A DNA stretch of 64,000 nucleotides, from assembly GCA_025463985.1 (NCBI GenBank), contig JAODBM010000192.1, forward strand, positions 2,201 through 66,200, read 5' to 3'. The translations under genes were made by a program, and so were the position numbers. Position 1 is the first letter of the stretch. Every line of letters begins with the position of its first letter. Below are positions 1-64,000 of this stretch, piece by piece. Under the pieces are notes generated by a model, which made no database searches, was not told the DNA's origin, and saw nothing but the letters and a program-made list of their open reading frames with translations. The stretch comes from Acidimicrobiales bacterium (GTDB lineage Bacteria > Actinomycetota > Acidimicrobiia > Acidimicrobiales > Iamiaceae).

Positions 1-2
1 CC

Positions 3-428
3 TACGCGGCGGCCAAGGCCGCGATCGCCAGCCTCACGACGGTCACCGCCCTCGAGATGGCCCGCTACGGCGTGACCGTCAACGCCATCTCGCCGGTCGC
101 CCTGACCCGCATGACCTCGACGATCCCCGCGATGGCCGACGCCAAGCTCGCCGACGGCGCGTTCGACCCGATGGACCCGGCCAACTCCTCGCCGGTCGTC
201 GCCTTCCTCGCCTCGGACGCCGCCGCGTGGCTGTCCGGCCAGGTGCTGCGGATCGAGGGCAACGTGCTGCGACGCATGCACGGCTGGCGGATCTCGGACC
301 GGGTCTACCAGGCGAAGGCGGGCGGCCGGCTCGAGGCCGAAGAGGTGCTGGCCGGGACCCAGTCCATCTGGGAGACGATCCCCGGGGGCCTCAACACGTC
401 GGCCGGCGTCAGCCTGAGCGTGTCATGA
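3..428 (+). CDS. Short-chain dehydrogenase/reductase (SDR), C-terminal part; 5' end lies outside the window
   Basis: The frame is open from base 3. It begins YAAAKAAIASLT (the SDR YxxxK catalytic motif) followed by NAISP. Stop TGA is at 426-428 and overlaps the next ATG (ATGA). Confidence 0.85.
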   Translation, partial: YAAAKAAIASLTTVTALEMARYGVTVNAISPVALTRMTSTIPAMADAKLADGAFDPMDPANSSPVVAFLASDAAAWLSGQVLRIEGNVLRRMHGWRISDRVYQAKAGGRLEAEEVLAGTQSIWETIPGGLNTSAGVSLSVS

Positions 429-1585
429 GCACGGCAGCCCCGAGCGCGGGCCGAACCGAGCTGGTCGAGCAGCTCGACGCGTGGATCACCGGCCACGCCG
501 ATCTCCTCGAGGCCCACCGCGAGCACGACCCCCGCTCCGTCGAACAGACCGCGGAGAACGAGCGCGAGCTGCAGCGACTCCTGTTCGAGGACGGTTGGAC
601 CCGCTGGGGCTGGCCCGAGGACTGCGGCGGCCTCGGTGGGGACGCCACCAACCGCGCTGTGCTCTACGACCGCATGGGCGCGCACGGCTACGTCCTGCCC
701 GAGCTGCTCGGCGTGGTCGAGACCCTCGGCCCGATGCTGATCGAGTTCGCCCGGCCGATCGCGCAGGCCCACCTGGCCGCGCTCCTGCGCGGCGACGAGA
801 TGTGGTGCCAGGGCTTCTCCGAGCCGAACGCCGGGAGCGACCTCGCCTCCTTGCGCTGCAAGGCCACGCAGGACGATGACGGCTTCGTGGTCAACGGCCA
901 GAAGATCTGGGTGTCCCTGGGCCACGTCGCGCAGTGGTGCGTGCTGCTCGCCCGTACCGGCTCGCAGGAGTCGGCCCACCGCGGCATCAGCATGTTCATG
1001 GTCGACATGTCGCTCCCGGGCATCGAGGTGCGACCGATCCGCTACGCCAACGGCCGCAACGAGCTGTCCGAGCTGTTCTTCAGCGACGTGCGGCTGCCGC
1101 CCGAGGCGTTGATCGGCGAGGCCGGCGCCGGCTGGAACGTCGCGATGTACCTGCTCCAGTGGGAGCGGGGGATGTACGCCTGGCAACGCCAAGCGTGGCT
1201 GCACAAGCGCCTCGACGACCTGGTCGTCGGGCTCGGCTCCGACGCGGGGGCGCAGGCGGACCGGCTCGGTGACGTCTACCTGGATCTCGCCTCGCTGCGG
1301 GCCACGTGCGCCCGCACGGTCGCCGCGCTCGCTCGCGGCGAGAGTCCCGGTCCCGAGATCTCCGTCGACAAGCTGCTGCTCGGCGCGGGCGAGCAGTCGG
1401 TGATCGATGCGGCAATCGAGCTGCTCGACGCCGACATGGCGCTGTCACCGGAGGCCGCGGGCTGGCGCTCCGACTACTTCTACGCCCGTGCCGCCACGAT
1501 CTACGGCGGCGCCGCCGAGATCCAGCGGGGCATCATCGCCCAGCGCGTGCTCGGCCTCCCTCGGGAGGTGCGCAGTGGACGCTGA
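425..1585 (+). CDS. Acyl-CoA dehydrogenase, alpha-type (FAD-binding) subunit
   Basis: The in-frame ATG at 425 inside ORF 227..1585 overlaps the upstream stop. Motifs are GFSEPNAGSDLASLR and the C-terminal IYGGAAEIQRGIIAQRVLGLP. Confidence 0.9.
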   Translation: MSTAAPSAGRTELVEQLDAWITGHADLLEAHREHDPRSVEQTAENERELQRLLFEDGWTRWGWPEDCGGLGGDATNRAVLYDRMGAHGYVLPELLGVVETLGPMLIEFARPIAQAHLAALLRGDEMWCQGFSEPNAGSDLASLRCKATQDDDGFVVNGQKIWVSLGHVAQWCVLLARTGSQESAHRGISMFMVDMSLPGIEVRPIRYANGRNELSELFFSDVRLPPEALIGEAGAGWNVAMYLLQWERGMYAWQRQAWLHKRLDDLVVGLGSDAGAQADRLGDVYLDLASLRATCARTVAALARGESPGPEISVDKLLLGAGEQSVIDAAIELLDADMALSPEAAGWRSDYFYARAATIYGGAAEIQRGIIAQRVLGLPREVRSGR

Positions 1586-2564
1586 GACTCGCGAGATGTA
1601 CCGCAAGACGCTCGGGGGCCTCATGCGGCGCGTCGGTGCCGAAGGCGCGGGCGAGAGCGATGTCGTGGCCGAGCTGCGCGAGCTCGGCTGGGACGAGCTG
1701 ACCGTCGAGGAGCCGACGGAGAGCGTCGCCTTGCTGTTCGAAGAGCAGGGTGCCGCGCTCGTGGCTTCGCGGGCGCTCGACATGGTGGTCGCGGCCGCGC
1801 TCGGCCTCGACGATCGCTCGGTCGGGATCGCGTATCCCGAGCCCGGGCCCACGAACGTGACGTCGGCCATCAACGACGATGGCCGACTCACGATCGCGGG
1901 CTTGCTGCTCGGCGCATCCGAGGCCGCGGAGATCGCGGTGCCGGCGCAGGCGGGCACCGGCGTCGTCGTCGCGATCGTCTCTCGCGGGGCCCTCTCGGTC
2001 GTCGAGATGGAGGGGTTCGACGACGCGGCCGGGTTCACCCGCGTCACCGGCGTGGTCGAAGCCCGTCACTACCGGTTGCTCGACGGTGCGGCCTGGGCCG
2101 TGGCGGTCGCCGCTGGACGGCGGGCCCTCGCGCACGAGCTGGTCGGCCTGGCCTCGCACATGATCGACCGGGCCGCCGGCTACGTCATCGAGCGCGAGCA
2201 GTTTGGTCGTCCGCTCGGCACGTTCCAGGCGGTGCAGCACCGCTTGGCGGACGCCTACACCGGCCTCGTGGCGGCCCGCTCGGTCCTGGCCGCGATTGAG
2301 CCGGACGACGTGCTCTTCGGCAGCCTGGTCGCAAAGGCCGTGGCCGGCCGCGCCGCGATCCGCGCCGCGCACTCGTGCACGCAGGTCACCGGCGCGATCG
2401 GCTGCACGTGGGAGTACGAGCTGCACCGTTACCTGCGGCGCACGCACGCCTTGGACGCCCTGCTCGGCTCGTGGCGGGCGCTGCGCAAGGCGATCGGCCA
2501 GCAGATGGCCGAGGACGGTCACGCCGCACGGTTGGGGTCGGCGCCCGAGGGGCCTGCGGCATGA
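1575..2564 (+). CDS. Acyl-CoA dehydrogenase-like protein, beta-type subunit (degenerate FAD motif)
   Basis: GTG at 1575 inside ORF 1407..2564 overlaps the upstream gene by 11 nt; ATG 1596 is an alternative start. It has the ACAD C-terminal signature REQFGRPLGTFQAVQHRLAD and GAIGCTWEYELHRYLRR. It lacks the SEPxxGSD motif and has YPEPGPTNV in that position. Confidence 0.8.
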   Translation: MDAETREMYRKTLGGLMRRVGAEGAGESDVVAELRELGWDELTVEEPTESVALLFEEQGAALVASRALDMVVAAALGLDDRSVGIAYPEPGPTNVTSAINDDGRLTIAGLLLGASEAAEIAVPAQAGTGVVVAIVSRGALSVVEMEGFDDAAGFTRVTGVVEARHYRLLDGAAWAVAVAAGRRALAHELVGLASHMIDRAAGYVIEREQFGRPLGTFQAVQHRLADAYTGLVAARSVLAAIEPDDVLFGSLVAKAVAGRAAIRAAHSCTQVTGAIGCTWEYELHRYLRRTHALDALLGSWRALRKAIGQQMAEDGHAARLGSAPEGPAA

Positions 2565-2609
2565 GCGCCGTCGCCGGGCTCACCATCACGTCACGCGCCG
2601 GAGGCCGCC

Positions 2610-3710
2610 GTGGACTTCGCGTGGCCTGACGAGATCGAGGCGCTGCGCTGCGAGGCGCTCGAGGTCGGCCGGGCGGCCGCCGCCTCCCTGTCCATCCGCG
2701 AGGAGTCGTGGGTGCGCGGCTTCGATCGCGACTTCTCGCGCCAGCTCGGCGAGCGGGGCTGGCTGGGGATGACCTGGCCGCGCGAGGTCGGTGGCCACGA
2801 GCGGACGGCACTCGAGCGCTTCGTCGTCACCGAGGCGCTGATCTCCACCGGCGCGCCGTTGGCGGCGACGTGGGTGGGCGACCGCCAGATCGGCCCGACG
2901 CTCCTGGCCAACGGGTCGCCCGAGCAGATCGCGCGGTACCTCCCGCCGATGGCCGCGGGCGAGGTCACCTGGTCGCTCGGGATGAGCGAGCCCGACGCGG
3001 GCTCGGACCTCGCGTCGCTGCGCACCCGCGCCGTCGAGCGTGACGGTGCCTGGGTGATCGAGGGCCAGAAGGTCTGGACGAGCTTCGCTGCGGTGGCCGA
3101 CCACTGCTACCTGGTGGCTCGCACCGACCCGGACGCGCCGCCCCACGCCGGCATGTCCGAGTTCATCGTCCACATGGACGCCCCGGGCATCACCGTCGCG
3201 CCGATCCGCGACATCACCGGCGAGTCGCACTTCTGTGAGGTCGTGTTCGACGGAGTCGTCCTCCCGCGCGACGCGCTGGTCGGCAAGGAGAACGGCAGCT
3301 GGCAGCAGCTGATGCGCCAGCTCGAGCACGAGCGCGGCGGCATCGACCGGCTCATGAGCAACCGCGCGCTCTACGAGGACGCCCGAGCGACGGCTGATCG
3401 CTCCAACCCGACGGCGGCCCAGGAGATCGCGGCCATCGAGACGATGTATCGCATCGTGCGCCTCGCCGTGATCCGCGAGGTCATCGGCCAGGCACCTCCC
3501 GGGTTCTCCGCCGTGACCAAGATCCTCGGCACCGAGCTGGAGCAGCGGATCGCCCAGTTCGTCGCGGCCACGGCGGGCCCGGCGGCGATGCTCGACGGAC
3601 GGGTGTCGCGCGCCGTCGTCTACGCGCCCGCCTACACGATCCAGGGCGGGACCAGCGCCATCTTGCGCAACGTCATCGGCGAGCGTTTGCTCGGGCTGCC
3701 GCGGCGCTGA
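2610..3710 (+). CDS. Acyl-CoA dehydrogenase
   Basis: GTG start. Motifs are GMSEPDAGSDLASLR, GQKVWTSFA and the C-terminal YTIQGGTSAILRNVIGERLLGLPR. Confidence 0.9.
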   Translation: MDFAWPDEIEALRCEALEVGRAAAASLSIREESWVRGFDRDFSRQLGERGWLGMTWPREVGGHERTALERFVVTEALISTGAPLAATWVGDRQIGPTLLANGSPEQIARYLPPMAAGEVTWSLGMSEPDAGSDLASLRTRAVERDGAWVIEGQKVWTSFAAVADHCYLVARTDPDAPPHAGMSEFIVHMDAPGITVAPIRDITGESHFCEVVFDGVVLPRDALVGKENGSWQQLMRQLEHERGGIDRLMSNRALYEDARATADRSNPTAAQEIAAIETMYRIVRLAVIREVIGQAPPGFSAVTKILGTELEQRIAQFVAATAGPAAMLDGRVSRAVVYAPAYTIQGGTSAILRNVIGERLLGLPRR

Positions 3711-3778
3711 TCCTGCGGTTCCGCTAAATGATTTAATGTATCAACCGGGCAAGGACGACGAGCGCCGCGGAGCTGGAC

Positions 3779-4963
3779 ATGGATGACCTGTTGACCTCTG
3801 AGCAAGAGCAGTTGCGCGCCGACGTGCGCGACTTCATCGACGGGTCGGTGATCCCGGCCGAGGACGCGCTCTACGGGGGCGGGCTCAACGGCCTCGCCAC
3901 GATGGAGAAGCTCAAGGCCGAGGCGAAGGAGCGCGGCCTGTGGGCGCTCGGCCACCCGAAGGAGATCGGCGGCGGGGGCCTGCCCTTCATGGCGATGACG
4001 CTCATGAACGCGGTGATCGGGCGGTCGTTCTTCGGCCAGTCCGCGATCGGCTCGTGGTCGATGCAGGACTCGATCATGCTCAACCTCTACGGCACCGACG
4101 AGCAGAAGGCGCGCTGGCTGGGCCCGCTCGTCGCCGGTGAGATCCGCTCCTCGATCGGCATGACCGAGCCCGAGGTCGCGGGGTCGGACCCGAAGCTGAT
4201 CCAGTCCACCGCGGTGCTCGACGGCGACGAGTGGGTGATCAACGCCCACAAGTGGTTCACCACGGGCGCGAACATCGCGGCCTTCACGACCGTCTTCGCC
4301 GTCACCGAGCCCGACGATGCGCCGCCGCACCGCCGCATCTCGTCCATCCTGGTCCCCACCGACAGCCCCGGCTACGAGGTCGTGCGCGTCATGGAGACGA
4401 TGGGGGAGACCGTCGGCGCCCACTGCGAGATCCGCCTCACCGACGTGCGGGTTCCCGCCGACCACCTGCTGGGCGGTCGCGGCGAGGGGTTCCTCATCAG
4501 CCAGAAGCGGCTCGGCCCCGGGCGCATCTTCCACTGCATGCGCTGGCTCGGGCAGGCGATCCGGGCGTTCGAGCTCATGTGCGAGTACTCCACCCGCCGG
4601 TTCGCCCACGGGTCGATGCTCTCGGAGAAGGGCGAGATCCAGCGCTACATCGCGGAGTCGGCGGCGGACATCCAAGCCCATCGCCTGCTGACCCTCGACG
4701 CGGCCCAGGCGTTCGACCGCGGCGAAGACACGCGGCTGCAGGTGAGCCTGGCCAAGTTCCGCGGCGCGCAGATCCTCAACGACGTGATCGACCGAGCGAT
4801 CCAAGTCCACGGCGCGCTCGGCATCACCGCGGACACGCCGCTCGAGCGGATGTACCGCGAGGCGCGGGGCGCGCGGATCTACGACGGGCCCGACGAGGTC
4901 CACCGGATGGTGGTGGCCCGCAAGCTCGCGAAGGACCCGGGCGCGGCACCCTGGGCCTCGTAG
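3779..4963 (+). CDS. Acyl-CoA dehydrogenase (ACAD10/11 / FadE2-like type)
   Basis: 394-aa ORF with motifs GMTEPEVAGSDP, NAHKWFTTGA and ARIYDGPDEVHRMVVARKL. An A/T-rich box lies in the 68-bp upstream gap. Confidence 0.9.
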   Translation: MDDLLTSEQEQLRADVRDFIDGSVIPAEDALYGGGLNGLATMEKLKAEAKERGLWALGHPKEIGGGGLPFMAMTLMNAVIGRSFFGQSAIGSWSMQDSIMLNLYGTDEQKARWLGPLVAGEIRSSIGMTEPEVAGSDPKLIQSTAVLDGDEWVINAHKWFTTGANIAAFTTVFAVTEPDDAPPHRRISSILVPTDSPGYEVVRVMETMGETVGAHCEIRLTDVRVPADHLLGGRGEGFLISQKRLGPGRIFHCMRWLGQAIRAFELMCEYSTRRFAHGSMLSEKGEIQRYIAESAADIQAHRLLTLDAAQAFDRGEDTRLQVSLAKFRGAQILNDVIDRAIQVHGALGITADTPLERMYREARGARIYDGPDEVHRMVVARKLAKDPGAAPWAS

Positions 4964-5000
4964 CCGGCCGCCGCGTGGGCGCCGAGCGGGTCGGGCGACG

Positions 5001-6158
5001 ATGACCGCGGACCCGTTGATCGCGATCGCCGACGGGCCCGACAACCCCGGCATCTCGCCGGCCGAGGTGTGCGAGATGCTCGGGCTGCGCGACCCGCAAA
5101 CCTTGATCGGCTGGACGGTCGAGGACACGCCGTGGCTCGCGGACCTCGAGCCGGGCCGCACCCGGTCGATCATGGGCGGCTACGGCTTGACCGCGGCGAT
5201 CGCGGACGGACGCGTGACCTACCTGCCGGTCCGCCTCGCGTCGGTGCCGCGCCTCCTGGCCGGTGCGCTGCGGCCGAACGTCGCGGTGGTCAGCGGGTGC
5301 TGGCGGGGTGACCGGCTGGTGTTCCGCGGCAGCGTCGGCTGGGCCGCCGCGGCCGCCGCGAACGCCGACGTCGTGGTCGTCGAGGTCGACGCCGAGGCCC
5401 CCGACATCGGTGCGCCCGAGATCCCGGGCCGCATCGGGCCCGTCGTCGACCGCCAACGGCAACCTCGGCCCGTGGTTCGCCGGGCGCCCACCCCTGCCGA
5501 CGAGCAGATCGGCGCGCACGTCCGCTCGCTGCTCCCCGAGGGCGCCACGCTGCAGCTGGGCATCGGCGGGATCGCCGACGCGGTCCTCGGCCAGCTCGAT
5601 CGACCGGTGACGATCTGGTCGGGGCTCGTGTCCGATGGCCTGGTCGATCTCGACGAGCGCGGGCTGCTCGAAGGCACGGCCACCACGACCTACGTCTGGG
5701 GCGGTTCCCGCCTGCTCGACCTCGCGGCAGCGGGCCGCCTGCGCGTCGTCCCGGTCGAGCAGAGCCACGACCTGGGGGCGCTGCGGTCGCTGCAGCGCTT
5801 CGTCACGGTCAACGCCGCGGTCGAGGTGGCGCTCGACGGGTCGGTCAACGTCGAGCGCAGCGGTGGCCGGGTGGTCGGCGGGATCGGCGGGCACGCCGAC
5901 TTCTGCGCCGCGGCTGCCCTCGGGCGGGACGCGCTGTCGGTGGTGGCGGTCCGGGCCGAGCATGCGGGCCGCTCGACGATCCAGCGCCGGGTCGAGGTGG
6001 TCTCGACCGGCCGCTCCGACGTCGACGTGGTGGTCACCGAGCACGGCATCGCCGACCTCCGCGGCCTCGGTGACACCGAGCGGGCCGAGCGCCTCATCGC
6101 GGTGGCCGCGCCGCACCATCGCGACGGGCTGCGCTCGACGCTCGACAGGATTGAGTGA
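5001..6158 (+). CDS. Acetyl-CoA hydrolase/transferase family protein (4-hydroxybutyrate CoA-transferase-like)
   Basis: 385-aa ORF with the family-typical GGIGGHADF motif and LQLGIGGIADAVL. It is somewhat shorter than typical family members. Confidence 0.7.
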   Translation: MTADPLIAIADGPDNPGISPAEVCEMLGLRDPQTLIGWTVEDTPWLADLEPGRTRSIMGGYGLTAAIADGRVTYLPVRLASVPRLLAGALRPNVAVVSGCWRGDRLVFRGSVGWAAAAAANADVVVVEVDAEAPDIGAPEIPGRIGPVVDRQRQPRPVVRRAPTPADEQIGAHVRSLLPEGATLQLGIGGIADAVLGQLDRPVTIWSGLVSDGLVDLDERGLLEGTATTTYVWGGSRLLDLAAAGRLRVVPVEQSHDLGALRSLQRFVTVNAAVEVALDGSVNVERSGGRVVGGIGGHADFCAAAALGRDALSVVAVRAEHAGRSTIQRRVEVVSTGRSDVDVVVTEHGIADLRGLGDTERAERLIAVAAPHHRDGLRSTLDRIE

Positions 6159-6184
6159 CAAACGCCTAATTGTTCAACTATATT
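6155..6184 (+). promoter_or_regulatory. Putative sigma-70-type promoter: -35 GTGACA, 18-nt spacer containing GCCTAAT, -10 TATATT
   Basis: GTGACA is at 6155-6160 and TATATT at 6179-6184 (fits TANNNT). It lies 22 nt upstream of ATG 6206, which is preceded by GAGGAG. Confidence 0.45.
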
Positions 6185-6205
6185 GCCGGTCGACGAGGAG
6201 TGTGG

Positions 6206-7282
6206 ATGGCTGGCGAACCGAGTGCAGATCCCACCGCGAGCGTCGACCTGGGACGGCTGCGAGCCTTCCTCGTCGAGCACGACCTCCTGGACGGCGAGCC
6301 GCTCGATGTCTCCTTGCTCAGCGGCGGCCGGTCGAACCTGACCTTCCTCGTCACCGCCGGCGTGCGCCGGCTGGTGCTGCGCCGGCCACCCCTCGGCGAC
6401 ACGGCGCCAGGTGCGCACGACATGAGCCGCGAGTACAAGGTCCTCCACGCGCTGAAAGGCACCGGGCTGCCCATCCCCGTCGTGCACGGCTTCTCCGACG
6501 ACGTGGCCATCGTGGGCGCACCCTTCTACGTGATGGACCACGTGGCGGGGCTCGTGGCCGAGCGCCGGGGGGACGTGGCCGGGCGGGACGCGGCCTGGGG
6601 TCGGGCGTGCTCGCTCGCCGCGGTCGCGGGGCTCGCGAGAGTCCACGCGGTGGACACCGATGCCGTCGGGCTCGGCGACTTCGGCCGGCCCGAGAACTTC
6701 CTCGCGCGGCGGCTCACCCGCTGGTCCGAGCAGTGGCACGCCAGCACCCACCGGGATCTCCCGCTGTTCGACGCGGTCGCCCGGCGGCTCGTCGACATCG
6801 TGCCGCGCGAGAGCGAGACGACGCTCGTGCATGGCGACTACCGGCTCGGCAACCTCATCATCGGCACGGGGGACAGCGACGGCGACGAGCCCACGCTGGC
6901 CGCCATCCTCGACTGGGAGATGTCGACCCGGGGCGATCCGCTGACCGACCTCGCGCACCTGCTCGTGTACTGGGCGCCGACGTGCGGCCGGGTCACCCAC
7001 GAGTCGCAGGAGATCGCCGAGCAGCCCGGCTTCCTGACCACCGGCGAGCTGGCCGACGCCTACCGCGACCTCAGCGGCCGCGACCTCGCCAACTTGAGCT
7101 TCTACCTGGCCTTCGAGCACTGGCGGGCGGCGGTCATCAAGGAGGGGATCCACCACCGGTCGCTCCGCGGCCACACCCATGGGGATGGCTTCGCCGGCAT
7201 CGGCGCTAGCGTGCCGCTCCACCTCGAAGAGGCGTGGGAGATCGTCGGCGGCCCGGCCCTCGTCGACCCCGTCGCCATATGA
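6206..7282 (+). CDS. APH-family phosphotransferase (kinase)
   Basis: In-frame ATG at 6206 with an upstream GAGGAG inside ORF 6170..7282. Motifs are LVHGDYRLGNLI (catalytic HGD..N) and ILDWEMSTRGDPLTDLA. Confidence 0.85.
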   Translation: MAGEPSADPTASVDLGRLRAFLVEHDLLDGEPLDVSLLSGGRSNLTFLVTAGVRRLVLRRPPLGDTAPGAHDMSREYKVLHALKGTGLPIPVVHGFSDDVAIVGAPFYVMDHVAGLVAERRGDVAGRDAAWGRACSLAAVAGLARVHAVDTDAVGLGDFGRPENFLARRLTRWSEQWHASTHRDLPLFDAVARRLVDIVPRESETTLVHGDYRLGNLIIGTGDSDGDEPTLAAILDWEMSTRGDPLTDLAHLLVYWAPTCGRVTHESQEIAEQPGFLTTGELADAYRDLSGRDLANLSFYLAFEHWRAAVIKEGIHHRSLRGHTHGDGFAGIGASVPLHLEEAWEIVGGPALVDPVAI

Positions 7283-7292
7283 CGGAGGCCTG

Positions 7293-8066
7293 ATGGCTCT
7301 GCTGACCGAGCGGCGTGGGGCAGTGCTCCACCTGACCCTCGACCGACCCGACGCCTACAACGCGATCGACCCCGAGCTCCGCGACGGGCTCATCAGCGCC
7401 CTGGATGCGGCCGAGGGCGACGGCGCCCGCTGCATCGTGATCCGCGGCAACGGCCGGGGCTTCAGCGCCGGTGCCGACATGAAGAGCTCGAACGCGGACC
7501 TGCGCGGCATCGACATCATGATCCTGATGCGGGGCTCGACGCAGCGGCTCGTGCGGGCCGTCCTCGGGTGCCCGGTCCCGATCGTCACCGCCGTCCACGG
7601 CGCCTGCGCGGGCGTGTCGCTCACGCTCGCCCTGGCCAGCGACTACTGCATCGCCACTGAAGACGCCCGCTTCATCGCCGCGTTCGTCCAGCGCGGTCTC
7701 GTGCCCGACGGCGCCGCCACCTACCTGCTCCCGCGGCTCGTCGGCATGGGCCGGGCCAAGCGCTTCCTCCTGCTGGGGGAGACTATGACCGCCGCCGAGG
7801 CGGAGGCAGCCGGCATCGTGGCCGAGGTCGTCGCGCCCGACCAGCTGGCGACCGCCGCCGACGCGGCGGCGGCGCGGTTCGCGGCGTTGCCCACGCGCAC
7901 CCTCGGCTACACCAAGCAGATGCTGGCCCGCAGCTTCGAGCTCGACCTCGACTCGACGCTCTTGGAGGAGCGCGCCGGTCAGGCCCTGGTGGGCACGACC
8001 GACGACTCGCGGGAAGGCATCGCGGCCTTCCGCGAAAAGCGCCCCCCCGTCTACCGAGGCACCTGA
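7293..8066 (+). CDS. Enoyl-CoA hydratase/isomerase (crotonase family)
   Basis: ATG 7293 is preceded by GGAGG inside ORF 7179..8066. Motif RGNGRGFSAGADM. C-terminus EGIAAFREKRPPVY. Confidence 0.9.
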   Translation: MALLTERRGAVLHLTLDRPDAYNAIDPELRDGLISALDAAEGDGARCIVIRGNGRGFSAGADMKSSNADLRGIDIMILMRGSTQRLVRAVLGCPVPIVTAVHGACAGVSLTLALASDYCIATEDARFIAAFVQRGLVPDGAATYLLPRLVGMGRAKRFLLLGETMTAAEAEAAGIVAEVVAPDQLATAADAAAARFAALPTRTLGYTKQMLARSFELDLDSTLLEERAGQALVGTTDDSREGIAAFREKRPPVYRGT

Positions 8067-8072
8067 CAGCCG

Positions 8073-8310
8073 CAACTGGGCGGGGATGCGGTCGCCCCGG
8101 CAACCGGGATGCCGCCCAGTTGCGGGGGTGCGGCCAACTGGGCGGGGATGCGGTCGCCCCGGCAACCGGGATGCCGCCCAGTTGCGGGGGGCGCGGCCAA
8201 CTGGGCGGGGATGCGGTCGCCCCGGCAACCGGGATGCCGCCCAGTTGCGGGGGGCGCGGCCAACTGGGCGGAGTCTCGGTCGCCCCGGCAACCGGGATGC
8301 CGCCCAGTTG
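8073..8310. repeat. Tandem array of four 62-63 bp units, each an imperfect ~50 bp palindrome (CAACTGGGCGG-N28-CCGCCCAGTTG)
   Basis: Units start at 8073, 8135, 8198 and 8261. Units 2 and 3 are identical, unit 1 differs in the linker, and unit 4 has 4 substitutions in the loop. The 11-bp arms are perfect in all four. The array fills the gap between two convergent genes. Confidence 0.95.
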
Positions 8311-8333
8311 CGGGTTGGTTGCGGGGGCGCGGG

Positions 8334-9779
8334 TCAGCGGGCGTCGGCGGCCAACGCGCGGCGCAGGAGCTTGCCGCTCGCGTTGCGCGGCAGCGACGCG
8401 GCGAACGCCCACTCGGTCGGGACCTTGAAGCCCGACAGCCGGTGGCGCACGAACGCGGTGAGCTCGTCGGTCGAGACCGGTGCGTCGGGGTCGGCGAGCA
8501 CGACGATGGCCTTGATCGTCTCGCCCAGCCGGGCGTCGGGCACGCCGATCACGCCGGCCTCCACCACCGCCGGGTGGGCCTCGAGGGCGCGCTCGACCTC
8601 GAGCGGGTACACGTTCTCGCCGCCGCGGATGATCTTGTCGCCCTTGCGCCCGACGAGGAACAGGTAGCCGTCGTCGAGGCGGCCGAAGTCGCCGGTGCGC
8701 AGCTCGTGGTCGGCGTCGGCGCCGAACAGGTGGTCGCCGCGCACGACGACCTCCCCGACGCCCACGAGCGCGTCGTCGTCGTCGAGCGGCTCGATGCGCA
8801 GGTCCAGCCCCTCGACCGGACGGCCCGCGGCCGCCAGCAGCGCCGGACGCTCCAGCCCCACGAGGTGGTCCTCGTGCGACAGCTTGGTCAGCGGGCTGCC
8901 CTCGGTCTGGCCGTACACCTGCACGAAGCGCACGCCGGGGATCGCGTCCATCACCGCCCGCAGCAGCGTGGGGCTCATCGGCGAGCCGCCGTAGGCGATC
9001 ACCCGCACGCCCTCGGGCAGCTTGTCGGCCCGCAGCAGCATCTCGATCATCGTCGGGACCATGAGCACGTGGCTCGGGTCGGTCGCGGCGAAGCGCGCCC
9101 ACACGTCGATCGAGAACCATGGCACGGGCGCGATCGACGCCCCCGAAGCCAGCGCGGACCAACCCATGATCAGCCCGGACATGTGGTGGAACGGCGGGAC
9201 CGTGCAGAGGCGGTCGCCGGGTGCAAGCTCGTAGGCGCGGGCCGTGGCCCGCGCCTTGCGGAGCATGGCATCGTCGCTGATCGGCACGGGCTTGGGCACG
9301 CCGGTGGTGCCTGACGTGTGCAGGATCGCGATCGGGTCGCCGGGGCGGTAGGTGGGTGTCCCGGCCGGAGCCGGCTCGAAGCGGTCGGGAAGCGTGAGGA
9401 CGCGCACGTTGGGCGGTAGCTCGGCCGCCACCGCCGCGCTCGCGGGCTCGACGACCACGACCGACGGCGCGAGGAGCGAGATCGACTGCGCGAGCTCGGT
9501 CGGCGTCATCTTCGGGTTGACCGGCGCGAGCGGTCGACCGGTCAGGGCCCCGGCGATGGCCAACGCGAAGCTCCGCGCCGAGCCGTAGAGGAGGCCGGCC
9601 ACCGGCACGCTGGGCGTCGCGCCGGCGGCATCGAGCCAGCGGGCGGCTCCCCACGCGGCGGACAGCAGCTCCGGACCCGACCAGCGCGCCTCGGCTTCGG
9701 CGATCGCGCACTCGGCGGTGCTGAGCGCGTCGACCAGCGCGACGCGAAAGCTCGTGGCGGGCGCCGCGTCAGCGGTCAT
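8334..9779 (-). CDS. AMP-dependent acyl-CoA synthetase/ligase
   Basis: 481-aa ORF with the AMP-binding motif LHTSGTTGVPKP, DGYLFLVGRKGDKIIRGGENVYP and C-terminal lysine GKLLRR. Confidence 0.9.
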   Translation of the reverse strand: MTADAAPATSFRVALVDALSTAECAIAEAEARWSGPELLSAAWGAARWLDAAGATPSVPVAGLLYGSARSFALAIAGALTGRPLAPVNPKMTPTELAQSISLLAPSVVVVEPASAAVAAELPPNVRVLTLPDRFEPAPAGTPTYRPGDPIAILHTSGTTGVPKPVPISDDAMLRKARATARAYELAPGDRLCTVPPFHHMSGLIMGWSALASGASIAPVPWFSIDVWARFAATDPSHVLMVPTMIEMLLRADKLPEGVRVIAYGGSPMSPTLLRAVMDAIPGVRFVQVYGQTEGSPLTKLSHEDHLVGLERPALLAAAGRPVEGLDLRIEPLDDDDALVGVGEVVVRGDHLFGADADHELRTGDFGRLDDGYLFLVGRKGDKIIRGGENVYPLEVERALEAHPAVVEAGVIGVPDARLGETIKAIVVLADPDAPVSTDELTAFVRHRLSGFKVPTEWAFAASLPRNASGKLLRRALAADAR

Positions 9780-10494
9780 CGGCTCGATCCTCGGGGGTGT
9801 AGCTGTAGTGCTCGCCGCCGACGGAGATGAAGATCGCCTCCGCCTCGGCGCACAACGTGGTGCCGACGCGTGCCTCGCCGGCCACGTTGATCTTCCGGCC
9901 GTCGACCGAGACGAGGGCGCTGGTCAGCGCGACCTCCTGGTCGACCGGCACGCCGGCGCGGAAGCGGATCGTCAGCGTGCCGGTGACCACCATGAGGCCG
10001 GTCAGCGCGGCTTGGCGGCCGAGCACGTAGTCGAACGCCGAGGCGAGGAACCCGCCCTGGATCACGCCGGGCGCGCCCTCGTACGCGTTGCTGAACGTGC
10101 ACGTGGCGCGGATGGAGTCGGCGCCCTCGTCGATGACCAGGGGAGCGGCCAGCCCGCTCGACGCGCCGACGATCGGATGGCCCTCCCAGACGTCGGGCTG
10201 GTCGCCGCTGATCGTGCGCATGCCGCCGCTGCGGTGGTGGCGACTGGCGACGGCGAACGGCGCGAGTCGATCGGCGGCCGCCTCGATGTCTGCGACCGCA
10301 CCGTCGAGCTCGGCCACCGGCGGATCGGCGAACGCCACGATCGGGATGAGCGTGCGGATCGCCGCCGCGGCGCGCCGGCGGGCGGCGACCATGCGTGCTG
10401 CAACGTCCCCCGCATCGGCCACTCGGGCGACGGTACCAGGGCCCGCGCGGCCCCGATCGCTGGCCACTTCCAGCGGCTCCGGCGGATCAGTCAT
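9769..10494 (-). CDS. Hotdog-fold (PaaI-type) thioesterase with an Ala-rich N-terminal extension
   Basis: 241-aa ORF whose C-terminal half carries GAPGVIQGGFLASAFDYVLG. It overlaps the downstream ligase gene by 11 nt. Confidence 0.65.
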   Translation of the reverse strand: MTDPPEPLEVASDRGRAGPGTVARVADAGDVAARMVAARRRAAAAIRTLIPIVAFADPPVAELDGAVADIEAAADRLAPFAVASRHHRSGGMRTISGDQPDVWEGHPIVGASSGLAAPLVIDEGADSIRATCTFSNAYEGAPGVIQGGFLASAFDYVLGRQAALTGLMVVTGTLTIRFRAGVPVDQEVALTSALVSVDGRKINVAGEARVGTTLCAEAEAIFISVGGEHYSYTPEDRADDR

Positions 10495-10523
10495 CTCATT
10501 ATGCTATTCCGCGGGCTGATCGT

Positions 10524-10552
10524 TTGACAGTCGTCTAATTCGCTTATACATT
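10524..10552 (+). promoter_or_regulatory. Putative promoter: -35 TTGACA, 17-nt spacer containing GTCTAAT, -10 TACATT
   Basis: TTGACA is at 10524-10529 and TACATT at 10547-10552. It sits in the divergent gap between the thioesterase (-) and the fused ACAD (+). Confidence 0.55.
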
Positions 10553-10600
10553 CAGCCTTCCGGATCGCAGACCTGCGGCCTGGACGGGGGAGGGACGCGC

Positions 10601-12784
10601 ATGGGGATTCCTGTCTCGGACGATCACGCCGCGCTGGCGCAGGTCGCACGGACGTTCCTGACGAAGCAGGAGAGCCTGACCGCGGCGCGCCACGCCTTGG
10701 ACGGCGAGGACGCCAGGCCCGGGTTCTGGAAGGACATGGCCGCGCTCGGGTGGTTGGGTCTCCACGTCCCCGAGAGCCACGGCGGGTCCGGCTACGGGCT
10801 CCTCGAGCTGAGCATCGTCGTGGAGGAGCTGGGCCGGCAGTGCACGCCGGGGCCGTTCCTCACGACCGCGGTCGTCTCTGGCGCGATCGCGGCCGTCGGC
10901 GGCGACGCGCTGCGGGCCGAGCTGCTGCCCGGTCTGGCCAACGGCGAGCTCGTCGCCGGACTCGGCGTCGGCGGCACCCTGAAGCTCGACGACACCGGCG
11001 TGCTCGACGGTGCGGTCGGCGCGGTGATGGCCGCGGCCGGCGCGGACCTGCTGGCGCTCGTCGTCGGCGACGACCTCGTCCTCGTCGACCCGACCGCGGC
11101 CGGCGTCACGATCTCGGACCGGCAGAACCTCGACCCCACGCAGCCGTGCGCCGCGGTCCGTCTCGAGCAGGTCACCGTCCCTGCGCAGCGCATCGTCCGC
11201 GGCGGCGCTCGACCTGCCCGCCTGCTGCTCGACGTGCTCGCGGCCGCCGAAGCCGCGGGGGGTGCGGCGGCCTGCCAGGAGATGGGCACGGAGTACGCGA
11301 AGGAGCGCACGGCCTTCGGCCGGCCCATCGGACAGTTCCAGGCCATCAAGCACCACTGCGCCAACATGTTCGTGGACGAGCAGCTGTCGGTGGCGGCCGT
11401 CTGGGACGCAGCACGCGCCGCCGACCTCGCCGACGTGTCGCCGCTCTCGGCTCGGGCCGCGGCGGCCATCGCTCTCCCGGCGTTCCTGCGGGCTGCGAAG
11501 ACCAACGTGCAGGTGCACGGCGGCATCGGCTTCACCTGGGAGCACGACGCCCACCTCCACCTGCGCCGCGCGGCCGCGCTCAACGCGTTCGTCGGGCCGG
11601 TCGACGCCATCAGCGCCGACGTGGCGCGGCTCGCCGACGAGCAGCCCGGCCGGCGGTCGACGCTCGACCTGCCGCCCGAGGCCGATCAGTACGTGGCCGA
11701 GGCCGAGGAGTTCGTGGCCCGCTACGGCGAGCTGCCCGAGGCCGAGCGCCATCGGTTCGTCGTGGAGAGCGGCTACCTCTACCCGTCGTGGCCGAAGCCG
11801 TATGGCCGAGGAGCCGGGCCGCTGGAGCAGCTCGTGCTCGACGAGGCCCTGGGCGACCTTCCGCTCCACGAACCACTGGGCGACCCGGCCTGGACGCTCC
11901 CCATCATCCTCCCGACGATCATGGTGCACGGCACCGACGACCAGAAGCAGCGCTGGATCCGTCCGACGATGGACGCCGACATGAAGTGGTGCCAGCTCTT
12001 CAGCGAGCCCGGCGCCGGCAGCGACCTGGCCAACCTGTCGACCAGGGCCGAGCGCGGCGACGGCGGCTGGATCGTCACCGGCCAGAAGGTCTGGACCAGC
12101 AGCGGCCACCAGGCGGCGCGCGGCTTCGCCTTGGTGCGGACCGACCCGGACGCCGCCAAGCACCGCGGCATCACCGCCATGGTCGTCGACATGAAGGCCA
12201 AGGGCGTGACCGTGGTGCCGCTCAAGCAGATCACCGGCGAGCAGCACTTCAACGAGGTGTTCCTCGACGAGGTGTGGGTGCCCGACGAGGACGTCGTGGG
12301 TGACGTCAACGACGGCTGGACCGTCGCCCTCACGACGCTCAGCCACGAGCGCGTGTCGCTCGGCGAGGCGGAGGCCACCCAGGGCGAACCTTGGGCCACC
12401 ATCCGGCCGCTGGCGACGAGCGAGTCGGCCACGATCGAGGTCGGCGACATCGTGGCCACCGGCATCGCCGCCCGGGCCGTCAACCTGCGCATCGCCGCCC
12501 GAGCCGTCGTCGGCGCCCCTGCCGGCGTCGAGGGCAACGTCACCAAGCTCATCGGCACGGGGCACACGCAGCGCATCGCCGAGTTCGGCGTGCGCCTCCT
12601 GCAAGACCAGGCCGTCTACACCGATGGTCCGGGCGAGCCCGTGACCTACCAGTTCTTGTTGTCCCGGGCCTCGACCATCGCTGGTGGGACGTCGGAGATC
12701 CTCCGCAACGTCATCGCCGAGCGCGTGCTCGGTCTGCCCCGGGACCCCAAGCCGCTCGAGACCGCACCGAAAGGCCGTTCATGA
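10601..12784 (+). CDS. Fused double acyl-CoA dehydrogenase: N-terminal beta-like ACAD half plus C-terminal alpha-like ACAD half
   Basis: 727-aa ORF. The first half has ERTAFGRPIGQFQAIKHHCANM and GGIGFTWEHDAHLHLRR but no SEPxxGSD. The second half has LFSEPGAGSDLANL, GQKVWTSSG and TIAGGTSEILRNVIAERVLGLPRD. Confidence 0.9.
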   Translation: MGIPVSDDHAALAQVARTFLTKQESLTAARHALDGEDARPGFWKDMAALGWLGLHVPESHGGSGYGLLELSIVVEELGRQCTPGPFLTTAVVSGAIAAVGGDALRAELLPGLANGELVAGLGVGGTLKLDDTGVLDGAVGAVMAAAGADLLALVVGDDLVLVDPTAAGVTISDRQNLDPTQPCAAVRLEQVTVPAQRIVRGGARPARLLLDVLAAAEAAGGAAACQEMGTEYAKERTAFGRPIGQFQAIKHHCANMFVDEQLSVAAVWDAARAADLADVSPLSARAAAAIALPAFLRAAKTNVQVHGGIGFTWEHDAHLHLRRAAALNAFVGPVDAISADVARLADEQPGRRSTLDLPPEADQYVAEAEEFVARYGELPEAERHRFVVESGYLYPSWPKPYGRGAGPLEQLVLDEALGDLPLHEPLGDPAWTLPIILPTIMVHGTDDQKQRWIRPTMDADMKWCQLFSEPGAGSDLANLSTRAERGDGGWIVTGQKVWTSSGHQAARGFALVRTDPDAAKHRGITAMVVDMKAKGVTVVPLKQITGEQHFNEVFLDEVWVPDEDVVGDVNDGWTVALTTLSHERVSLGEAEATQGEPWATIRPLATSESATIEVGDIVATGIAARAVNLRIAARAVVGAPAGVEGNVTKLIGTGHTQRIAEFGVRLLQDQAVYTDGPGEPVTYQFLLSRASTIAGGTSEILRNVIAERVLGLPRDPKPLETAPKGRS

Positions 12785-13689
12785 CCGACTACTCGTTCGT
12801 CGCCTACGAGACCCTTGACGAGGGCAAGATCGCCCGGATCACGCTGAACCGACCGGAGGCCCGGAACGCGCAGCACCGCGGCCTGCTCGTCGAGCTCAAC
12901 GACGCCTTCTTGCGGGCGGAGGCCGACGACGCAGTGCGCGTCGTGATCCTCGCCGGCGCCGGCCCGATCTTCTCCGCCGGCCACGACATGGGCTCGGCCG
13001 AGATGTGGGAGCAGATGAACCCCGGGCCGAACCAGCACGAGACCTGGAAGATCAACGGCGGGACGCGCAAGGGCGTCGAGCAGCGGATGCTCCAGGAGTG
13101 GCACTACTTCTTCGAGAACACGAAGCGCTGGCGGAACCTGCGCAAGATCACCATCGCCCAGGTGCAGGGCACGGTCTACGCCGCCGGCTTGATGCTCATG
13201 TGGGCCTGTGACCTGATCGTCGGCGCCGAGAACGCCAGGTTCGCCGACGTGGTCGGCGCCCGCCTCGGCATGTGCGGCGTGGAGTACTTCGGCCACCCGT
13301 GGGAGTTCGGCCCCCGCAAGGCCAAGGAGCTCATGCTCACCGGCGACGCGGTCGACGTCGACGAGGCCCACCGCCTCGGCATGGTGAGCAAGGTCTTCCC
13401 GACCGACGAGCTGGCCGAGCGGACGCTCGAGTTCGCACAGCGGATCGCGGCCTTGCCGACGATGACCGCGCTGCTCATCAAGGAGTCGGTCAACCAGACC
13501 GTCGACAACATGGGCTTCAACAACGCGCTGAGCGCGTGCTTCTCGCTCCACCAGGTGAACCACGCCCACTGGGCCGAGATCCATGAGGACGGCATGCCGA
13601 TCGCCACCGAGGAGGACGGCATCGTCAACTGGCGAGAGGCGCCGCCGGTCGTGGTCGCCGAGAAGACCACGGTGCGGGCCGGGACTTGA
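12781..13689 (+). CDS. Enoyl-CoA hydratase/isomerase family protein
   Basis: ATG 12781 overlaps the upstream stop (ATGA) inside ORF 12391..13689. Motifs are ITLNRPEARNA and LAGAGPIFSAGHDM. Confidence 0.85.
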   Translation: MTDYSFVAYETLDEGKIARITLNRPEARNAQHRGLLVELNDAFLRAEADDAVRVVILAGAGPIFSAGHDMGSAEMWEQMNPGPNQHETWKINGGTRKGVEQRMLQEWHYFFENTKRWRNLRKITIAQVQGTVYAAGLMLMWACDLIVGAENARFADVVGARLGMCGVEYFGHPWEFGPRKAKELMLTGDAVDVDEAHRLGMVSKVFPTDELAERTLEFAQRIAALPTMTALLIKESVNQTVDNMGFNNALSACFSLHQVNHAHWAEIHEDGMPIATEEDGIVNWREAPPVVVAEKTTVRAGT

Positions 13690-13727
13690 CGACCGACGGG
13701 GCGGCGGTCGTGAGGAGCCAAGCGCTG

Positions 13728-14051
13728 ATGACCAAGGTCGCGATCGTGTGCGAGCTCGTCGCCAAGCCGGGCCGCAAGCCCGAGCTGCTCGACGCGCTCG
13801 ACCGCATCGCGCGGGTGTGCGACGACGAGCCGGGCACCGAGGCCTACGTCGTCATGGACTCGGCCACCGACGACGACGCCGTCGTGCTCTTCGAGCTGTT
13901 CACCGACGAGGCGGCGTACCAGGAGCACCGCGCCCACCCGGTGCACGAGGAGGTCGTCAGCGGGCTCGACGACCTCCTCGGGGACGGCAGCCGGCTCTCG
14001 CAGCTCCGTCCCGTCAGCCACAAGCTCATCGACCACGACAGGGGAACGTGA
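13728..14051 (+). CDS. Antibiotic-biosynthesis-monooxygenase (ABM) domain protein / putative quinol monooxygenase
   Basis: ATG 13728 follows GAGGAG; TTG 13686 is an alternative start. The roughly 100-aa ferredoxin-like pattern is VAIVCELVAKPG...FELFTDEAAYQEHRAHP. Confidence 0.65.
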   Translation: MTKVAIVCELVAKPGRKPELLDALDRIARVCDDEPGTEAYVVMDSATDDDAVVLFELFTDEAAYQEHRAHPVHEEVVSGLDDLLGDGSRLSQLRPVSHKLIDHDRGT

Positions 14052-14905
14052 TGGCAGGAACCGGAACACGCCTCGACGGCAAGGTGGCCTTGGTCACCGG
14101 CGCGGCCTCTGGGGTCGGGCGGGCGACGGCGAAGATCTTCGCGGCCGAGGGCGCGAAGGTCGTCGGCACCGACATCGACGACGTCAACGGCGCCGCGTTG
14201 GTCGACGAGATCAAGGCTGACGGCGGCGAGGCGATCTACGTCCACGCGAACGTCCGGAACTACGACGACCTCGTGGCCGCGGTGGCAGCGGCCGAGGAGA
14301 CGTTCGGCCGGCTCGACATCTGCATCGCCAACGCCGGCACCGTCGGCGGCAACGCCGTGGGCCGCCCGATGGAGGACCTCAGCGAAGAGCAGTGGGTCAC
14401 CATCGTCGACATCAACCTGCACGGCGTGTACCGCACGTTCCGGGCCGCGATCCCGGCCCTGCGGCGAGCCGGTGGCGGCGCCTTCTCGTCCACCGCCTCC
14501 ATCGCCGGGCTCACCGGCGTCGCCGGCCAGTCCGCCTACAGCGCCTCGAAGGGCGGGATCATCGCGCTGGTGCGCTCGCTCGCCTACCAGCTTGCGGGTG
14601 ACCACATCCGGGTCAACTGCGTGTGCCCCGGCGGCATCAACACGAACCTGCTCGCCGAGACCGACCTGATGGCCATCCTCATGGCGCAGGCCGCCGACGG
14701 GCCCCCGATGGGTGCGCCGGTCGAGGCGGCGCCGGGCGCCGACCCGGTCGCCCTGATGAACCAGGCGGCGGACCCCGAAGACATCGCCAACGCCCACCTC
14801 TACCTCGTCTCGGACGAGGCGCGGATGGTCAACGGCCAGTCGCTCGTGGTGGACGCCGGGAGCATGGTCGCCAACATGTGGCTCGTCGTGCCACGGGATC
14901 AATAA
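14051..14905 (+). CDS. Short-chain dehydrogenase/reductase (SDR)
   Basis: ATG 14051 shares one nucleotide (A at 14051) with the upstream TGA stop (14049-14051). Motifs are VTGAASGVGRA (TGxxxGxG) and YSASKGG (YxxxK). Confidence 0.9.
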   Translation: MAGTGTRLDGKVALVTGAASGVGRATAKIFAAEGAKVVGTDIDDVNGAALVDEIKADGGEAIYVHANVRNYDDLVAAVAAAEETFGRLDICIANAGTVGGNAVGRPMEDLSEEQWVTIVDINLHGVYRTFRAAIPALRRAGGGAFSSTASIAGLTGVAGQSAYSASKGGIIALVRSLAYQLAGDHIRVNCVCPGGINTNLLAETDLMAILMAQAADGPPMGAPVEAAPGADPVALMNQAADPEDIANAHLYLVSDEARMVNGQSLVVDAGSMVANMWLVVPRDQ

Positions 14906-14915
14906 GGAGACAGCT

Positions 14916-16103
14916 GTGAGCACCACCGAGAGCCCGAAGATCGACTTCCTGTCCGGTGACACGTTCCGGAACGGCCACCCGTGGGACGTGTACGAGTGGC
15001 TGCGCGACAACGATCCGGTCCACTGGCACGAGGAGCCCGAGGGCCCCGGCTTCTGGGCGGTCACGCGCTGGAAGGACATCCGCTGGGTCAACAACCACGA
15101 GCAGCAGTACTCCCACGCGCCCACGTCGATCCTCGAGGGCGAGGGCATCGTGCAGGAGTTCGCCTCGATGGTGAACCTCGACCCGCCGTCGCACACCACC
15201 GTGCGCAAGCTGGCGATCCCCGACTTCCTGCCCGGCGCCGTGCGGGACCGGTTCCCGGCGTTCAAGCAGGCGGCCAAGGACATCATCGAAGAGGTGCGGC
15301 CCAAGGGTGAGTGCGACCTCGCCGTCGAGGTGGCCGGGCGCATGGCCTCCTACGTGACCGGCGACCTGCTGGGCATCCCGCGCCCGGACGCGGTGAAGCT
15401 CTACGACGACGTCGAGATCGGGCTCGGGGGCGGCAACCACACGCTCCAGGAGCGCGAGGAGGCCACCAACCGCCTCATGGACTACAGCGCGGGCGTCTAC
15501 GAAGACCGCAAGCGCAACCCCACCGACGACGTCTCGTCCAAGATCGCCAACGGGCAGAACGGCCTCCCCGGCCTCGACCTCCCGGCGTTCTGCTCGAACC
15601 TCGCCTTGCTCATCGTCGGCGCCGGCGACACCACCCGGCACCTCATCGGCGGCGGGATGCTGGCCCTGTTCCAGTTCCCCGACCAGCGCAAGCTGCTGGA
15701 GGAGAACCTCGACAAGGCCATGCCGACCGCGGTCGAGGAGATGCTCCGCTGGGTCACGCCGGTGATCTACAACCGCCGCCAGGTCATCCAGGACCACACG
15801 CTCGGCGACCGGGAGATCAAGGAAGGCGACAAGGTGGTCGTCTACTACGGCGCCGGCAACCGCGACCCCCGCGAGTTCGGCAACGCCGACACGTTCGACG
15901 TCCGCCGCTCGCCGAACACGCACGTCGCGTTCAGCGGCCAGGGCGCTCACTTCTGCCTCGGCGCCCACGTCGCCCGGGCCGAGGCCTCGGCCATGTTCCA
16001 GGTCCTGCTCACCGAGCTGCCCGGCATCCACCAGACCGGCGAGGTCTCCTGGGCCGAGTCCAACCAGGTGATGGGCCCCGCGCACTTCCCGGTGGCCTTC
16101 TGA
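14916..16103 (+). CDS. Cytochrome P450 (CYP124/125/142-like clan)
   Basis: GTG start after AAGGAG. Motifs are I-helix VGAGDTTRH, K-helix EEMLRW and heme loop FSGQGAHFCLGAHVARAE. Confidence 0.92.
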   Translation: MSTTESPKIDFLSGDTFRNGHPWDVYEWLRDNDPVHWHEEPEGPGFWAVTRWKDIRWVNNHEQQYSHAPTSILEGEGIVQEFASMVNLDPPSHTTVRKLAIPDFLPGAVRDRFPAFKQAAKDIIEEVRPKGECDLAVEVAGRMASYVTGDLLGIPRPDAVKLYDDVEIGLGGGNHTLQEREEATNRLMDYSAGVYEDRKRNPTDDVSSKIANGQNGLPGLDLPAFCSNLALLIVGAGDTTRHLIGGGMLALFQFPDQRKLLEENLDKAMPTAVEEMLRWVTPVIYNRRQVIQDHTLGDREIKEGDKVVVYYGAGNRDPREFGNADTFDVRRSPNTHVAFSGQGAHFCLGAHVARAEASAMFQVLLTELPGIHQTGEVSWAESNQVMGPAHFPVAF

Positions 16104-16870
16104 TGGCGATCCTCGACCTGTTCCGGCTCGACGGCGACGTGGCCGTCGTGACGGGGGCGGGCACGGGCATCGGCCGCGGCATCGCCCTCGGCTTGTCCGA
16201 GGCCGGTGCGGCGGTCGTGCTCGCGGCGCGCCGCGAGAAGATGGTGGAAGAGGTGGCCGCCGGCATCCGCGAGGCGGGTGGCAAGGCGCTCGCCGTGGCC
16301 ACCGACGTGACCGATGCCGCGCAGGTCGAGCACCTGATCGCGGCCGCGGTCGAGGAGTTCGGCAAGATCGACATCTGGGTCAACAACGCCGGCGGCATGC
16401 AGGGCGAGAAGAACGTGCTGTTCCGCCAGCACAGCCCTGAGTCGGTCGAGAAGATCCTCGGCCTCAACTTCATGGCCGTCTGGCAGTGCACGTCGCTGGC
16501 GCAGGCCGCGATGTCCGAGGGCGGGCGCATCATCAACGTCAGCTCGATCGCGGCGAACATGCCCGGCACGCCGTTCAACGGTCCCTACGGCGCGGCCAAG
16601 GCGGCGGTCAACCACATGACCAAGACCTTTGCGACCGAGCTCGTCCGCAAGAAGATCCGCGTCAACGCGATCGCCCCCGGCGGCACCGACACGGAGGACC
16701 TGCGGGAGACCGCCGGCCTCTACCAGGACATGGACGAGATCGCCAAGGAGGTCCCGCTGGGTCGGCTGGGGCGCGACGAGGACTTCGGCGCCGCGGCCGT
16801 GTACCTCGCGTCGCGGGCGTCGGACTGGGTGACCGGCACGGTGCTCACGGTGAGCGGCGGGCAGAACTAG
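16103..16870 (+). CDS. Short-chain dehydrogenase/reductase (SDR)
   Basis: ATG 16103 shares one nucleotide (A at 16103) with the P450 TGA stop (16101-16103). Motifs are VTGAGTGIGRG, NNAG and YGAAKAA. Confidence 0.9.
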   Translation: MAILDLFRLDGDVAVVTGAGTGIGRGIALGLSEAGAAVVLAARREKMVEEVAAGIREAGGKALAVATDVTDAAQVEHLIAAAVEEFGKIDIWVNNAGGMQGEKNVLFRQHSPESVEKILGLNFMAVWQCTSLAQAAMSEGGRIINVSSIAANMPGTPFNGPYGAAKAAVNHMTKTFATELVRKKIRVNAIAPGGTDTEDLRETAGLYQDMDEIAKEVPLGRLGRDEDFGAAAVYLASRASDWVTGTVLTVSGGQN

Positions 16871-17809
16871 ATGGCCGTCACGGCGGTCGGCGAGAGCGCC
16901 GCCGCCGAGGCCCACCCGTCGCACGCGCGTGCCACCGCCGGCCTCCTGACGGTGATGGTCATCTACGGGCTCGGCGCACCCGTGATGAAGCTGATCAGCG
17001 CGCCACCCCTCGTCGCGGCGTCGTCGCGGCTGTGGTTCGCCCTCCCGCTGCTGTGGCTATTGTGCCGCGTGACCGGGCGCCGCGTGACGCTCGCGATGCT
17101 GCGCCAGACCGCGCCTGCCGGCGTACTCTTCGGGATGAACCTGATCATGATCTTCGCGGCGCTCCAGCGCGTCTCGGTCGCGATCGTGTCGGTGATCCTC
17201 GCCCTGCAACCCGGCATCGTGCTGGTGATCGGCGCCCGCTGGCTCGGGGAGCGGGCGACGCGCTGGCAGATCCTCTGGACGGGCGTGGGCATCGTCGGCG
17301 TGGCCGTGGTGGTGGCCGGCGGCGATCCCCACCTGCGCGGCGACCAGTGGGGCCTGCTGTTCGCGGTCTCCGCGCTGCTGTCCTACACGGGCTACTACCT
17401 GCTGAACCGGCGACACCGGGCCGACCTGGGCATCGGCTCGCTGGAGTGGATGCTCGGCGTCACGCTGTTCGCGAGCATCTTCGTCCTGCCGCTCGCGCTC
17501 CTCACGCTGTCGGTCGCCGACTACCGCCAGCTCGGCGGAGCCGACTGGGTGTACCTCGGGCTCGTGGTCGTGATGCAGGGCATCGTCGGCCACACGCTGA
17601 TGAGCTGGGTGCACAAGTTCGTGCCCGCCGGACGCTCGTCGCTCTTCCTGCTGGGCATGAACGTCGTCGCGGTCGCGGCGGCGTGGCCGTTGCACGGCGA
17701 GCGCGTCACCCTGCTGCAGATGCTCGGCGGCGTCGTCGTGCTCGGGGCCGTCGGCGCGGTGATCGCGCGGCCGGCGAGCGTCACGGTCGAGGTCGACTAC
17801 GCCGGTTGA
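16871..17809 (+). CDS. EamA/DMT-family membrane transporter
   Basis: 312-aa ORF starting directly after the upstream TAG. It has about 10 hydrophobic segments in a two-fold EamA-like pattern. Confidence 0.75.
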   Translation: MAVTAVGESAAAEAHPSHARATAGLLTVMVIYGLGAPVMKLISAPPLVAASSRLWFALPLLWLLCRVTGRRVTLAMLRQTAPAGVLFGMNLIMIFAALQRVSVAIVSVILALQPGIVLVIGARWLGERATRWQILWTGVGIVGVAVVVAGGDPHLRGDQWGLLFAVSALLSYTGYYLLNRRHRADLGIGSLEWMLGVTLFASIFVLPLALLTLSVADYRQLGGADWVYLGLVVVMQGIVGHTLMSWVHKFVPAGRSSLFLLGMNVVAVAAAWPLHGERVTLLQMLGGVVVLGAVGAVIARPASVTVEVDYAG

Positions 17810-17830
17810 GCGCGCCCGGCGGGCGTCGGG

Positions 17831-18856
17831 TCAGCTTCGCACGGTCTGGGCCAGCGCCCCGATGTCGGCGAACGTGCGGATCAGCTCGTTGAGGTGCGTG
17901 CAGGTGTTGGTGCCGCGCATGTGCGCGCCCACGAAGCGCCGCATGGTGCGCACGTCCTCGCCGACGAGCGCCTGCACGCTGCCGGCGGCCCACGGGCACT
18001 CGTACCAGGGCAGCACGTGCGGCGTGGCCTGCGCCGAGCGCACGACCAGCGTCTCGGGATCGACGGTGGCCAGCGCCGCGTACTCGTGCAGGATCGTCTC
18101 CTGCCCGCTGCTGTCGCCGAAGCTGTCGCAGAACATCGCGTCGACGCGCAGCGGGTCGCCGTCGATGACGTCGATCCGCCGCCGCCGGCGCATGGTGTTG
18201 CGCTCGACCGGATCGGCCGCGTGCCACGCGAGCGGGTCGTCGATGGGCTCCAGCGAGGGCATGGGCGGGCGCACGAACTGCGTGATCGACCGATCCCCCT
18301 GCAGCCGGACGTCGATCGACCCGCCGACCCGCCATCCCGCGCAGATGCCGAGCGCTGATCGGGGATCCTGGTCGTCGGCCGACCGCATGGTCGTGCGCCC
18401 GGTGTTGGACGCGATGAGGCCGAAGCGGGCCAGGCCCGACCAGGCCGACAGCGCGTCGAGCAGCAGGTAGAGCAGCGACCGCTCGTCGCGCTGGTCGGGG
18501 AGCAGCTCGTCGACGACGCCGCGCCAGCCGGCACGGGTGTTGCGGCCGGCGAGGAGGGCGAGGCGAGGCTCCGGCGGGGTCGCCTCGAGCGCCAGCACCT
18601 CGTGCCCCGGATCGACCCGCGCCCGCACCTCGGCCTCGGCGAGCACCTCGGCCGACCCGTCGGCCCGCGTCCGCAGGTCGCGGGCCCGCAGCACGTAGTG
18701 CGTCGGGCCGTCCATGCCCTCGGGGTGGGCGCCGTCGAGCGTGGTCGTGCGGCGGACCGAGCCCAGTGGACGCGGCGGCGTCGTGGTGATCGGGTCCTTG
18801 GGCCCTTCGCGGTCGGCCGCCGCGACCAGGTCGTCGCTCGCGCGCCGGCCGGTCAT
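17831..18856 (-). CDS. Conserved hypothetical protein, DUF2889-like
   Basis: 341-aa ORF overlapping the upstream Mo-enzyme gene by 4 nt. The C-terminal GTNTCTHLNELIRTF resembles the C-x-H-L motif I associate with DUF2889. This assignment is from memory only. Confidence 0.5.
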   Translation of the reverse strand: MTGRRASDDLVAAADREGPKDPITTTPPRPLGSVRRTTTLDGAHPEGMDGPTHYVLRARDLRTRADGSAEVLAEAEVRARVDPGHEVLALEATPPEPRLALLAGRNTRAGWRGVVDELLPDQRDERSLLYLLLDALSAWSGLARFGLIASNTGRTTMRSADDQDPRSALGICAGWRVGGSIDVRLQGDRSITQFVRPPMPSLEPIDDPLAWHAADPVERNTMRRRRRIDVIDGDPLRVDAMFCDSFGDSSGQETILHEYAALATVDPETLVVRSAQATPHVLPWYECPWAAGSVQALVGEDVRTMRRFVGAHMRGTNTCTHLNELIRTFADIGALAQTVRS

Positions 18857-20904
18857 GCGGGGGCGGCCACGACGGGTTCGAGCACCGGCTCGAGGGTCAC
18901 GGCGATGCCGGAGAAGCGGGGCATGCCGGTGAGCGGATCGAGGTCGTCGACGTCGGACGTCAGCTGGTTGACGTCAGGGCCGCTCCATCCATGGGGCAGC
19001 GAGACGACGCCGGGCCGCATGGCGGAGCTGATCTCCACCATGGCGGTCGTCTCGCCGTGCCGGGATCGGACGTGGGCCCCGGCGCCGTCGGTGAGGTGGT
19101 AGGCCGCCGCGTCCTGCGGGTGCACCAGGAGCGTGGGGAGCGGGCGGCGCTGCTGCGACGCCACCTCGCGCAGCAGGCTGTTCATCTGGTGCGGGAGCCG
19201 GCGGTTGACGAGCGCCAGGCCCGGCGGCGCGGGTGCCGCGTCCCGCCAGGCCTCAAGCTGGTCGACGAGCTCGGCCGGCGCGAGGTCGAGCCGCCCCCTC
19301 GGGATCCGGTCGGGGACCACCCAGCCGACCTCGGGCGCGTCGTCCGCCACGATGCCGCTGGGGGCGGCCTTGATCTGCTCGAACGTGGCCCGGCCGCTGC
19401 GCGCCGCGCCGGCCAGCACCGCGTCGTCGTCGAGCGGGTCGTTCGGCGCCTCGGGCAGCCGGACGCCCATCTTGCGGCCGAGCTCGGACACGATCCACCA
19501 CGTGGCCCGCCGCTGCCCGGCCGGCTCGACCACGCGTGCGCCGTACTGGGTGAACGGGATCGGGAACGTGCCGTCGACGTACGCGGGCATGTCGGCCCGC
19601 TCCAGCTGGCCGGTGCCGGCGAGGAGGTGGGTCGCGAGGTCGGTGGTCTCAGTCCGCCGGACGTCGTGGACGGCCAGGACGTCGAGCGAGGTGAGCGCAG
19701 CGCGCGTCTTGTCGCTGTCGGGGAAGACCTTGGCCGGGTTGCCGCCGAACACGAGCAGTGCCCGGACGCCGCCCGAGAGGATCTCGTCGTTGAGGACCGC
19801 GGCCGGGAGCTCGCCCCAGGTCTGGCTGAACTCCGGCCGGCTCGTCGCGGCAGCACCGGTGACGCGCGGCCGGCTGGCGATGCGGCTCTCCATGGGTCGG
19901 AGGAAGCCGCGGGTGAACAGCACGCCGCCGGGACGGTCGAGGCTGCCGGTCACCGCGTTCAGCGCCCACGAGAGCCACTCGGCGGCGTTCGGGGCCTCGC
20001 TCATCGAGACGCCCGTGCCGCAGGAGGTCGCCACGCGCGGCGTCGTCACCAGCAGCTCGACGACCTCGGCCAGCGTCGCGAGCGGCACGCCGCAGCGCGC
20101 CGCGGTGGTCGCCGCGTCGAAGGGCTCGACGCAACGCCGCAGCAGGTCGAGCGATGCCGCGTCGACGGCCGCGTCAAGGAACTCGGTGTCCGGTCGGCGG
20201 GCGAGCACCTCGCGCACGAGGTGACCGAGGAGCGCGGCGTCGGTGCCCGGGAGCAGCTGCACGTGGACGTCGGCGCCCGCGGCGCTCTCGGTGATCCGCG
20301 GGTCGACCACGACGACCTTGCCGCCGGAGGCGCGGATCTGGCGCAGCTCCTGGAGCGCGTTCGGCCACATGACGCCGTGGCCGTGCGACACGATCGGGTT
20401 CTGGCCGACGAGGATCACCAGCCGCGCGTTCTCGCGATCGGGGAACGGCAGCAGCAGCGGCGAACCGGTCATGAGGTCGGCGACGAGCAGCTTGTTCGGC
20501 GTGTCGAGCGTCAACGAGCTGTAGATCTGGTTGGTGCCGAGGGCCCGCGCGAACGAGTCGATGAAGTAGCGCCCGGCGGCGTCGAACGCCCAGCCCGCCG
20601 ACCGGTAGATGGCGACCGCGTCGGGGCCGTGCTCGTCGACGACGGTCCGCAGCCGGGCCGCGAGATCGTCGAGCGTCTCGTCCCACGATGCCGCCTGACC
20701 GGCCAGCGCCGGGTCGTCGAGCCGGTCCTCGTGGTGGTGCATGGCCGGCAGCGCGCGGCCCTTCGAGCACGTGTAGCCCTGCGACACCGGGTGGTCGCTG
20801 TCGCCGCGCACGCTGACGATCTGCTCTCCGTCGGCGGTGACCACGATCCCGCAGGATGCTGCGCAGATGCGGCAGAACGTTCGAACCTCACGGCGGTCGG
20901 CCAC
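18853..20904 (-). CDS. Molybdopterin (MopB/DMSO-reductase superfamily) oxidoreductase, cytoplasmic, with an N-terminal 4Fe-4S motif
   Basis: ORF 18853..20931. I prefer GTG 20904, which is preceded by GGAG 5 nt upstream; GTG 20931 is the alternative. The Cys cluster is CRICAASCG...YTCSKG. There is no twin-arginine signal peptide. The C-terminus MPRFSGIAVTLEPV is typical of the molybdopterin-binding domain. Confidence 0.85.
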   Translation of the reverse strand: MADRREVRTFCRICAASCGIVVTADGEQIVSVRGDSDHPVSQGYTCSKGRALPAMHHHEDRLDDPALAGQAASWDETLDDLAARLRTVVDEHGPDAVAIYRSAGWAFDAAGRYFIDSFARALGTNQIYSSLTLDTPNKLLVADLMTGSPLLLPFPDRENARLVILVGQNPIVSHGHGVMWPNALQELRQIRASGGKVVVVDPRITESAAGADVHVQLLPGTDAALLGHLVREVLARRPDTEFLDAAVDAASLDLLRRCVEPFDAATTAARCGVPLATLAEVVELLVTTPRVATSCGTGVSMSEAPNAAEWLSWALNAVTGSLDRPGGVLFTRGFLRPMESRIASRPRVTGAAATSRPEFSQTWGELPAAVLNDEILSGGVRALLVFGGNPAKVFPDSDKTRAALTSLDVLAVHDVRRTETTDLATHLLAGTGQLERADMPAYVDGTFPIPFTQYGARVVEPAGQRRATWWIVSELGRKMGVRLPEAPNDPLDDDAVLAGAARSGRATFEQIKAAPSGIVADDAPEVGWVVPDRIPRGRLDLAPAELVDQLEAWRDAAPAPPGLALVNRRLPHQMNSLLREVASQQRRPLPTLLVHPQDAAAYHLTDGAGAHVRSRHGETTAMVEISSAMRPGVVSLPHGWSGPDVNQLTSDVDDLDPLTGMPRFSGIAVTLEPVLEPVVAAPA

Positions 20905-20992
20905 GCTCGCTCCGTTTCGCAGGTGCCCCACTACCCGGCGGCGCCCAAAATAGTATAAGAATCACACCGTATATCGGCACCCAGGAGCTTGC

Positions 20993-21643
20993 ATGACCTT
21001 CGACCTCGAGCAAACCGACCGCTTGCTGCAGACCACCCGGGCCGTGCGCAAGCGCCTCGACCTCGACCGCCCCGTGGAGCGGTCCGTCGTGCTCGACTGC
21101 TTGCGGCTCGCGATCCAGGCCCCGTCGGGCGGCAACAGCCAGCCCTGGCGCTGGATCGTCATCGACGACCAGCCCACGAAGGACGCGCTGGCGGGCCTCT
21201 ACCGGGAGGCGTACGCGCCGTACATCGCGTCGCGCAAGGCAGAGCTCGCGGCCCAGGGCGGCAACGCCGATCACCCGATCGCCCAGTCGTCCGACTACCT
21301 GGCCGAGCACCTCGAGGAGGTGCCCGTGATGGTGATCCCGTGCCTGCTGGGCCGGGTCACCGCCGACGACTCGCCCGGCCACGTCGCCGGCTTCTTCGGC
21401 TCGGTGATGCCGGCGGTGTGGAGCTTCATGCTCGCCCTGCGCAGCCGCGGCCTCGGCTCCGCGTTCACGACGCTGCACCTCGAGCGCGAGAAGGAGGCGG
21501 CCGCGCTGCTCGGTGTGCCCGACACCGTCACGCAGCTGGCACTGCTGCCCGTCGCGTACACCAAGGGCGACGACTTCCGGCCGGCCGACCGCAAGCCGGT
21601 CGAGGACGTGACGTACTGGAACGGGTGGCGGCAGCGCGGCTAA
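20993..21643 (+). CDS. Nitroreductase-family protein
   Basis: 216-aa ORF with AGGAG upstream. The motif RAVRKRLDLDRPV...APSGGNSQPWRW is typical of the nitroreductase fold. Confidence 0.8.
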   Translation: MTFDLEQTDRLLQTTRAVRKRLDLDRPVERSVVLDCLRLAIQAPSGGNSQPWRWIVIDDQPTKDALAGLYREAYAPYIASRKAELAAQGGNADHPIAQSSDYLAEHLEEVPVMVIPCLLGRVTADDSPGHVAGFFGSVMPAVWSFMLALRSRGLGSAFTTLHLEREKEAAALLGVPDTVTQLALLPVAYTKGDDFRPADRKPVEDVTYWNGWRQRG

Positions 21644-21683
21644 TGCGTTAAACTATTCAGCAGTTCCCAAGGGGGAGGCCCAG

Positions 21684-22934
21684 GTGACGAAGCCGATGGA
21701 GGGCGTGCGCGTCCTCGAGGTGGCGATGTTCGGCTTCGTGCCGAGCGCCGCTGCGATCCTGTCCGATTGGGGGGCCGACGTCATCAAGGTCGAGCACCCC
21801 GACGGCGGCGACCCGGTGCGCCGGCTGTCGGCGTGGGGCGTGGAGCCCGGCGCGGGTGGGCTGACGTACCTCTGGGAGGTGTTCAACCGCGGCAAGCGGA
21901 GCGTCACGATCGACATCCGCAACCCCGAGGGGCGTGACGTCCTGCTGGACCTGGTCGACCAGGCTGACGTGTTCCTCACGAACTTCCTGCCGCCGGCCCG
22001 CCGCAAGCTCGGCATCGACGCCGACGAGATCATGGCCCGCAACCCGCGGATCGTCTACGCCCGCGGCAGTGCCCACGGACCGCTCGGCCCCGACGCCGAG
22101 AAGGGCGGCTTCGACGGGCTCACGTACTGGGCCGGCGCCGGGCCGAGCATGGCCGCCCGCCCGGCCGGCGTCGACGAGCCGATCCCGATGCCGGGGCCGG
22201 CGTTCGGCGACATCCAGGCCGGCTCGCAGCTGGCCGGCGCGATCGGCGTCGCGCTGTTCAACCGCGAGCGCACCGGTGCGGGCTGCGTGGTCGACCACTC
22301 GTTGCTGGCCTCGGGGCTCTGGGCGATGCAGGCGACGATGGCCGGCACCCACACCTCGGGCCTGACCGAGCTGCCCGCGCAGGACCGCATGGGTCCCGTC
22401 AGCCCGCTCGGCAACTGGTACCGCACGTCCGACGCCCGCTGGGTGTTCCTCGGCTTCAACGAGCCCGACCGCTCGTGGCCGCGGTTCTGCGAGCTCGTCG
22501 GGCGGCCGGAGCTCACCTCGGACGGCCGCTTCGGCACGGAGGCGGCCCGCGCCGCCAACATGAAGGCCTCGATCGAGCTGCTCGACGAGATCGTCGCCGA
22601 GCACACCCTCGCCGAGTGGCAGGGCATCCTGGGCGCCCAGGAGGGTCCGTGGGCGGTGCTGCGCACGCCGCGCGAGCTGCTCGACGACGAGCAGGCCATC
22701 GCCAACGGCTTCATCCAGACGGTCGACTACGACAGCGGCGCCACGTTGAAGCTCGTGTCGGCCCCCGGCCAGTTCGACGGCACGGTGCCGACGCTCGTCC
22801 CCGCCCCCGGCCACGGCGCCGACACCGACACCGTGCTGGCCGAGCACGGGTTGACCGTCGCGCAGATCGGAGCGCTCCGCGACGGCGGTGCGATCGGATC
22901 CAGCCCGTCGACCCCGGCTGTCGAGCCTGCGTGA
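21684..22934 (+). CDS. Family III CoA-transferase (CaiB/BaiF/alpha-methylacyl-CoA racemase family)
   Basis: GTG start after AAGGGGGAG. Motifs are MTKPMEGVRVLEV, DWGADVIKVEHP and FNRGKRSVTIDI. Confidence 0.9.
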   Translation: MTKPMEGVRVLEVAMFGFVPSAAAILSDWGADVIKVEHPDGGDPVRRLSAWGVEPGAGGLTYLWEVFNRGKRSVTIDIRNPEGRDVLLDLVDQADVFLTNFLPPARRKLGIDADEIMARNPRIVYARGSAHGPLGPDAEKGGFDGLTYWAGAGPSMAARPAGVDEPIPMPGPAFGDIQAGSQLAGAIGVALFNRERTGAGCVVDHSLLASGLWAMQATMAGTHTSGLTELPAQDRMGPVSPLGNWYRTSDARWVFLGFNEPDRSWPRFCELVGRPELTSDGRFGTEAARAANMKASIELLDEIVAEHTLAEWQGILGAQEGPWAVLRTPRELLDDEQAIANGFIQTVDYDSGATLKLVSAPGQFDGTVPTLVPAPGHGADTDTVLAEHGLTVAQIGALRDGGAIGSSPSTPAVEPA

Positions 22935-24529
22935 CGGCGCCGCCCAACCCCGCTCCGTGGGCCACGATCGGTGCGCTCGTCGAGGATGCCATCGCGCGGT
23001 TCCCCGACCTCGAGGCGGTGGTCGAGGGCGGTGAGCGGTGGACCTTTCGCTCGCTCGGCGACCGCATCCACGAGGCCGCCCGCGCCCTGATCGCGAGCGG
23101 CGTCGCGCCGGGCGATCGGGTGTCGGTGTGGGCGCCGAACATCCGCGAGTGGGTGGTCATCTCGCTTGCGATCCACAGCGTCGGTGCCGTCCTCGTGCCG
23201 ATCAACACGCGGTTCAAGGGCGGCGAGGCGGCGTACGTCCTGCGCAAGGCGAAGGTCCGCCGCGTCTTCACCGTGACCGACTTCCTCGACGTCGACTACG
23301 TCGAGGTGCTGCGCTCCGAGGCGGACCTCGAGCTCGACGAGATCGTGGTCCTGCGCGGCCCGTCCCACCCCGGCGCGACGTCGTGGGAGGACTTCGTGCG
23401 CCGCGGTGCCGACGTCGACGACGCCGAGCGCACCGCCCGCGTGGCCGCGGTTAGCGGCGAGGACCCGTGCCACATCCTCTTCACCTCGGGCACCACCGGT
23501 GCGCCGAAGGGCGCGGTGCTCGGGCACGCGGCCGTGTGCACCGCGTACTCCGTCTACGCCGACAACGTCGGCCTGCGCACCGGCGATCGCTACCTGATCG
23601 TGCTGCCGTTCTTCCACTCGTTCGGGTTGAACGCCGGGATCCTCGTCTGCCTCATGGCCGGCGCCACGATCGTGGCCGAGCCCGTGTTCGACGTGGAGTC
23701 GGTGCTGGAGCGCATCGTGGAGGAGCGGATCACCGCGTTCCCCGGCGCGCCGACCGTCTACCAGACCCTGCTCGCGGCCCCGGCCGCGACGCGGGAGAAG
23801 CTGACCACGCTCCGGCTGGCCGTCGTGTCCTCGGCCGCCATCCCGGTCGAGATGATCCGCCAGATGAGCAGCGTGCTGAAGATCGACACGATCATCACCG
23901 GCTACGGGCTCACCGAGGCGTCCGGCATCGTCGCGATGTGCCGTCACGGCGACGACCCCGAGGTGATCGCCCAGACGGCTGGCCGCACCGTCGAGGGCAT
24001 GACGATCCGCATCGCCGACGAGGCGGGCAACGAGCTGCCGGCCGAGGTGGCCGGTGAGGTCCTCGTGCGCGGCTACACGGTGATGCAGGGCTACTTCGAC
24101 GACCCCGAGCAGACCGCGCAGACGATCGACGCCGAGGGCTGGCTGCACACCGGCGACATCGGGATGATCCGCGCCGACGGCAACCTCGTGATCACCGACC
24201 GGATGAAGGACATGTACATCGTGGGCGGGTTCAATACGTATCCCGCCGAGATCGAGAACGTGATGTCGACCCACCCGGCCATCGCCGCCGTGGCCGTGGT
24301 CGGCGTGCCCGACGAGCGCCTGGGCGAGGTCGGCTCGGCCTTTGTGATCCCGGCGAGCGGCGTCGCCGCCGACCCCGACGAGATCATGGCCTGGTGCCGA
24401 GGTCGCATGGCCAACTACAAGGTGCCCCGGCACGTCCACGTGGTCGAGGACTTCCCGCTCAACGCCACCGGGAAGGTGCTCAAGTTCAAGCTCCGGGTGC
24501 AGGCCCGCGACATGCTCGCCCCGAGCTGA
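22931..24529 (+). CDS. AMP-dependent acyl-CoA synthetase/ligase
   Basis: GTG 22931 overlaps the upstream stop (GTGA) inside ORF 22475..24529. Motifs are LFTSGTTGAPKG, TGDIGMIRADGNLVITDRMKDMYIVGGFNTYP and GKVLKF. Confidence 0.9.
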   Translation: MTAPPNPAPWATIGALVEDAIARFPDLEAVVEGGERWTFRSLGDRIHEAARALIASGVAPGDRVSVWAPNIREWVVISLAIHSVGAVLVPINTRFKGGEAAYVLRKAKVRRVFTVTDFLDVDYVEVLRSEADLELDEIVVLRGPSHPGATSWEDFVRRGADVDDAERTARVAAVSGEDPCHILFTSGTTGAPKGAVLGHAAVCTAYSVYADNVGLRTGDRYLIVLPFFHSFGLNAGILVCLMAGATIVAEPVFDVESVLERIVEERITAFPGAPTVYQTLLAAPAATREKLTTLRLAVVSSAAIPVEMIRQMSSVLKIDTIITGYGLTEASGIVAMCRHGDDPEVIAQTAGRTVEGMTIRIADEAGNELPAEVAGEVLVRGYTVMQGYFDDPEQTAQTIDAEGWLHTGDIGMIRADGNLVITDRMKDMYIVGGFNTYPAEIENVMSTHPAIAAVAVVGVPDERLGEVGSAFVIPASGVAADPDEIMAWCRGRMANYKVPRHVHVVEDFPLNATGKVLKFKLRVQARDMLAPS

Positions 24530-24592
24530 CCACCCAGAGCGCCATCTCGCTGGACGCAGTCGACGGGGCGAGCGGCGCGAGCGGCGTCGACG

Positions 24593-26098
24593 TCAGGCGC
24601 TGTGGGAGAGCTTGGCTTCGAGCTCGCTCTTGAGCACCCGGCGCAGGAGCTTGCCGGTCTCGCTGTAGGGCAGCTCGGTGCAGAACGTGATCTGGTCGGG
24701 CGTCCGCGACGAGCGGAGCTGCTCGCGCACCCACGCCTTGAGCTCGTCCTCCGTCGCGGTCTCGTCCTCGTCGAGCACGACGGCGGCGGCGACGGCCTCA
24801 CCCCACTCGCGGTCGGCGACGCCGAACACGGCGGCCTCGCGGACGGCCGGGTGGGTGAGGAGCACGTCCTCGATCTCGCCCGGCGACAAGTTCTCGGCGC
24901 CGCGCACGATGACGTCGTCGAGGCGGCCGTCGATGAACAGGTAGCCGGCGGCGTCGAGCCAGCCGCCGTCGTTGGTGTGGAACCAGCCGTCCGACGGCGC
25001 CTGCTCGCGGCCGACGTACTCGCCCGACACCTGCTCGCCGCGCACGCAGATCTCGCCCTTCTCGCCGGGACCGACGGGCGTGCCCTCGGGGTCGCAGATC
25101 GTGAGCTCGATGGTCGGCAGCGGCCGGCCGACCGAGCCGAGCCGGGCCCGCACCGTCGGGTCGTCGCTGGCGAAGGCCTCGCGGTGGTCGTCGGGCGTGA
25201 GCACGGCGATCGTCGACGCCGTCTCGGTGAGCCCGTAGGCGTTGACGAGGTTCACCTGGGGGAGCAGCGTCATCGCCCGCTCGACCACGGCCATCGGCAT
25301 GCGCCCGCCGCCGTAGGACAGGTGGCGCAGCGCCGGCAGCGCGTTCTCGCCGCTCTCCAGCTCGTCGAGGATCCGGTCCAGCATGGTGGGCACGACCATC
25401 GCGTGGGTGATCGCTTCCTGGCGGGCCAGCTCGACCCAGTTCTTCGGGGAGAACTGCGGGACGTAGACCAGCCGGCGCCCGCCGAACAGCGACGACAGCA
25501 CGGCCGAGATCGCGGCGATGTGGTACGGCGGCACGCTGACGAGAGCGGCCTCGTCGGCGTCGGAGCCCAGGAACTCGACGGTGTCGAAGATGTAGGACGT
25601 GAGGTGGCGGTGCCGGAGCACGGCCGCCTTCGGCTCGCCGGTCGTGCCGCTCGTGAACAGCAGCACCGCGATGTCGTCGGCGTCGGCGGGGATCGCATCC
25701 TCGGTGGTCGCTCCGCTGGTGACCTGCGCGAAGTCGCTCGCCAGCACCACCTCGATCCCCTCGGTCCCGGCGACGCGGTCGACCGCGCTCTCGTGGACGA
25801 CGGCGATGCCGGGCGCGCTGCGGGCCAGGATCGCTCGAAGGCGGTCGTCGGCCAGCCGGTAGTTGAGCGGGACGTAGGGGATGCCCGCGAACGCCGCGGC
25901 GAAGAGGTAGATCGGGATGGCCTCGGAGTTGACGTCGACGGCGATGAGGCGCTCGGCGCCCCGCTCACGAAGCCACGCCCCGGCCTCGGTGGCCCGGGCC
26001 AGCAGTTCCGACATCGTCAGGCCGCCGCTCAGCGACCCGACCGCGGCGCGGTCGGGCGCGCCGTCGGCGGCCATCTCCAAGAGCATCGCGATCGACAT
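24593..26098 (-). CDS. AMP-dependent acyl-CoA synthetase/ligase
   Basis: 501-aa ORF with motifs LFTSGTTGEPKA, NDGGWLDAAGYLFIDGRLDDVIVRGAENLSP and GKLLRR. Confidence 0.9.
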   Translation of the reverse strand: MSIAMLLEMAADGAPDRAAVGSLSGGLTMSELLARATEAGAWLRERGAERLIAVDVNSEAIPIYLFAAAFAGIPYVPLNYRLADDRLRAILARSAPGIAVVHESAVDRVAGTEGIEVVLASDFAQVTSGATTEDAIPADADDIAVLLFTSGTTGEPKAAVLRHRHLTSYIFDTVEFLGSDADEAALVSVPPYHIAAISAVLSSLFGGRRLVYVPQFSPKNWVELARQEAITHAMVVPTMLDRILDELESGENALPALRHLSYGGGRMPMAVVERAMTLLPQVNLVNAYGLTETASTIAVLTPDDHREAFASDDPTVRARLGSVGRPLPTIELTICDPEGTPVGPGEKGEICVRGEQVSGEYVGREQAPSDGWFHTNDGGWLDAAGYLFIDGRLDDVIVRGAENLSPGEIEDVLLTHPAVREAAVFGVADREWGEAVAAAVVLDEDETATEDELKAWVREQLRSSRTPDQITFCTELPYSETGKLLRRVLKSELEAKLSHSA

Positions 26099-26104
26099 GG
26101 GCGG

Positions 26105-26413
26105 TCAGTCCGACGCGGGCAGCGGCTTTGCGCCCTTGAGCTCGAGCGCCTCGCCGCCGACGGCGAGCGTGCCGGTGCCGCCCTTGACGGCGAGGACCTC
26201 GAGGTTCGACGCCTCGTGGACGAACCGCTTGCCCAGGGCCGTGCCGCCCGACCAGTCGGCTGCGATCGTGACGCCGGCGGGCGGCTCGTCGCCCTGCGGC
26301 ACCATCGCCGCGCCGCCGCACTCGAGCTGCACGGGTTGGGCCGGCGGCCGGACGACCACGACCTCGACCTCGTCGACGGCGCTGCGCCAGCGTGACCCAG
26401 CTTTGAGTTCCAC
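26105..26413 (-). CDS. Small hypothetical protein (102 aa) with an internal two-fold repeat, co-transcribed with the ligase
   Basis: GTG start, and the stop is 6 nt before the ligase start. The repeat halves are EVEVVVVRPPAQPVQLECGGAAM and LEVLAVKGGTGTLAVGGEAL. GC3-rich codon use supports coding. Confidence 0.55.
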   Translation of the reverse strand: MELKAGSRWRSAVDEVEVVVVRPPAQPVQLECGGAAMVPQGDEPPAGVTIAADWSGGTALGKRFVHEASNLEVLAVKGGTGTLAVGGEALELKGAKPLPASD

Positions 26414-26510
26414 GACCTACCCCCTCGTGAAGCGAAGCGACATACGGTACCATCCGGCCCGTAAATCGCCAACTAGTTAAGTTATTCAGACCGACCCAAG
26501 GGAGCCCTGT

Positions 26511-27287
26511 GTGGAGACCGATGAGATCCCGAGTCCGGCTGAGCTGTTCGACCTTACTGGCAAGGTAGCCCTCGTCACGGGGGGGAGCCGGGGCCTCGGC
26601 CGGCAGATGGCGTTGGGCTTCGCGAAGGCGGGCGCCGACATCGTGGTCACGAGCCGCAAGATCGAGGCCTGTCGTGAGGTGGTGGAGGAGATCGAGGCCT
26701 CCACCGGCAGGCAGGCCATGGCCTACGGCTGCCACGTCGGCCATTGGGACGAGCTGTCAGGCCTGGTCGATGCGGCCTACGAGCGGTTCGGTCACGTCGA
26801 CGTGCTGGTCAACAACGCCGGCAAGTCGGTGCTCTACGAGTCGCTCGAGAGCGTGACCAAGGAGCTGTGGGAGAGCACGATCGCGGTGAACATGACCGGG
26901 CCGTTCCGGCTCTGCGCCCTCGTCGGCTCGCGGATGGTGGAGCACGGCGGCGGCTCGATCATCAACGTGAGCACGATCGGATCGATCCGGCCGAGCCCGC
27001 ACATCGTCCCCTACGCCGCGGCGAAGGCGGGGCTCAACGCGATGACGATCGGCTTCGCCCATGCCTTCGGGCCCACGGTGCGCGTCAACTGCCTCATGCC
27101 CGGCCCGTTCTTCACCGACGTCAGCGCGGCCTGGGACCTCGAGGCGTTCGGCGAGGCGGCGCAGGCCCACGCGCTGCGCCGGGGCGGGCAGCCCCGCGAG
27201 GTCATCGGCACCGCCCTGTACCTCGCGAGCGATGCGTCGAGCTTCACCACCGGAGCCACCGTGCGCGTCGACGGGGGGATCCCCTGA
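26511..27287 (+). CDS. Short-chain dehydrogenase/reductase (SDR)
   Basis: GTG start after AAGGGAG. Motifs are VTGGSRGLGRQ, NNAG and YAAAKAG. Confidence 0.9.
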   Translation: METDEIPSPAELFDLTGKVALVTGGSRGLGRQMALGFAKAGADIVVTSRKIEACREVVEEIEASTGRQAMAYGCHVGHWDELSGLVDAAYERFGHVDVLVNNAGKSVLYESLESVTKELWESTIAVNMTGPFRLCALVGSRMVEHGGGSIINVSTIGSIRPSPHIVPYAAAKAGLNAMTIGFAHAFGPTVRVNCLMPGPFFTDVSAAWDLEAFGEAAQAHALRRGGQPREVIGTALYLASDASSFTTGATVRVDGGIP

Positions 27288-28336
27288 TGGGCGTCGCTGG
27301 TGTCGACGAGGTGCCGCAGCCGGTGGTCGACCTGGTCGCCCTGCAGCTGTGGATGGACGGTCAGGGCGTCGGGTCCGGGCCGATCAGCGACGCCGAGCTG
27401 TTGGCCGGTGGCACGCAGAACATCCTCCTGCGCTTCCACCGCGGCGGCGACGTCTACGTGCTGCGGCGACCGCCCATCAACAAGCGCGGCAACAGCGACG
27501 AGACGATGCGGCGCGAAGCCCGCGTCCTCGCCGTGCTGGCAGACACGGACGTGCCGCACGCGCGGCTGATCGCGGCCTGTCCCGACGTCGACGTGATCGG
27601 GGCCGCGTTCTACCTGATGGAGTCGGTCGACGGCTTCAACCCGACCGTTGACCGGCCCGAGCCGTTCGGGTCCGACCACTCGATGCAGCACGCGATCGGC
27701 CTGGCCATGGCCGACGCGATCGCCGGCCTCGGGCGCGTCGACCACGTCGCCACCGGGCTCACCGATCTGGGGCGGGGGGCGGGCTGGCTGGAGCGCCAGG
27801 TCGCCCGCTGGCGGTCGCAGCTCGAGTCGTACGCCGAGCTCGATGGCTACGCGGGACCGGAGCTGCCGGGGGTCGACGCCGTCGCCGCCTGGCTGGAGGC
27901 GCATCAGCCCACGGCGTGGACGCCCGGGCTCATCCACGGCGACTTCCACCTGGCGAACGTCCTCGTGCGCCCCGATCCGCTGGCGCTCGCGGCGGTGGTC
28001 GACTGGGAGCTGACGACGATCGCCGACCCACTGCTGGACCTGGGGCACCTCCTGGCCACGTGGCCGGGTTCGAGCCCGGAGTCAGCTGCCGCGGTCGACC
28101 TGCCCGGCCTGCCGACGCGGGCTGAGCTCATCGAGCGCTACGCGGCCGGGTCGACCCGCGACATGACCCACGTCGACTGGTACCAGGTGCTCGCCTGCTA
28201 TCGCCTCGGGATCATCCTCGAGGGTTCGAACGCTCGTGCCGACGCCGGGCTCACGCCGCGGGCCATCGGCGATCAGCTCCACGACGGTGCGATGTCGCTC
28301 TTCACGCAAGCCTGTGCGCTCGTCGGCGCGGCCTGA
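27287..28336 (+). CDS. APH-family phosphotransferase (kinase)
   Basis: ATG 27287 shares one nucleotide (A at 27287) with the SDR TGA stop (27285-27287), inside ORF 26744..28336. Motifs are LIHGDFHLANVLV and VVDWELTTIADPLLDLG. Confidence 0.85.
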   Translation: MGVAGVDEVPQPVVDLVALQLWMDGQGVGSGPISDAELLAGGTQNILLRFHRGGDVYVLRRPPINKRGNSDETMRREARVLAVLADTDVPHARLIAACPDVDVIGAAFYLMESVDGFNPTVDRPEPFGSDHSMQHAIGLAMADAIAGLGRVDHVATGLTDLGRGAGWLERQVARWRSQLESYAELDGYAGPELPGVDAVAAWLEAHQPTAWTPGLIHGDFHLANVLVRPDPLALAAVVDWELTTIADPLLDLGHLLATWPGSSPESAAAVDLPGLPTRAELIERYAAGSTRDMTHVDWYQVLACYRLGIILEGSNARADAGLTPRAIGDQLHDGAMSLFTQACALVGAA

Positions 28337-28430
28337 ACCGCGGGGCGCTTGCAGCGGCTGCTGAATATAATTAGTCTAACTCTTTGGGCGCGACCCTCGG
28401 ACGCCCACGGGTTCAAGGGGAGGAACACAG

Positions 28431-29612
28431 ATGACGGATGTGCTCAACGACACCGGCCTGAAGGTGATCGACGTGGACACGCACGTCGTCGAGCCGTACG
28501 ACCTCTGGACGTCGCGCGTGTCGACGCAGAAGTACGGCGACAAGGTGCCCCACGTCGTGCGCAACGAGGACGGCGTCGACCAGTGGCATGCCGGCGACAT
28601 GATCCTCGGCCCCGCCGCGGGTGCCGCGGCCGCCGGCTGGAGCGAGGCGCCGCCGAACTTCGCGCCGCGCATCGAAGAGGTCGATCCCCGCATCTGGCAG
28701 CCCGAGGGCCGCCTGGAGCTGATGGACGAGTACGGGATCTGGGCCGAGGTGCTCTACCCGAACGTGGCCGGCTTCGGCGCCGGCAAGTACACCGACTTCG
28801 GCGACATGGACCTCGCGCTGCTCCTGCTGCAGGCCTACAACGACTTCCTCAGCGAGTTCGGCGCGGTGGCCCCCGATCGCTACGCGCCGATCATGGCCGT
28901 GCCGTTCTGGGACATCGACATCAGCCTCAAAGAGATGAAGCGCTGCGTCGAGAACGGCCACAAAGGGCTGATCTTCTCGCAGGCCCCCGAGACGTTCGGG
29001 TCGCCACGGCTGAGCGATCAGCACTGGGACCCACTGTGGGCCGCCGCCCAGGAGATGGGCCTGTCGATCAACTTCCACATCGGCAGCGGTGACCTGTCCG
29101 GCATGGAGCTGCTGGTGCCCGAGGCGGGCGCCGCGGCGAACTACGCCTCGTTCCCGGTCACGTTCTTCACCGGCAACTGCCGCACGATCGCCCAGCTGAT
29201 CGGCGGCGGCGTGTGCCACCGGTTCCCGGACCTCAAGTTCGTGTCCGTGGAGAGCGGCGTCGGCTGGGTGCCGTTCGCGCTCGACGCCCTCGACTGGATG
29301 TGGGGCGAGTGCAACGTGCCGGCCGAGCACCCCGAGTACGACCTGCTGCCGAGCGAGTACTTCAAGCGGCAGATCTACGCCTGCTTCTGGTTCGAGCAGG
29401 GTCCCAGCCTGGAGCTGGCCATCGAGCGGCTCGGGGCCGACAACGTCCTCTACGAGACCGACTTCCCGCACCCGACCAGCATGTCGCCCGGGCCCGCCAG
29501 CGCCGGCGGCATGAAGGCCAAGGACTTCATCAGCGAGCGGCTCTCCAACCTCAAGCCCGAAGTCCTGCAGAAGGTGCTGCACGACAACGCCGCCCAGCTC
29601 TACGGCCTCTAG
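28431..29612 (+). CDS. Amidohydrolase-2 family protein (ACMSD/LigW-type metal-dependent hydrolase or decarboxylase)
   Basis: 393-aa ORF with motifs VIDVDTHVVEP and LYETDFPHPTS. It is a paralogue of 59543..60721, roughly 70 percent identical by eye. Confidence 0.85.
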   Translation: MTDVLNDTGLKVIDVDTHVVEPYDLWTSRVSTQKYGDKVPHVVRNEDGVDQWHAGDMILGPAAGAAAAGWSEAPPNFAPRIEEVDPRIWQPEGRLELMDEYGIWAEVLYPNVAGFGAGKYTDFGDMDLALLLLQAYNDFLSEFGAVAPDRYAPIMAVPFWDIDISLKEMKRCVENGHKGLIFSQAPETFGSPRLSDQHWDPLWAAAQEMGLSINFHIGSGDLSGMELLVPEAGAAANYASFPVTFFTGNCRTIAQLIGGGVCHRFPDLKFVSVESGVGWVPFALDALDWMWGECNVPAEHPEYDLLPSEYFKRQIYACFWFEQGPSLELAIERLGADNVLYETDFPHPTSMSPGPASAGGMKAKDFISERLSNLKPEVLQKVLHDNAAQLYGL

Positions 29613-29624
29613 ATCGGACTGAAC

Positions 29625-30920
29625 ATGTGGGGATTCGAGACTGAGCCGGAGTTCCAAGAGAAGCTGGACTGGATCAATGGGTTCGTCCGGGAGGAGGTCG
29701 AGCCCCTCGACCTCGTCCTGGGCGATCCGTACGACAAGGCCGACCAGGTCGCGATGTCGGTCGTCCGGCCGCTACGCCAGCAGGTGAAGGACCAGGGCCT
29801 GTGGGCCGCCCACCTCGGCCCCGAGCTCGGCGGCCAGGGCTACGGCCAGGTGAAGCTGGCGCTGATGAACGAGATCGTCGGCCGGTCCCGGTGGGCGCCC
29901 TCGATCTTCGGGTCCCAGCCGCCCGACTCGGGCAACGCCGAGATCCTGGCGCACTACGGCACCGAGGACCAGAAGGCCAAGTACCTCCAGCCGCTCCTCG
30001 ATGGCGAGATCACCTCGTGCTACTCGATGACCGAGCCGCACGCGGGTGCCGACCCCACGCTGTTCACGACCCAAGCGGTGCAGGACGGCGACGAGTGGGT
30101 GATCACCGGCGAGAAGTGGTTCTCCTCGGCGGCCCGCTACGCGAGCTTCCTCATCGTGATGGTGGTGACCAACCCCGACGTGAGCGCGTACAACGGGATG
30201 AGCATGTTCATCGTCCCGGCCGACACGCCCGGCGTGAACATCGTGCGCAACGTCGGGCTCGGCGGTGAGCCCGAGGGCGAGGGCATGCACGCCTACATCC
30301 GCTACGAGGGCGTGCGGGTGCCGGCCGACCACCTGCTCGGCGGCGAGGGCAACGCGTTCGTCATCGCGCAGACCCGCCTCGGCGGTGGCCGGATCCACCA
30401 CGCCATGCGCACCATCGCCATGGCCCGCCATGCGCTGGACATGATGTGCGAGCGGGCGCTCTCGCGGCAGACCCGCAACGGGCCGCTCGCGAGCCTCGGC
30501 GTCGTGCAGGACCAGCTGGCCGACAGCTGGATCGAGATCGAGCAGTTCCGCCTGCTCGTGCTCCGGTCGGCATGGCTGATCGACAAGCACAACGACTACA
30601 AGCGGGTGCGCAAGGACATCGCCGCGGTGAAGGTGGCGATGCCGAAGGTCCTGCACGACGTCGTGCAGCGGGCCATGCACCTCCACGGCGCGCTCGGCGT
30701 GAGCGACGAGATGCCGTTCTTCCACATGCTGATCGGGGCCGAGGCCCTCGCGCTCGCCGACGGTCCCACCGAGGTCCACAAGATCACGGTGGCGCGCGAG
30801 CTGCTCAAGGAGCACAGCCCGGTCGAGACGCTGTTCCCGAGCGGTCACCTCCCGACGCGGCGCGCCGCCGCCCAGTCGAAGCTGGCCGCCGCGCTCGAGC
30901 TGGCGATCGCCGAGACCTGA
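29625..30920 (+). CDS. Acyl-CoA dehydrogenase (ACAD10/11 / FadE2-like type)
   Basis: 431-aa ORF with motifs SMTEPHAGADP, GEKWFSSAA and LADGPTEVHKITVAREL. Confidence 0.9.
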   Translation: MWGFETEPEFQEKLDWINGFVREEVEPLDLVLGDPYDKADQVAMSVVRPLRQQVKDQGLWAAHLGPELGGQGYGQVKLALMNEIVGRSRWAPSIFGSQPPDSGNAEILAHYGTEDQKAKYLQPLLDGEITSCYSMTEPHAGADPTLFTTQAVQDGDEWVITGEKWFSSAARYASFLIVMVVTNPDVSAYNGMSMFIVPADTPGVNIVRNVGLGGEPEGEGMHAYIRYEGVRVPADHLLGGEGNAFVIAQTRLGGGRIHHAMRTIAMARHALDMMCERALSRQTRNGPLASLGVVQDQLADSWIEIEQFRLLVLRSAWLIDKHNDYKRVRKDIAAVKVAMPKVLHDVVQRAMHLHGALGVSDEMPFFHMLIGAEALALADGPTEVHKITVARELLKEHSPVETLFPSGHLPTRRAAAQSKLAAALELAIAET

Positions 30921-30997
30921 AGGGCCGGGCGCGGTCCCGGCAAGTGGTGTAATTGTCTACTGATACGGTGCGCTCAGGCGCACGGGGGGAGTCAAGG

Positions 30998-32206
30998 GTG
31001 AGCACGACGCCAACGATCGACCTGCTGTCGGCGGCCACGTTCGCGAACGGGCATCCGCACGAGCTCTTCGCGTGGCTACGGGCCAACGACCCCGTCCACT
31101 GGCATCCCGAGCCGGAGCGGTCCGGCTATTGGGCGGTCATGAAGCACGCCGACGTGCGCTTCGTCAACATCCGCCACGACCTGTTCTCGCACGCGCCCTC
31201 CTCGATGTTGGAGGACGACGGCGAGTACATGGAGGGGTCGCCGATGGTCACCGTCGACCCGCCGGTGCACACGCCGATCCGCAAGACCGCCATCGCCGAG
31301 TTCCTCCCGAAGGCCGTCCGCGAACGGATGGGCGCGTTGCAGGAGATCGCCGGCGTGATCGTCGACGAGGTGATCGAGGCCGGCTCGTGCGACCTCGTGC
31401 ACGACCTGGCCGGCAAGATGGCCTCCGACGTCACGGCCAACCTGCTCGAGATCCCGCGTGAGGACGCCGCTGCGCTCTACGAGGACATCGAGATCACGCT
31501 GGCCGGCCTGGACGTCCATGGGATGGACGAGGTCATGGCTTCGGTGGGCCGCATGGACGACTACGGCCGGCAGGTCATGGTCGAGCGGCGGGCCAACCCT
31601 CGTGGCGATCTGCTGAGCCGCCTCGCGACCGAGGAGATCGCCGGCGCGCGCTTGAGCGACGCAGACTTCCTCGCCAACTTCATGCTCATGGTGGCCGGCG
31701 CCGGCGACACCACGCGCCACCTGATCGCCGGCGGGATGCTCGCGCTGTTCGAGAACCCCGACCAGCGGGAGATCCTCATGGCCGACCTGGACGGCGTGAT
31801 GCCGACCGCGGTCGAGGAGATGCTCCGCTGGGTCACGCCGGTCGTCTACAACCGCCGCATGGCCAAGGTCGATTGCGTCATCGGCGAGACGCCGATCAAG
31901 GCGGGCGACAAGCTCGCCGTCTACTACGCCTCGGCCAACCGGGACGAAGACGTGTTCGCCGAGCCCACCCGGTTCGACGTCCGCCGCAGCCCCAATCCGC
32001 AGCTGGCGTTCAGCGGTGTGGGCGCCCATTTCTGCCTTGGCGCCCACCTGGCCCGTGCCGAGGCCACCGCGATGCTGCGCGAGATCCTCACGCGGATGCC
32101 CGACCTCAAGCAGACCGAACCCGTCGAGATCGATCCGTCGACGTTCGTGTCCGGCCCGAAGCACCTCATGGTGAGCTTCGCGCCGGGCCCAAAGCGCGTT
32201 TCCTAA
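30998..32206 (+). CDS. Cytochrome P450, paralogue of 14916..16103
   Basis: GTG 30998 follows GGGGGGA and aligns with the N-terminus of the paralogue (VSTTPTIDLLSAATF versus MSTTESPKIDFLSGDTF). Motifs are VAGAGDTTRH, EEMLRW and FSGVGAHFCLGAHLARAE. Confidence 0.9.
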   Translation: MSTTPTIDLLSAATFANGHPHELFAWLRANDPVHWHPEPERSGYWAVMKHADVRFVNIRHDLFSHAPSSMLEDDGEYMEGSPMVTVDPPVHTPIRKTAIAEFLPKAVRERMGALQEIAGVIVDEVIEAGSCDLVHDLAGKMASDVTANLLEIPREDAAALYEDIEITLAGLDVHGMDEVMASVGRMDDYGRQVMVERRANPRGDLLSRLATEEIAGARLSDADFLANFMLMVAGAGDTTRHLIAGGMLALFENPDQREILMADLDGVMPTAVEEMLRWVTPVVYNRRMAKVDCVIGETPIKAGDKLAVYYASANRDEDVFAEPTRFDVRRSPNPQLAFSGVGAHFCLGAHLARAEATAMLREILTRMPDLKQTEPVEIDPSTFVSGPKHLMVSFAPGPKRVS

Positions 32207-32223
32207 CCGTCACGCCACGGCTC

Positions 32224-32252
32224 TTGACGCTGTCGTGGCATCAGCCTACGCT
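32224..32252 (+). promoter_or_regulatory. Putative promoter: -35 TTGACG, 17-nt spacer, -10 TACGCT
   Basis: TTGACG is at 32224-32229 and TACGCT (TANNNT) at 32247-32252, in the 130-bp gap upstream of the LLM/ABC-transporter operon. Confidence 0.45.
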
Positions 32253-32336
32253 CGATTAAACCGTAAGCTCTTTATGCTTATCTAACGGACTTTCTCAGGG
32301 GGAGATGGTGGAGTTCACGATCGGAGATAGTCGCGC

Positions 32337-33239
32337 GTGAAGGCCTCCTTCTTTCCGGGACGGTGGCACGAGCTGCCGAGCGGCGACCTTGCCGATTGCG
32401 TGGACGTGGGCCGCATGGTCGAGGACGCCGGCCTCTACGGCATCCAGATGGGCGACCACGTGGTCATGGGCAACCGCCCGGACCGCTACCCCTATGGCCA
32501 GTTCCGCCACGAGCTCGAATGCCCGTGGCCCGAACCGATCGCGACCCTGAGCGCGATCGCGGCCGTCACGTCCACGATCCGCCTCTCGATGAGCGTGATC
32601 CTCACGCCGCTGCGGCCGGCGATCCTTCTTGCCAAGCAGCTGGCGACCCTGGACGTCCTGTCGCGTGGGCGCCTGGAGCCCGGCATCGGGCTCGGCTGGC
32701 AGCGCGAGGAGTACGAGGCCGAGGGCCTCGAATGGCGCGACCGCCATCAGCTCTTCGAGGACGGCATCGCCGTGTGCCGCGCCCTTTGGGAGGAGGAGCA
32801 GCCGGTCTCCTTCAAGGGCGAGACCGTCAGCTTCGCCGACCTCTATGCGCTCCCGCGCCCCGTGCAATCGCGGATCCCGATCCTCTTCGGCGTGGTGCTC
32901 AACGAGCGCAACATCGAGCTCATCACCCGCCTCGGCGATGGCTGGACGCCGGTCGCCGGCGGCGAGGAGCTGCGGGCCGGCCGGCAGCAGCTGCAGGACG
33001 CGTTCACGGCTGCGGGCCGTGATCCCGACGAGCTGATCGTGCGCGGCGGCGTGCAGTTCGGCTTCGACGATCACGGCCGGCTCGACATCGCTCGGGCGGT
33101 GGACGAGGCCCGTGAGCTGGAAGCGATCGGCTCGGACGTCGTCACGCTCGGCCTGCCGGTCGGCTTCGGCCGCGCCTTCGAGACCATGGCCGACCTCGGC
33201 ACGTTCATCGCTGAAGTCGGTCGTCAGGTGGCCGAATGA
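32337..33239 (+). CDS. Luciferase-like monooxygenase (LLM) family oxidoreductase, F420/FMN-dependent class
   Basis: GTG start. Motifs are LDVLSRGRLEPGIGLGWQREEYEAEG and RHQLFEDGIAVCRALW. Confidence 0.85.
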   Translation: MKASFFPGRWHELPSGDLADCVDVGRMVEDAGLYGIQMGDHVVMGNRPDRYPYGQFRHELECPWPEPIATLSAIAAVTSTIRLSMSVILTPLRPAILLAKQLATLDVLSRGRLEPGIGLGWQREEYEAEGLEWRDRHQLFEDGIAVCRALWEEEQPVSFKGETVSFADLYALPRPVQSRIPILFGVVLNERNIELITRLGDGWTPVAGGEELRAGRQQLQDAFTAAGRDPDELIVRGGVQFGFDDHGRLDIARAVDEARELEAIGSDVVTLGLPVGFGRAFETMADLGTFIAEVGRQVAE

Positions 33240-33339
33240 CGGCGGCCGCCATCGCGCTTCACCCCTCCGCGCACACCTGCGCGGGACGGGGTGCAAGGCA
33301 TCACATCGACAGCACATCGCGTGCTGCGGAGGGAAAGGG

Positions 33340-34641
33340 ATGAGTGACATGGCAGACAACGTGGAACAGGCGTCGAGGCGCCGGCGACGAGGGAGGGGAA
33401 CGATCCTCTTGTCGGTCGGGCTGACGGCGAGCATGTTCGTTGCCGCGTGTGGGTCCAGTTCGAAGTCCTCCACGACCACAGCACCGCCCACGAGCACGGG
33501 CCCCGCGGTCAGCGGCACCCCGATCAAGATCGGGCAGATCGCCGCGGGCGACGTCACGTACCAGCCCAAGTCGAGCACCGCCAAGGACGTGCTCGACATG
33601 TGGGTCAAGTGGACGAACAATCACGGCGGTGTCGCAGGACACCCCGTGGAGGTCGTCTCGCGCGACGAGAAGGGCGATCCCGCGGTCGGGCTCTCGGCCG
33701 CGAAGGAGCTGCTCCAGCAGGAGAAGGTCGTCGCGCTCGTCGGCAACAACGCCACCTCGGCTGAGCAGGCGATCCAGCCGGTCATCGAGGCCGCGAAGGT
33801 TCCCGTGGTCGGTGGTGTCGCCTATGGCGCGGCGTACCTGACCTCGAAGGCCTTCTATCCGGTCGGCCCGCAGATCACGACGCAGATCTTTGGCGCCCTC
33901 TACGCCGTGAAGAACAAGGTCAACGTGAGCGCGGCCGCCGTGCTCATCTGCAACGAGTCGGCCATCTGCGACGGCGCCATCCCGCTGTACCAGAAGTTCG
34001 CCCCGACGCTCGGGATGACCATCGGTCCGATCGTCAAGGCCGCGGTCACCCAGCCCAACTACACCGCCGAATGCCTGTCCATCAAGGACAAGGGCGTGAA
34101 GGCGATCATCGTGGCTGGCCCGCCGTTGGAGAAGGTCGCTTCGGACTGCAAGCGCCAGGGCTTCGAGCCCCGGATCCTGACCAATGACCTGTTCGGTGTC
34201 ACGCCCGCCGTGGCCAAGAACGTGAACCTGGTCAGCATCATCTCGGGCTTCCCGGTGTTCCAGCAGTTCCCGGAGACCAAGGCGTTCTTCGATGCGCTGA
34301 AGCAGTACCACCCGGAGTACCTCGAGGGCGGCGACAAGTACGACTCGTTCGTCTCCGGCGGAACGGGTGGCTCGATCGGCTCGCTGACGTGGGCCGCCGC
34401 TGAGGCGTTCAAGAAGGCCGTCGAGAACTCCGGTGCCGCGCCGACCGCGACCGTCACCAGCGCCGACGTGATCAAGGGCCTCTCGATGTTCAAGGGCGAG
34501 ACCCTTGGCGGCATCGCCCAGCCCCTCACCTACGGCGACGGCACCACGCCGCAGCCGCAGCAGAAGTGCTTCTTCCTGGCCTCGACCGAGACCGGGAAGA
34601 TCACCGCCCCCGACGGCCTGAAGCCGTCCTGCATGCCGTAA
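33340..34641 (+). CDS. ABC transporter substrate-binding lipoprotein (LivK / Peripla_BP_6 type)
   Basis: ATG 33340 follows GGAGGGAAAGGG inside ORF 33112..34641. The N-terminus has RRRRRGRG, a hydrophobic stretch and the lipobox FVAACG. The body is typical of branched-chain-amino-acid-type binding proteins. Confidence 0.8.
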   Translation: MSDMADNVEQASRRRRRGRGTILLSVGLTASMFVAACGSSSKSSTTTAPPTSTGPAVSGTPIKIGQIAAGDVTYQPKSSTAKDVLDMWVKWTNNHGGVAGHPVEVVSRDEKGDPAVGLSAAKELLQQEKVVALVGNNATSAEQAIQPVIEAAKVPVVGGVAYGAAYLTSKAFYPVGPQITTQIFGALYAVKNKVNVSAAAVLICNESAICDGAIPLYQKFAPTLGMTIGPIVKAAVTQPNYTAECLSIKDKGVKAIIVAGPPLEKVASDCKRQGFEPRILTNDLFGVTPAVAKNVNLVSIISGFPVFQQFPETKAFFDALKQYHPEYLEGGDKYDSFVSGGTGGSIGSLTWAAAEAFKKAVENSGAAPTATVTSADVIKGLSMFKGETLGGIAQPLTYGDGTTPQPQQKCFFLASTETGKITAPDGLKPSCMP

Positions 34642-34642
34642 T

Positions 34643-34687
34643 CAGCTCGTCGGGGTGGGGGCGTGGCGGCGCCCCCACCCCGAGCTG
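34643..34687 (+). terminator. Strong GC-rich intercistronic stem-loop (about 18 bp stem) directly after the binding-protein gene
   Basis: CAGCTC(GTC)GGGGTGGGGGCG at 34643-34663 pairs with CGCCCCCACCCCGAGCTG at 34670-34687 around a 6-nt loop. No U-tract follows. The role could be partial termination or an mRNA-stabilising structure. Confidence 0.5.
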
Positions 34688-34724
34688 ATCGGCAGACCGT
34701 TCGACCCGAGGGAACTCACCTCCA

Positions 34725-37506
34725 ATGCACAGCCTCTTGCCCTTCCTCATCACCGGCATCACGATCGGCGCCGTCTACGGCCTGGCCGCGACCGGGCTCG
34801 TCCTGACCTACAAGACCTCGGGCATCTTCAACTTCGCCCACGGGTCGGTCGCGAGCCTCGCGGTCTTCGCGTTCTACGAGCTGCGCATCAAGCAGGGGCT
34901 TCCATGGCCGCTTGCGGCATTCATCGCGGTGTTCGTGCTCGGGCCGATCGGGGGCTTGCTGCTTGAACGCATGGCCCGGCTCTTGGCCGACGTCGGCCAC
35001 GTGCTGAAGATCACCGCGACGGTCGGCCTCATCCTCGTGGTGATCGCCTTCGGCAACATCTACTACGGCGACGTCACCGAGCTGTTCCCGACCTACCTCC
35101 CGATCAAGACGGTCAAGTTCGCCGGCGTCTTCATCGGCTACGACCAGATCATCATCTTCGTGATCGCCGTCACCTGCACGACGGCGCTCGCCATCTTCTT
35201 CAAGCGGGCCCCCCTCGGGGTCAAGATGCGCGGCGTCGTCGACGACGCCGCCTTGCTCTCCATGACCGGCACGAGCCCGGCCCGGGTTCGGCAGTACGCC
35301 TGGATGATCGGCTCGACGTTCGCCTGCCTCTCCGGCGTGCTGCTCGCGCCGACGCTCAACATCAACGGCACCGTGCTCACGCTCCTCGTGGTGCAAGCGT
35401 TCGGTGCGGCCGCGATCGGCTTCTTCTCCAGCCTGCCGCGCACGTTCGTCGGCGGCCTGATCATCGGCGTTGGCGGCGCGCTCGCCACCAAGTACTCGAT
35501 CAACTACTCGATCCTGGCCGACCTGCCAATCGGCCTGCCGTTCCTCATCCTCTTCGTGGTCCTGATCTTCACGCCGCGGTCGAAGCTGATCGACCGGCGG
35601 TTCTCGGCCCCACGATCGCTCACGCCTGAGTGGCATGCGCCCAACCGGGTGCGGATGCTCGTCGGCGTGGCGGCCGTCGTCGTCCTCGGCTTCGTCCCGC
35701 AGTTCGCCTCGAACAAGCTCCCGATCTACACGATCGGCGTCATCACGATGATCCTCTTCCTGTCGCTGGGCGTCCTCGTCCGGGCGTCGGGGCAGGTCTC
35801 GCTGTGCCAGTACGGCTTCGCGGCGGTCGGCGCCGCGGCCATGGCCCACTTCAGCCAGGGCGCGCACCTTCCCTGGCTCCTCGCGTTGGTCCTCGCCGCT
35901 CTGGTGATGATCCCGGTCGGCGCCCTCGTCGCCATCCCGGCCGTGCGGCTCTCGGGCGTGTTCCTCGCGCTGGCCACGTTCGGCTTCGGCGTGCTCCTGC
36001 AGTCGGTGTTCTACGGCCGCAAGTTCATGTTCGGCTCGGGCTTCAACGGCCTGCCGGCGCGCCGGCCGCACATGTCGGTGTTCGGCCTCGACCTCAACTC
36101 GGACAACGGCTTCTACTACGTGTGCCTCGCCGTCGCCGTGGTGCTCGCCGTGGTCGTGGTCCTCTTGCTGAACGGGCGCCTGGGCCGGCTGCTCCGCGCC
36201 CTCTCCGACTCGCCGGTCGCGTTGGAGACCTACGGCTCGGCCGTGACCGTGCTGCGGGTGCTCACGTTCTGCCTGTCGGCCATGCTCGCCGGCATCGCCG
36301 GGGCGCTCACCGTGAGCCTCTACAGCTTCGGCACCGGCAGCACGTTCCCGGCCTTCAACTCGCTGACGCTGGTCGCGCTCATCACGATCATCCCGATCGG
36401 GCTCCCGTGGTACGCCGTCGTCGGCGCCGCGAGCATGACGATCGTCCCGTCGTACATCAGCGGCGGCAACGTGACGCACTACCTGAACCTCCTCTTCGGG
36501 CTCTCGGCGATCCTGGCGCCGCTCACGATCGGGCGGCACAAGGGTGCGCCCGAGCCGATCCGCCGCCTGGCGGCTCGCCTCGACCAGCTGCTGCCCGGGC
36601 GACGGATGGCGCCTGCGCTGGCCGGCGCCGGGGCGATCGACGTCCACGCCGCGACCGGCCGCGGCGAGCTCGGCACGGACCGCAGCGGCTTGGAGGTCCA
36701 CGGCCTGCGCGTGCAGTACGGCGGCGCGGTCGCGGTCACGAGCCTCGACCTGGTCGCCCCGCGTGGCGCGATCACCGGCCTGATCGGTCCCAACGGCGCC
36801 GGCAAGACGACGACGTTCAACGTGTGCTCGGGCCTCGTGCGCCCGACGGCTGGCGCGGTGATCCTCCACGGCAACGACATCTCCGGCCAGGGGGTCGCCA
36901 CCCGTGCACGCGACGGCATCGGCCGGACGTTCCAGCGGGTCGAGCTGTTCGAGAGCCTGTCCGTGCGCGAGAACATCGCGCTCGGGCGCGAGGCCGGGAT
37001 GGCCGGCAACAGCGTGGTGCGCCAGATCGTGGCCCGGGCGCACGAGCGACGGACCGTCGATGAGGCCGTGACCGTCGCCGCCGAGCTGACCGGCATCACC
37101 GGCCTGCTCGACGTGCGGGCTCGCGACCTCAGCACCGGCCAGCGCCGGCTGCTGGAGCTGGCCCGTGCACTGGCCGGACCGTTCGACATGCTGCTGCTCG
37201 ACGAGCCGTCGTCGGGCCTCGATCACTCGGAGACGAGGCGCTTCGGCGAGATCCTCCAGCGCGCCGTGGAGCAGCTCGACGTCGGCGTGCTGATCGTCGA
37301 GCACGACATGGCGCTGGTGCAGCAGATCTGCAACCACGTCTACGTGCTCGACTTCGGCCAGCTCATCTTCGAGGGCTCGACGCCCGAGATGCTGGCGAGC
37401 GACGTCGTGCGGGCCGCCTACCTGGGCACCGACTCGGCGGCGCTGCCACCACCAGTCGAGCTGGACGACGTCCCCGATGCCCCCCTGACCGTCGGGGTTC
37501 CGACCG

Positions 37507-37514
<8 letters not shown>
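34725..37514 (+). CDS. Fused ABC transporter protein: LivH-type permease + LivM-type permease + LivG-type ATPase in one 929-aa polypeptide
   Basis: Single uninterrupted ORF. The N-terminus is LTYKTSGIFNFAHG (LivH-like). The middle is SGQVSLCQYGFAAVGA (LivM-like). The C-terminus has Walker A GPNGAGKTTTFN, signature LSTGQRRLLELARAL and Walker B LLLDEPSSGLD. Confidence 0.85.
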
Positions 37515-38265
<751 letters not shown>

Positions 38266-38284
38266 CCCACCCCACCACCCGAAC

Positions 38285-38326
38285 TGGGCTGGGGTTCGGT
38301 CGTCCCAACGACCGCAACCCAGCCCA
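38285..38326. terminator. Long nested hairpin between convergent genes (candidate bidirectional terminator), related in sequence to the 8073-8310 repeat unit
   Basis: TGGGCTGGGGTT-CGGTCGT-CCCA-ACGACCG-C-AACCCAGCCCA. The inner stem is 7 bp and perfect. The outer stem is 11 bp with one bulge. Confidence 0.55.
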
Positions 38327-38345
38327 CTTCCGTGGTGCGGCGCGC

Positions 38346-38798
38346 TCAGCCCAGCTGGGCCGGGGACTGGAGCGGCAGCATGTCGTCGAGCGTGATCCGC
38401 TTCTCGATGCACACGGCTGCGCCGTCGCGGGCGACGAACACGTCGTAGTAGGTGCCGGCGCCGATGAACGAGGCCTCGCCGGCGGCGTACACGAGGGCGA
38501 AGGTGGACCGGACGACCGTGCGGTCGGCCTCGGCTTCCTCGACGTCGATGTTGGTCACCAGGTGGTGGGCGCCACCGGTCCCGGCGGTGGCGAACAGCTC
38601 ACCGAAGAACTCGACGATGGCGTCGCGCCCGTCGCGGTCCACGCCGTCGGCGCCGTTGAAGAAGGCGCTCTTGTCGAAGTGGGCGGCCAGGCCCTCGATG
38701 TCGCCGCTGTCCATCGCGCGGATGTAGCGGGCGATCGCGCTGCGGGCCCATTCGGCCCGCTCGAGTCGGGCCACGGTCTCGTTCAGGTCTGCGCTCAT
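38346..38798 (-). CDS. SnoaL-like / NTF2-fold protein
   Basis: 150-aa ORF with a pattern typical of SnoaL_4-type proteins (ARYIRAMDSGDIEGLAAHF...GAHHLVTNIDV). Confidence 0.6.
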   Translation of the reverse strand: MSADLNETVARLERAEWARSAIARYIRAMDSGDIEGLAAHFDKSAFFNGADGVDRDGRDAIVEFFGELFATAGTGGAHHLVTNIDVEEAEADRTVVRSTFALVYAAGEASFIGAGTYYDVFVARDGAAVCIEKRITLDDMLPLQSPAQLG

Positions 38799-38864
38799 GT
38801 CGTCCTCTCGTGTCTGCGGCTCGGCCGCCGGGCTGTCGTGGTGCTGCGGTCCGGCGCGCGGCCG

Positions 38865-40082
38865 TCAGCTGATCGCGCCGGACTCCTTCAGGCGGATGAG
38901 ATCGTCCCAGTCGTAGCCGTGCTCAAGGAGGACCTCCTCGGTGTGCTCGGCGTGCTCGGGCCCGCGGGTGAGCGAGGCCGGCTCTTGGTCGAACTGCGCC
39001 GCGGCGGCCACGAGCGGGAGCGTGTGGCCCGACTCGTAGGTCACGGGCTGGAAGTAGCCGTTGATGATCGCCTGCTCGTCGGCCGCCACCTCACGAGGAT
39101 TGGTCATGACCGCCCAGGGGCCCTCTTGCGAGTCGAGCCGCGGCTTCCATTCGTCGAGCGTGCGCTCGGCAAAGGTCTTGTCGAGCTCGTCGACGCACGC
39201 CTCGACGTTCGCCAGGCGGGCGTCGGCGTCGACGAACCGGGGGTCGTGCTCGAGGTCGGGGCGACCGATCGCGGCACAGAAGTGGCCCCAGTAGCGGTCG
39301 GCTTCGAGGAAGCCGAGCATCAGGAACCGGTGGTCGGCCGTGCGGTAGATGTTGCCGAGGGGGTTGTTCGGCCGCTGCCGGTCGGGCGACGGCATCACGT
39401 CCACGTCCATCAGGTTGGCGCCGATGACGTTGGCCTGCCCGGCCCAGAGGCCGGCGCTCATGAGCGAGACGTCGACGACCGAGCCCTCGCCGGTCTTCTC
39501 CCTGAGGAAGAGCGCCGCGGCGATGCCACCGGCGAGCTGGGCGCCGGCCTGGATGTCGCCGAACGCCGGGCCGGGGAGCTGGATCGGGTAGCCGTAGTCG
39601 GGCGGCATCGCCGCGACGGCCGTGCCGCTGCGACCCCAGTACGAGATCGCGTCGAACCCACCCTTGTCGGCGTCGGGGCCCTTGGGGCCGTGGCCGGTGC
39701 CGCGGGCGTAGATGATCTTGGGGTTCCGGGCCTGGATGTCCTCGGCCTCGATGCCCAGCTTGCGGCGGGCATCACCGAGGAAGTTGGTGAGGAAGACGTC
39801 GGCCTGCTCCACGAGCTTCATCAGGACCTCGCGGCCCTCGTCGTTGCGGATGTCGAGGCCCACGCTCTTCTTGCCGCGGTTGAACATCTCCCACAGGTAG
39901 CTGATGCCCTGCTCCTTGGGGTCGAAGCCCCAGGCCACCAGGCCACGCACCGGGTCGCCGGTGACGGGGTGCTCGATCTTGAGGACGTCGGCTCCCCAGT
40001 CCGACAGCACGGCCGCCGCGCTCGGCACGAAGCCGTACAACGCGACCTCCACGACCCGCAGGCCTTCCATGGGCTTGGTCAC
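38865..40082 (-). CDS. Family III CoA-transferase (CaiB/BaiF/racemase family)
   Basis: GTG start after AAGGGGGAG. Motifs are MTKPMEGLRVVEV, DWGADVLKIEHP and FNRGKKSVGLDI. Confidence 0.9.
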   Translation of the reverse strand: MTKPMEGLRVVEVALYGFVPSAAAVLSDWGADVLKIEHPVTGDPVRGLVAWGFDPKEQGISYLWEMFNRGKKSVGLDIRNDEGREVLMKLVEQADVFLTNFLGDARRKLGIEAEDIQARNPKIIYARGTGHGPKGPDADKGGFDAISYWGRSGTAVAAMPPDYGYPIQLPGPAFGDIQAGAQLAGGIAAALFLREKTGEGSVVDVSLMSAGLWAGQANVIGANLMDVDVMPSPDRQRPNNPLGNIYRTADHRFLMLGFLEADRYWGHFCAAIGRPDLEHDPRFVDADARLANVEACVDELDKTFAERTLDEWKPRLDSQEGPWAVMTNPREVAADEQAIINGYFQPVTYESGHTLPLVAAAAQFDQEPASLTRGPEHAEHTEEVLLEHGYDWDDLIRLKESGAIS

Positions 40083-40194
40083 TCGCTCCCCCTTCGAGCA
40101 CCGGCCGCTCAGTACCGGTCAATTAGACAGATAGATTAGACTATTGTGTGATCGTAGCGGACGGGCGACCCTTCGGCTAGAGGCAGGGGATCTC

Positions 40195-41079
40195 ATGAGC
40201 GGCACGGGACCGACGTTCGGGCTGACCCTGGTGGGGGCGGGCGCGATGGCCCAACCGGCCTTGGCCGCCGAGGTGGCGGAGACGGCCGAAGGGCTCGGGT
40301 TCACCGCCCTGTGGACCTCGGAGCACGTGGTGTTCCCCGGCGAGATCCGCTCGCCCTATCCCTACAGCGCGGACGGCACGTTCCCGGCGGGGGGCCCGCG
40401 GATGGACGCACCCGACCCGCTGATCTGGCTCGCGTACGTGGCCGCGCGCACCGCTCGGATCCGCCTCGGCACGGCCGTCCTCGTGCTGCCCCAGCGCGAC
40501 CCGTTCGTCGTGGCCAAGCAGGTCGCCTCGCTCGACGTGCTCTCGGGAGGGCGGGTGAGCCTCGGGATCGGGGTGGGCTGGCTGGCCGAGGAGTTCGAGG
40601 TGCTCGGGGTGCCGTTCGCCGACCGCGGCCGCCGCGCCGACGAGTACGTCGCCGTGCTGCGCCGCCTCTGGTCGGACGCCCCCGCCTCGTTCAGCGGCGA
40701 CTACGTGTCGTTCACCGACTGCACGTCGCTGCCCCACCCCGTGCAGCCCGGCGGACCCCCGATCATCGTCGGCGGCGACACCGTGCGGGCCGCCCGCCGA
40801 GCCGGTCGCATCGGCGACGGATGGTTCCCGGGCACGGGCACGCCCGATGAGCTCGAGGTGCTGCTGGGCCACCTGCGCGACGCGGCGGTCGACGCCGGGC
40901 GCGACCCGGAGCACGTCGTGCTCCACACCGGCTATCCCGACGACGACAAGACGCTGAGCCGCCTGGTCGACCTGGGCTTCTCGCACTTCAGCGTGGGCGT
41001 CGCCGGTCGCGGCATGCGCGAGCCGGGCGGGCTCGACAAGGTGCTGCAGGCGCTGGCCACCCGGGTCGGGCTCCGGTGA
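40195..41079 (+). CDS. Luciferase-like monooxygenase (LLM) family oxidoreductase, F420/FMN class
   Basis: ATG 40195 inside ORF 40144..41079. Motifs are LDVLSGGRVSLGIGVGWLAEEFEVLGVPFADRGRRADEYVAVLRRLW. Confidence 0.85.
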   Translation: MSGTGPTFGLTLVGAGAMAQPALAAEVAETAEGLGFTALWTSEHVVFPGEIRSPYPYSADGTFPAGGPRMDAPDPLIWLAYVAARTARIRLGTAVLVLPQRDPFVVAKQVASLDVLSGGRVSLGIGVGWLAEEFEVLGVPFADRGRRADEYVAVLRRLWSDAPASFSGDYVSFTDCTSLPHPVQPGGPPIIVGGDTVRAARRAGRIGDGWFPGTGTPDELEVLLGHLRDAAVDAGRDPEHVVLHTGYPDDDKTLSRLVDLGFSHFSVGVAGRGMREPGGLDKVLQALATRVGLR

Positions 41080-41906
41080 AGCTCGGCCTGCACCTGCCCC
41101 AGTACGGACGCGCCGCGGTCACCGGCGCCATCCAGCGCGTGGCGCGCCAGGCGGAGGACCTCGGCTTCGACGACGTGTGGGTCAGCGATCACCTCGTGGT
41201 GCCGAGCGAGCAGCCGTACCCGCCGCCCTATCTCTACGACCCGCTGCAGTCGCTCGCGTTTGCCGCGGCGGTGACGTCGACGATCGGCCTGGGCACCAGC
41301 GTCCTCGTGCTCCCGCAGTACGCGAGCCCGCTGGCGCTGGCCAACACGCTCGCCTCGCTCGACGACCTGGCCGGTGGCCGGGTGATCCTCGGGGCGGGGA
41401 TCGGCTGGTCGGCACGCGAGTACGAGGCGCTCGGGGCCGGGTTCGACCACCGGGGCGCCCGCCTCGAGGAGATCGTCGCGGTGCTCCGAGCGAGCTGGGA
41501 GACCGACCCCACGTCCTACGAGGGCGAGCACTACGCCTTCCACGACATGCGCCTCCTGCCGAAGCCGGCGCACCGGATCCCCCTCTGGCTCGGCGGAACG
41601 AGCGATGCCGCGCTGGCGCGGGCGGCGCGGCTGGCCGACGGCTACCACGGCTTGGGCATGGCGCCCGCCGAGCTGAAGCCCGTGGTCGACCGGCTGCGCG
41701 AGGCACGGCCCGGCCCGGACTTCACGATCTCGATGCGGTTGACCTGCCCGCCCGACCAGCCGGTCGAGGAGCTGGTCGAGGTGGTCGTCGCGCATGGCGA
41801 GGCCGGCGTGGACCACTGCGTGCTGACCCCCGAGCGCGGCGACCTGGAGACCTGGCTGCGTTGCGCGGAGACGTGGGCCGAGGCGATCGTGAGCGGCGCC
41901 TCGTGA
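41076..41906 (+). CDS. Luciferase-like monooxygenase (LLM) family oxidoreductase, F420/FMN class
   Basis: GTG 41076 overlaps the upstream stop (GTGA). Motifs are LDDLAGGRVILGAGIGWSAREYEALGAGFDHRGARLEEIVAVLRASW. Confidence 0.85.
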   Translation: MKLGLHLPQYGRAAVTGAIQRVARQAEDLGFDDVWVSDHLVVPSEQPYPPPYLYDPLQSLAFAAAVTSTIGLGTSVLVLPQYASPLALANTLASLDDLAGGRVILGAGIGWSAREYEALGAGFDHRGARLEEIVAVLRASWETDPTSYEGEHYAFHDMRLLPKPAHRIPLWLGGTSDAALARAARLADGYHGLGMAPAELKPVVDRLREARPGPDFTISMRLTCPPDQPVEELVEVVVAHGEAGVDHCVLTPERGDLETWLRCAETWAEAIVSGAS

Positions 41907-42853
41907 CCGCCGCGCCGCCGACCGAGATGGCCGTCGTCGCGACCGGTCTCCAGTTCCCGGAGGGACCGGTCGCGCTGCCCGACGGCAGCGTCCTCGTGGT
42001 CGAGATCGCGCGCGGCACGCTCACGCGCGTGACGCCGACCGGCGACGTCGACGTCGTGGCCGAGTGCGGCGGCGGCCCGAACGGCGCGGCCTTCGGGCCG
42101 GACGGCCGCGTGTGGATCTGCAACAACGGCGGCTTCTCATGGGACCGCGACCGGGGGCGACTGGTGCCGGTCGGTCCCGCCGCGGACTACTCCGGCGGTC
42201 GCATCCAGGCGGTCGACCTGGAGTCCGGACGGGTCGAGACCATCTACGAGGCCTGCGACGGCGAGCCGCTGTGCGCACCCAACGACCTCGTGTTCGACGG
42301 CGCCGGCGGGCTGTGGTTCACCGATCCGGGCCACCGACGCGAACGCGTCCACGATCTCGGTGGGCTCTTCTACGCGCGGGCGGACGGCTCCGAGATCCGC
42401 TGCGTGAGCTGGGGCCTCGACGGCCCGAACGGGGTCGGCCTGGGGCCCGACGGCACCACGCTCTACGTCGCGATGACGCCGCTCGCGCGGGTCTACTGGT
42501 GGCCGCTGGACGGCCCGGGCGAGGTGGCGTCCCCGTTCAGCAACGACCGCGGCCGCCTGCTCTACGCCGACGCCCGCGACAACGTCTTCGACTCGCTCAA
42601 GGTCGACAGCGCCGGGCACGTGTGCGTCGCGTCGATCCGCAAGGGCGGCATCGTCGACATCGCGCCCGACGGCACGGCCGTCGACGTGCCGACCGGCGAC
42701 CGGGTCACGACCAACATCTGCTTCGGCGGCGCCGACCTGCGCACCGCCTACCTGACGTGCTCGGGCACGGGCACCCTGCGCACCGCCACGTGGGCCCGGC
42801 CGGGCCTGGCGCTGCACCACAACCCGTACCCCCCGATCGACCCGGCCGGATGA
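41903..42853 (+). CDS. SMP-30/gluconolactonase/LRE-family beta-propeller hydrolase
   Basis: GTG 41903 overlaps the upstream stop (GTGA); ATG 41927 is an alternative start. Motifs are LQFPEGPVALPDGSVLVVE, PNDLVFDGAGGLWFTDPG and GPNGVGLGPDGTTLYV. Confidence 0.8.
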   Translation: MTAAPPTEMAVVATGLQFPEGPVALPDGSVLVVEIARGTLTRVTPTGDVDVVAECGGGPNGAAFGPDGRVWICNNGGFSWDRDRGRLVPVGPAADYSGGRIQAVDLESGRVETIYEACDGEPLCAPNDLVFDGAGGLWFTDPGHRRERVHDLGGLFYARADGSEIRCVSWGLDGPNGVGLGPDGTTLYVAMTPLARVYWWPLDGPGEVASPFSNDRGRLLYADARDNVFDSLKVDSAGHVCVASIRKGGIVDIAPDGTAVDVPTGDRVTTNICFGGADLRTAYLTCSGTGTLRTATWARPGLALHHNPYPPIDPAG

Positions 42854-42866
42854 GGAGCACCGCAGG

Positions 42867-43847
42867 ATGAGAGCGATCGTCTGCAAGGAGTACGGCCCGC
42901 CCGAGGGCCTCCTGCTCGAAGAGGTGCCCGAGCCCACCCCCGGGCCCGGTGAGGTCGTGCTCGACGTCAAGGCCTGCGCGGTCAACTTCCCTGACGTGCT
43001 CACGCTCCAGGACCGCTATCAGGTCCGCCAGCACCCGCCGTTCACGCCCGGGAGCGAGGTTGCCGGCATCGTCAGCGTGCTCGGCGCGGGGGTCGACTCC
43101 GTCCGCATCGGGGATCGGGTGTTCCTCTCCGCGGCCACCGGCGGCCTCGCCGAGAAGGCGGTGGTCTCAGCCGAGCTCTGCGTGCCGGTTCCCGACGCCG
43201 TCGATCTCGTCCACGCCTCGGCGTTCATCTACGCCTACGGCACGTCGTACCACGCGCTCCACGACCGGGCCCACCTGCAGCCGGGCGAGACGCTGCTCGT
43301 GCTAGGCGCGTCCGGAGGCGTCGGCCTCGCCGCGGTCGAGCTGGGCGCCGCGCACGGGGCGCGCGTGATCGCCGCCGCCTCGTCCGAGGAGAAGCTCGTG
43401 CTCTGTCGTGAGCACGGCGCCGCGATGACCATCAACTACGACGAGGAAGACCTCAAGCAGCGCGTGCGCGAGCTCACCGACGGCGAGGGCGCCGACGTGG
43501 TCTACGACGCCGTCGGCGGGCCCTACACCGAGCCGGCGCTGCGGGCGACGGCCTGGGCCGGCCGGTTCCTCGTGATCGGCTTCGCGGCGGGAGAGATCCC
43601 CCGCATCCCGCTCAACCTGCCCCTGCTCAAGGGCACCTCGATCGTCGGCGTGATCTGGGGCCGTGCCGCCATGCGCGACCGGGCGAACCACCGGGCGATC
43701 GTGGCCGAGCTGCTGCGGCTGTGGGGGGCCGGGAAGATCCACCCGCACGTGTCCGCCACGTATCCCCTGGAGGAGGCCGCCACGGCGCTGCGGCAGATCA
43801 TCGACCGCAAGGCGACCGGCAAGGTCGTGGTGACGATCGGCGGCTGA
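42867..43847 (+). CDS. NADPH:quinone oxidoreductase / zinc-type alcohol dehydrogenase superfamily (MDR)
   Basis: ATG follows GAGGAG. Motifs are EVLDVKACAVNFPDV and the Rossmann motif VLGASGGVGLAAVELG. Confidence 0.85.
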   Translation: MRAIVCKEYGPPEGLLLEEVPEPTPGPGEVVLDVKACAVNFPDVLTLQDRYQVRQHPPFTPGSEVAGIVSVLGAGVDSVRIGDRVFLSAATGGLAEKAVVSAELCVPVPDAVDLVHASAFIYAYGTSYHALHDRAHLQPGETLLVLGASGGVGLAAVELGAAHGARVIAAASSEEKLVLCREHGAAMTINYDEEDLKQRVRELTDGEGADVVYDAVGGPYTEPALRATAWAGRFLVIGFAAGEIPRIPLNLPLLKGTSIVGVIWGRAAMRDRANHRAIVAELLRLWGAGKIHPHVSATYPLEEAATALRQIIDRKATGKVVVTIGG

Positions 43848-43850
43848 CCG

Positions 43851-45329
43851 CTACAAGCGCGCGGCCCGCAGGGCGGAGCGCCGGACCTTGCCGGCGTCGT
43901 CACGCAGGGGCGCAGCGACGCGCTCGACCGACCGCGGCAGCTTGTAGCGGGCCAGGCGCTGTGCGAGGTGGGCGAGCAGCTCGTCGTCGCCGACGTCCTC
44001 GCGCAGCTCGACGATGGCGTGCACGCGGTTGCCGAGGTCGTCGTCGGGCAGGCCGATCACGCACGAGGACTGCACGGCGGGATGCTCGTCGAGCGCGGCC
44101 TCGACCTCGGCGGGATAGACGTTGGCCCCGCCCACCAGGATGAGGTCGGCGTCGCGGTCGCTCAAGTACAGGTAGCCGTCCTCGTCCATCGAGCCCAGGT
44201 CGCCCACCGACTCCCACCCGCCGGCGCGCTGGCGAGGCTCGGCCCCGATGTAGCGATAGGGCCTGGGCTCGTCGGGGCCGCGGCGCATCCAGACCTCGCC
44301 GATCTCGCCGGGCGGGGCCGGCGTGCCGTCGCGGCCGAGGATCGTGATCTCGCCCAGGTAGGCCCGGCCGACCGAGCCGGGATGCGCGAGCCAGTCGTGG
44401 CCGTCGATGAGCGTCGCCGCCTGGGCCTCGGTGGCGGCGTAGAGCTCGAGGATCCGGTCCGGACCGAGCCACTCGATCCACTCCCGCTTCAGCCACTCGG
44501 GGCAGGGCGCGGCGAGGTGGAACAGGGTGCGCAGCGACGAGAGGTCCGGCTTCAGCCGTTCGACCTCGGGCAGCCGCCAGATGCGCAACATCATCGTGGG
44601 CACCGCGTACATCCAGTCCACCCGGTGCTCGTCGATGAGCTGCAGCGCGCGGGCCGCGTCGAAGCGCGACATCACGATCAGCTCGCACCCGATCAGCAGC
44701 GCGCACACCGACGTGTTGAACGGGGCGTTGTGGTAGAGCGGCGCGGTCACGAGGTGCACGCCTTCGGGCACCATGCGCAGCGGTCCGGCGAGGCCGACGA
44801 CCTCTTCCACCGTGGCCCGCTGCGACGACACGATGATCTTGGGCCGGCCCGTGCTGCCGCCCGAGGTCGGAGCCTTGAACGACGGTGACACGACGGGCGG
44901 GAGCGGCGCGTCGGACAGGGTTGCGGCGGGCTCGTACCCGGCGGCGACCGCCGGCCAGGTCGACCCCGGCGGCGCCGCGATCCCGACCACGAGGGCCGGG
45001 TCGGCCAGCTCGATGATGGCGGCGACCTCGCGTCCGGGCAGCGCCGCCGACACCGGCTGGGGGATCGCGCCGAGCTTCCACGTGGCGATGGCGGCCTCGT
45101 AGAGCTCGATGCCGTTTGGCAGGCCGATCGTGACGAACGCCCCGGGCGTCACGCCCAAGCGGGCGTAGGCGCGGGCCAGGCGGTTCGTCCGCTGCTCCAG
45201 CGCGGCCCGTGATATCGAGCGTCCCTCGTGGGTGATGGCCGTGCGCTGCGGGTCGGCGTCTGCCAGCGCGGCGAGGGCGGCGCCGAGCGGCGTGCCCTCG
45301 GTGGCGGCGGGGTGGGAGGTGGTGGTCAC
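43851..45329 (-). CDS. AMP-dependent acyl-CoA synthetase/ligase
   Basis: 492-aa ORF with motifs APTSGGSTGRPK, GDLGSMDEDGYLYLSDRDADLILVGGANVYP and GKVRRS. Its stop is 3 nt from the convergent stop at 43847. Confidence 0.9.
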   Translation of the reverse strand: MTTTSHPAATEGTPLGAALAALADADPQRTAITHEGRSISRAALEQRTNRLARAYARLGVTPGAFVTIGLPNGIELYEAAIATWKLGAIPQPVSAALPGREVAAIIELADPALVVGIAAPPGSTWPAVAAGYEPAATLSDAPLPPVVSPSFKAPTSGGSTGRPKIIVSSQRATVEEVVGLAGPLRMVPEGVHLVTAPLYHNAPFNTSVCALLIGCELIVMSRFDAARALQLIDEHRVDWMYAVPTMMLRIWRLPEVERLKPDLSSLRTLFHLAAPCPEWLKREWIEWLGPDRILELYAATEAQAATLIDGHDWLAHPGSVGRAYLGEITILGRDGTPAPPGEIGEVWMRRGPDEPRPYRYIGAEPRQRAGGWESVGDLGSMDEDGYLYLSDRDADLILVGGANVYPAEVEAALDEHPAVQSSCVIGLPDDDLGNRVHAIVELREDVGDDELLAHLAQRLARYKLPRSVERVAAPLRDDAGKVRRSALRAARL

Positions 45330-45352
45330 CGGTCGGTCGAGCGGCCGAGCGG

Positions 45353-46288
45353 CTAGGCGTACGGCGGCGCGAGCCGCGTGACGACGTCGTCGACGAGCCG
45401 CGCCGACTCGGTCGAGGCGGGGGCGTCGAACCGGCTCGGCGCCTCGCGCCGGTCGGCCACGACCCAGAGCTCCTGCGCCCCCGCCGGGCCCGGCTGCGAC
45501 GGCCCGTGGCGGGTGCCGGCCTGCTGGAGGCGGAAGCCGAGGCGGCCGAGCTCGACGCCAGCGACCGTGCAGGAGCCCTCGACCACCAGGCGCACCAGGT
45601 CGGTGGTCGCCGCGAAGCCCGGCAGCTCGGCGGCGTCCGCCGGACGGTCCCAGAACAGGAGCAGCGGGCCGTGGACGCGGTCACCCATGGCCACGATGCC
45701 CAGGCGGCTGCCGTCGCTCAGCTGCGGCCACGTGGCCGAGCCGGCGAACGCGGCGTCCCAATGCCCGGCGTGCAGCTCGGCGCCGAGGTCGTTCGCGATC
45801 TCGTGGTCGACGACGGCGTCGCGCGGGAGGTGGTCGCTGGTGGCCAAGAGGTCGTCGGAGTCCTCGAGAGCGAGGTCGATCGCGCCCTGCTTGGTCTCGT
45901 CGGGGAGGTAGGGCTTGACCCCGCGGCGGTCCGCCATGATCAGCACCTGGTTGGTGCCGACCTCGTCGGTCCAGAGCTCGGGCCCGTAGAACGTGTCGGC
46001 CTGCTGGAGGCGGAACCCGCCGTGCTGGTAGGTGGACCGGCCGACCACGAGCGGGTCGTTGAGCGCCATGCGGAACGTGTCGGTCTTGTGCATGTGCACG
46101 GGGGCCTTCCGGGGGAACAGCCGGCCCTCGATCGACATCGAGATCGCGGGCCCCGAGACCGGGTCGCCGAGCAGCATGACCGCGCCCGACAGCCGGCCGT
46201 CGTCGGGCACGGGCTGGCGGATGTCGCGGATGACCCCGTCGGCCGAGCCCGCCTCCCAAGCAGCACCGTCTCGCAACGTGATCATCAC
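45353..46288 (-). CDS. Hypothetical protein with two tandem cupin-like halves
   Basis: 311-aa ORF starting GTG 46288 or ATG 46285. It has an internal duplication: GGFRLQQADTFYGPE...IMADRRG and LGFRLQQAGTRHGPS...VVADRRE. It lies upstream of the ligase in the same operon. Confidence 0.6.
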   Translation of the reverse strand: MMITLRDGAAWEAGSADGVIRDIRQPVPDDGRLSGAVMLLGDPVSGPAISMSIEGRLFPRKAPVHMHKTDTFRMALNDPLVVGRSTYQHGGFRLQQADTFYGPELWTDEVGTNQVLIMADRRGVKPYLPDETKQGAIDLALEDSDDLLATSDHLPRDAVVDHEIANDLGAELHAGHWDAAFAGSATWPQLSDGSRLGIVAMGDRVHGPLLLFWDRPADAAELPGFAATTDLVRLVVEGSCTVAGVELGRLGFRLQQAGTRHGPSQPGPAGAQELWVVADRREAPSRFDAPASTESARLVDDVVTRLAPPYA

Positions 46289-46342
46289 GCCCCCTTGTGC
46301 CGGACCCTAGCCCGAACGACGTCGGCTAATCCCTACAATAGT

Positions 46343-46371
46343 TTGACTTGATCGCGACCGGCACGGACAAT
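46343..46371 (+). promoter_or_regulatory. Putative promoter: -35 TTGACT, 17-nt spacer, -10 GACAAT
   Basis: TTGACT is at 46343-46348 and GACAAT at 46366-46371, in the divergent gap. GGCTAAT (46324-46330) and TACAAT (46334-46339) lie immediately upstream. Confidence 0.35.
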
Positions 46372-46400
46372 GCGGACACACGAGATCGAGGGGAGGCCCC

Positions 46401-47321
46401 GTGGGCTTGGTCGCGGACGGCAAGGTCATCATCGAGGTCGGGCTCAACGAGTGGGCCACGAAGGACAAGAACCCCAACGTGCCGTATGGGGTCGACGAGG
46501 TGATCGAGGCCGGCGTCGCGTGCGCCGAGGCGGGCGCGGCGGTCCTGCACTTCCATGCTCGCGATGACGACGGCGTCCAGGTCTGGACGGCGGCCGACGT
46601 GTATCGGGCCGAGATGGCGGGGATCGGTGCCCGGGCCGACGTGATCATGTACCCGAGCTACAACGGCGACTTCAGCGCGATCTGGGACCTGCTCGACGCG
46701 CCGCCCGCCGGCGCCCCGATGTTCATGTGCCCGTTCGACGTCTTCCAGGGCGTCGGGAACGTCACCTGGGACGAGGCCACGCGGTCGTTCCACGAGATCG
46801 GCTTCGACATCGAGACCATGGGCGCGAGCAAGGGCGACACGCCGGCCGAGCTCGAGGAGATGGTGCGCCGCGGCCTGGTGCCGACCGTGTGCACGCAGGA
46901 GCTGAGCGACATCCGCTGGACGCGGCACGCGCTCGAGGCGGGCCTCATCAGCGCGCCCGTCGCCCTCAAGATCTTCGTCATCGACCGCTTCATCAAGGGC
47001 GCCGATCCGTCTCCTGCCGGCGTCGATGCCCTGCTGACCCACGTCACCGCCGAGATGGAGCCCACGGTGGTCCCGGCGATGATGGCGTCGCGCGAGCGCA
47101 ACGAGGCGATCCTGCGCCACGCCATGCGCCGGGGCGCGCACATCCGCGTCGGCCTCGGCGACAACCCCGATGCCTTCCCGACCGAGACGAATGCGGACCT
47201 CGTCCGCTGGGCCGTCGAGCTGGCGCGGGACGAGGGCCTGGAACCGGCGACGGCGGAGGACGTGCGCCGCCTGTTCGCGCTCGACCGCGTGGCCGAACCC
47301 GCGGTGGCGGCCGGCGACTGA
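46401..47321 (+). CDS. Beta-keto acid cleavage enzyme (BKACE / DUF849, 3-keto-5-aminohexanoate cleavage enzyme family)
   Basis: GTG start after GAGGGGAGG. Family-typical motifs are IIEVGLNE and AGAAVLHFHARDDDG. Confidence 0.75.
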   Translation: MGLVADGKVIIEVGLNEWATKDKNPNVPYGVDEVIEAGVACAEAGAAVLHFHARDDDGVQVWTAADVYRAEMAGIGARADVIMYPSYNGDFSAIWDLLDAPPAGAPMFMCPFDVFQGVGNVTWDEATRSFHEIGFDIETMGASKGDTPAELEEMVRRGLVPTVCTQELSDIRWTRHALEAGLISAPVALKIFVIDRFIKGADPSPAGVDALLTHVTAEMEPTVVPAMMASRERNEAILRHAMRRGAHIRVGLGDNPDAFPTETNADLVRWAVELARDEGLEPATAEDVRRLFALDRVAEPAVAAGD

Positions 47322-47358
47322 CATCGGACCTGCGGGCCGGTCGGGGCCCTCGCTTACC

Positions 47359-47376
47359 ATCGACCGCACAGTCGAT
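47359..47376. promoter_or_regulatory. Perfect inverted repeat ATCGAC-N6-GTCGAT overlapping a -10-like TACCAT; candidate operator for the downstream TetR
   Basis: The arms are at 47359-47364 and 47371-47376. TACCAT is at 47355-47360. It lies about 20 nt upstream of the thioesterase-TetR gene pair. Confidence 0.35.
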
Positions 47377-47397
47377 CGATCGAACGAGGTGGCGTTG

Positions 47398-47850
47398 GTG
47401 TCCGATCCGGTGTTCCGCCCGGCCCTCCACATCCGCGGGTTCAACCGGCTGGTGGGCCTCGAGGTCGCCGAGGCGTCCGGCGATCGGGTCGTCGTCACCC
47501 TTCCGGTCCGCGACGAGCTCTTCCAGGTGCACGGGATCGTGCACGGGGGCGTGTGGTGCACGCTGGTCGAGACGGCGGCGAGCATCGGCGGTGGGCTGTG
47601 GATCGCCGACCGCGGATCCGCGGTCGGCGTGTCGAACCACACCGACTTCCTGCACGCGCTGCGGTCCGGCACGGTCACGGCCACGGCCACGCCGGTGCAC
47701 CGGGGCCGCCTCCAGCAGCTCTGGCTCGTCGAGGTGCGCGGCGACGATGGCCGGCTCGTCGCCCGCGGCGAGGTCAGGCTGCAGAACCTCGAGGACACGG
47801 CGCAGCTCGCGGCGGCGGCGTCGCCAACGGCGGGGGACGAGGGGCCGTGA
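47398..47850 (+). CDS. PaaI-family hotdog thioesterase
   Basis: Inside ORF 47170..47850. Candidate starts are GTG 47389, TTG 47395 and GTG 47398, after ACGAGG. Motif HGIVHGGVWCTLVETAAS. Confidence 0.75.
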   Translation: MSDPVFRPALHIRGFNRLVGLEVAEASGDRVVVTLPVRDELFQVHGIVHGGVWCTLVETAASIGGGLWIADRGSAVGVSNHTDFLHALRSGTVTATATPVHRGRLQQLWLVEVRGDDGRLVARGEVRLQNLEDTAQLAAAASPTAGDEGP

Positions 47851-48518
47851 CCCCTCCAGCCGCAGGGCCGGCCGCCGAACCGGACGATGCGCCGGCGCCG
47901 TCCCCGGCCGCTCCGCGCAAGCGGGGTCGCCCCCGCAACCTCGAACCGAGCGCCGAGTACCGCCAGCGCCTCGAGAACATCGTGACCGTGGCCGCCGAGG
48001 TGTTCACCGCGCAGGGCTACGAGTCCGGCTCGCTCGACGACGTGGCCGCGGCGCTCGGGCTCCGCAAGGCCAGCCTCTACTACTACGTCAAGAAGAAGAG
48101 CGACCTGCTGCGACTCGTGTTCGACCGTGCCATCACCACCGCCCTGGAACAGGTCGAGGCGCTGGGCCACATCGAAGACCCCAAGGACCGGCTCTCGGCG
48201 CTGATCCGCCATCAGGCCCACCTGGTCGTCCGCGACCCGTCGCTGTTCGCGGTGTTCTTCGACCACCGAGCCGGCCTCACCGACGAGGCCATGGCGGACA
48301 TCGAGCCGAACGAGCGTCGTTACGTCCGGCACTTCGTGTCGGCGGTCGGGGCGGCCATGGACGCGGGCCACATCGCGAAGGCCGACCCCCGCACGGTCGC
48401 CCACGCCGTGCTCGGGATGACGAGCTGGTCGTACAAGTGGTTCGACCCGGCTCGCGACAGCGCGGACGGGTTCGCCGAGGCGTGCGTCGCGCTGGTGTTT
48501 CCACCCATTCGGACTTAA
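47847..48518 (+). CDS. TetR/AcrR-family transcriptional regulator
   Basis: GTG 47847 overlaps the thioesterase stop (GTGA) inside ORF 47553..48518. The helix-turn-helix is SLDDVAAALGLRKASLYYYVKKKSDLL. Confidence 0.85.
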   Translation: MTPPAAGPAAEPDDAPAPSPAAPRKRGRPRNLEPSAEYRQRLENIVTVAAEVFTAQGYESGSLDDVAAALGLRKASLYYYVKKKSDLLRLVFDRAITTALEQVEALGHIEDPKDRLSALIRHQAHLVVRDPSLFAVFFDHRAGLTDEAMADIEPNERRYVRHFVSAVGAAMDAGHIAKADPRTVAHAVLGMTSWSYKWFDPARDSADGFAEACVALVFPPIRT

Positions 48519-48542
48519 TCAATAAATTATTCGACTCATCGG

Positions 48543-48572
48543 TTGACAAAAGTCGCGGCTCGGCCATACCGT
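48543..48572 (+). promoter_or_regulatory. Putative promoter: -35 TTGACA, 18-nt spacer, -10 TACCGT
   Basis: TTGACA is at 48543-48548 and TACCGT at 48567-48572. The 11-nt palindrome AATAAATTATT (48521-48531) lies just upstream. The hexamers match those of the promoter candidate at 55442. Confidence 0.5.
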
Positions 48573-48627
48573 CTTCGGTGCTGCGGGACCGCCCTTCGCG
48601 GCAGCACGTTCTAAGACGGAGGACGCG

Positions 48628-49857
48628 ATGTCAGAGGCCTGGATCATCGATGGCGTGAGGTCCCCCCGGGGCAAGGGGAAGGCGAACGGCTCGCTCCACC
48701 ACATCCACCCGCAGGAGCTGCTCGGGCAGGTGCTCAACGCGCTGCGCGATCGGGTCGGGATCGATCCCTCCGAGGTCGACGACGTGGTGATGGGCAACGG
48801 CAACTCCGTCGGCGATCACGGGTGCGACATCGGCCGGCAGGCGGTGCTCGCCGCCGGTTGGCCGATCGAGGTGCCGGGCGTGACGCTCAACCGCTGGTGC
48901 GGCTCGGGCCAGCAGGCGGTCACCTTCGCGGCCATGGGCGTGCAGTCGGGCCAGCAGCAGCTGGTCGTCGGCGGCGGCGTCGACATGATGTCGCGCTGGC
49001 CGGCCGAGGACGCGCCCGCCGACTTCGCCGCCGGCAACGCCAAGCTCCGCGAGGCGTTCCCGTTCGTGCCGCAGGGCATCTCGGCGGACCTGATCGCGAC
49101 GCTCGAAGGCTTCTCCCGCGAGGACGTCGACGCCTTCGCGCTGCGCAGCCAGGAGCGGGCCGCGCAGGCGCTCTCGGAGGGACGCTTCGAGCGCAGCGTG
49201 GTCCCCATCCACAACCCCGACGGGACGATCGCGCTCGACCATGACGAGCACCCGCGGCCGTCCACGACGCTGGAGGGCCTGGCCAAGCTCGACGCCTCCT
49301 TCGCCAAGCTCGGCTCGCTGGTCCTCGACGGGTACGACACCTCGTTCGACGAGATGTGCCGGCAGGTGTATCCGCAGGTCGCGGCCGTCGACCACGTGCA
49401 CCACGCGGGGAACTCGTCGGGTGTCGTCGACGGCGCGGCGGCGATCCTCGTGGCCAGCTCGGACTACGCGACCGCGCATGGCTTGGCGCCCCGGGCCCGC
49501 GTCGTGATGAGCGGGGTGGCCGGGTCCGAGCCGGTGATCATGCTCACCGCGCCAGGCGCCGCCGCGCAGCGCTGCCTCGATCGAGCCGGCATGACCGTGG
49601 CCGACGTGGACCTGTGGGAGATCAACGAGGCGTTCGCGACCGTGCCCATGAAGACGATCCGCGACCTCGACCTCGACCCCGACAAGGTAAACGTCAACGG
49701 CGGCGCGATAGCCCTCGGCCACCCGATCGGCGCCACCGGGGCGATGCTGATCCAGACGGCGCTCGACGAGCTCGAGCGCCGCGATCTCTCCACGGCGCTC
49801 GTGGCCATGTGCACCGGCGGGGGGATGGGGACCGCCACGCTCATCGAGCGGATCTGA
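48628..49857 (+). CDS. Acetyl-CoA C-acyltransferase (thiolase)
   Basis: 409-aa ORF with the nucleophile motif LNRWCGSGQQAV and C-terminal NVNGGAIALGHPIGATGA and MCTGGGMG. Confidence 0.92.
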   Translation: MSEAWIIDGVRSPRGKGKANGSLHHIHPQELLGQVLNALRDRVGIDPSEVDDVVMGNGNSVGDHGCDIGRQAVLAAGWPIEVPGVTLNRWCGSGQQAVTFAAMGVQSGQQQLVVGGGVDMMSRWPAEDAPADFAAGNAKLREAFPFVPQGISADLIATLEGFSREDVDAFALRSQERAAQALSEGRFERSVVPIHNPDGTIALDHDEHPRPSTTLEGLAKLDASFAKLGSLVLDGYDTSFDEMCRQVYPQVAAVDHVHHAGNSSGVVDGAAAILVASSDYATAHGLAPRARVVMSGVAGSEPVIMLTAPGAAAQRCLDRAGMTVADVDLWEINEAFATVPMKTIRDLDLDPDKVNVNGGAIALGHPIGATGAMLIQTALDELERRDLSTALVAMCTGGGMGTATLIERI

Positions 49858-49928
49858 ACGTGGCGGACGCAGAAGGTCGAGGGGGCCCTCCTGTGGTGGT
49901 CCGTGGCATCCGCAACGGGAGCCCGGTC

Positions 49929-51719
49929 ATGATCGAGTGGCGCGACGGCGTGCTGTCGGGTGATCCGCCGACGATCGATCTCATCGAGGTCGAGGCCGGC
50001 ATGGCCGTCGTCGGCGCCACCGATCCGCTGGTGGCGCGCTCGGGTGGACCGCTCGTCGGCGCGACGCGCGACGAGCTCCTCGGCACCGCGACGCAGGCGC
50101 TCGCGGTCATCCGTCGGGTCGTCGACCGGGTGACCGAGGTGACGCCCGCGTGGCTCGGCACCGCGCCCGCCACGGTGGCGGACATCGTGCGGGCCAACGG
50201 CGTCCTGCGCGGTGCGCACCAGGCGATCGTGGTCGGCGAGCAGTCCTGCACCTGGGCGCAGCTCGACGCCCGGTCCAGCCAGGTCGCCGTCGCGCTCGAA
50301 GCCGACGGCATCGGCGCCGGCAACCGGGTCGCCATCCTCGAGAAGAGCTCGATCGAGACGTTCGAGGTGCTGTTCGGCTGCGCCAAGCTGAACGCGGTCG
50401 CCGTGTCGATCAGCTGGCGCCTCGTGGCCCGGGAGCTGGCCGTCCTGCTCAACGATTCGCGGGCGACGGTGCTGGTCGTGGGCACCGACTTCCTGCCGCT
50501 CGCCACCGCCGTCGAGCCGCTCTTGGAGTTCGTCAAGACGATCCTGGTGATCGGCGCCAGCGATCCCTACCCGAGCTATGCCGAGTGGCGCGACGCATGT
50601 TCGGCCACGGATCCGTCCGCCGACAGCGCGGACGACGACGTCGTGCTGCAGCTCTACACGTCGGGGACGACCGGTGTTCCCAAAGGCGTCATGCTCACGA
50701 ATCGGAACCTCATCGAGCTCGTGCGCGGCGCGGAGATGCTCGGCTTCGAGGAGACCAGCATCAACCTGGTGCCGCTGCCGCTGTTCCACATCGGGGGCTG
50801 CGGCTATGCGTTGATCGGGATGTCGACGGGCTGCGTCACGGTGCTGGTTCGGGAGATCGATCCGGCCGACATGCTCCGCATCGTGGTCGAGCAGGGCGTC
50901 ACCAACATGTTCGTCGCGCCGGCCGTGCTCCAGCTCATGCTCGGGGTTCCGGGCGTCGACACGATGGACTTCTCGCGGCTTCGCTACATCGTCTACGGCG
51001 CCTCACCGGTCAGCAACGATCTGCTCGGGCGAGCGGTCTCCACGTTGGGATGCCGGTTCATCCAGGTCTATGGCCTCACCGAGACCACCGGCACGGTCAC
51101 CGTGCTGCCGCCGGAGGATCACGACCCCACCGGCCCCAACCCGCACCGGTTGCGGTCCGCCGGTCGCCCGGTCGAGGGGGCCGCGGTGCGCATCGTGCTC
51201 GCAGGCAGCGACACGGAGGCCGCAACGGGCGAGGTCGGCGAGATCTGGGTCCGGACCCCGCAGAACATGCTGGGCTACTGGCGCAAGCCCGACGAGACGG
51301 CGGCGGTGCTCACCGAGGCGGGCTGGTTGAAGACGGGTGATGCCGGCTACGTCGACGACGACGGCTATCTCTACATCCACGACCGGGTCAAAGACATGAT
51401 CATCTCGGGCGGCGAGAACGTGTATCCCGCTGAGGTCGAGAACGTGCTCATGTCGCACCCCGAGGTCGCCGCGGTCGCGGTGATCGGCGTGCCGAGCGAG
51501 CGCTGGGGCGAGACCGTGAAGGCGGTGGTCGTGGCCGTCCCCAACGCCGACCCCGACCCGAGCGAGATCATCGCGCTCGCCCGCGAGCAGTTGGCGCACT
51601 ACAAGTGTCCGACATCGGTGGACTTCGTCGATGCGCTCCCGCTGAACGCCGCGGGCAAGGTGCTCAAGCGCGAGCTGCGCGCCCCGTATTGGGGCGATCG
51701 TGCGAGGGCGATCAACTGA
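49929..51719 (+). CDS. AMP-dependent acyl-CoA synthetase/ligase with an extra N-terminal segment of about 80 aa
   Basis: Inside ORF 49356..51719. ATG 49929 is preceded by GGGAG at 7-nt spacing; GTG 49860 is an alternative. Motifs are LYTSGTTGVPKG, TGDAGYVDDDGYLYIHDRVKDMIISGGENVYP and GKVLKR. Confidence 0.85.
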   Translation: MIEWRDGVLSGDPPTIDLIEVEAGMAVVGATDPLVARSGGPLVGATRDELLGTATQALAVIRRVVDRVTEVTPAWLGTAPATVADIVRANGVLRGAHQAIVVGEQSCTWAQLDARSSQVAVALEADGIGAGNRVAILEKSSIETFEVLFGCAKLNAVAVSISWRLVARELAVLLNDSRATVLVVGTDFLPLATAVEPLLEFVKTILVIGASDPYPSYAEWRDACSATDPSADSADDDVVLQLYTSGTTGVPKGVMLTNRNLIELVRGAEMLGFEETSINLVPLPLFHIGGCGYALIGMSTGCVTVLVREIDPADMLRIVVEQGVTNMFVAPAVLQLMLGVPGVDTMDFSRLRYIVYGASPVSNDLLGRAVSTLGCRFIQVYGLTETTGTVTVLPPEDHDPTGPNPHRLRSAGRPVEGAAVRIVLAGSDTEAATGEVGEIWVRTPQNMLGYWRKPDETAAVLTEAGWLKTGDAGYVDDDGYLYIHDRVKDMIISGGENVYPAEVENVLMSHPEVAAVAVIGVPSERWGETVKAVVVAVPNADPDPSEIIALAREQLAHYKCPTSVDFVDALPLNAAGKVLKRELRAPYWGDRARAIN

Positions 51720-51809
51720 AAACACGTCTCCAGATGAAAGCAAATATGGCTCCCCGTCGGTGCATCAAGCACCTGGTATGGCGAGGGGTTCGACCACAAG
51801 GGGGAAACC

Positions 51810-52199
51810 ATGAAGCTTGATGCAAAGGGAACGACGATCCACGAGGACTCGCTCACCGTGGAGCTGAAGCAGCTCGAGGCGCTCGGCGCGGCGATCGGCA
51901 CGCCCAGCGCAGCCGAGACGGCAGGGCTGGTGACCTGGTTCGGGGCCACGGTTGGTGGCGATGCGCCGCTGGTCAAGGCCCTCGACATGGACCTGAGCCG
52001 CGCGCTGCTCACCGGCCAGGGCTACCAATGGCGCCGGCCGTTCGAGGTGGGCGAGGACGTGTCCGTGCGCGTGATGGTGGACGACGTCTACGAGAAGAAC
52101 GGCAACCAGTTCGCGGTCGTTCTGGCGGAGTTCCGTGACGCGGGCGGCGAGCTCATCCAGGCGCAGACCACGACGTTCATCGAACGAGGAGCAACGTGA
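51810..52199 (+). CDS. Hotdog-fold protein, MaoC-N / FAS1-dehydratase-like partner subunit
   Basis: 129-aa ORF after AAGGGGGAAA. It lacks the D-x-N-x-x-H hydratase motif. It overlaps the next hotdog gene by 4 nt. Confidence 0.6.
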   Translation: MKLDAKGTTIHEDSLTVELKQLEALGAAIGTPSAAETAGLVTWFGATVGGDAPLVKALDMDLSRALLTGQGYQWRRPFEVGEDVSVRVMVDDVYEKNGNQFAVVLAEFRDAGGELIQAQTTTFIERGAT

Positions 52200-52543
52200 G
52201 CTCGATCCAACCCGGCACGACCGAGCAGGTGACCCGCGAGCAGATCGCGCGGTATGCCGAGGCGGTCGGCGACTTCAACCCCATGCACCTGGACGACGAC
52301 TTTGCCAAGAAGGCGGGGTTGCCGTCGGTGATCGCGCATGGCCCGCTCACGCTGGCCCTGGCGATCGACGTGCTCGTCGCGCAGTTCGGCGCCGCGCAGC
52401 TGCGCGGCGTCGAGGCGCGTCTGCGGGCGCCCGTGTTCCCCGGTGACCGGCTCGAGGTCGTGCCGACCGAGACCGGCATCGAGGTGCGCAAGGCCGACGG
52501 CACCGTCGTCATCACCGCCGTCATCGACCTCGGGCGGCCCTGA
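52196..52543 (+). CDS. MaoC-like (R)-specific enoyl-CoA hydratase subunit
   Basis: GTG 52196 overlaps the upstream stop. The hydratase motif is GDFNPMHLDDDFAKKAG. Confidence 0.8.
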   Translation: MSSIQPGTTEQVTREQIARYAEAVGDFNPMHLDDDFAKKAGLPSVIAHGPLTLALAIDVLVAQFGAAQLRGVEARLRAPVFPGDRLEVVPTETGIEVRKADGTVVITAVIDLGRP

Positions 52544-53334
52544 TGGGCTACCAGTACCTCCTCGAGGACGACCAGCCGGCGGGCGTGCGCGTCCTCACCC
52601 TCAACCGCCCGGACCGCCTCAACTCCTGGAACGCCGAGATGCGCGGCGAGATGCGGGACGCGATCGATCGGGCGGCCAACGATCAGACCTTGCGCTGCCT
52701 GGTGCTCGCCGGCGCCGGCCGGGCGTTCTCCGCCGGTGAGGACGTCTCGGGCATGGGTGACCTCACCGCGATGGGGACGCGTGGCTTCCGCGCCGCGGCC
52801 CGGGGGATCCACGACGTCTTCGACACCATCGAGGCGATCGAGATCCCGGTGATCGCCGCCATCGACGGCGTCGCCGCCGGCGGCGGCTTCGAGCTCGCGC
52901 TCTCGTGCGACTTCCGCGTGCTCTCCGAGCGGGCGCGGTTCGTCATGCCGGAGGCCAAGGTCGGGTTGATCCCGGGCAGCGGTGGCTGCTCGCGCCTGGT
53001 CAAGCACGTCAGCCTCGGTCGGGCGAAGGAGCTGGTGATGCTCGGCGGCTCGTTGACTGCCGACGCCGCGCTCCAGATGGGGCTGGCCACCGAGGTGCGG
53101 CCCGAGGGCCAGGCCCTCGATGGTGCGCTCGAGCTGGCGGCCCGTCTGGGCCAGCTCGCACCGCTCGCCATCGGCATGGCCAAGCTGGTGCTCAACACCT
53201 GCACCGACGTCGACGCCGAGACGGGGCGCAAGCTCGAGCGGCTCGGGCAGAGCGTGCTGAAGCTCACTGATGATCATCGCGAGGGGGCGACGGCGTTCAT
53301 GGAGAAGCGTGCACCGCAGTGGCGTGGCCTCTGA
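52543..53334 (+). CDS. Enoyl-CoA hydratase/isomerase (crotonase family)
   Basis: ATG shares one nucleotide (A at 52543) with the upstream TGA stop (52541-52543). Motifs are LTLNRPDRLNS, LAGAGRAFSAGEDV and GATAFMEKRAPQW. Confidence 0.9.
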   Translation: MGYQYLLEDDQPAGVRVLTLNRPDRLNSWNAEMRGEMRDAIDRAANDQTLRCLVLAGAGRAFSAGEDVSGMGDLTAMGTRGFRAAARGIHDVFDTIEAIEIPVIAAIDGVAAGGGFELALSCDFRVLSERARFVMPEAKVGLIPGSGGCSRLVKHVSLGRAKELVMLGGSLTADAALQMGLATEVRPEGQALDGALELAARLGQLAPLAIGMAKLVLNTCTDVDAETGRKLERLGQSVLKLTDDHREGATAFMEKRAPQWRGL

Positions 53335-54421
53335 CCTGATCCAGGCCGGCAAGACCTCCCCGACCGGGGCGGCCGCGGCCGCGGCCCGCCATGCCGAGCT
53401 GAGCATCTACGTGACGCCGGGCCGCGTCGCCAACCCCGTGGTGGCCTTGGCCGAGGCGCACGATGCCGAGCGGGCGGGCTTCGGGGGCGTGTGGGTCAGC
53501 GAGCGGCTCGACGTGAAGGAAGCCGGCGTCGTGTGCGGTGCGGTCGCGGCCACGACGCGCGACCTCACGATCGGCACCGCGCTGATCCACCAGGGCACGC
53601 GCCACCCGCTGACGATCGCCGCGCTGGCTGCGACCACGCAGTCGCTGTCGGGCGGTCGGTTCGTGCTGGGCATCGGCCGGGGGCTGGATGCCCTCGCGCC
53701 CGCGCTCGGGGTGCCGAAGCCGACTTTGGCCGGCGTCGAGCACCTCGTGAGCATCCTGCGCCGGCTGTGGGCCGGCGAGCGGGTGTCGGAGAGCGGCGCC
53801 GCCGGCACGTTCGGCAGCCTCCGCTTTGCCGACCTGCCGGAGGGCGGCGGGCCACCGATCGTCTTCGGAACCATCGGGCCGCGCGGTCTCGACCTCGCCG
53901 GCCGGGTGTTCGACGGAGTGATCCTGCACCCGTTCCTCACGACCGCGGCCGTCGCGGAGTCGGTCGCCACCGTGCGCCGCGCCGCCGAGGAGGCGGGCCG
54001 CGATCCCGCCGCGGTGCGGATCATCTCCACGCTCGTCGCCGCCCCCGACCTCGCCGCCGATCGGGAGGACGTCGTGGTGCGCGCTCGCGCCGTGAGCTAC
54101 TTCCAGGTACGCGGGCTCGGCGAGCTCATCACCCGCTGGAACGGCTGGGACCCAAGCGTCCTGCAGCACCTCCGCGACCACCCCACGCTCGCCGGCAAGG
54201 GCATCGCCGACACCGCGTTGACCCGTGATCGGCTGGTCGCCTCCGCCGAGGTCATCCCCGACGAGTGGTTCACGACGGGCGCGGCGCTCGGGTCGACCGC
54301 GGCCTGCGCGGCGCGGGCCCGCGCCTATCTGGACGCCGGCGCCGATGAGGTGCTGTTCCATGGCGCGTCGCCCGCGGAGGCCGCGGGCATCGCCACCCAG
54401 TGGTCCCTCCCGCGTCCATGA
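53324..54421 (+). CDS. Luciferase-like monooxygenase (LLM) family oxidoreductase, F420/FMN class
   Basis: Inside ORF 53270..54421. The start is uncertain (GTG 53324 or GTG 53309). Motifs are GFGGVWVSERL, SGGRFVLGIGRG and LVSILRRLWAGE. Confidence 0.75.
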   Translation: MASDLIQAGKTSPTGAAAAAARHAELSIYVTPGRVANPVVALAEAHDAERAGFGGVWVSERLDVKEAGVVCGAVAATTRDLTIGTALIHQGTRHPLTIAALAATTQSLSGGRFVLGIGRGLDALAPALGVPKPTLAGVEHLVSILRRLWAGERVSESGAAGTFGSLRFADLPEGGGPPIVFGTIGPRGLDLAGRVFDGVILHPFLTTAAVAESVATVRRAAEEAGRDPAAVRIISTLVAAPDLAADREDVVVRARAVSYFQVRGLGELITRWNGWDPSVLQHLRDHPTLAGKGIADTALTRDRLVASAEVIPDEWFTTGAALGSTAACAARARAYLDAGADEVLFHGASPAEAAGIATQWSLPRP

Positions 54422-55428
54422 GAGCGCCGTCCGAGCTCGCCCTCGACGATCTCGCCGGCGTGATGACGGCGGCGCTCGGTCAGCCCGTGACCGTCGACGG
54501 GCTCACTCGCCTGAAGGGCGGCTACTCGCGGGAGATGTGGACGTTCGACGCCCGCACCGCCGCGGGCGACGTGCTCGAGCTGGTGCTCTGCGCCGACGGT
54601 CCGGCCGGCGTCGTGGAGCGGGGCGCGCAGTCGCTCGATCGGGTCGAGGAGCACGCGCTCCTGCAGGCGCTCCATGGCCATGGGCTCCCGGTCCCCGCGG
54701 TGTTCGCCACCGGTGACGGCACGCACGACCTCCGGCGCCCGTTCCTCGTGATGGAGCGCGTGTCGGGCACGGCGGCGATCGGCCCGCTCATGCGCGAGCA
54801 GCACTACGTCGAGCGCCGCCACGCGTTCGCCACGCAGAAGGCCGAGATCCTCGCGGCGATCCACGCCGCCCCGGTGCTCGACACGCTGCCGGCGCGCCTG
54901 CGCCCGGCCCCCGACGCGCTCGCGGCCGACGAGGTGCGCCGCTGGGCCGCGGCGTACGACGAGACCCCCGCGGCCGCGACGCCGACCGTGCGGAGCGCCA
55001 TCGCCTGGCTCGAGGCGAACATCCCGGCGGCGCCGGCCGAGCTCGTGCTCGTGCACGGCGACTACCGCACCGGAAACCTGATGTACGGCCCCGAGGGCAT
55101 CCGCACGGTCCTCGACTGGGAGATGGCCCACCTCGGCGACCCGGTCGAGGACGTCGCTTGGGCCCAGCTCGTGTCCTGGCGGGCCGGGACCGGGCTCGTC
55201 GGCGTGCTGGTCGACCAGCCGACGTGGGTGGCGCTCTACGAGAAGGCCGCGGGGCGCACCGTCGACCCGGCGGTGCTGCGGTTCTGGGAGGTCGTCGCCG
55301 CCGTGAAGATGGCGAGCCTCGCCTGGCGCGCGCGCGAGATGACCGAGGAGCCCCGCGAGCGCGACCTGCTCGGCCGGATCTTCGACGACCTCGGCCGCGA
55401 GCTCGGTCAGGTCCTGCGGCCGGATTGA
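54418..55428 (+). CDS. APH-family phosphotransferase (kinase)
   Basis: ATG 54418 overlaps the LLM stop (ATGA); GTG 54400 is an alternative. Motifs are LVHGDYRTGNLMYG and VLDWEMAHLGDPVEDVA. Confidence 0.85.
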   Translation: MRAPSELALDDLAGVMTAALGQPVTVDGLTRLKGGYSREMWTFDARTAAGDVLELVLCADGPAGVVERGAQSLDRVEEHALLQALHGHGLPVPAVFATGDGTHDLRRPFLVMERVSGTAAIGPLMREQHYVERRHAFATQKAEILAAIHAAPVLDTLPARLRPAPDALAADEVRRWAAAYDETPAAATPTVRSAIAWLEANIPAAPAELVLVHGDYRTGNLMYGPEGIRTVLDWEMAHLGDPVEDVAWAQLVSWRAGTGLVGVLVDQPTWVALYEKAAGRTVDPAVLRFWEVVAAVKMASLAWRAREMTEEPRERDLLGRIFDDLGRELGQVLRPD

Positions 55429-55441
55429 TTCTACTGACGGG

Positions 55442-55470
55442 TTGACAGAAATCCGGCGGGGTCCTACCGT
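55442..55470 (+). promoter_or_regulatory. Putative promoter: -35 TTGACA, 17-nt spacer, -10 TACCGT
   Basis: TTGACA is at 55442-55447 and TACCGT at 55465-55470. It lies 22 nt upstream of ATG 55492, which follows TGGAGG. Confidence 0.5.
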
Positions 55471-55491
55471 GCCCACCTGGAGGTGCTTGCC

Positions 55492-56211
55492 ATGACGGTT
55501 GCAATGGCGCAGCGGGTGTACGAAGAGGGCGATCCAGACATGCCGGAGGAGTTCGCCGAACTGCTCCGGCGGATGCTCACGCATCACCTGGAGAACTCGA
55601 CGAACCCGCACTACACCGAGCTGCTCAGCCACCTCTGGGCCCGCGGCATGGCTCTGGCACCCGAAGAGCGGCTGAAGACGACCTACGCCAAGCTGATGCA
55701 GCAAGAGGTCGAGCACGGCGTGATCACCTCGCGCATCCTCGCCGGCCTCGGCGTCGGGCCGATCGTCCAGCCCATCAAGCAGTACCTGTTCCACCTCCCG
55801 ATCGACACGTTCTGCGACATGGCGTACTTCAACGCGCTGGGCGACCGCGTCGGTTGCTACATCGGTGAGACGTGGGAGGACGTGCCGTACCGGCCGCTCC
55901 TCAACGTCGCCGAGCGCCTGCACAAGGACGAGGTGTTCCACGCCACGTTCGGGCTGTCGAACCTGCGGCGCGTGTGCTCGACGCCCGAGGGCCTCGCCGA
56001 GGCCAACGAGAAGATCACGATCTGGTGGCCGGCGGCGCTCGACATGTTCGGCCGCTCCGATTCGCAGTTCTCGGAGTCGTATGTGACGTGGGGCCTGCGC
56101 AAGCTCGACAACGAGGCGCTGCGGCGGCAGTACATCGCCGAGACCCGGCCGCTGCTCGAGGATCTCGGCATCACCGTGCCCGACGATCTCGCCAACCGTC
56201 GGTTCCTCTGA
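55492..56211 (+). CDS. Ferritin-like di-iron protein of the PaaA/PaaC (phenylacetyl-CoA oxygenase) family
   Basis: ATG 55492 is 8 nt after GGAGG; GTG 55483 is an alternative. Candidate carboxylate-bridged di-iron ligand motifs are QQEVEHG and HKDEVFH. The C-terminus WGLRKLDNEALRRQYIAETRPLLEDLGITVPD resembles PaaA. Confidence 0.65.
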   Translation: MTVAMAQRVYEEGDPDMPEEFAELLRRMLTHHLENSTNPHYTELLSHLWARGMALAPEERLKTTYAKLMQQEVEHGVITSRILAGLGVGPIVQPIKQYLFHLPIDTFCDMAYFNALGDRVGCYIGETWEDVPYRPLLNVAERLHKDEVFHATFGLSNLRRVCSTPEGLAEANEKITIWWPAALDMFGRSDSQFSESYVTWGLRKLDNEALRRQYIAETRPLLEDLGITVPDDLANRRFL

Positions 56212-56256
56212 CGCTCCCGTCAGGCGTGCGCTGGCGACCGGTCGCCCGGCTCCGGC

Positions 56257-56262
56257 TAACAT
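56257..56262 (+). promoter_or_regulatory. -10-like hexamer TAACAT placed 7 nt before the ATG of the DUF35 gene (possible leaderless transcript)
   Basis: TAACAT (TANNNT) is at 56257-56262. ATG 56270 has no Shine-Dalgarno sequence upstream. The hexamer is embedded in the near-palindrome CTAACATTAG (56256-56265). Confidence 0.35.
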
Positions 56263-56269
56263 TAGTTGA

Positions 56270-56668
56270 ATGAGTGAGCGCATCACGCTGGTCGACTACC
56301 TGACGCTCGACGACGCCGACGAGCCGCACCTCGTCGCCAACGAGTGCGGCACGTGCGGCGCCCGCTACTTCGGGCGGCGCAACGCCTGCGCGTCGTGCTT
56401 CGGCACCGACTTCGCCAAGGTCACCGTGCCGAGCGAGGGCGTCGTCCGTTCGTTCACCATCGTCGCCCAAGCCGCACCGGGGGTGCCGGTGCCGTTCGTC
56501 GCCGCCGTCGTCGACTGCGACGGCACGAGGGTGCGCAGCAACCTGATCAACGTCGACCCCGATCCCGAGCACGTCGTGCTCGGGATGAAGGTGCGCCTCG
56601 CGACCTACCTGGTCGGCACCGATGCGAGCGGCACCGACGCGATCGGCTTCGGCTTCGAGCCGATGTGA
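56270..56668 (+). CDS. DUF35 protein (zinc-ribbon + OB-fold, acyl-CoA-associated)
   Basis: 132-aa ORF with the rubredoxin-like ribbon CGTCGARYFGRRNACASC followed by an OB-fold-like C-terminus. It lies immediately upstream of an SCPx-type thiolase. Confidence 0.8.
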   Translation: MSERITLVDYLTLDDADEPHLVANECGTCGARYFGRRNACASCFGTDFAKVTVPSEGVVRSFTIVAQAAPGVPVPFVAAVVDCDGTRVRSNLINVDPDPEHVVLGMKVRLATYLVGTDASGTDAIGFGFEPM

Positions 56669-56701
56669 CCTCGCCCGCGAACGACCTCCCGAGAGGAGCC
56701 T

Positions 56702-57910
56702 GTGATGGCAAGCGATGACGTCTGGATCTTGGGCATCCGCATGACGAAGTTCGGCAAGCACCCGGACAAGGACAGCCTCGACCTGGGTGCGGAGGCGGCC
56801 ATGGCCGCGCTCGCGGACGGCGGCGTGACGATGCGCGACATGGGCGTCCTCGCCGCCGGCAACCTGCTGGGCGTCTCGGGCTACGGCCAGCAGCTGCAGA
56901 AGCAGATCGGGCAGACCGGCATCCCCGTGTACAACGTCGCCAACGCCTGCGCGACCGGTGCCACCGCGCTGCGCACGGCGATCATGGCGATCAAGGCCGG
57001 CGAGTGCGACATGGGCTTGGCCGTGGGCGTCGAGAAGCTCGCAGGCGCGGGCCTCCTCGGTGCCGGAGGCCAGGCCAAGAAGGACGCCGACACGTGGGAG
57101 CGGTCGGGCCGCATGGGTGCGGTGGCTCCGGTCGACGGGCGCATCGGCACCGACGGCATGCCGGGCGTGTTCGCACAGGTCGGCATGGAGTACGGCCACA
57201 AGTACGGCGGCGCCACCTTCGAGCTCTTCGCCCGGATCAGCGAGAAGAACCACGCGCACTCGACGCTGAACCCGCTCGCCACCTACACGAAGCGCATGAG
57301 CCTCGACCAGATCATGAACGACGTGATGATCGCGTACCCGAACACGCGCTCGATGTGCTCGGCCAACTGCGACGGCGCGGCCGCGGCCGTGGTGGTGTCC
57401 GGCGAGAAGCTCAAGACCCTCGGACCCGATCAGCGCCGGCGTGCCGTCAAGGTGTCGGCGAGCGTCCTGACGTCCGACCCGTGGCAGGACGGCTGCCAGG
57501 TCCTGCCCGACGTCAACACCCTGACCCGCAACGCGGCCACGCAGGCCTATGAGGCGGCGGGCGTCTCACCGTCGGACCGCGACCTCGTCGAGCTGCACGA
57601 CTGCTTCGCGACGGCCGAGCTCGTCCACTACGACAACCTCCAGCTGTGCGCGCCGGGCGAGGCCGTGCCGTTCTTCGAGTCGGGCGCCCCGTGGCGTGAC
57701 GGCTCGACGCCGGTCAACGTGTCAGGCGGCCTGGAGTCGAAGGGCCACCCGATCTCGGCCACGGGCATCGCCAACATCTGGGAGGTCTGCCATCACCTCC
57801 GCGGCGAGGCCGGCGATCGCCAGATCGAGGGGGCCACGGTCGGCCTGGCTCACGTCATCGGGCTGGGCTCCGCCTGCGGCGTGCACATCCTCGAGCGCGC
57901 CGCGGCCTGA
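56702..57910 (+). CDS. SCP-x / nonspecific lipid-transfer-type thiolase-like protein
   Basis: GTG 56702 or ATG 56705. Motifs are NVANACATGATAL (Cys retained) and NVSGGLESKGHPISATG. Confidence 0.85.
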   Translation: MMASDDVWILGIRMTKFGKHPDKDSLDLGAEAAMAALADGGVTMRDMGVLAAGNLLGVSGYGQQLQKQIGQTGIPVYNVANACATGATALRTAIMAIKAGECDMGLAVGVEKLAGAGLLGAGGQAKKDADTWERSGRMGAVAPVDGRIGTDGMPGVFAQVGMEYGHKYGGATFELFARISEKNHAHSTLNPLATYTKRMSLDQIMNDVMIAYPNTRSMCSANCDGAAAAVVVSGEKLKTLGPDQRRRAVKVSASVLTSDPWQDGCQVLPDVNTLTRNAATQAYEAAGVSPSDRDLVELHDCFATAELVHYDNLQLCAPGEAVPFFESGAPWRDGSTPVNVSGGLESKGHPISATGIANIWEVCHHLRGEAGDRQIEGATVGLAHVIGLGSACGVHILERAAA

Positions 57911-57946
57911 CGGCAGGCGGCGACGCCGGCTGGGCGGGTCACGGCG

Positions 57947-59470
57947 CTACCTGCTGTCGTCGGAGCGTGCGGGCAGTCGGGCGAGCGTGAGGATCGCGGC
58001 CAGGACCAAGATGGCGATCGCCAGCAGCAGGGTCTGGCTGAACGCGATCACGAACTCGGACCGCGCCGCCGCCACCACCTGGGGGCGCAGGGGATCGGCG
58101 AGCGAGGCGGCGGCGTCCACGGCCCCGCCGATCGAGCCGCGCGCCCGGTCGATCACCGTCGCGGGCGCCGCGAGCTCGGCGAGGCGGGCGTCGACCCCGC
58201 GGGCGTAGGAGGCGGCCAGGATCGACCCGAGCACGGCCACGCCGAGCACGCCGCCGATCTGGCTGATCGTGTCGTTGACGGCCGAGCCGACACCGGCCTT
58301 CCCGTGCGGCAGCGAACCCATCACCGATTCGGTCACGGGCGCGATCACGAGGCCCATGCCGAGGCCGAGCAGCACGAGGCCGCCGACGAGGTGGTTGTAG
58401 CCGTCGGTCACCGGGACCCCGCGGATCACGACCACGCCGGCGGCGACCACCAGCGCGCCCGTGCCGACCACGAGCTTGGTGCCGACGCGCTCGACGATGC
58501 GCGGCGCGCACGGTCCCATCACGAGCAGGGTGAGGGCGAACGGCAGCATCCGGAACCCGGCCTGCAGCGCCGAGTAGCCGAGCACTGTCTGCAGGTACTG
58601 CGTCAACAGGAACTGCGTCCCGAACATCACGAAGAAGCACATCGTGAGCGTGCCGTTGGCGACCGAGAAGCGGCGGCTGCGGAACAGCGAGAGGTCGAGC
58701 ATCGGCTGGCCGCAGGCCCGCTCCCAGCGCAGGAACGCCGCGAACACGGCGATCCCGACGGCCAGGCTGAGGATGATCGCCGGCGAGCTCCACCCGTGCG
58801 TCGGCGCTTCGATGATCGCCCATACCACGGCGACGAGCCCCGCGATGCTGAGCAGCGCGCCGAGGGGGTCGAGGCCACGGCTGTTCGGATCCTTCGAGTC
58901 CGGCAGCACGAACCGGCCGGCGACCAGCGCGACCAGCGCGATGGGGACGTTGATGAGGAACACCGAGCCCCACCAGAAGCGCCCGAGCAGCAGCCCACCG
59001 AGCACGGGACCGGCCGCCGCGCCGAGGCCGACGACCGCGGCCCACACGCCGATCGCCCGGGCCCGGCGTTGCGGCTCGGGGAAGACGTGGGTGAGCAGCG
59101 AGAGGGTCGACGGCAGGATCAGCGACGCGCCGACGCCCATGCCCGCTCGGCTGAGGATCAGCATCAGGGTGGACACGGCGAAGGCCGAGGCTGCGGATCC
59201 GGCGGCGAAGATCGTGAGGCCGACGCCGAGCGTCGTCTTGCGCCCGAAGCGGTCGCCGATGCTGCCGGACGTCACGAGCAGGCCGGCGAAGACGAGCGTG
59301 TAGCCGTCGAAGATCCACTGCAGGGCGCTGTTCGACGCGTGGAGGTCGCGGGAGAAGGCTGGGAGGGCGATCGTGACGATCGCGTTGTCGAGACCGACCA
59401 CGAGCACGCTCATGCAGAGGACCAGCAGGGCGACCCCTTGCGCCCGTCCCCGAACCTCCTCGGTTGGCAC
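57947..59470 (-). CDS. MFS transporter, DHA2 (14-TMS drug:H+ antiporter-like) family
   Basis: This is the 3' part of ORF 57947..60712. GTG 59470 is the first start that keeps TM1 intact. Motifs are LDNAIVTIALP and GDRFGRK. It has many hydrophobic segments. Confidence 0.8.
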   Translation of the reverse strand: MPTEEVRGRAQGVALLVLCMSVLVVGLDNAIVTIALPAFSRDLHASNSALQWIFDGYTLVFAGLLVTSGSIGDRFGRKTTLGVGLTIFAAGSAASAFAVSTLMLILSRAGMGVGASLILPSTLSLLTHVFPEPQRRARAIGVWAAVVGLGAAAGPVLGGLLLGRFWWGSVFLINVPIALVALVAGRFVLPDSKDPNSRGLDPLGALLSIAGLVAVVWAIIEAPTHGWSSPAIILSLAVGIAVFAAFLRWERACGQPMLDLSLFRSRRFSVANGTLTMCFFVMFGTQFLLTQYLQTVLGYSALQAGFRMLPFALTLLVMGPCAPRIVERVGTKLVVGTGALVVAAGVVVIRGVPVTDGYNHLVGGLVLLGLGMGLVIAPVTESVMGSLPHGKAGVGSAVNDTISQIGGVLGVAVLGSILAASYARGVDARLAELAAPATVIDRARGSIGGAVDAAASLADPLRPQVVAAARSEFVIAFSQTLLLAIAILVLAAILTLARLPARSDDSR

Positions 59471-59542
59471 CGCGCCCTCACTCGCCTCGAAAGCAACAGG
59501 TAGATGAATGATATAGTATGACGACAAAGAGAGGGGAACTTC

Positions 59543-60721
59543 ATGGATCTCATCGACCAGCTCGGCGTCAAGGTCATCGACTGCGACACCCACGTGATCG
59601 AGCCGTACGACCTGTGGACGTCGCGTGTGTCGGTCGCCAAGTACGGCGACCTGGTGCCGCACATCGAGAAGGACGACCGCGGCGTCGACATGTGGTACTC
59701 GGGGTCCAACCCCTTGCACCCCGGCGCCCAGGCCGCGGCGGCTGGTTGGGAGACCGAGCCGCCGAACCTCCCGGCGAGCATCGACCTCGTCGACCCCCGG
59801 ATCTGGCAGCCCGAGGGCCGCCTGCAGATCATGGACGAGTACGGCATCTATGCCGAGGTGCTCTATCCGAACGTGTCGGGCTTCGGCGCCGGTCGCTTCA
59901 CCGACCTGGGCGACATGGAGCTCGCGCTGCTCCTGCTGCAGGCGTACAACGACTATCTCACGGACTTCGCGAGCGTCGATCCGAAGCGCTACGTGCCGAT
60001 CGCGGCCGTGCCTTTCTGGGACATCGACCTCAGCATCAAGGAGATCGAGCGGTGCCGGAACAAGGGCCACCGCGGAATCATCTTCTCCCAGGCGCCCGAG
60101 ACCTTTGGCCAGCCCAAGCTGAGCGATCCCTACTGGGACCGGCTGTGGGGGGCGCTGCAGGAGATGGAGATGGCCGTCAACTTCCACATCGGGAGCGGTG
60201 ACACGTCGAACCTCGAGATGCTCCACGAGTCCGCCGGCGTGCACGCCAACTTCGCATCGTTCCCGGTCACGTTCTTCACCGGCAACGCGAAGACGGTGGC
60301 CACGCTCATCGGTGGCGGCATCTGCCATCGGTTCCCCGACCTGAAGTTCGTGTCGGTGGAGAGCGGGGTCGGCTGGATCCCCTTCGCGCTGCAGGCGCTC
60401 GACTGGATGTGGGGCGAGTGCGGGGTCGCCAAGGAGCACCCCGAGTACGACCTGCTCCCGAGCGAGTACTTCAAGCGCCAGATCTACGCCTGCTTCTGGT
60501 TCGAGCACGGCAAGACGCTCGAGAACGCCATCGACGAGCTCGGTGCGGACAACATCCTCTACGAGACCGACTTCCCGCACCCGACGAGCATGTCGCCCGG
60601 CCCGGTGAGCAACGCCCTGGCCCCGCGGGACTTCATCTCGCAGAACCTCTCCAACCTGCCGCACGACGTGCTGCAGAAGGTGCTCCATGACAATGCCGCC
60701 AACCTGTACCACCTCGGCTGA
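59543..60721 (+). CDS. Amidohydrolase-2 family protein, paralogue of 28431..29612
   Basis: 392-aa ORF with motifs VIDCDTHVIEP and LYETDFPHPTS. GAGAGGGGAA lies upstream. Confidence 0.85.
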   Translation: MDLIDQLGVKVIDCDTHVIEPYDLWTSRVSVAKYGDLVPHIEKDDRGVDMWYSGSNPLHPGAQAAAAGWETEPPNLPASIDLVDPRIWQPEGRLQIMDEYGIYAEVLYPNVSGFGAGRFTDLGDMELALLLLQAYNDYLTDFASVDPKRYVPIAAVPFWDIDLSIKEIERCRNKGHRGIIFSQAPETFGQPKLSDPYWDRLWGALQEMEMAVNFHIGSGDTSNLEMLHESAGVHANFASFPVTFFTGNAKTVATLIGGGICHRFPDLKFVSVESGVGWIPFALQALDWMWGECGVAKEHPEYDLLPSEYFKRQIYACFWFEHGKTLENAIDELGADNILYETDFPHPTSMSPGPVSNALAPRDFISQNLSNLPHDVLQKVLHDNAANLYHLG

Positions 60722-60738
60722 CGGGCAAGGATCGCAGG

Positions 60739-61956
60739 ATGTCTCAGCTGCTTGAAGGTGTGAAGGTCGTCGAGCTGGCGATCTATGCGTTCGTCCCGTC
60801 GGCCGGTGCCGCCCTCGCCGACTGGGGCGCGGACGTGGTCAAGATCGAGCACCCCGAGACCGGCGATCCCGTCCGCGGGCTCGTGTCGTACGGCGTGAAG
60901 CCGGGCGACGGCGGGGTGACGCCGCTGTGGGAGGTGTTCAACCGCGGCAAGAAGAGCGTGGGGATCGACATCCACAGCGCGGCCGGCCTCGAGCTGCTGA
61001 TGTCGCTGATCGACGAAGCCGACGTGTTCCTCACGAACTTCATGCAGCCGGCCCGCGCCCGGCTCGGGATCGACGCCGACCAGGTGCTGGCCCGCAACCC
61101 GCGCATCATCTATGGGCGGGGTACCGGGCACGGGCCGATCGGGCCCGACGCCAACAAGGGCGGCTTCGACGGCATCTCCTATTGGAGCCGTCCGGGCGTC
61201 GCCACCGCGGCAATTCCGCCGGGCTACGACTTCCCGATCATGCTCCCTGGACCCGCTTTCGGTGACGTCCAGTCCGGCATGAACCTCGCGGGCGGCGTGG
61301 CCGCGGCCCTCTATCGGCGGGAGAAGACCGGGCAGGGCGCAATCGTGGACGTCTCGCTCCTCAGCTCCGGCCTGTGGGCGATGGGGGCCACGATCGCCGG
61401 TGCCTATGCCATCAAGTCGGACAACATCGTGCAGCTCGACCGGCGCCGGCCCGAGAACCCGTTGGCGAACATGTACCGCTCGGGCGACGGCAAGTTCTTC
61501 GTGCTCGGCATGCTCGAATCGGACAAGTACTGGACCGGGTTGTGCGCGGCGCTGGGCCTCGGTGACCTCGAAGACGATGCGCGCTTCAACTCGTTCGTGG
61601 GCCGCCGCGACAACGCGGAAGACCTCGTCAAGGTGCTCGACGAGACGTTCGGTTCGCTCACGATGGAGCAGCTCGCCGACCAGCTCGACAGCCAGGCCGG
61701 GCAGTGGGCGCGGGTCGGCTTCCCGGGCGACGCGGTGACCGACGAGCAGGCGCTCGTCAACGACTTCATCCGCATGATCGAGTACGAGGACGGCGCCACG
61801 CTGCCGATCACCACCGTGCCCACGCGCATCGACGGCGAGGACATCACGATGTCGCGGGCCCCGACGCACGGCGAGCACACCGATGAGGTGCTGACCGCCG
61901 CGGGCCACTCGATGGACGAGCTGCTCGCGCTCAAGATCGAGGGCGTCATCAACTGA
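60739..61956 (+). CDS. Family III CoA-transferase (CaiB/BaiF/racemase family)
   Basis: 405-aa ORF with motifs DWGADVVKIEHP and FNRGKKSVGIDI. Confidence 0.9.
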   Translation: MSQLLEGVKVVELAIYAFVPSAGAALADWGADVVKIEHPETGDPVRGLVSYGVKPGDGGVTPLWEVFNRGKKSVGIDIHSAAGLELLMSLIDEADVFLTNFMQPARARLGIDADQVLARNPRIIYGRGTGHGPIGPDANKGGFDGISYWSRPGVATAAIPPGYDFPIMLPGPAFGDVQSGMNLAGGVAAALYRREKTGQGAIVDVSLLSSGLWAMGATIAGAYAIKSDNIVQLDRRRPENPLANMYRSGDGKFFVLGMLESDKYWTGLCAALGLGDLEDDARFNSFVGRRDNAEDLVKVLDETFGSLTMEQLADQLDSQAGQWARVGFPGDAVTDEQALVNDFIRMIEYEDGATLPITTVPTRIDGEDITMSRAPTHGEHTDEVLTAAGHSMDELLALKIEGVIN

Positions 61957-61997
61957 GCCCCCGGCCCAGTTCCGGCGGCGCGGCAGCGCGGCGGCCC

Positions 61998-63413
61998 TCA
62001 GGCGTCGTCGCGCCACACGATGCGACCGGCCCGCACGGTCAGGGCCACGGCCTCGGCTGAGGGGCCGTTCAGCGCCTGCTCGAGCGGGCCGCTGAGCAGC
62101 GCGACGTCGGCCGGCTGGCCCACGGCGACGCGCCGCGGCGGTCCCCCGGGCGCGTCGAGCGGACCCATGAACAGGTCGAGGGCCTGCTCGGCGCGCACCC
62201 GTTCCGCCGGTCCGAGCACGCGCCCGGACGGAGCCTCCCGGCGGATCGCGGCGACCATGGCCGCCCAGGGGTCGGGCTCGCTGTAGGGCGCATCGGTGCT
62301 TCCCGCCACCGGCACCCCGGCGTCGAGGAGGGTCCGGCACCGGTAGAGGTCGTCGAGGTCCGCCGGATCGACGTCGGCCAGGTACTGGTCGCCCCGCTCG
62401 GCCACGAAGCCCGGTTGGGTCACGACGGTGAGCCGGTGGTGCGCGAGCCGGCTCACGAGCTCGCGCGGGATCACCGACCCGTGCTCGACGCGGTCGCCGG
62501 GCCGGGCGCCGCCCTCGTCCCAGGCGGCGAGAGCGAACACGAGACTGAGGCGGCTCACGCAGTGGACGGCGACGTTCCGCTCGTGCCGGTGCGCCGTGGC
62601 GAACCAGGCGATCAGGTCCTCGAGCGCCGGGAGGTCGTGGTCGTCGAGCACGACCTTGACCGGGCCGCGATCGACGCCGGCGGGGAACGTGGCGCCGGCG
62701 AGCGCGACGCCGCCCGTGGCCTGGACGTGGAGGGTGGAGGAGGCATCAGCCAGCCGTGCCAGCTCCTCGGGGGTCTCGACGGCCGAAGCGTCGGTGACCC
62801 CGACGACCCCCAGCCGGTTCAGCCGCAGCGCGAGCGCGGCGAGATCGGGTGCCGCGGTCTCGGGCAGCCGCTCGCGCAGCCAACGGTCGAGCCGGAGCAG
62901 CCGCCCGTTGGGCCGCCCCTCGGCGTCGCGCTCGACGCCTTCGGGACCGCCGTCGGACGTGCGGTCGTCGAGGCCCACGGACCGGCACGCGGCGGAGCTC
63001 AGGATCCAGAGCGCCCCTGAGCGGTGCTGCACCCGGACCGGGTGATCGCCGACGATCCGATCGAGGGCCCACCGGTCGAGCGGCCCCGCCACGGCGTCGT
63101 GATACCCGGTGGCCCGGACCCACGCCTCCGGGCCCGCCTCGCTGACCGCGGCGCGCAGGGCGCGGGCGAGACCCGCCGCGTCGACCACGTCGGCGGGGCC
63201 GACGCGCAAGGATCGGCTGCTCGCCGCCGTCGCGAGCAGGTGGATGTGGTGGTCGTGCAGCCCGGGGATCAGCGGGCGACCGGCCCCGTCGATGCGCTCG
63301 GCCGTCGGGTCGGCGGCGAGGTCGCGGCCGATCGCGGACACCACGCCGCCGTCCACGTGCACGTCGACCGTCGCACCTTCGACCACGACGCCGCGGAACC
63401 GCAGCGCCGTCAC
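61998..63413 (-). CDS. Amidohydrolase-3 family metal-dependent hydrolase
   Basis: 471-aa ORF with an N-terminal metal motif PGLHDHHIHLL. It overlaps the upstream gene by 4 nt. Confidence 0.75.
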   Translation of the reverse strand: MTALRFRGVVVEGATVDVHVDGGVVSAIGRDLAADPTAERIDGAGRPLIPGLHDHHIHLLATAASSRSLRVGPADVVDAAGLARALRAAVSEAGPEAWVRATGYHDAVAGPLDRWALDRIVGDHPVRVQHRSGALWILSSAACRSVGLDDRTSDGGPEGVERDAEGRPNGRLLRLDRWLRERLPETAAPDLAALALRLNRLGVVGVTDASAVETPEELARLADASSTLHVQATGGVALAGATFPAGVDRGPVKVVLDDHDLPALEDLIAWFATAHRHERNVAVHCVSRLSLVFALAAWDEGGARPGDRVEHGSVIPRELVSRLAHHRLTVVTQPGFVAERGDQYLADVDPADLDDLYRCRTLLDAGVPVAGSTDAPYSEPDPWAAMVAAIRREAPSGRVLGPAERVRAEQALDLFMGPLDAPGGPPRRVAVGQPADVALLSGPLEQALNGPSAEAVALTVRAGRIVWRDDA

Positions 63414-64000
63414 AGGGAGACGCCGAGCTCGTCGAGGACGGTCGCCGTGTGCGCACCGAGCGGCGGCGCGGCAGCCGCGCGGGGCGGGGCGGTCGGTCGG
63501 GGCGCCGCGGTGCCCGGCGGGAGGGCGAGCGTTGGCCCTGCGAGGCTGGCCGCCACCGCCGCCATCGAGACGTCGAGCAGCCAGCGTCCACCGACGGCGA
63601 GCGCGTCGACGACGGCGGACGCGGCGGCCAGCCCGGCGCAGGGATCACCGACCGCGTCGGCGCAGAACACCGGCCCGGACGGATCGTCGGCCACGAGCCC
63701 GCCGGCCACCGCGGCATCGTCGCCGAACCCGATCCGCCCCGGTCCGTCGCCTGGACCGGCGTCTTGCCGGCCGTCTCGCCCCGCGTCCCGCTGGGCGTCG
63801 CGACCGTGGCCGGTGATCGAGACCCAGATGCGGGGGCCACCGGCGGCCACGAGGGCGTCGGCGTCGAGGCCGAGCTGCCGCAACGCCCGAGGCCGCGAGG
63901 CTTCGAGCACGATGTCGGCCCGGGCCACGAGCTCGTGGAGGGCGGCCACCCCGGCCCGGTCGCCGAAGTCGAGGGCGACGCTGCGCTTGGCGCCGTTCAG
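63410..64000 (-). CDS. Family III CoA-transferase (CaiB/BaiF family), C-terminal part; 5' end outside the window
   Basis: The frame stays open to base 64000. Reverse translation of 63950-64000 gives LNGAKRSVALDFGD, the family LN-x-x-KRS motif. The remainder is ADIVLEASRPRALRQLGLD. Confidence 0.8.
   Translation of the reverse strand: MNGAKRSVALDFGDRAGVAALHELVARADIVLEASRPRALRQLGLDADALVAAGGPRIWVSITGHGRDAQRDAGRDGRQDAGPGDGPGRIGFGDDAAVAGGLVADDPSGPVFCADAVGDPCAGLAAASAVVDALAVGGRWLLDVSMAAVAASLAGPTLALPPGTAAPRPTAPPRAAAAPPLGAHTATVLDELGVSL

Follow-up and report, generated by a model that had tools for sequence, protein, structure and literature searches.

The window analyzed here is a 64-kb stretch of DNA with a G+C content of 72%, in which reading frames were called by GC3 analysis; 56 of its genes (55 called by GC3 and the APH kinase gene) were scanned against Pfam. 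The locus of interest is organized around a divergent intergenic region of 97 nt (26414–26510). On its minus-strand side lie the genes of a 102-residue protein (26105–26413; GC3 0.92), which has no Pfam match, and of an AMP-binding ligase of 501 residues (24593–26098; PF00501, 7e-70; PF13193). The plus strand carries a co-directional array encoding a classical SDR (26511–27287, 258 residues; PF13561, 2e-52; PF00106), an APH-fold kinase (27287–28336, 349 residues; PF01636, 8e-35), an Amidohydro_2 protein (28431–29612, 393 residues; PF04909, 1e-31), an ACAD (29625–30920, 431 residues), which matches all three Pfam ACAD domains, and a P450 (PF00067) that ends at position 32206 and whose start is uncertain (TTG at 30953 or GTG at 30968). 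Both genes flanking the divergent region are preceded by plausible ribosome-binding sites. The GC3 frames coincide with those of a preliminary description of the locus; all seven genes are present at its coordinates and fall into its classes, and the divergent gap is confirmed as well. The one-base overlap of the SDR stop and kinase start codons that it had noted is also present (CCCC-TGATG-GGC, with the A at 27287); the SDR gene is translationally coupled to the kinase gene.

Two AT-rich elements were observed between the genes. The first, TTAAGTTATTCAG (26477–26489), is located 22 nt before the SDR start, and its 13-mer pattern recurs 24 nt before the start of a CoA-transferase gene at 21648 (2 matches, 0.01 expected). 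The second, the near-palindrome AATTAGTCTAACT (28369–28381), lies in the 94-nt gap between the kinase and Amidohydro_2 genes (28337–28430); related ATTAGAC elements occur at 10531 and 40121–40143 (5 matches, 0.16 expected). It may act as an operator or as an internal promoter in front of the Amidohydro_2 gene. Its position in this gap suggests that kinase and ACAD may occupy separate transcription units.

The window is a dense lipid-catabolic island with at least six AMP-ligases, seven ACAD genes, at least five SDRs, three APH kinases and two P450s. Since it is so rich in these families, a ligase, SDR or P450 beside any window gene is expected by chance, and only the pairing of a kinase with an ACAD of the ACAD10/11 type, together with neighborhoods that recur in other genomes, is informative. 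A second kinase/ACAD pair of this type is also found in the window. The surroundings of the P450 gene comprise genes for a ChsH2-type OB-fold protein, a thiolase, a MaoC protein, a FadD3-family ligase and heteromeric-type ACADs. We read the 64-kb island as one for breaking down branched, alicyclic or steroid-like acids in the form of CoA thioesters.

The kinase and the ACAD

The best PDB matches of the kinase are 3dxp (4.5e-38), 9o56 (1.3e-36) and the kinase domain of mouse ACAD11 (2.7e-30; 30% identity), after which the following match drops to 39 bits. Residue roles in kinases of this type have been defined (PMC12440821, PMC13596139). Residues D219/N224, D239-W-E, R170 and R76-E77 align with catalytic and CoA-contacting residues of ACAD11; the catalytic Asp/Asn pair, the DWE metal site, the Arg beside the αC Glu and the CoA-contacting Arg (R176 in ACAD11) are all kept. 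By its sequence and signature residues the protein is a small-molecule kinase of the ACAD10/11 kinase-domain type, in agreement with its earlier assignment to the ACAD10/11 and LvaA kind. Its subfamily, with the motif HGD[YF]H, carries a His at the HxDxK position, where characterized relatives have Lys or Arg; 3dxp has an Arg. In the enzyme from C. thermarum this Lys is essential (PMC13596139).

According to a recent preprint, the kinase domain of ACAD10 acts as a lipid-alcohol kinase, and so do several of its prokaryotic homologues (PMC13596139). The prokaryotic enzymes phosphorylate 1-O-alkylglycerols, chimyl alcohol among the substrates, some of them only with acetyl-CoA, and 9o56, the second-best PDB match of the window kinase, shows the motif (HYDYK) that was reported for the enzyme from C. 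thermarum (PMC13596139). Many orthologues of the window kinase are, moreover, solitary, with no ACAD nearby. That the window enzyme is such a kinase, e.g. for 1-O-alkylglycerols or monoacylglycerols, and that the ACAD has an independent role nevertheless seems highly improbable to us, given the coupling of the kinase to the SDR, the phosphate-site-bearing ACAD encoded two genes downstream and the retained CoA-contacting Arg; ether-lipid genes were not seen in the window.

The ACAD matches 4hr3 with 269 bits and mouse ACAD11 with 253 bits, compared with 140 bits for the best ordinary ACAD, so that its description as ACAD10/11-like holds. Residues R251/H259/R262 and D379 correspond to R626/H634/R637 and D753 of ACAD11, i.e. 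the diagnostic Arg/His/Arg helix is retained, and so is the Asp found in place of the usual catalytic Glu. In other loci this signature is present in all kinase-linked ACADs examined; ACADs without such a link lack the Arg/His/Arg residues and show Glu-Gly at the catalytic position. Sequence identity is 38% to the ACAD11 domain (50–52% for ACAD11-type bacterial enzymes) and 36–38% to the ACAD11-type group, which includes 4hr3. Sequence comparison places the window ACAD far closer to the ACAD11/LvaC-type clade than to ordinary ACADs, and outside that clade, as its sister. The relationship to LvaA/LvaC and ACAD10/11 that had been put forward is borne out in part: the ACAD keeps the signature and lies near the clade, but only as a sister group, and in the kinase subfamily one residue on which a characterized relative depends is exchanged.

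Conservation of the gene neighborhood

Kinase and ACAD orthologues are adjacent in further loci (L003/L007, L008, L017, L064 and L134), and the closest relative (L131) keeps the order APH–Amidohydro_2–ACAD–P450 at 80–92% identity. The proposed clustering of the two genes is therefore a feature of relatives as well. In L103, L108–110 and L116/126 a kinase of another clade (32% identity) and an ACAD of another clade (37%, signature kept) flank Amidohydro_2 (54%) and SDR (54%) genes. An ACAD10/11-type gene lies within 10 kb of the kinase orthologue in only 13 of 55 well-flanked loci, and for two of the four ACAD orthologues examined there is no kinase gene in the vicinity.

The SDR has no similarity more specific than classical SDR, and its PDB matches are generic. 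Its orthologues (53–62% identity) neighbor APH and/or ACAD10/11-type genes in L002, L006, L017, L027, L064, L095/96, L103, L108–110, L116/126 and L134. The SDR gene is directly adjacent in L002, L006, L017, L027 and L134 and is found 5.5 kb upstream in L064. Its recurrence beside such kinase/ACAD pairs in a number of lineages is consistent with a reductase function like that of LvaD.

A different picture emerged for the ligase, which the preliminary description had counted among the members of the module, and for the 102-residue protein, for which it had considered an analogy to LvaB. The ligase gene starts 6 nt after the stop codon of the small ORF. In NCBIfam the ligase gives only generic long-chain-fatty-acid–CoA ligase matches below cut-off, and its orthologues (50–60% identity) always follow a homologue of the small protein. 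The latter has 77 homologues with invariant ECGG, GKR and C-terminal KPLP[AS]SD motifs; its AlphaFold model (pLDDT 94) is all-beta and has no fold match in the PDB (best E-value 1.7). In five out of five other contexts, from five other genomes, the homologue is encoded 3–15 nt before an AMP-ligase gene, and kinase genes are missing from the vicinity; none of the 84 loci retrieved with the kinase or its homologues contains the protein. We rejected the LvaB analogy on the basis of this context. Ligase and 102-residue partner form a separate, conserved two-gene module outside the kinase machinery, occurring on its own elsewhere; it may activate the acid.

This independence is one of the points which would suit a generic salvage function: kinase and ACAD, perhaps with the SDR, might be a 4-hydroxy-acid salvage pair parked in a lipid island, handling ordinary 4-hydroxy or 4-oxo fatty acids (e.g. 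from γ-lactones or lipid oxidation), with the ligase, small protein, Amidohydro_2 protein and P450 belonging to unrelated pathways and adjacent by chance. The saturation of the window with ligases, SDRs, ACADs and P450s, the lack of any such neighbors around most kinase orthologues and the possible separate promoter or operator before the Amidohydro_2 gene point in the same direction. We still regard this explanation as unlikely, as the four-family association recurs across distant lineages and in differing gene orders.

The Amidohydro_2 protein and the P450

The closest solved relatives of the Amidohydro_2 protein are PtmU3 (1.9e-34) and DitZ (4.5e-32), with decarboxylases at 1e-13 or weaker. 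PtmU3 and DitZ are amidohydrolase-related dinuclear oxygenases (AROs; PMC10811679, PMC13154177, PMC7782822), and a hydrolase function, as implied by the initial label, was not supported. The conserved residues are D16-T-H18, H216, E275 and D344-F-P-H347, and all members of the subfamily have a Thr (Thr349) at the last position of the motif. The acidic residue linked to a two-metal site is thereby missing, and the subfamily may not be dinuclear. A filter based on the published D-x-P-H-x-[D/E] motif would miss it. A paralogue is encoded in the window at 59543–60721.

The P450 is closest among solved structures to CYP125MRCA (6.7e-98), CYP268A2, CYP124A1 and CYP142, with E-values of 6.7e-98 to 1e-58 for the CYP125/CYP124/CYP142 matches. 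CYP125, CYP124, CYP142 and CYP268 are oxidases that act on the terminal methyl (omega) position of methyl-branched lipids and of steroid side chains, not on the gamma position; the first three are mycobacterial enzymes, with C26 as the steroid target. The suggested gamma-hydroxylation by the P450 finds no backing in these relatives. The roles of both proteins in the array are presumptive.

A PtmU3/DitZ-like oxygenase, possibly together with the P450, could in principle create the substrate of the kinase. The whole array would then be one dedicated pathway: the ligase makes a bulky acyl-CoA of the terpenoid or steroid type, a hydroxyl is put on it, the SDR sets the configuration or oxidation state of this hydroxyl, and kinase and ACAD remove it as phosphate. 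PtmU3 does accept CoA-ligated substrates (PMC7782822), the association of the four families is seen again with other clades of kinase and ACAD, canonical dinuclear oxygenases of the superfamily adjoin kinase orthologues (L059, L081, L006, L002), and the ligase/small-protein module lies near Amidohydro_2 homologues also in L098 and L130. Hydroxylation at C4 followed by elimination, however, would yield the same 2-enoyl-CoA as an ordinary ACAD at the extra expense of O2, NAD(P)H and ATP. In the subfamily, Thr stands at the position that is Asp or Glu in every characterized dinuclear member, and AibH1, which lacks that acidic residue, is a mono-zinc, non-catalytic subunit (PMC7782822). Pfam matches to ferredoxin or ferredoxin-reductase families were found for 0 of the 56 window genes scanned, and Rieske matches are absent among the scanned genes as well. 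We therefore consider such a route quite improbable.

Proposed pathway and comparison with known systems

With somewhat better than even confidence we read the region 26511–30920 as encoding the two-step chemistry of LvaA/LvaC and ACAD10/11 in a split, bacterial form. Family membership, signature residues and recurrent synteny are direct observations; the substrates given below are inferred. The SDR would reduce a 4-oxoacyl-CoA, most likely as an LvaD-like substrate supply; the reaction direction belongs to this inference. The kinase would then phosphorylate the 4-hydroxyl group of the resulting 4-hydroxyacyl-CoA, and the ACAD would eliminate phosphate from the 4-phosphoacyl-CoA in a redox-neutral, FAD-dependent reaction employing the Asp in place of the usual Glu and the Arg/His/Arg helix for phosphate binding. 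The product would be a 2-enoyl-CoA, which enters β-oxidation. Because the array sits in an island for branched, alicyclic or steroid-like acids, the natural substrate is probably a 4-oxo or 4-hydroxy intermediate of such a compound and not levulinate. Of the lva/ACAD10-11 reading proposed earlier, the kind of kinase and ACAD, their adjacency and the recurrent SDR stand; the roles considered for the small protein, P450, amidohydrolase and ligase find no support. Counting against a split module are the 38% ACAD identity and sister-clade position, the His at the HxDxK position, the 13 of 55 loci, the two ACAD orthologues away from kinases, the alkylglycerol phosphorylation by prokaryotic homologues of the kinase, the palindrome between the kinase and Amidohydro_2 genes and the generic SDR.

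The P450 resembles CYP125, CYP124 and CYP142, but neither a KstR-type regulon nor canonical steroid ring-opening genes were seen here. The Amidohydro_2 protein shares with PtmU3, which works on CoA thioesters, and DitZ the N-terminal D-x-H, the HIG His, the ESG Glu and D-x-P-H; it differs in the invariant Thr that ends the last motif and in the absence of Rieske and ferredoxin matches noted above.

For the lvaABCDE operon of P. putida (Rand 2017) we rely on its descriptions in PMC6692424, PMC12440821 and PMC11342911. Both systems bring together a kinase, an SDR and an eliminase of the ACAD family in the vicinity of an acyl-CoA ligase, and they would share the sequence from 4-oxoacyl-CoA via 4-hydroxyacyl-CoA and 4-phosphoacyl-CoA to enoyl-CoA. 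The window kinase, in contrast, has no LvaB-type partner beside it, the small ORF going with the ligase, and no LvaR-type regulator is evident (no Pfam match to regulator families among the genes between 17.8 and 38 kb). The gene order is different, the window array additionally encodes an Amidohydro_2 protein and a CYP125-like P450, the host belongs to the Acidimicrobiales, and the surroundings suggest complex lipids or terpenoids as substrates instead of levulinate.

Mammalian ACAD10 and ACAD11 fuse an APH kinase and an atypical ACAD for 4-hydroxy acid catabolism (PMC12440821, PMC11342911). The window proteins belong to the same two families, with mouse ACAD11 among the best solved matches of both, and share the kinase Asp/Asn, DWE and CoA-contacting Arg as well as the Arg/His/Arg helix and Asp base of the ACAD. 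Here, however, kinase and ACAD are encoded separately, one further gene lies in between, and a HAD domain is absent; identities are 30% (kinase) and 38% (ACAD), the window ACAD falls into a sister clade, and His replaces Lys after the catalytic Asp of the kinase. Among solved structures the best matches are 3dxp for the kinase, apart from its Arg at the position of the His, and 4hr3 for the ACAD, although 4hr3, like the bacterial ACADs of the ACAD11 type, falls into one group with ACAD11 (about 50% identity) and the window enzyme does not (36–38%). By its description, the B. pseudomallei pair Q63VL0/Q63VL1 comes from the same families and is likewise bacterial and split, and this separately encoded kinase and ACAD can replace the ACAD10 domains in vitro (PMC11342911).

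Gene order and putative control elements

The window has a G+C content of 72%, and the true reading frames were picked by third-codon-position G+C (0.92–0.97). Together with the Pfam matches, these frames agree with the positions and classes of the seven genes named in the preliminary description. An AMP-binding ligase (24593–26098) and a 102-aa ORF (26105–26413) are encoded on the minus strand. The plus strand carries an SDR (26511–27287), an APH kinase (27287–28336, PF01636), an Amidohydro_2 protein (28431–29612, PF04909), an ACAD (29625–30920) and a P450 (30953/30968–32206, two start candidates). All of them except the 102-aa ORF have Pfam matches. The overlap of the SDR stop codon with the kinase start codon was confirmed as TGATG, and so was the divergent gap between the two gene groups, which spans 97 nt. 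From the SDR onward the intergenic distances on the plus strand are, in order, −1, 94, 12, about 47 and 130 nt.

An AT-rich element, TTAAnnTATTCAG followed by CCCAAGGG, occurs at 21648–21660 and 26477–26489, 22–24 nt ahead of the starts of a CoA-transferase III gene and the SDR gene (two matches versus 0.01 expected). This suggests that both genes share a promoter or a regulator. A near-palindrome, AATTAGTCTAACT, is located in the gap between the kinase and Amidohydro_2 genes (28369–28381). Related ATTAGAC repeats were observed at 40121–40143, before a divergent pair of luciferase-like monooxygenase and CoA-transferase genes, and at 10531–10540, before a fused ACAD; altogether the window contains five matches versus 0.16 expected. 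Elements of this type may represent an operator common to the surrounding island of lipid genes. A scan for consensus promoters and terminators was uninformative in this high-GC window.

Kinase and ACAD

The best PDB matches of the kinase are the kinases 3dxp (4.5e-38) and 9o56 (1.3e-36), followed by mouse ACAD11 with its kinase domain (2.7e-30); after these three the score falls to 39 bits. The protein has the APH fold and is 30% identical to the ACAD11 kinase domain, the level reported for LvaA, the kinase of the Pseudomonas putida levulinate (lva) operon, versus ACAD10/11 (PMC11342911). Residue roles were taken from published work on kinase domains of this kind (PMC12440821, PMC13596139). 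The segment H217-G-D219 with N224 aligns with the catalytic Asp and Asn of ACAD11 (D220/N225), and the metal site D239-W-E241 (DWE) is conserved. D219, N224 and D239 also align with D214, N219 and D234 of the C. thermarum kinase. The Arg beside the αC Glu is retained in R76-E77, and the motif VLR-R-P is conserved too (our count for the CoA-contacting ACAD11 residue 'R86' is two off the numbering of the paper). R170 (LERQV) is the counterpart of the CoA-contacting R176 of ACAD11.

The Lys of the HxDxK motif is missing. This position, two residues after the catalytic Asp, is occupied by His in the window kinase and about 80 orthologues (HGD[YF]HLANV), by Lys in ACAD11 and 9o56 and by Arg in 3dxp. 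In the C. thermarum kinase this Lys is essential (PMC13596139); its motif, HYDYK, is also borne by 9o56. The kinase class given previously is thus upheld as ACAD10/11-type by the PDB matches and by the catalytic and CoA-contacting residues, but the His in place of Lys departs from it. The exact sequence of the kinase is recorded as 'fadE36' in an Acidimicrobiales metagenome-assembled genome, and homologues are recorded as 'aminoglycoside phosphotransferase'. NCBIfam did not place the kinase, ACAD or Amidohydro_2 protein in any specific family. An alkylglycerol-type function was recently reported for the ACAD10-type kinase family (PMC13596139), and the window enzyme could be a kinase of that type. 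We consider this very improbable. The kinase and ACAD genes are one gene apart in the window and adjacent in five loci retrieved from other genomes and metagenomes by homology scans (L003, L008, L017, L064 and L134).

In the ACAD, the N-terminal, middle and C-terminal domains are all matched (PF02771, PF02770 and PF00441). Its PDB scores are 269 bits for the Mycobacterium abscessus ACAD 4hr3, 253 bits for mouse ACAD11 and 140 bits for the best ordinary ACAD. In ACAD11, the 4-phosphate is bound by R626, H634 and R637 of a single helix, and D753 is the catalytic residue. In the alignment these four residues correspond to R251, H259, R262 and D379 of the window ACAD. The helix reads R251-LGGGRIH-H259-AM-R262, and the Asp that replaces the canonical Glu is found in LAD379GPTEVH, aligned with LADGPDEVH of ACAD11. 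The kinase-unlinked ACAD of L017 has Glu-Gly at the catalytic position and lacks the Arg/His/Arg set, and other ACADs of the window (425, 1575, 2610 and 10601) have neither Asp nor Glu there.

A neighbour-joining tree was calculated from the window clade, ACAD11, 4hr3, kinase-linked bacterial ACADs and canonical ACADs. The window ACAD and its orthologues (63–92% identical among themselves) form a sister clade to the group of ACAD11, 4hr3 and the kinase-linked ACADs. Identity to ACAD11 is 50–52% within that group, 36–38% in the window clade (38% for the window ACAD itself) and 16–26% for canonical ACADs. The window ACAD shares 20–26% identity with canonical ACADs. Placement of kinase and ACAD far from the clades of ACAD10/11 and of LvaA and LvaC, the kinase and ACAD of lva, had been named beforehand as evidence against the lva-like reading. 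The answer of the tree is intermediate, because the ACAD falls outside the ACAD11/LvaC-type clade and yet is its nearest relative, with the signature kept. By its sequence, the ACAD would eliminate phosphate from a 4-phosphoacyl-CoA, giving a 2-enoyl-CoA.

Recurrence of the gene set and the Amidohydro_2 protein

A scan of species-representative genomes with the kinase yielded 80 loci with orthologues at 56–66% identity, in Acidimicrobiia, Mycobacteriales, Caulobacterales, Parvibaculum, Hyphomonas, Acidobacteria and Binatia. Linkage was counted at the 55 kinase loci flanked by 4 kb or more on either side. An ACAD10/11-type ACAD lies within 10 kb in 13 of them, and in five of these 13 it belongs to the window clade. 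All examined ACADs linked to kinase orthologues keep the Arg/His/Arg and Asp signature. SDR orthologues (59–62% identity) are immediate neighbours of the kinase in L002, L006, L017 and L027, and one is found about 5.5 kb upstream of it in L064. The closest relative, L131, has the order APH (80%), Amidohydro_2 (88%), ACAD (92%) and P450 (82%). L134 (JGI Ga0209810_1000253, 6962–11097) contains an ACAD of the window clade (80%), an APH (42%) and an SDR (55%); its ACAD sits between two APH kinases, one divergent and one downstream. Within 8 kb of two other ACAD orthologues, one of them from an isolate genome, there is no kinase. Since the linkage is found in some loci and missing in others, the kinase/ACAD/SDR triad is recurrent, not obligatory. 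Kinase and ACAD could be a generic salvage pair that happens to sit in a lipid island. The unlinked copies speak for this reading, the recurrence of the kinase, ACAD, SDR and Amidohydro_2 families together in other loci speaks against it, and we regard it as doubtful. The PDB and NCBIfam matches of the SDR are generic. Its gene is coupled to that of the kinase and conserved in synteny, and by analogy with LvaD, the SDR of lva, it would reduce a 4-oxoacyl-CoA.

The Amidohydro_2 protein had been described as an amidohydrolase. This label does not hold for its nearest solved relatives, which are PtmU3 (1.9e-34) and DitZ (4.5e-32), both oxygenases on the amidohydrolase fold; decarboxylases of this fold match at 1e-13 or weaker. 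Amidohydrolase-related dinuclear oxygenases are defined by two motifs, D-x-H near the N-terminus and D-x-P-H-x-[D/E] near the C-terminus (PMC13154177). The N-terminal motif is present as D16-T-H18, with a hydrophilic middle residue like that of PtmU3 and DitZ (PMC13154177), and H216, E275 and D344-F-P-H347 are found as well. The C-terminal motif deviates, since it reads D344-F-P-H347-P-T349, and 'DFPHPTS' is invariant across the subfamily. According to Hibi et al. the acidic residue is kept solely in binuclear members, and AibH1, a subunit without this residue, is non-catalytic and binds a single zinc (PMC7782822). Because of Thr349 in place of the acidic residue we refrain from classing the protein as an oxygenase. 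We also considered a γ-lactonase that would provide the 4-hydroxy acid for the kinase. No LigI-type lactonase appeared among the PDB matches, and this identity is further disfavoured by the D-x-H motif, which is reportedly absent from hydrolases and decarboxylases of the fold (PMC13154177). In those annotated records that were examined, homologues carry the label 'amidohydrolase family protein'; this label and the recorded names of the kinase ('fadE36', 'aminoglycoside phosphotransferase') are two tempting mis-annotations that the present assignments correct.

The window contains a paralogue of the protein that is 71% identical, has the same DFPHPT motif and is followed by a CoA-transferase III gene (59543–60721; 59543–61956 together); L089 holds both at 80% identity. 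Owing to this paralogue, the relatives in the 40 loci of a metagenome scan with the Amidohydro_2 protein are co-orthologues of both copies. L103, L108-110 and L116/126 have the order ACAD (37%), Amidohydro_2 (54%), SDR (54%) and APH (32%), and their ACADs keep the signature and are 51–52% identical to ACAD11. In L095/96 the Amidohydro_2 gene is flanked by a window-clade ACAD (62%), a P450 and an SDR (57%). A P450 directly follows it in L090, L094, L099, L100, L102 and L111, and a nitroreductase or CoA-transferase III precedes it in L089, L093 and L094; the window orthologues of the latter two are located at 20993–22934. In a plasmid search all homologues were at most 38% identical, with no kinases nearby. 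The association of kinase, ACAD, SDR and Amidohydro_2 is real at the family level and leaves the mechanism unfixed.

An oxygenase could start a pathway of the type 'hydroxylate, phosphorylate, eliminate'. Canonical dinuclear oxygenases of the amidohydrolase superfamily do occur near kinase orthologues in L059, L081, L006 and L002. Among the window genes scanned there was no Pfam match to Rieske, ferredoxin or ferredoxin-reductase proteins; a dedicated electron donor may be dispensable for PtmU3 and DitZ. We judge this pathway unlikely. Quite unlikely, in our estimate, is an undescribed strategy in which a hindered acyl-CoA of the terpenoid or steroid type receives a hydroxyl group that is then taken off as phosphate. 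Here the PtmU3/DitZ-related metalloenzyme, of an unrecognised 'DFPHPT' subfamily, would install the hydroxyl, or it would be left from ring or lactone opening. The SDR would then process it, the His-variant APH kinase would phosphorylate it and the sister-clade ACAD10/11-like enzyme would expel the phosphate. If true, this would tie ACAD10/11 chemistry to complex-lipid degradation in Actinomycetota and account for several diverged kinase/ACAD sets in one island.

Lipid island, proposed pathway and comparison with lva

The best PDB match of the P450 is an ancestral reconstruction of CYP125 (6.7e-98), followed by CYP268A2, CYP124A1 and CYP142. In branched lipids and steroid side chains, it is the terminal methyl groups that these enzymes oxidise. 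The CYP125/124/142-like affinity lends no support to a γ-hydroxylase, the function suggested for the P450 in the preliminary description.

Convergent with the ligase at 24593–26098, there is a ligase of the FadD3 family (22931–24529; NCBIfam equivalog, 673.6 versus a cut-off of 657 bits), a family of steroid HIP-CoA ligases. It lies downstream of a nitroreductase and a CoA-transferase III, types that neighbour the Amidohydro_2 family elsewhere. The window further contains fused ACADs and ACADs of the heteromeric type, enoyl-CoA hydratases, MaoC hydratases, an OB-fold protein of the ChsH2 type together with an SCP-x-type thiolase, three CoA-transferases III, several luciferase-like monooxygenases, a β-keto acid cleavage enzyme (BKACE), an ABC importer and a TetR regulator. 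An ORF of 311 aa (45353–46288, minus strand, GC3 0.97, no Pfam match) is found between an AMP-ligase and the β-keto acid cleavage enzyme. A second kinase/ACAD set (3779–8066) starts with an ACAD10/11-type ACAD (3779–4963; signature RLGPGRIFHCMR ... YDGPDEVH), which in the tree branches deeper than both other ACAD clades. It continues with an acetyl-CoA hydrolase/transferase-family gene (5001–6158), an APH kinase (probable start at about 6206, end at 7282), which shares 35% identity with the main kinase and 33% with the kinase domain of ACAD11, and an enoyl-CoA hydratase. More distant is the third APH-family kinase of the window (54400–55428), which has the motif HGDYRTGN and 27% identity to the ACAD11 kinase domain; it directly follows a luciferase-like monooxygenase (53270–54421) and precedes a PaaA/PaaC-like protein. 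A megaplasmid locus of Sphingobium sp. RAC03 (pBSY17_1, L130) shares with the window a CoA-transferase III, the small protein with its ligase, Amidohydro_2 (34%), DUF2889, a P450, a long (736-aa) ACAD and an ECH. As no APH or ACAD10/11-type gene is found in L130, the shared genes point to a catabolic set that is conserved yet uncharacterised and that gained the kinase module in the window.

On balance we favour, with somewhat better than even confidence, a split module of the ACAD10/11 or LvaAC type that would act on a 4-oxo/4-hydroxyacyl-CoA intermediate. The SDR would act first, followed by the kinase and the phosphate-eliminating ACAD, and the substrate would be formed as a complex branched or alicyclic acid is broken down. 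What the data show is the family membership, the signature residues and the synteny; the substrate, the direction of the SDR step and any part of the Amidohydro_2 protein, the P450 or the ligase are inferred. The lva/ACAD10-11 logic proposed earlier thus survives in the kinase and ACAD type and the SDR synteny, but not in the small protein, the P450, the amidohydrolase or the ligase as a module member. The steroid C/D-ring intermediates HIP and MOODA were considered as candidate 4-oxo substrates. To our knowledge, their known routes do not require phospho-elimination, and we therefore propose no substrate.

As far as we know, phospho-elimination of 4-hydroxy acids has so far been characterised for Pseudomonas (levulinate), one Burkholderia pair and mammalian ACAD10/11, and we know of essentially no natural bacterial substrate of this route. 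A full-text literature search found no paper on actinobacterial versions or on the link to Amidohydro_2. Abundant soil Acidimicrobiia hold diverged paralogous versions, with two complete kinase/ACAD sets plus one further kinase in 64 kb, inside an island of branched/steroid-like lipid catabolism and repeatedly tied to one SDR family and one Amidohydro_2 subfamily. They offer concrete enzymes and gene sets for finding the natural 4-oxo/4-hydroxy intermediates that bacteria process. For structure-function work on ACAD10/11 they provide natural variants, namely a kinase in which His replaces Lys and an eliminase from a sister clade.

About 77 proteins (95–105 aa; Acidimicrobiales, Nocardia and Sphingomonadaceae) make up the family of the 102-aa ORF; they have no Pfam match and share the invariant motifs ECGG, GKR and a C-terminal KPLP[AS]SD. 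In five of five other contexts (L085, L086, L087, L088 and L130) the homologue lies 3–15 nt upstream of an AMP-ligase that is 50–60% identical to the window ligase, and none of these loci contains an APH kinase. Conversely, of the 84 loci retrieved with the kinase or with homologues of it, none contains a homologue of the small protein. The AlphaFold model is all-beta (pLDDT 94); a PDB fold search with it gave no match (best E = 1.7) and hence no functional lead. The protein may be a partner of the adenylation enzyme in an MbtH-like manner; alternatively, it may serve as substrate or carrier and insert its C-terminal tail into the ligase.

LvaB, encoded next to the kinase, is described as a 12-kDa LvaA-binding protein and is missing already from the lva cluster of P. 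citronellolis (PMC6692424). By context (five of five ligase-coupled, none in 84 kinase loci) the 102-aa protein is a ligase partner and not an analogue of LvaB. The small kinase partner expected from lva is therefore not borne out, as the one small ORF is coupled to the ligase, not to the kinase. With respect to LvaE and LvaR, the ligase and the regulator of lva, a ligase is present but in a separate, conserved two-gene module, and no regulator family was matched by Pfam among the genes between 17.8 and 38 kb. LvaD is compared with the window SDR by role, the matches of the latter being generic, and in the window the SDR gene is translationally coupled to that of the kinase.
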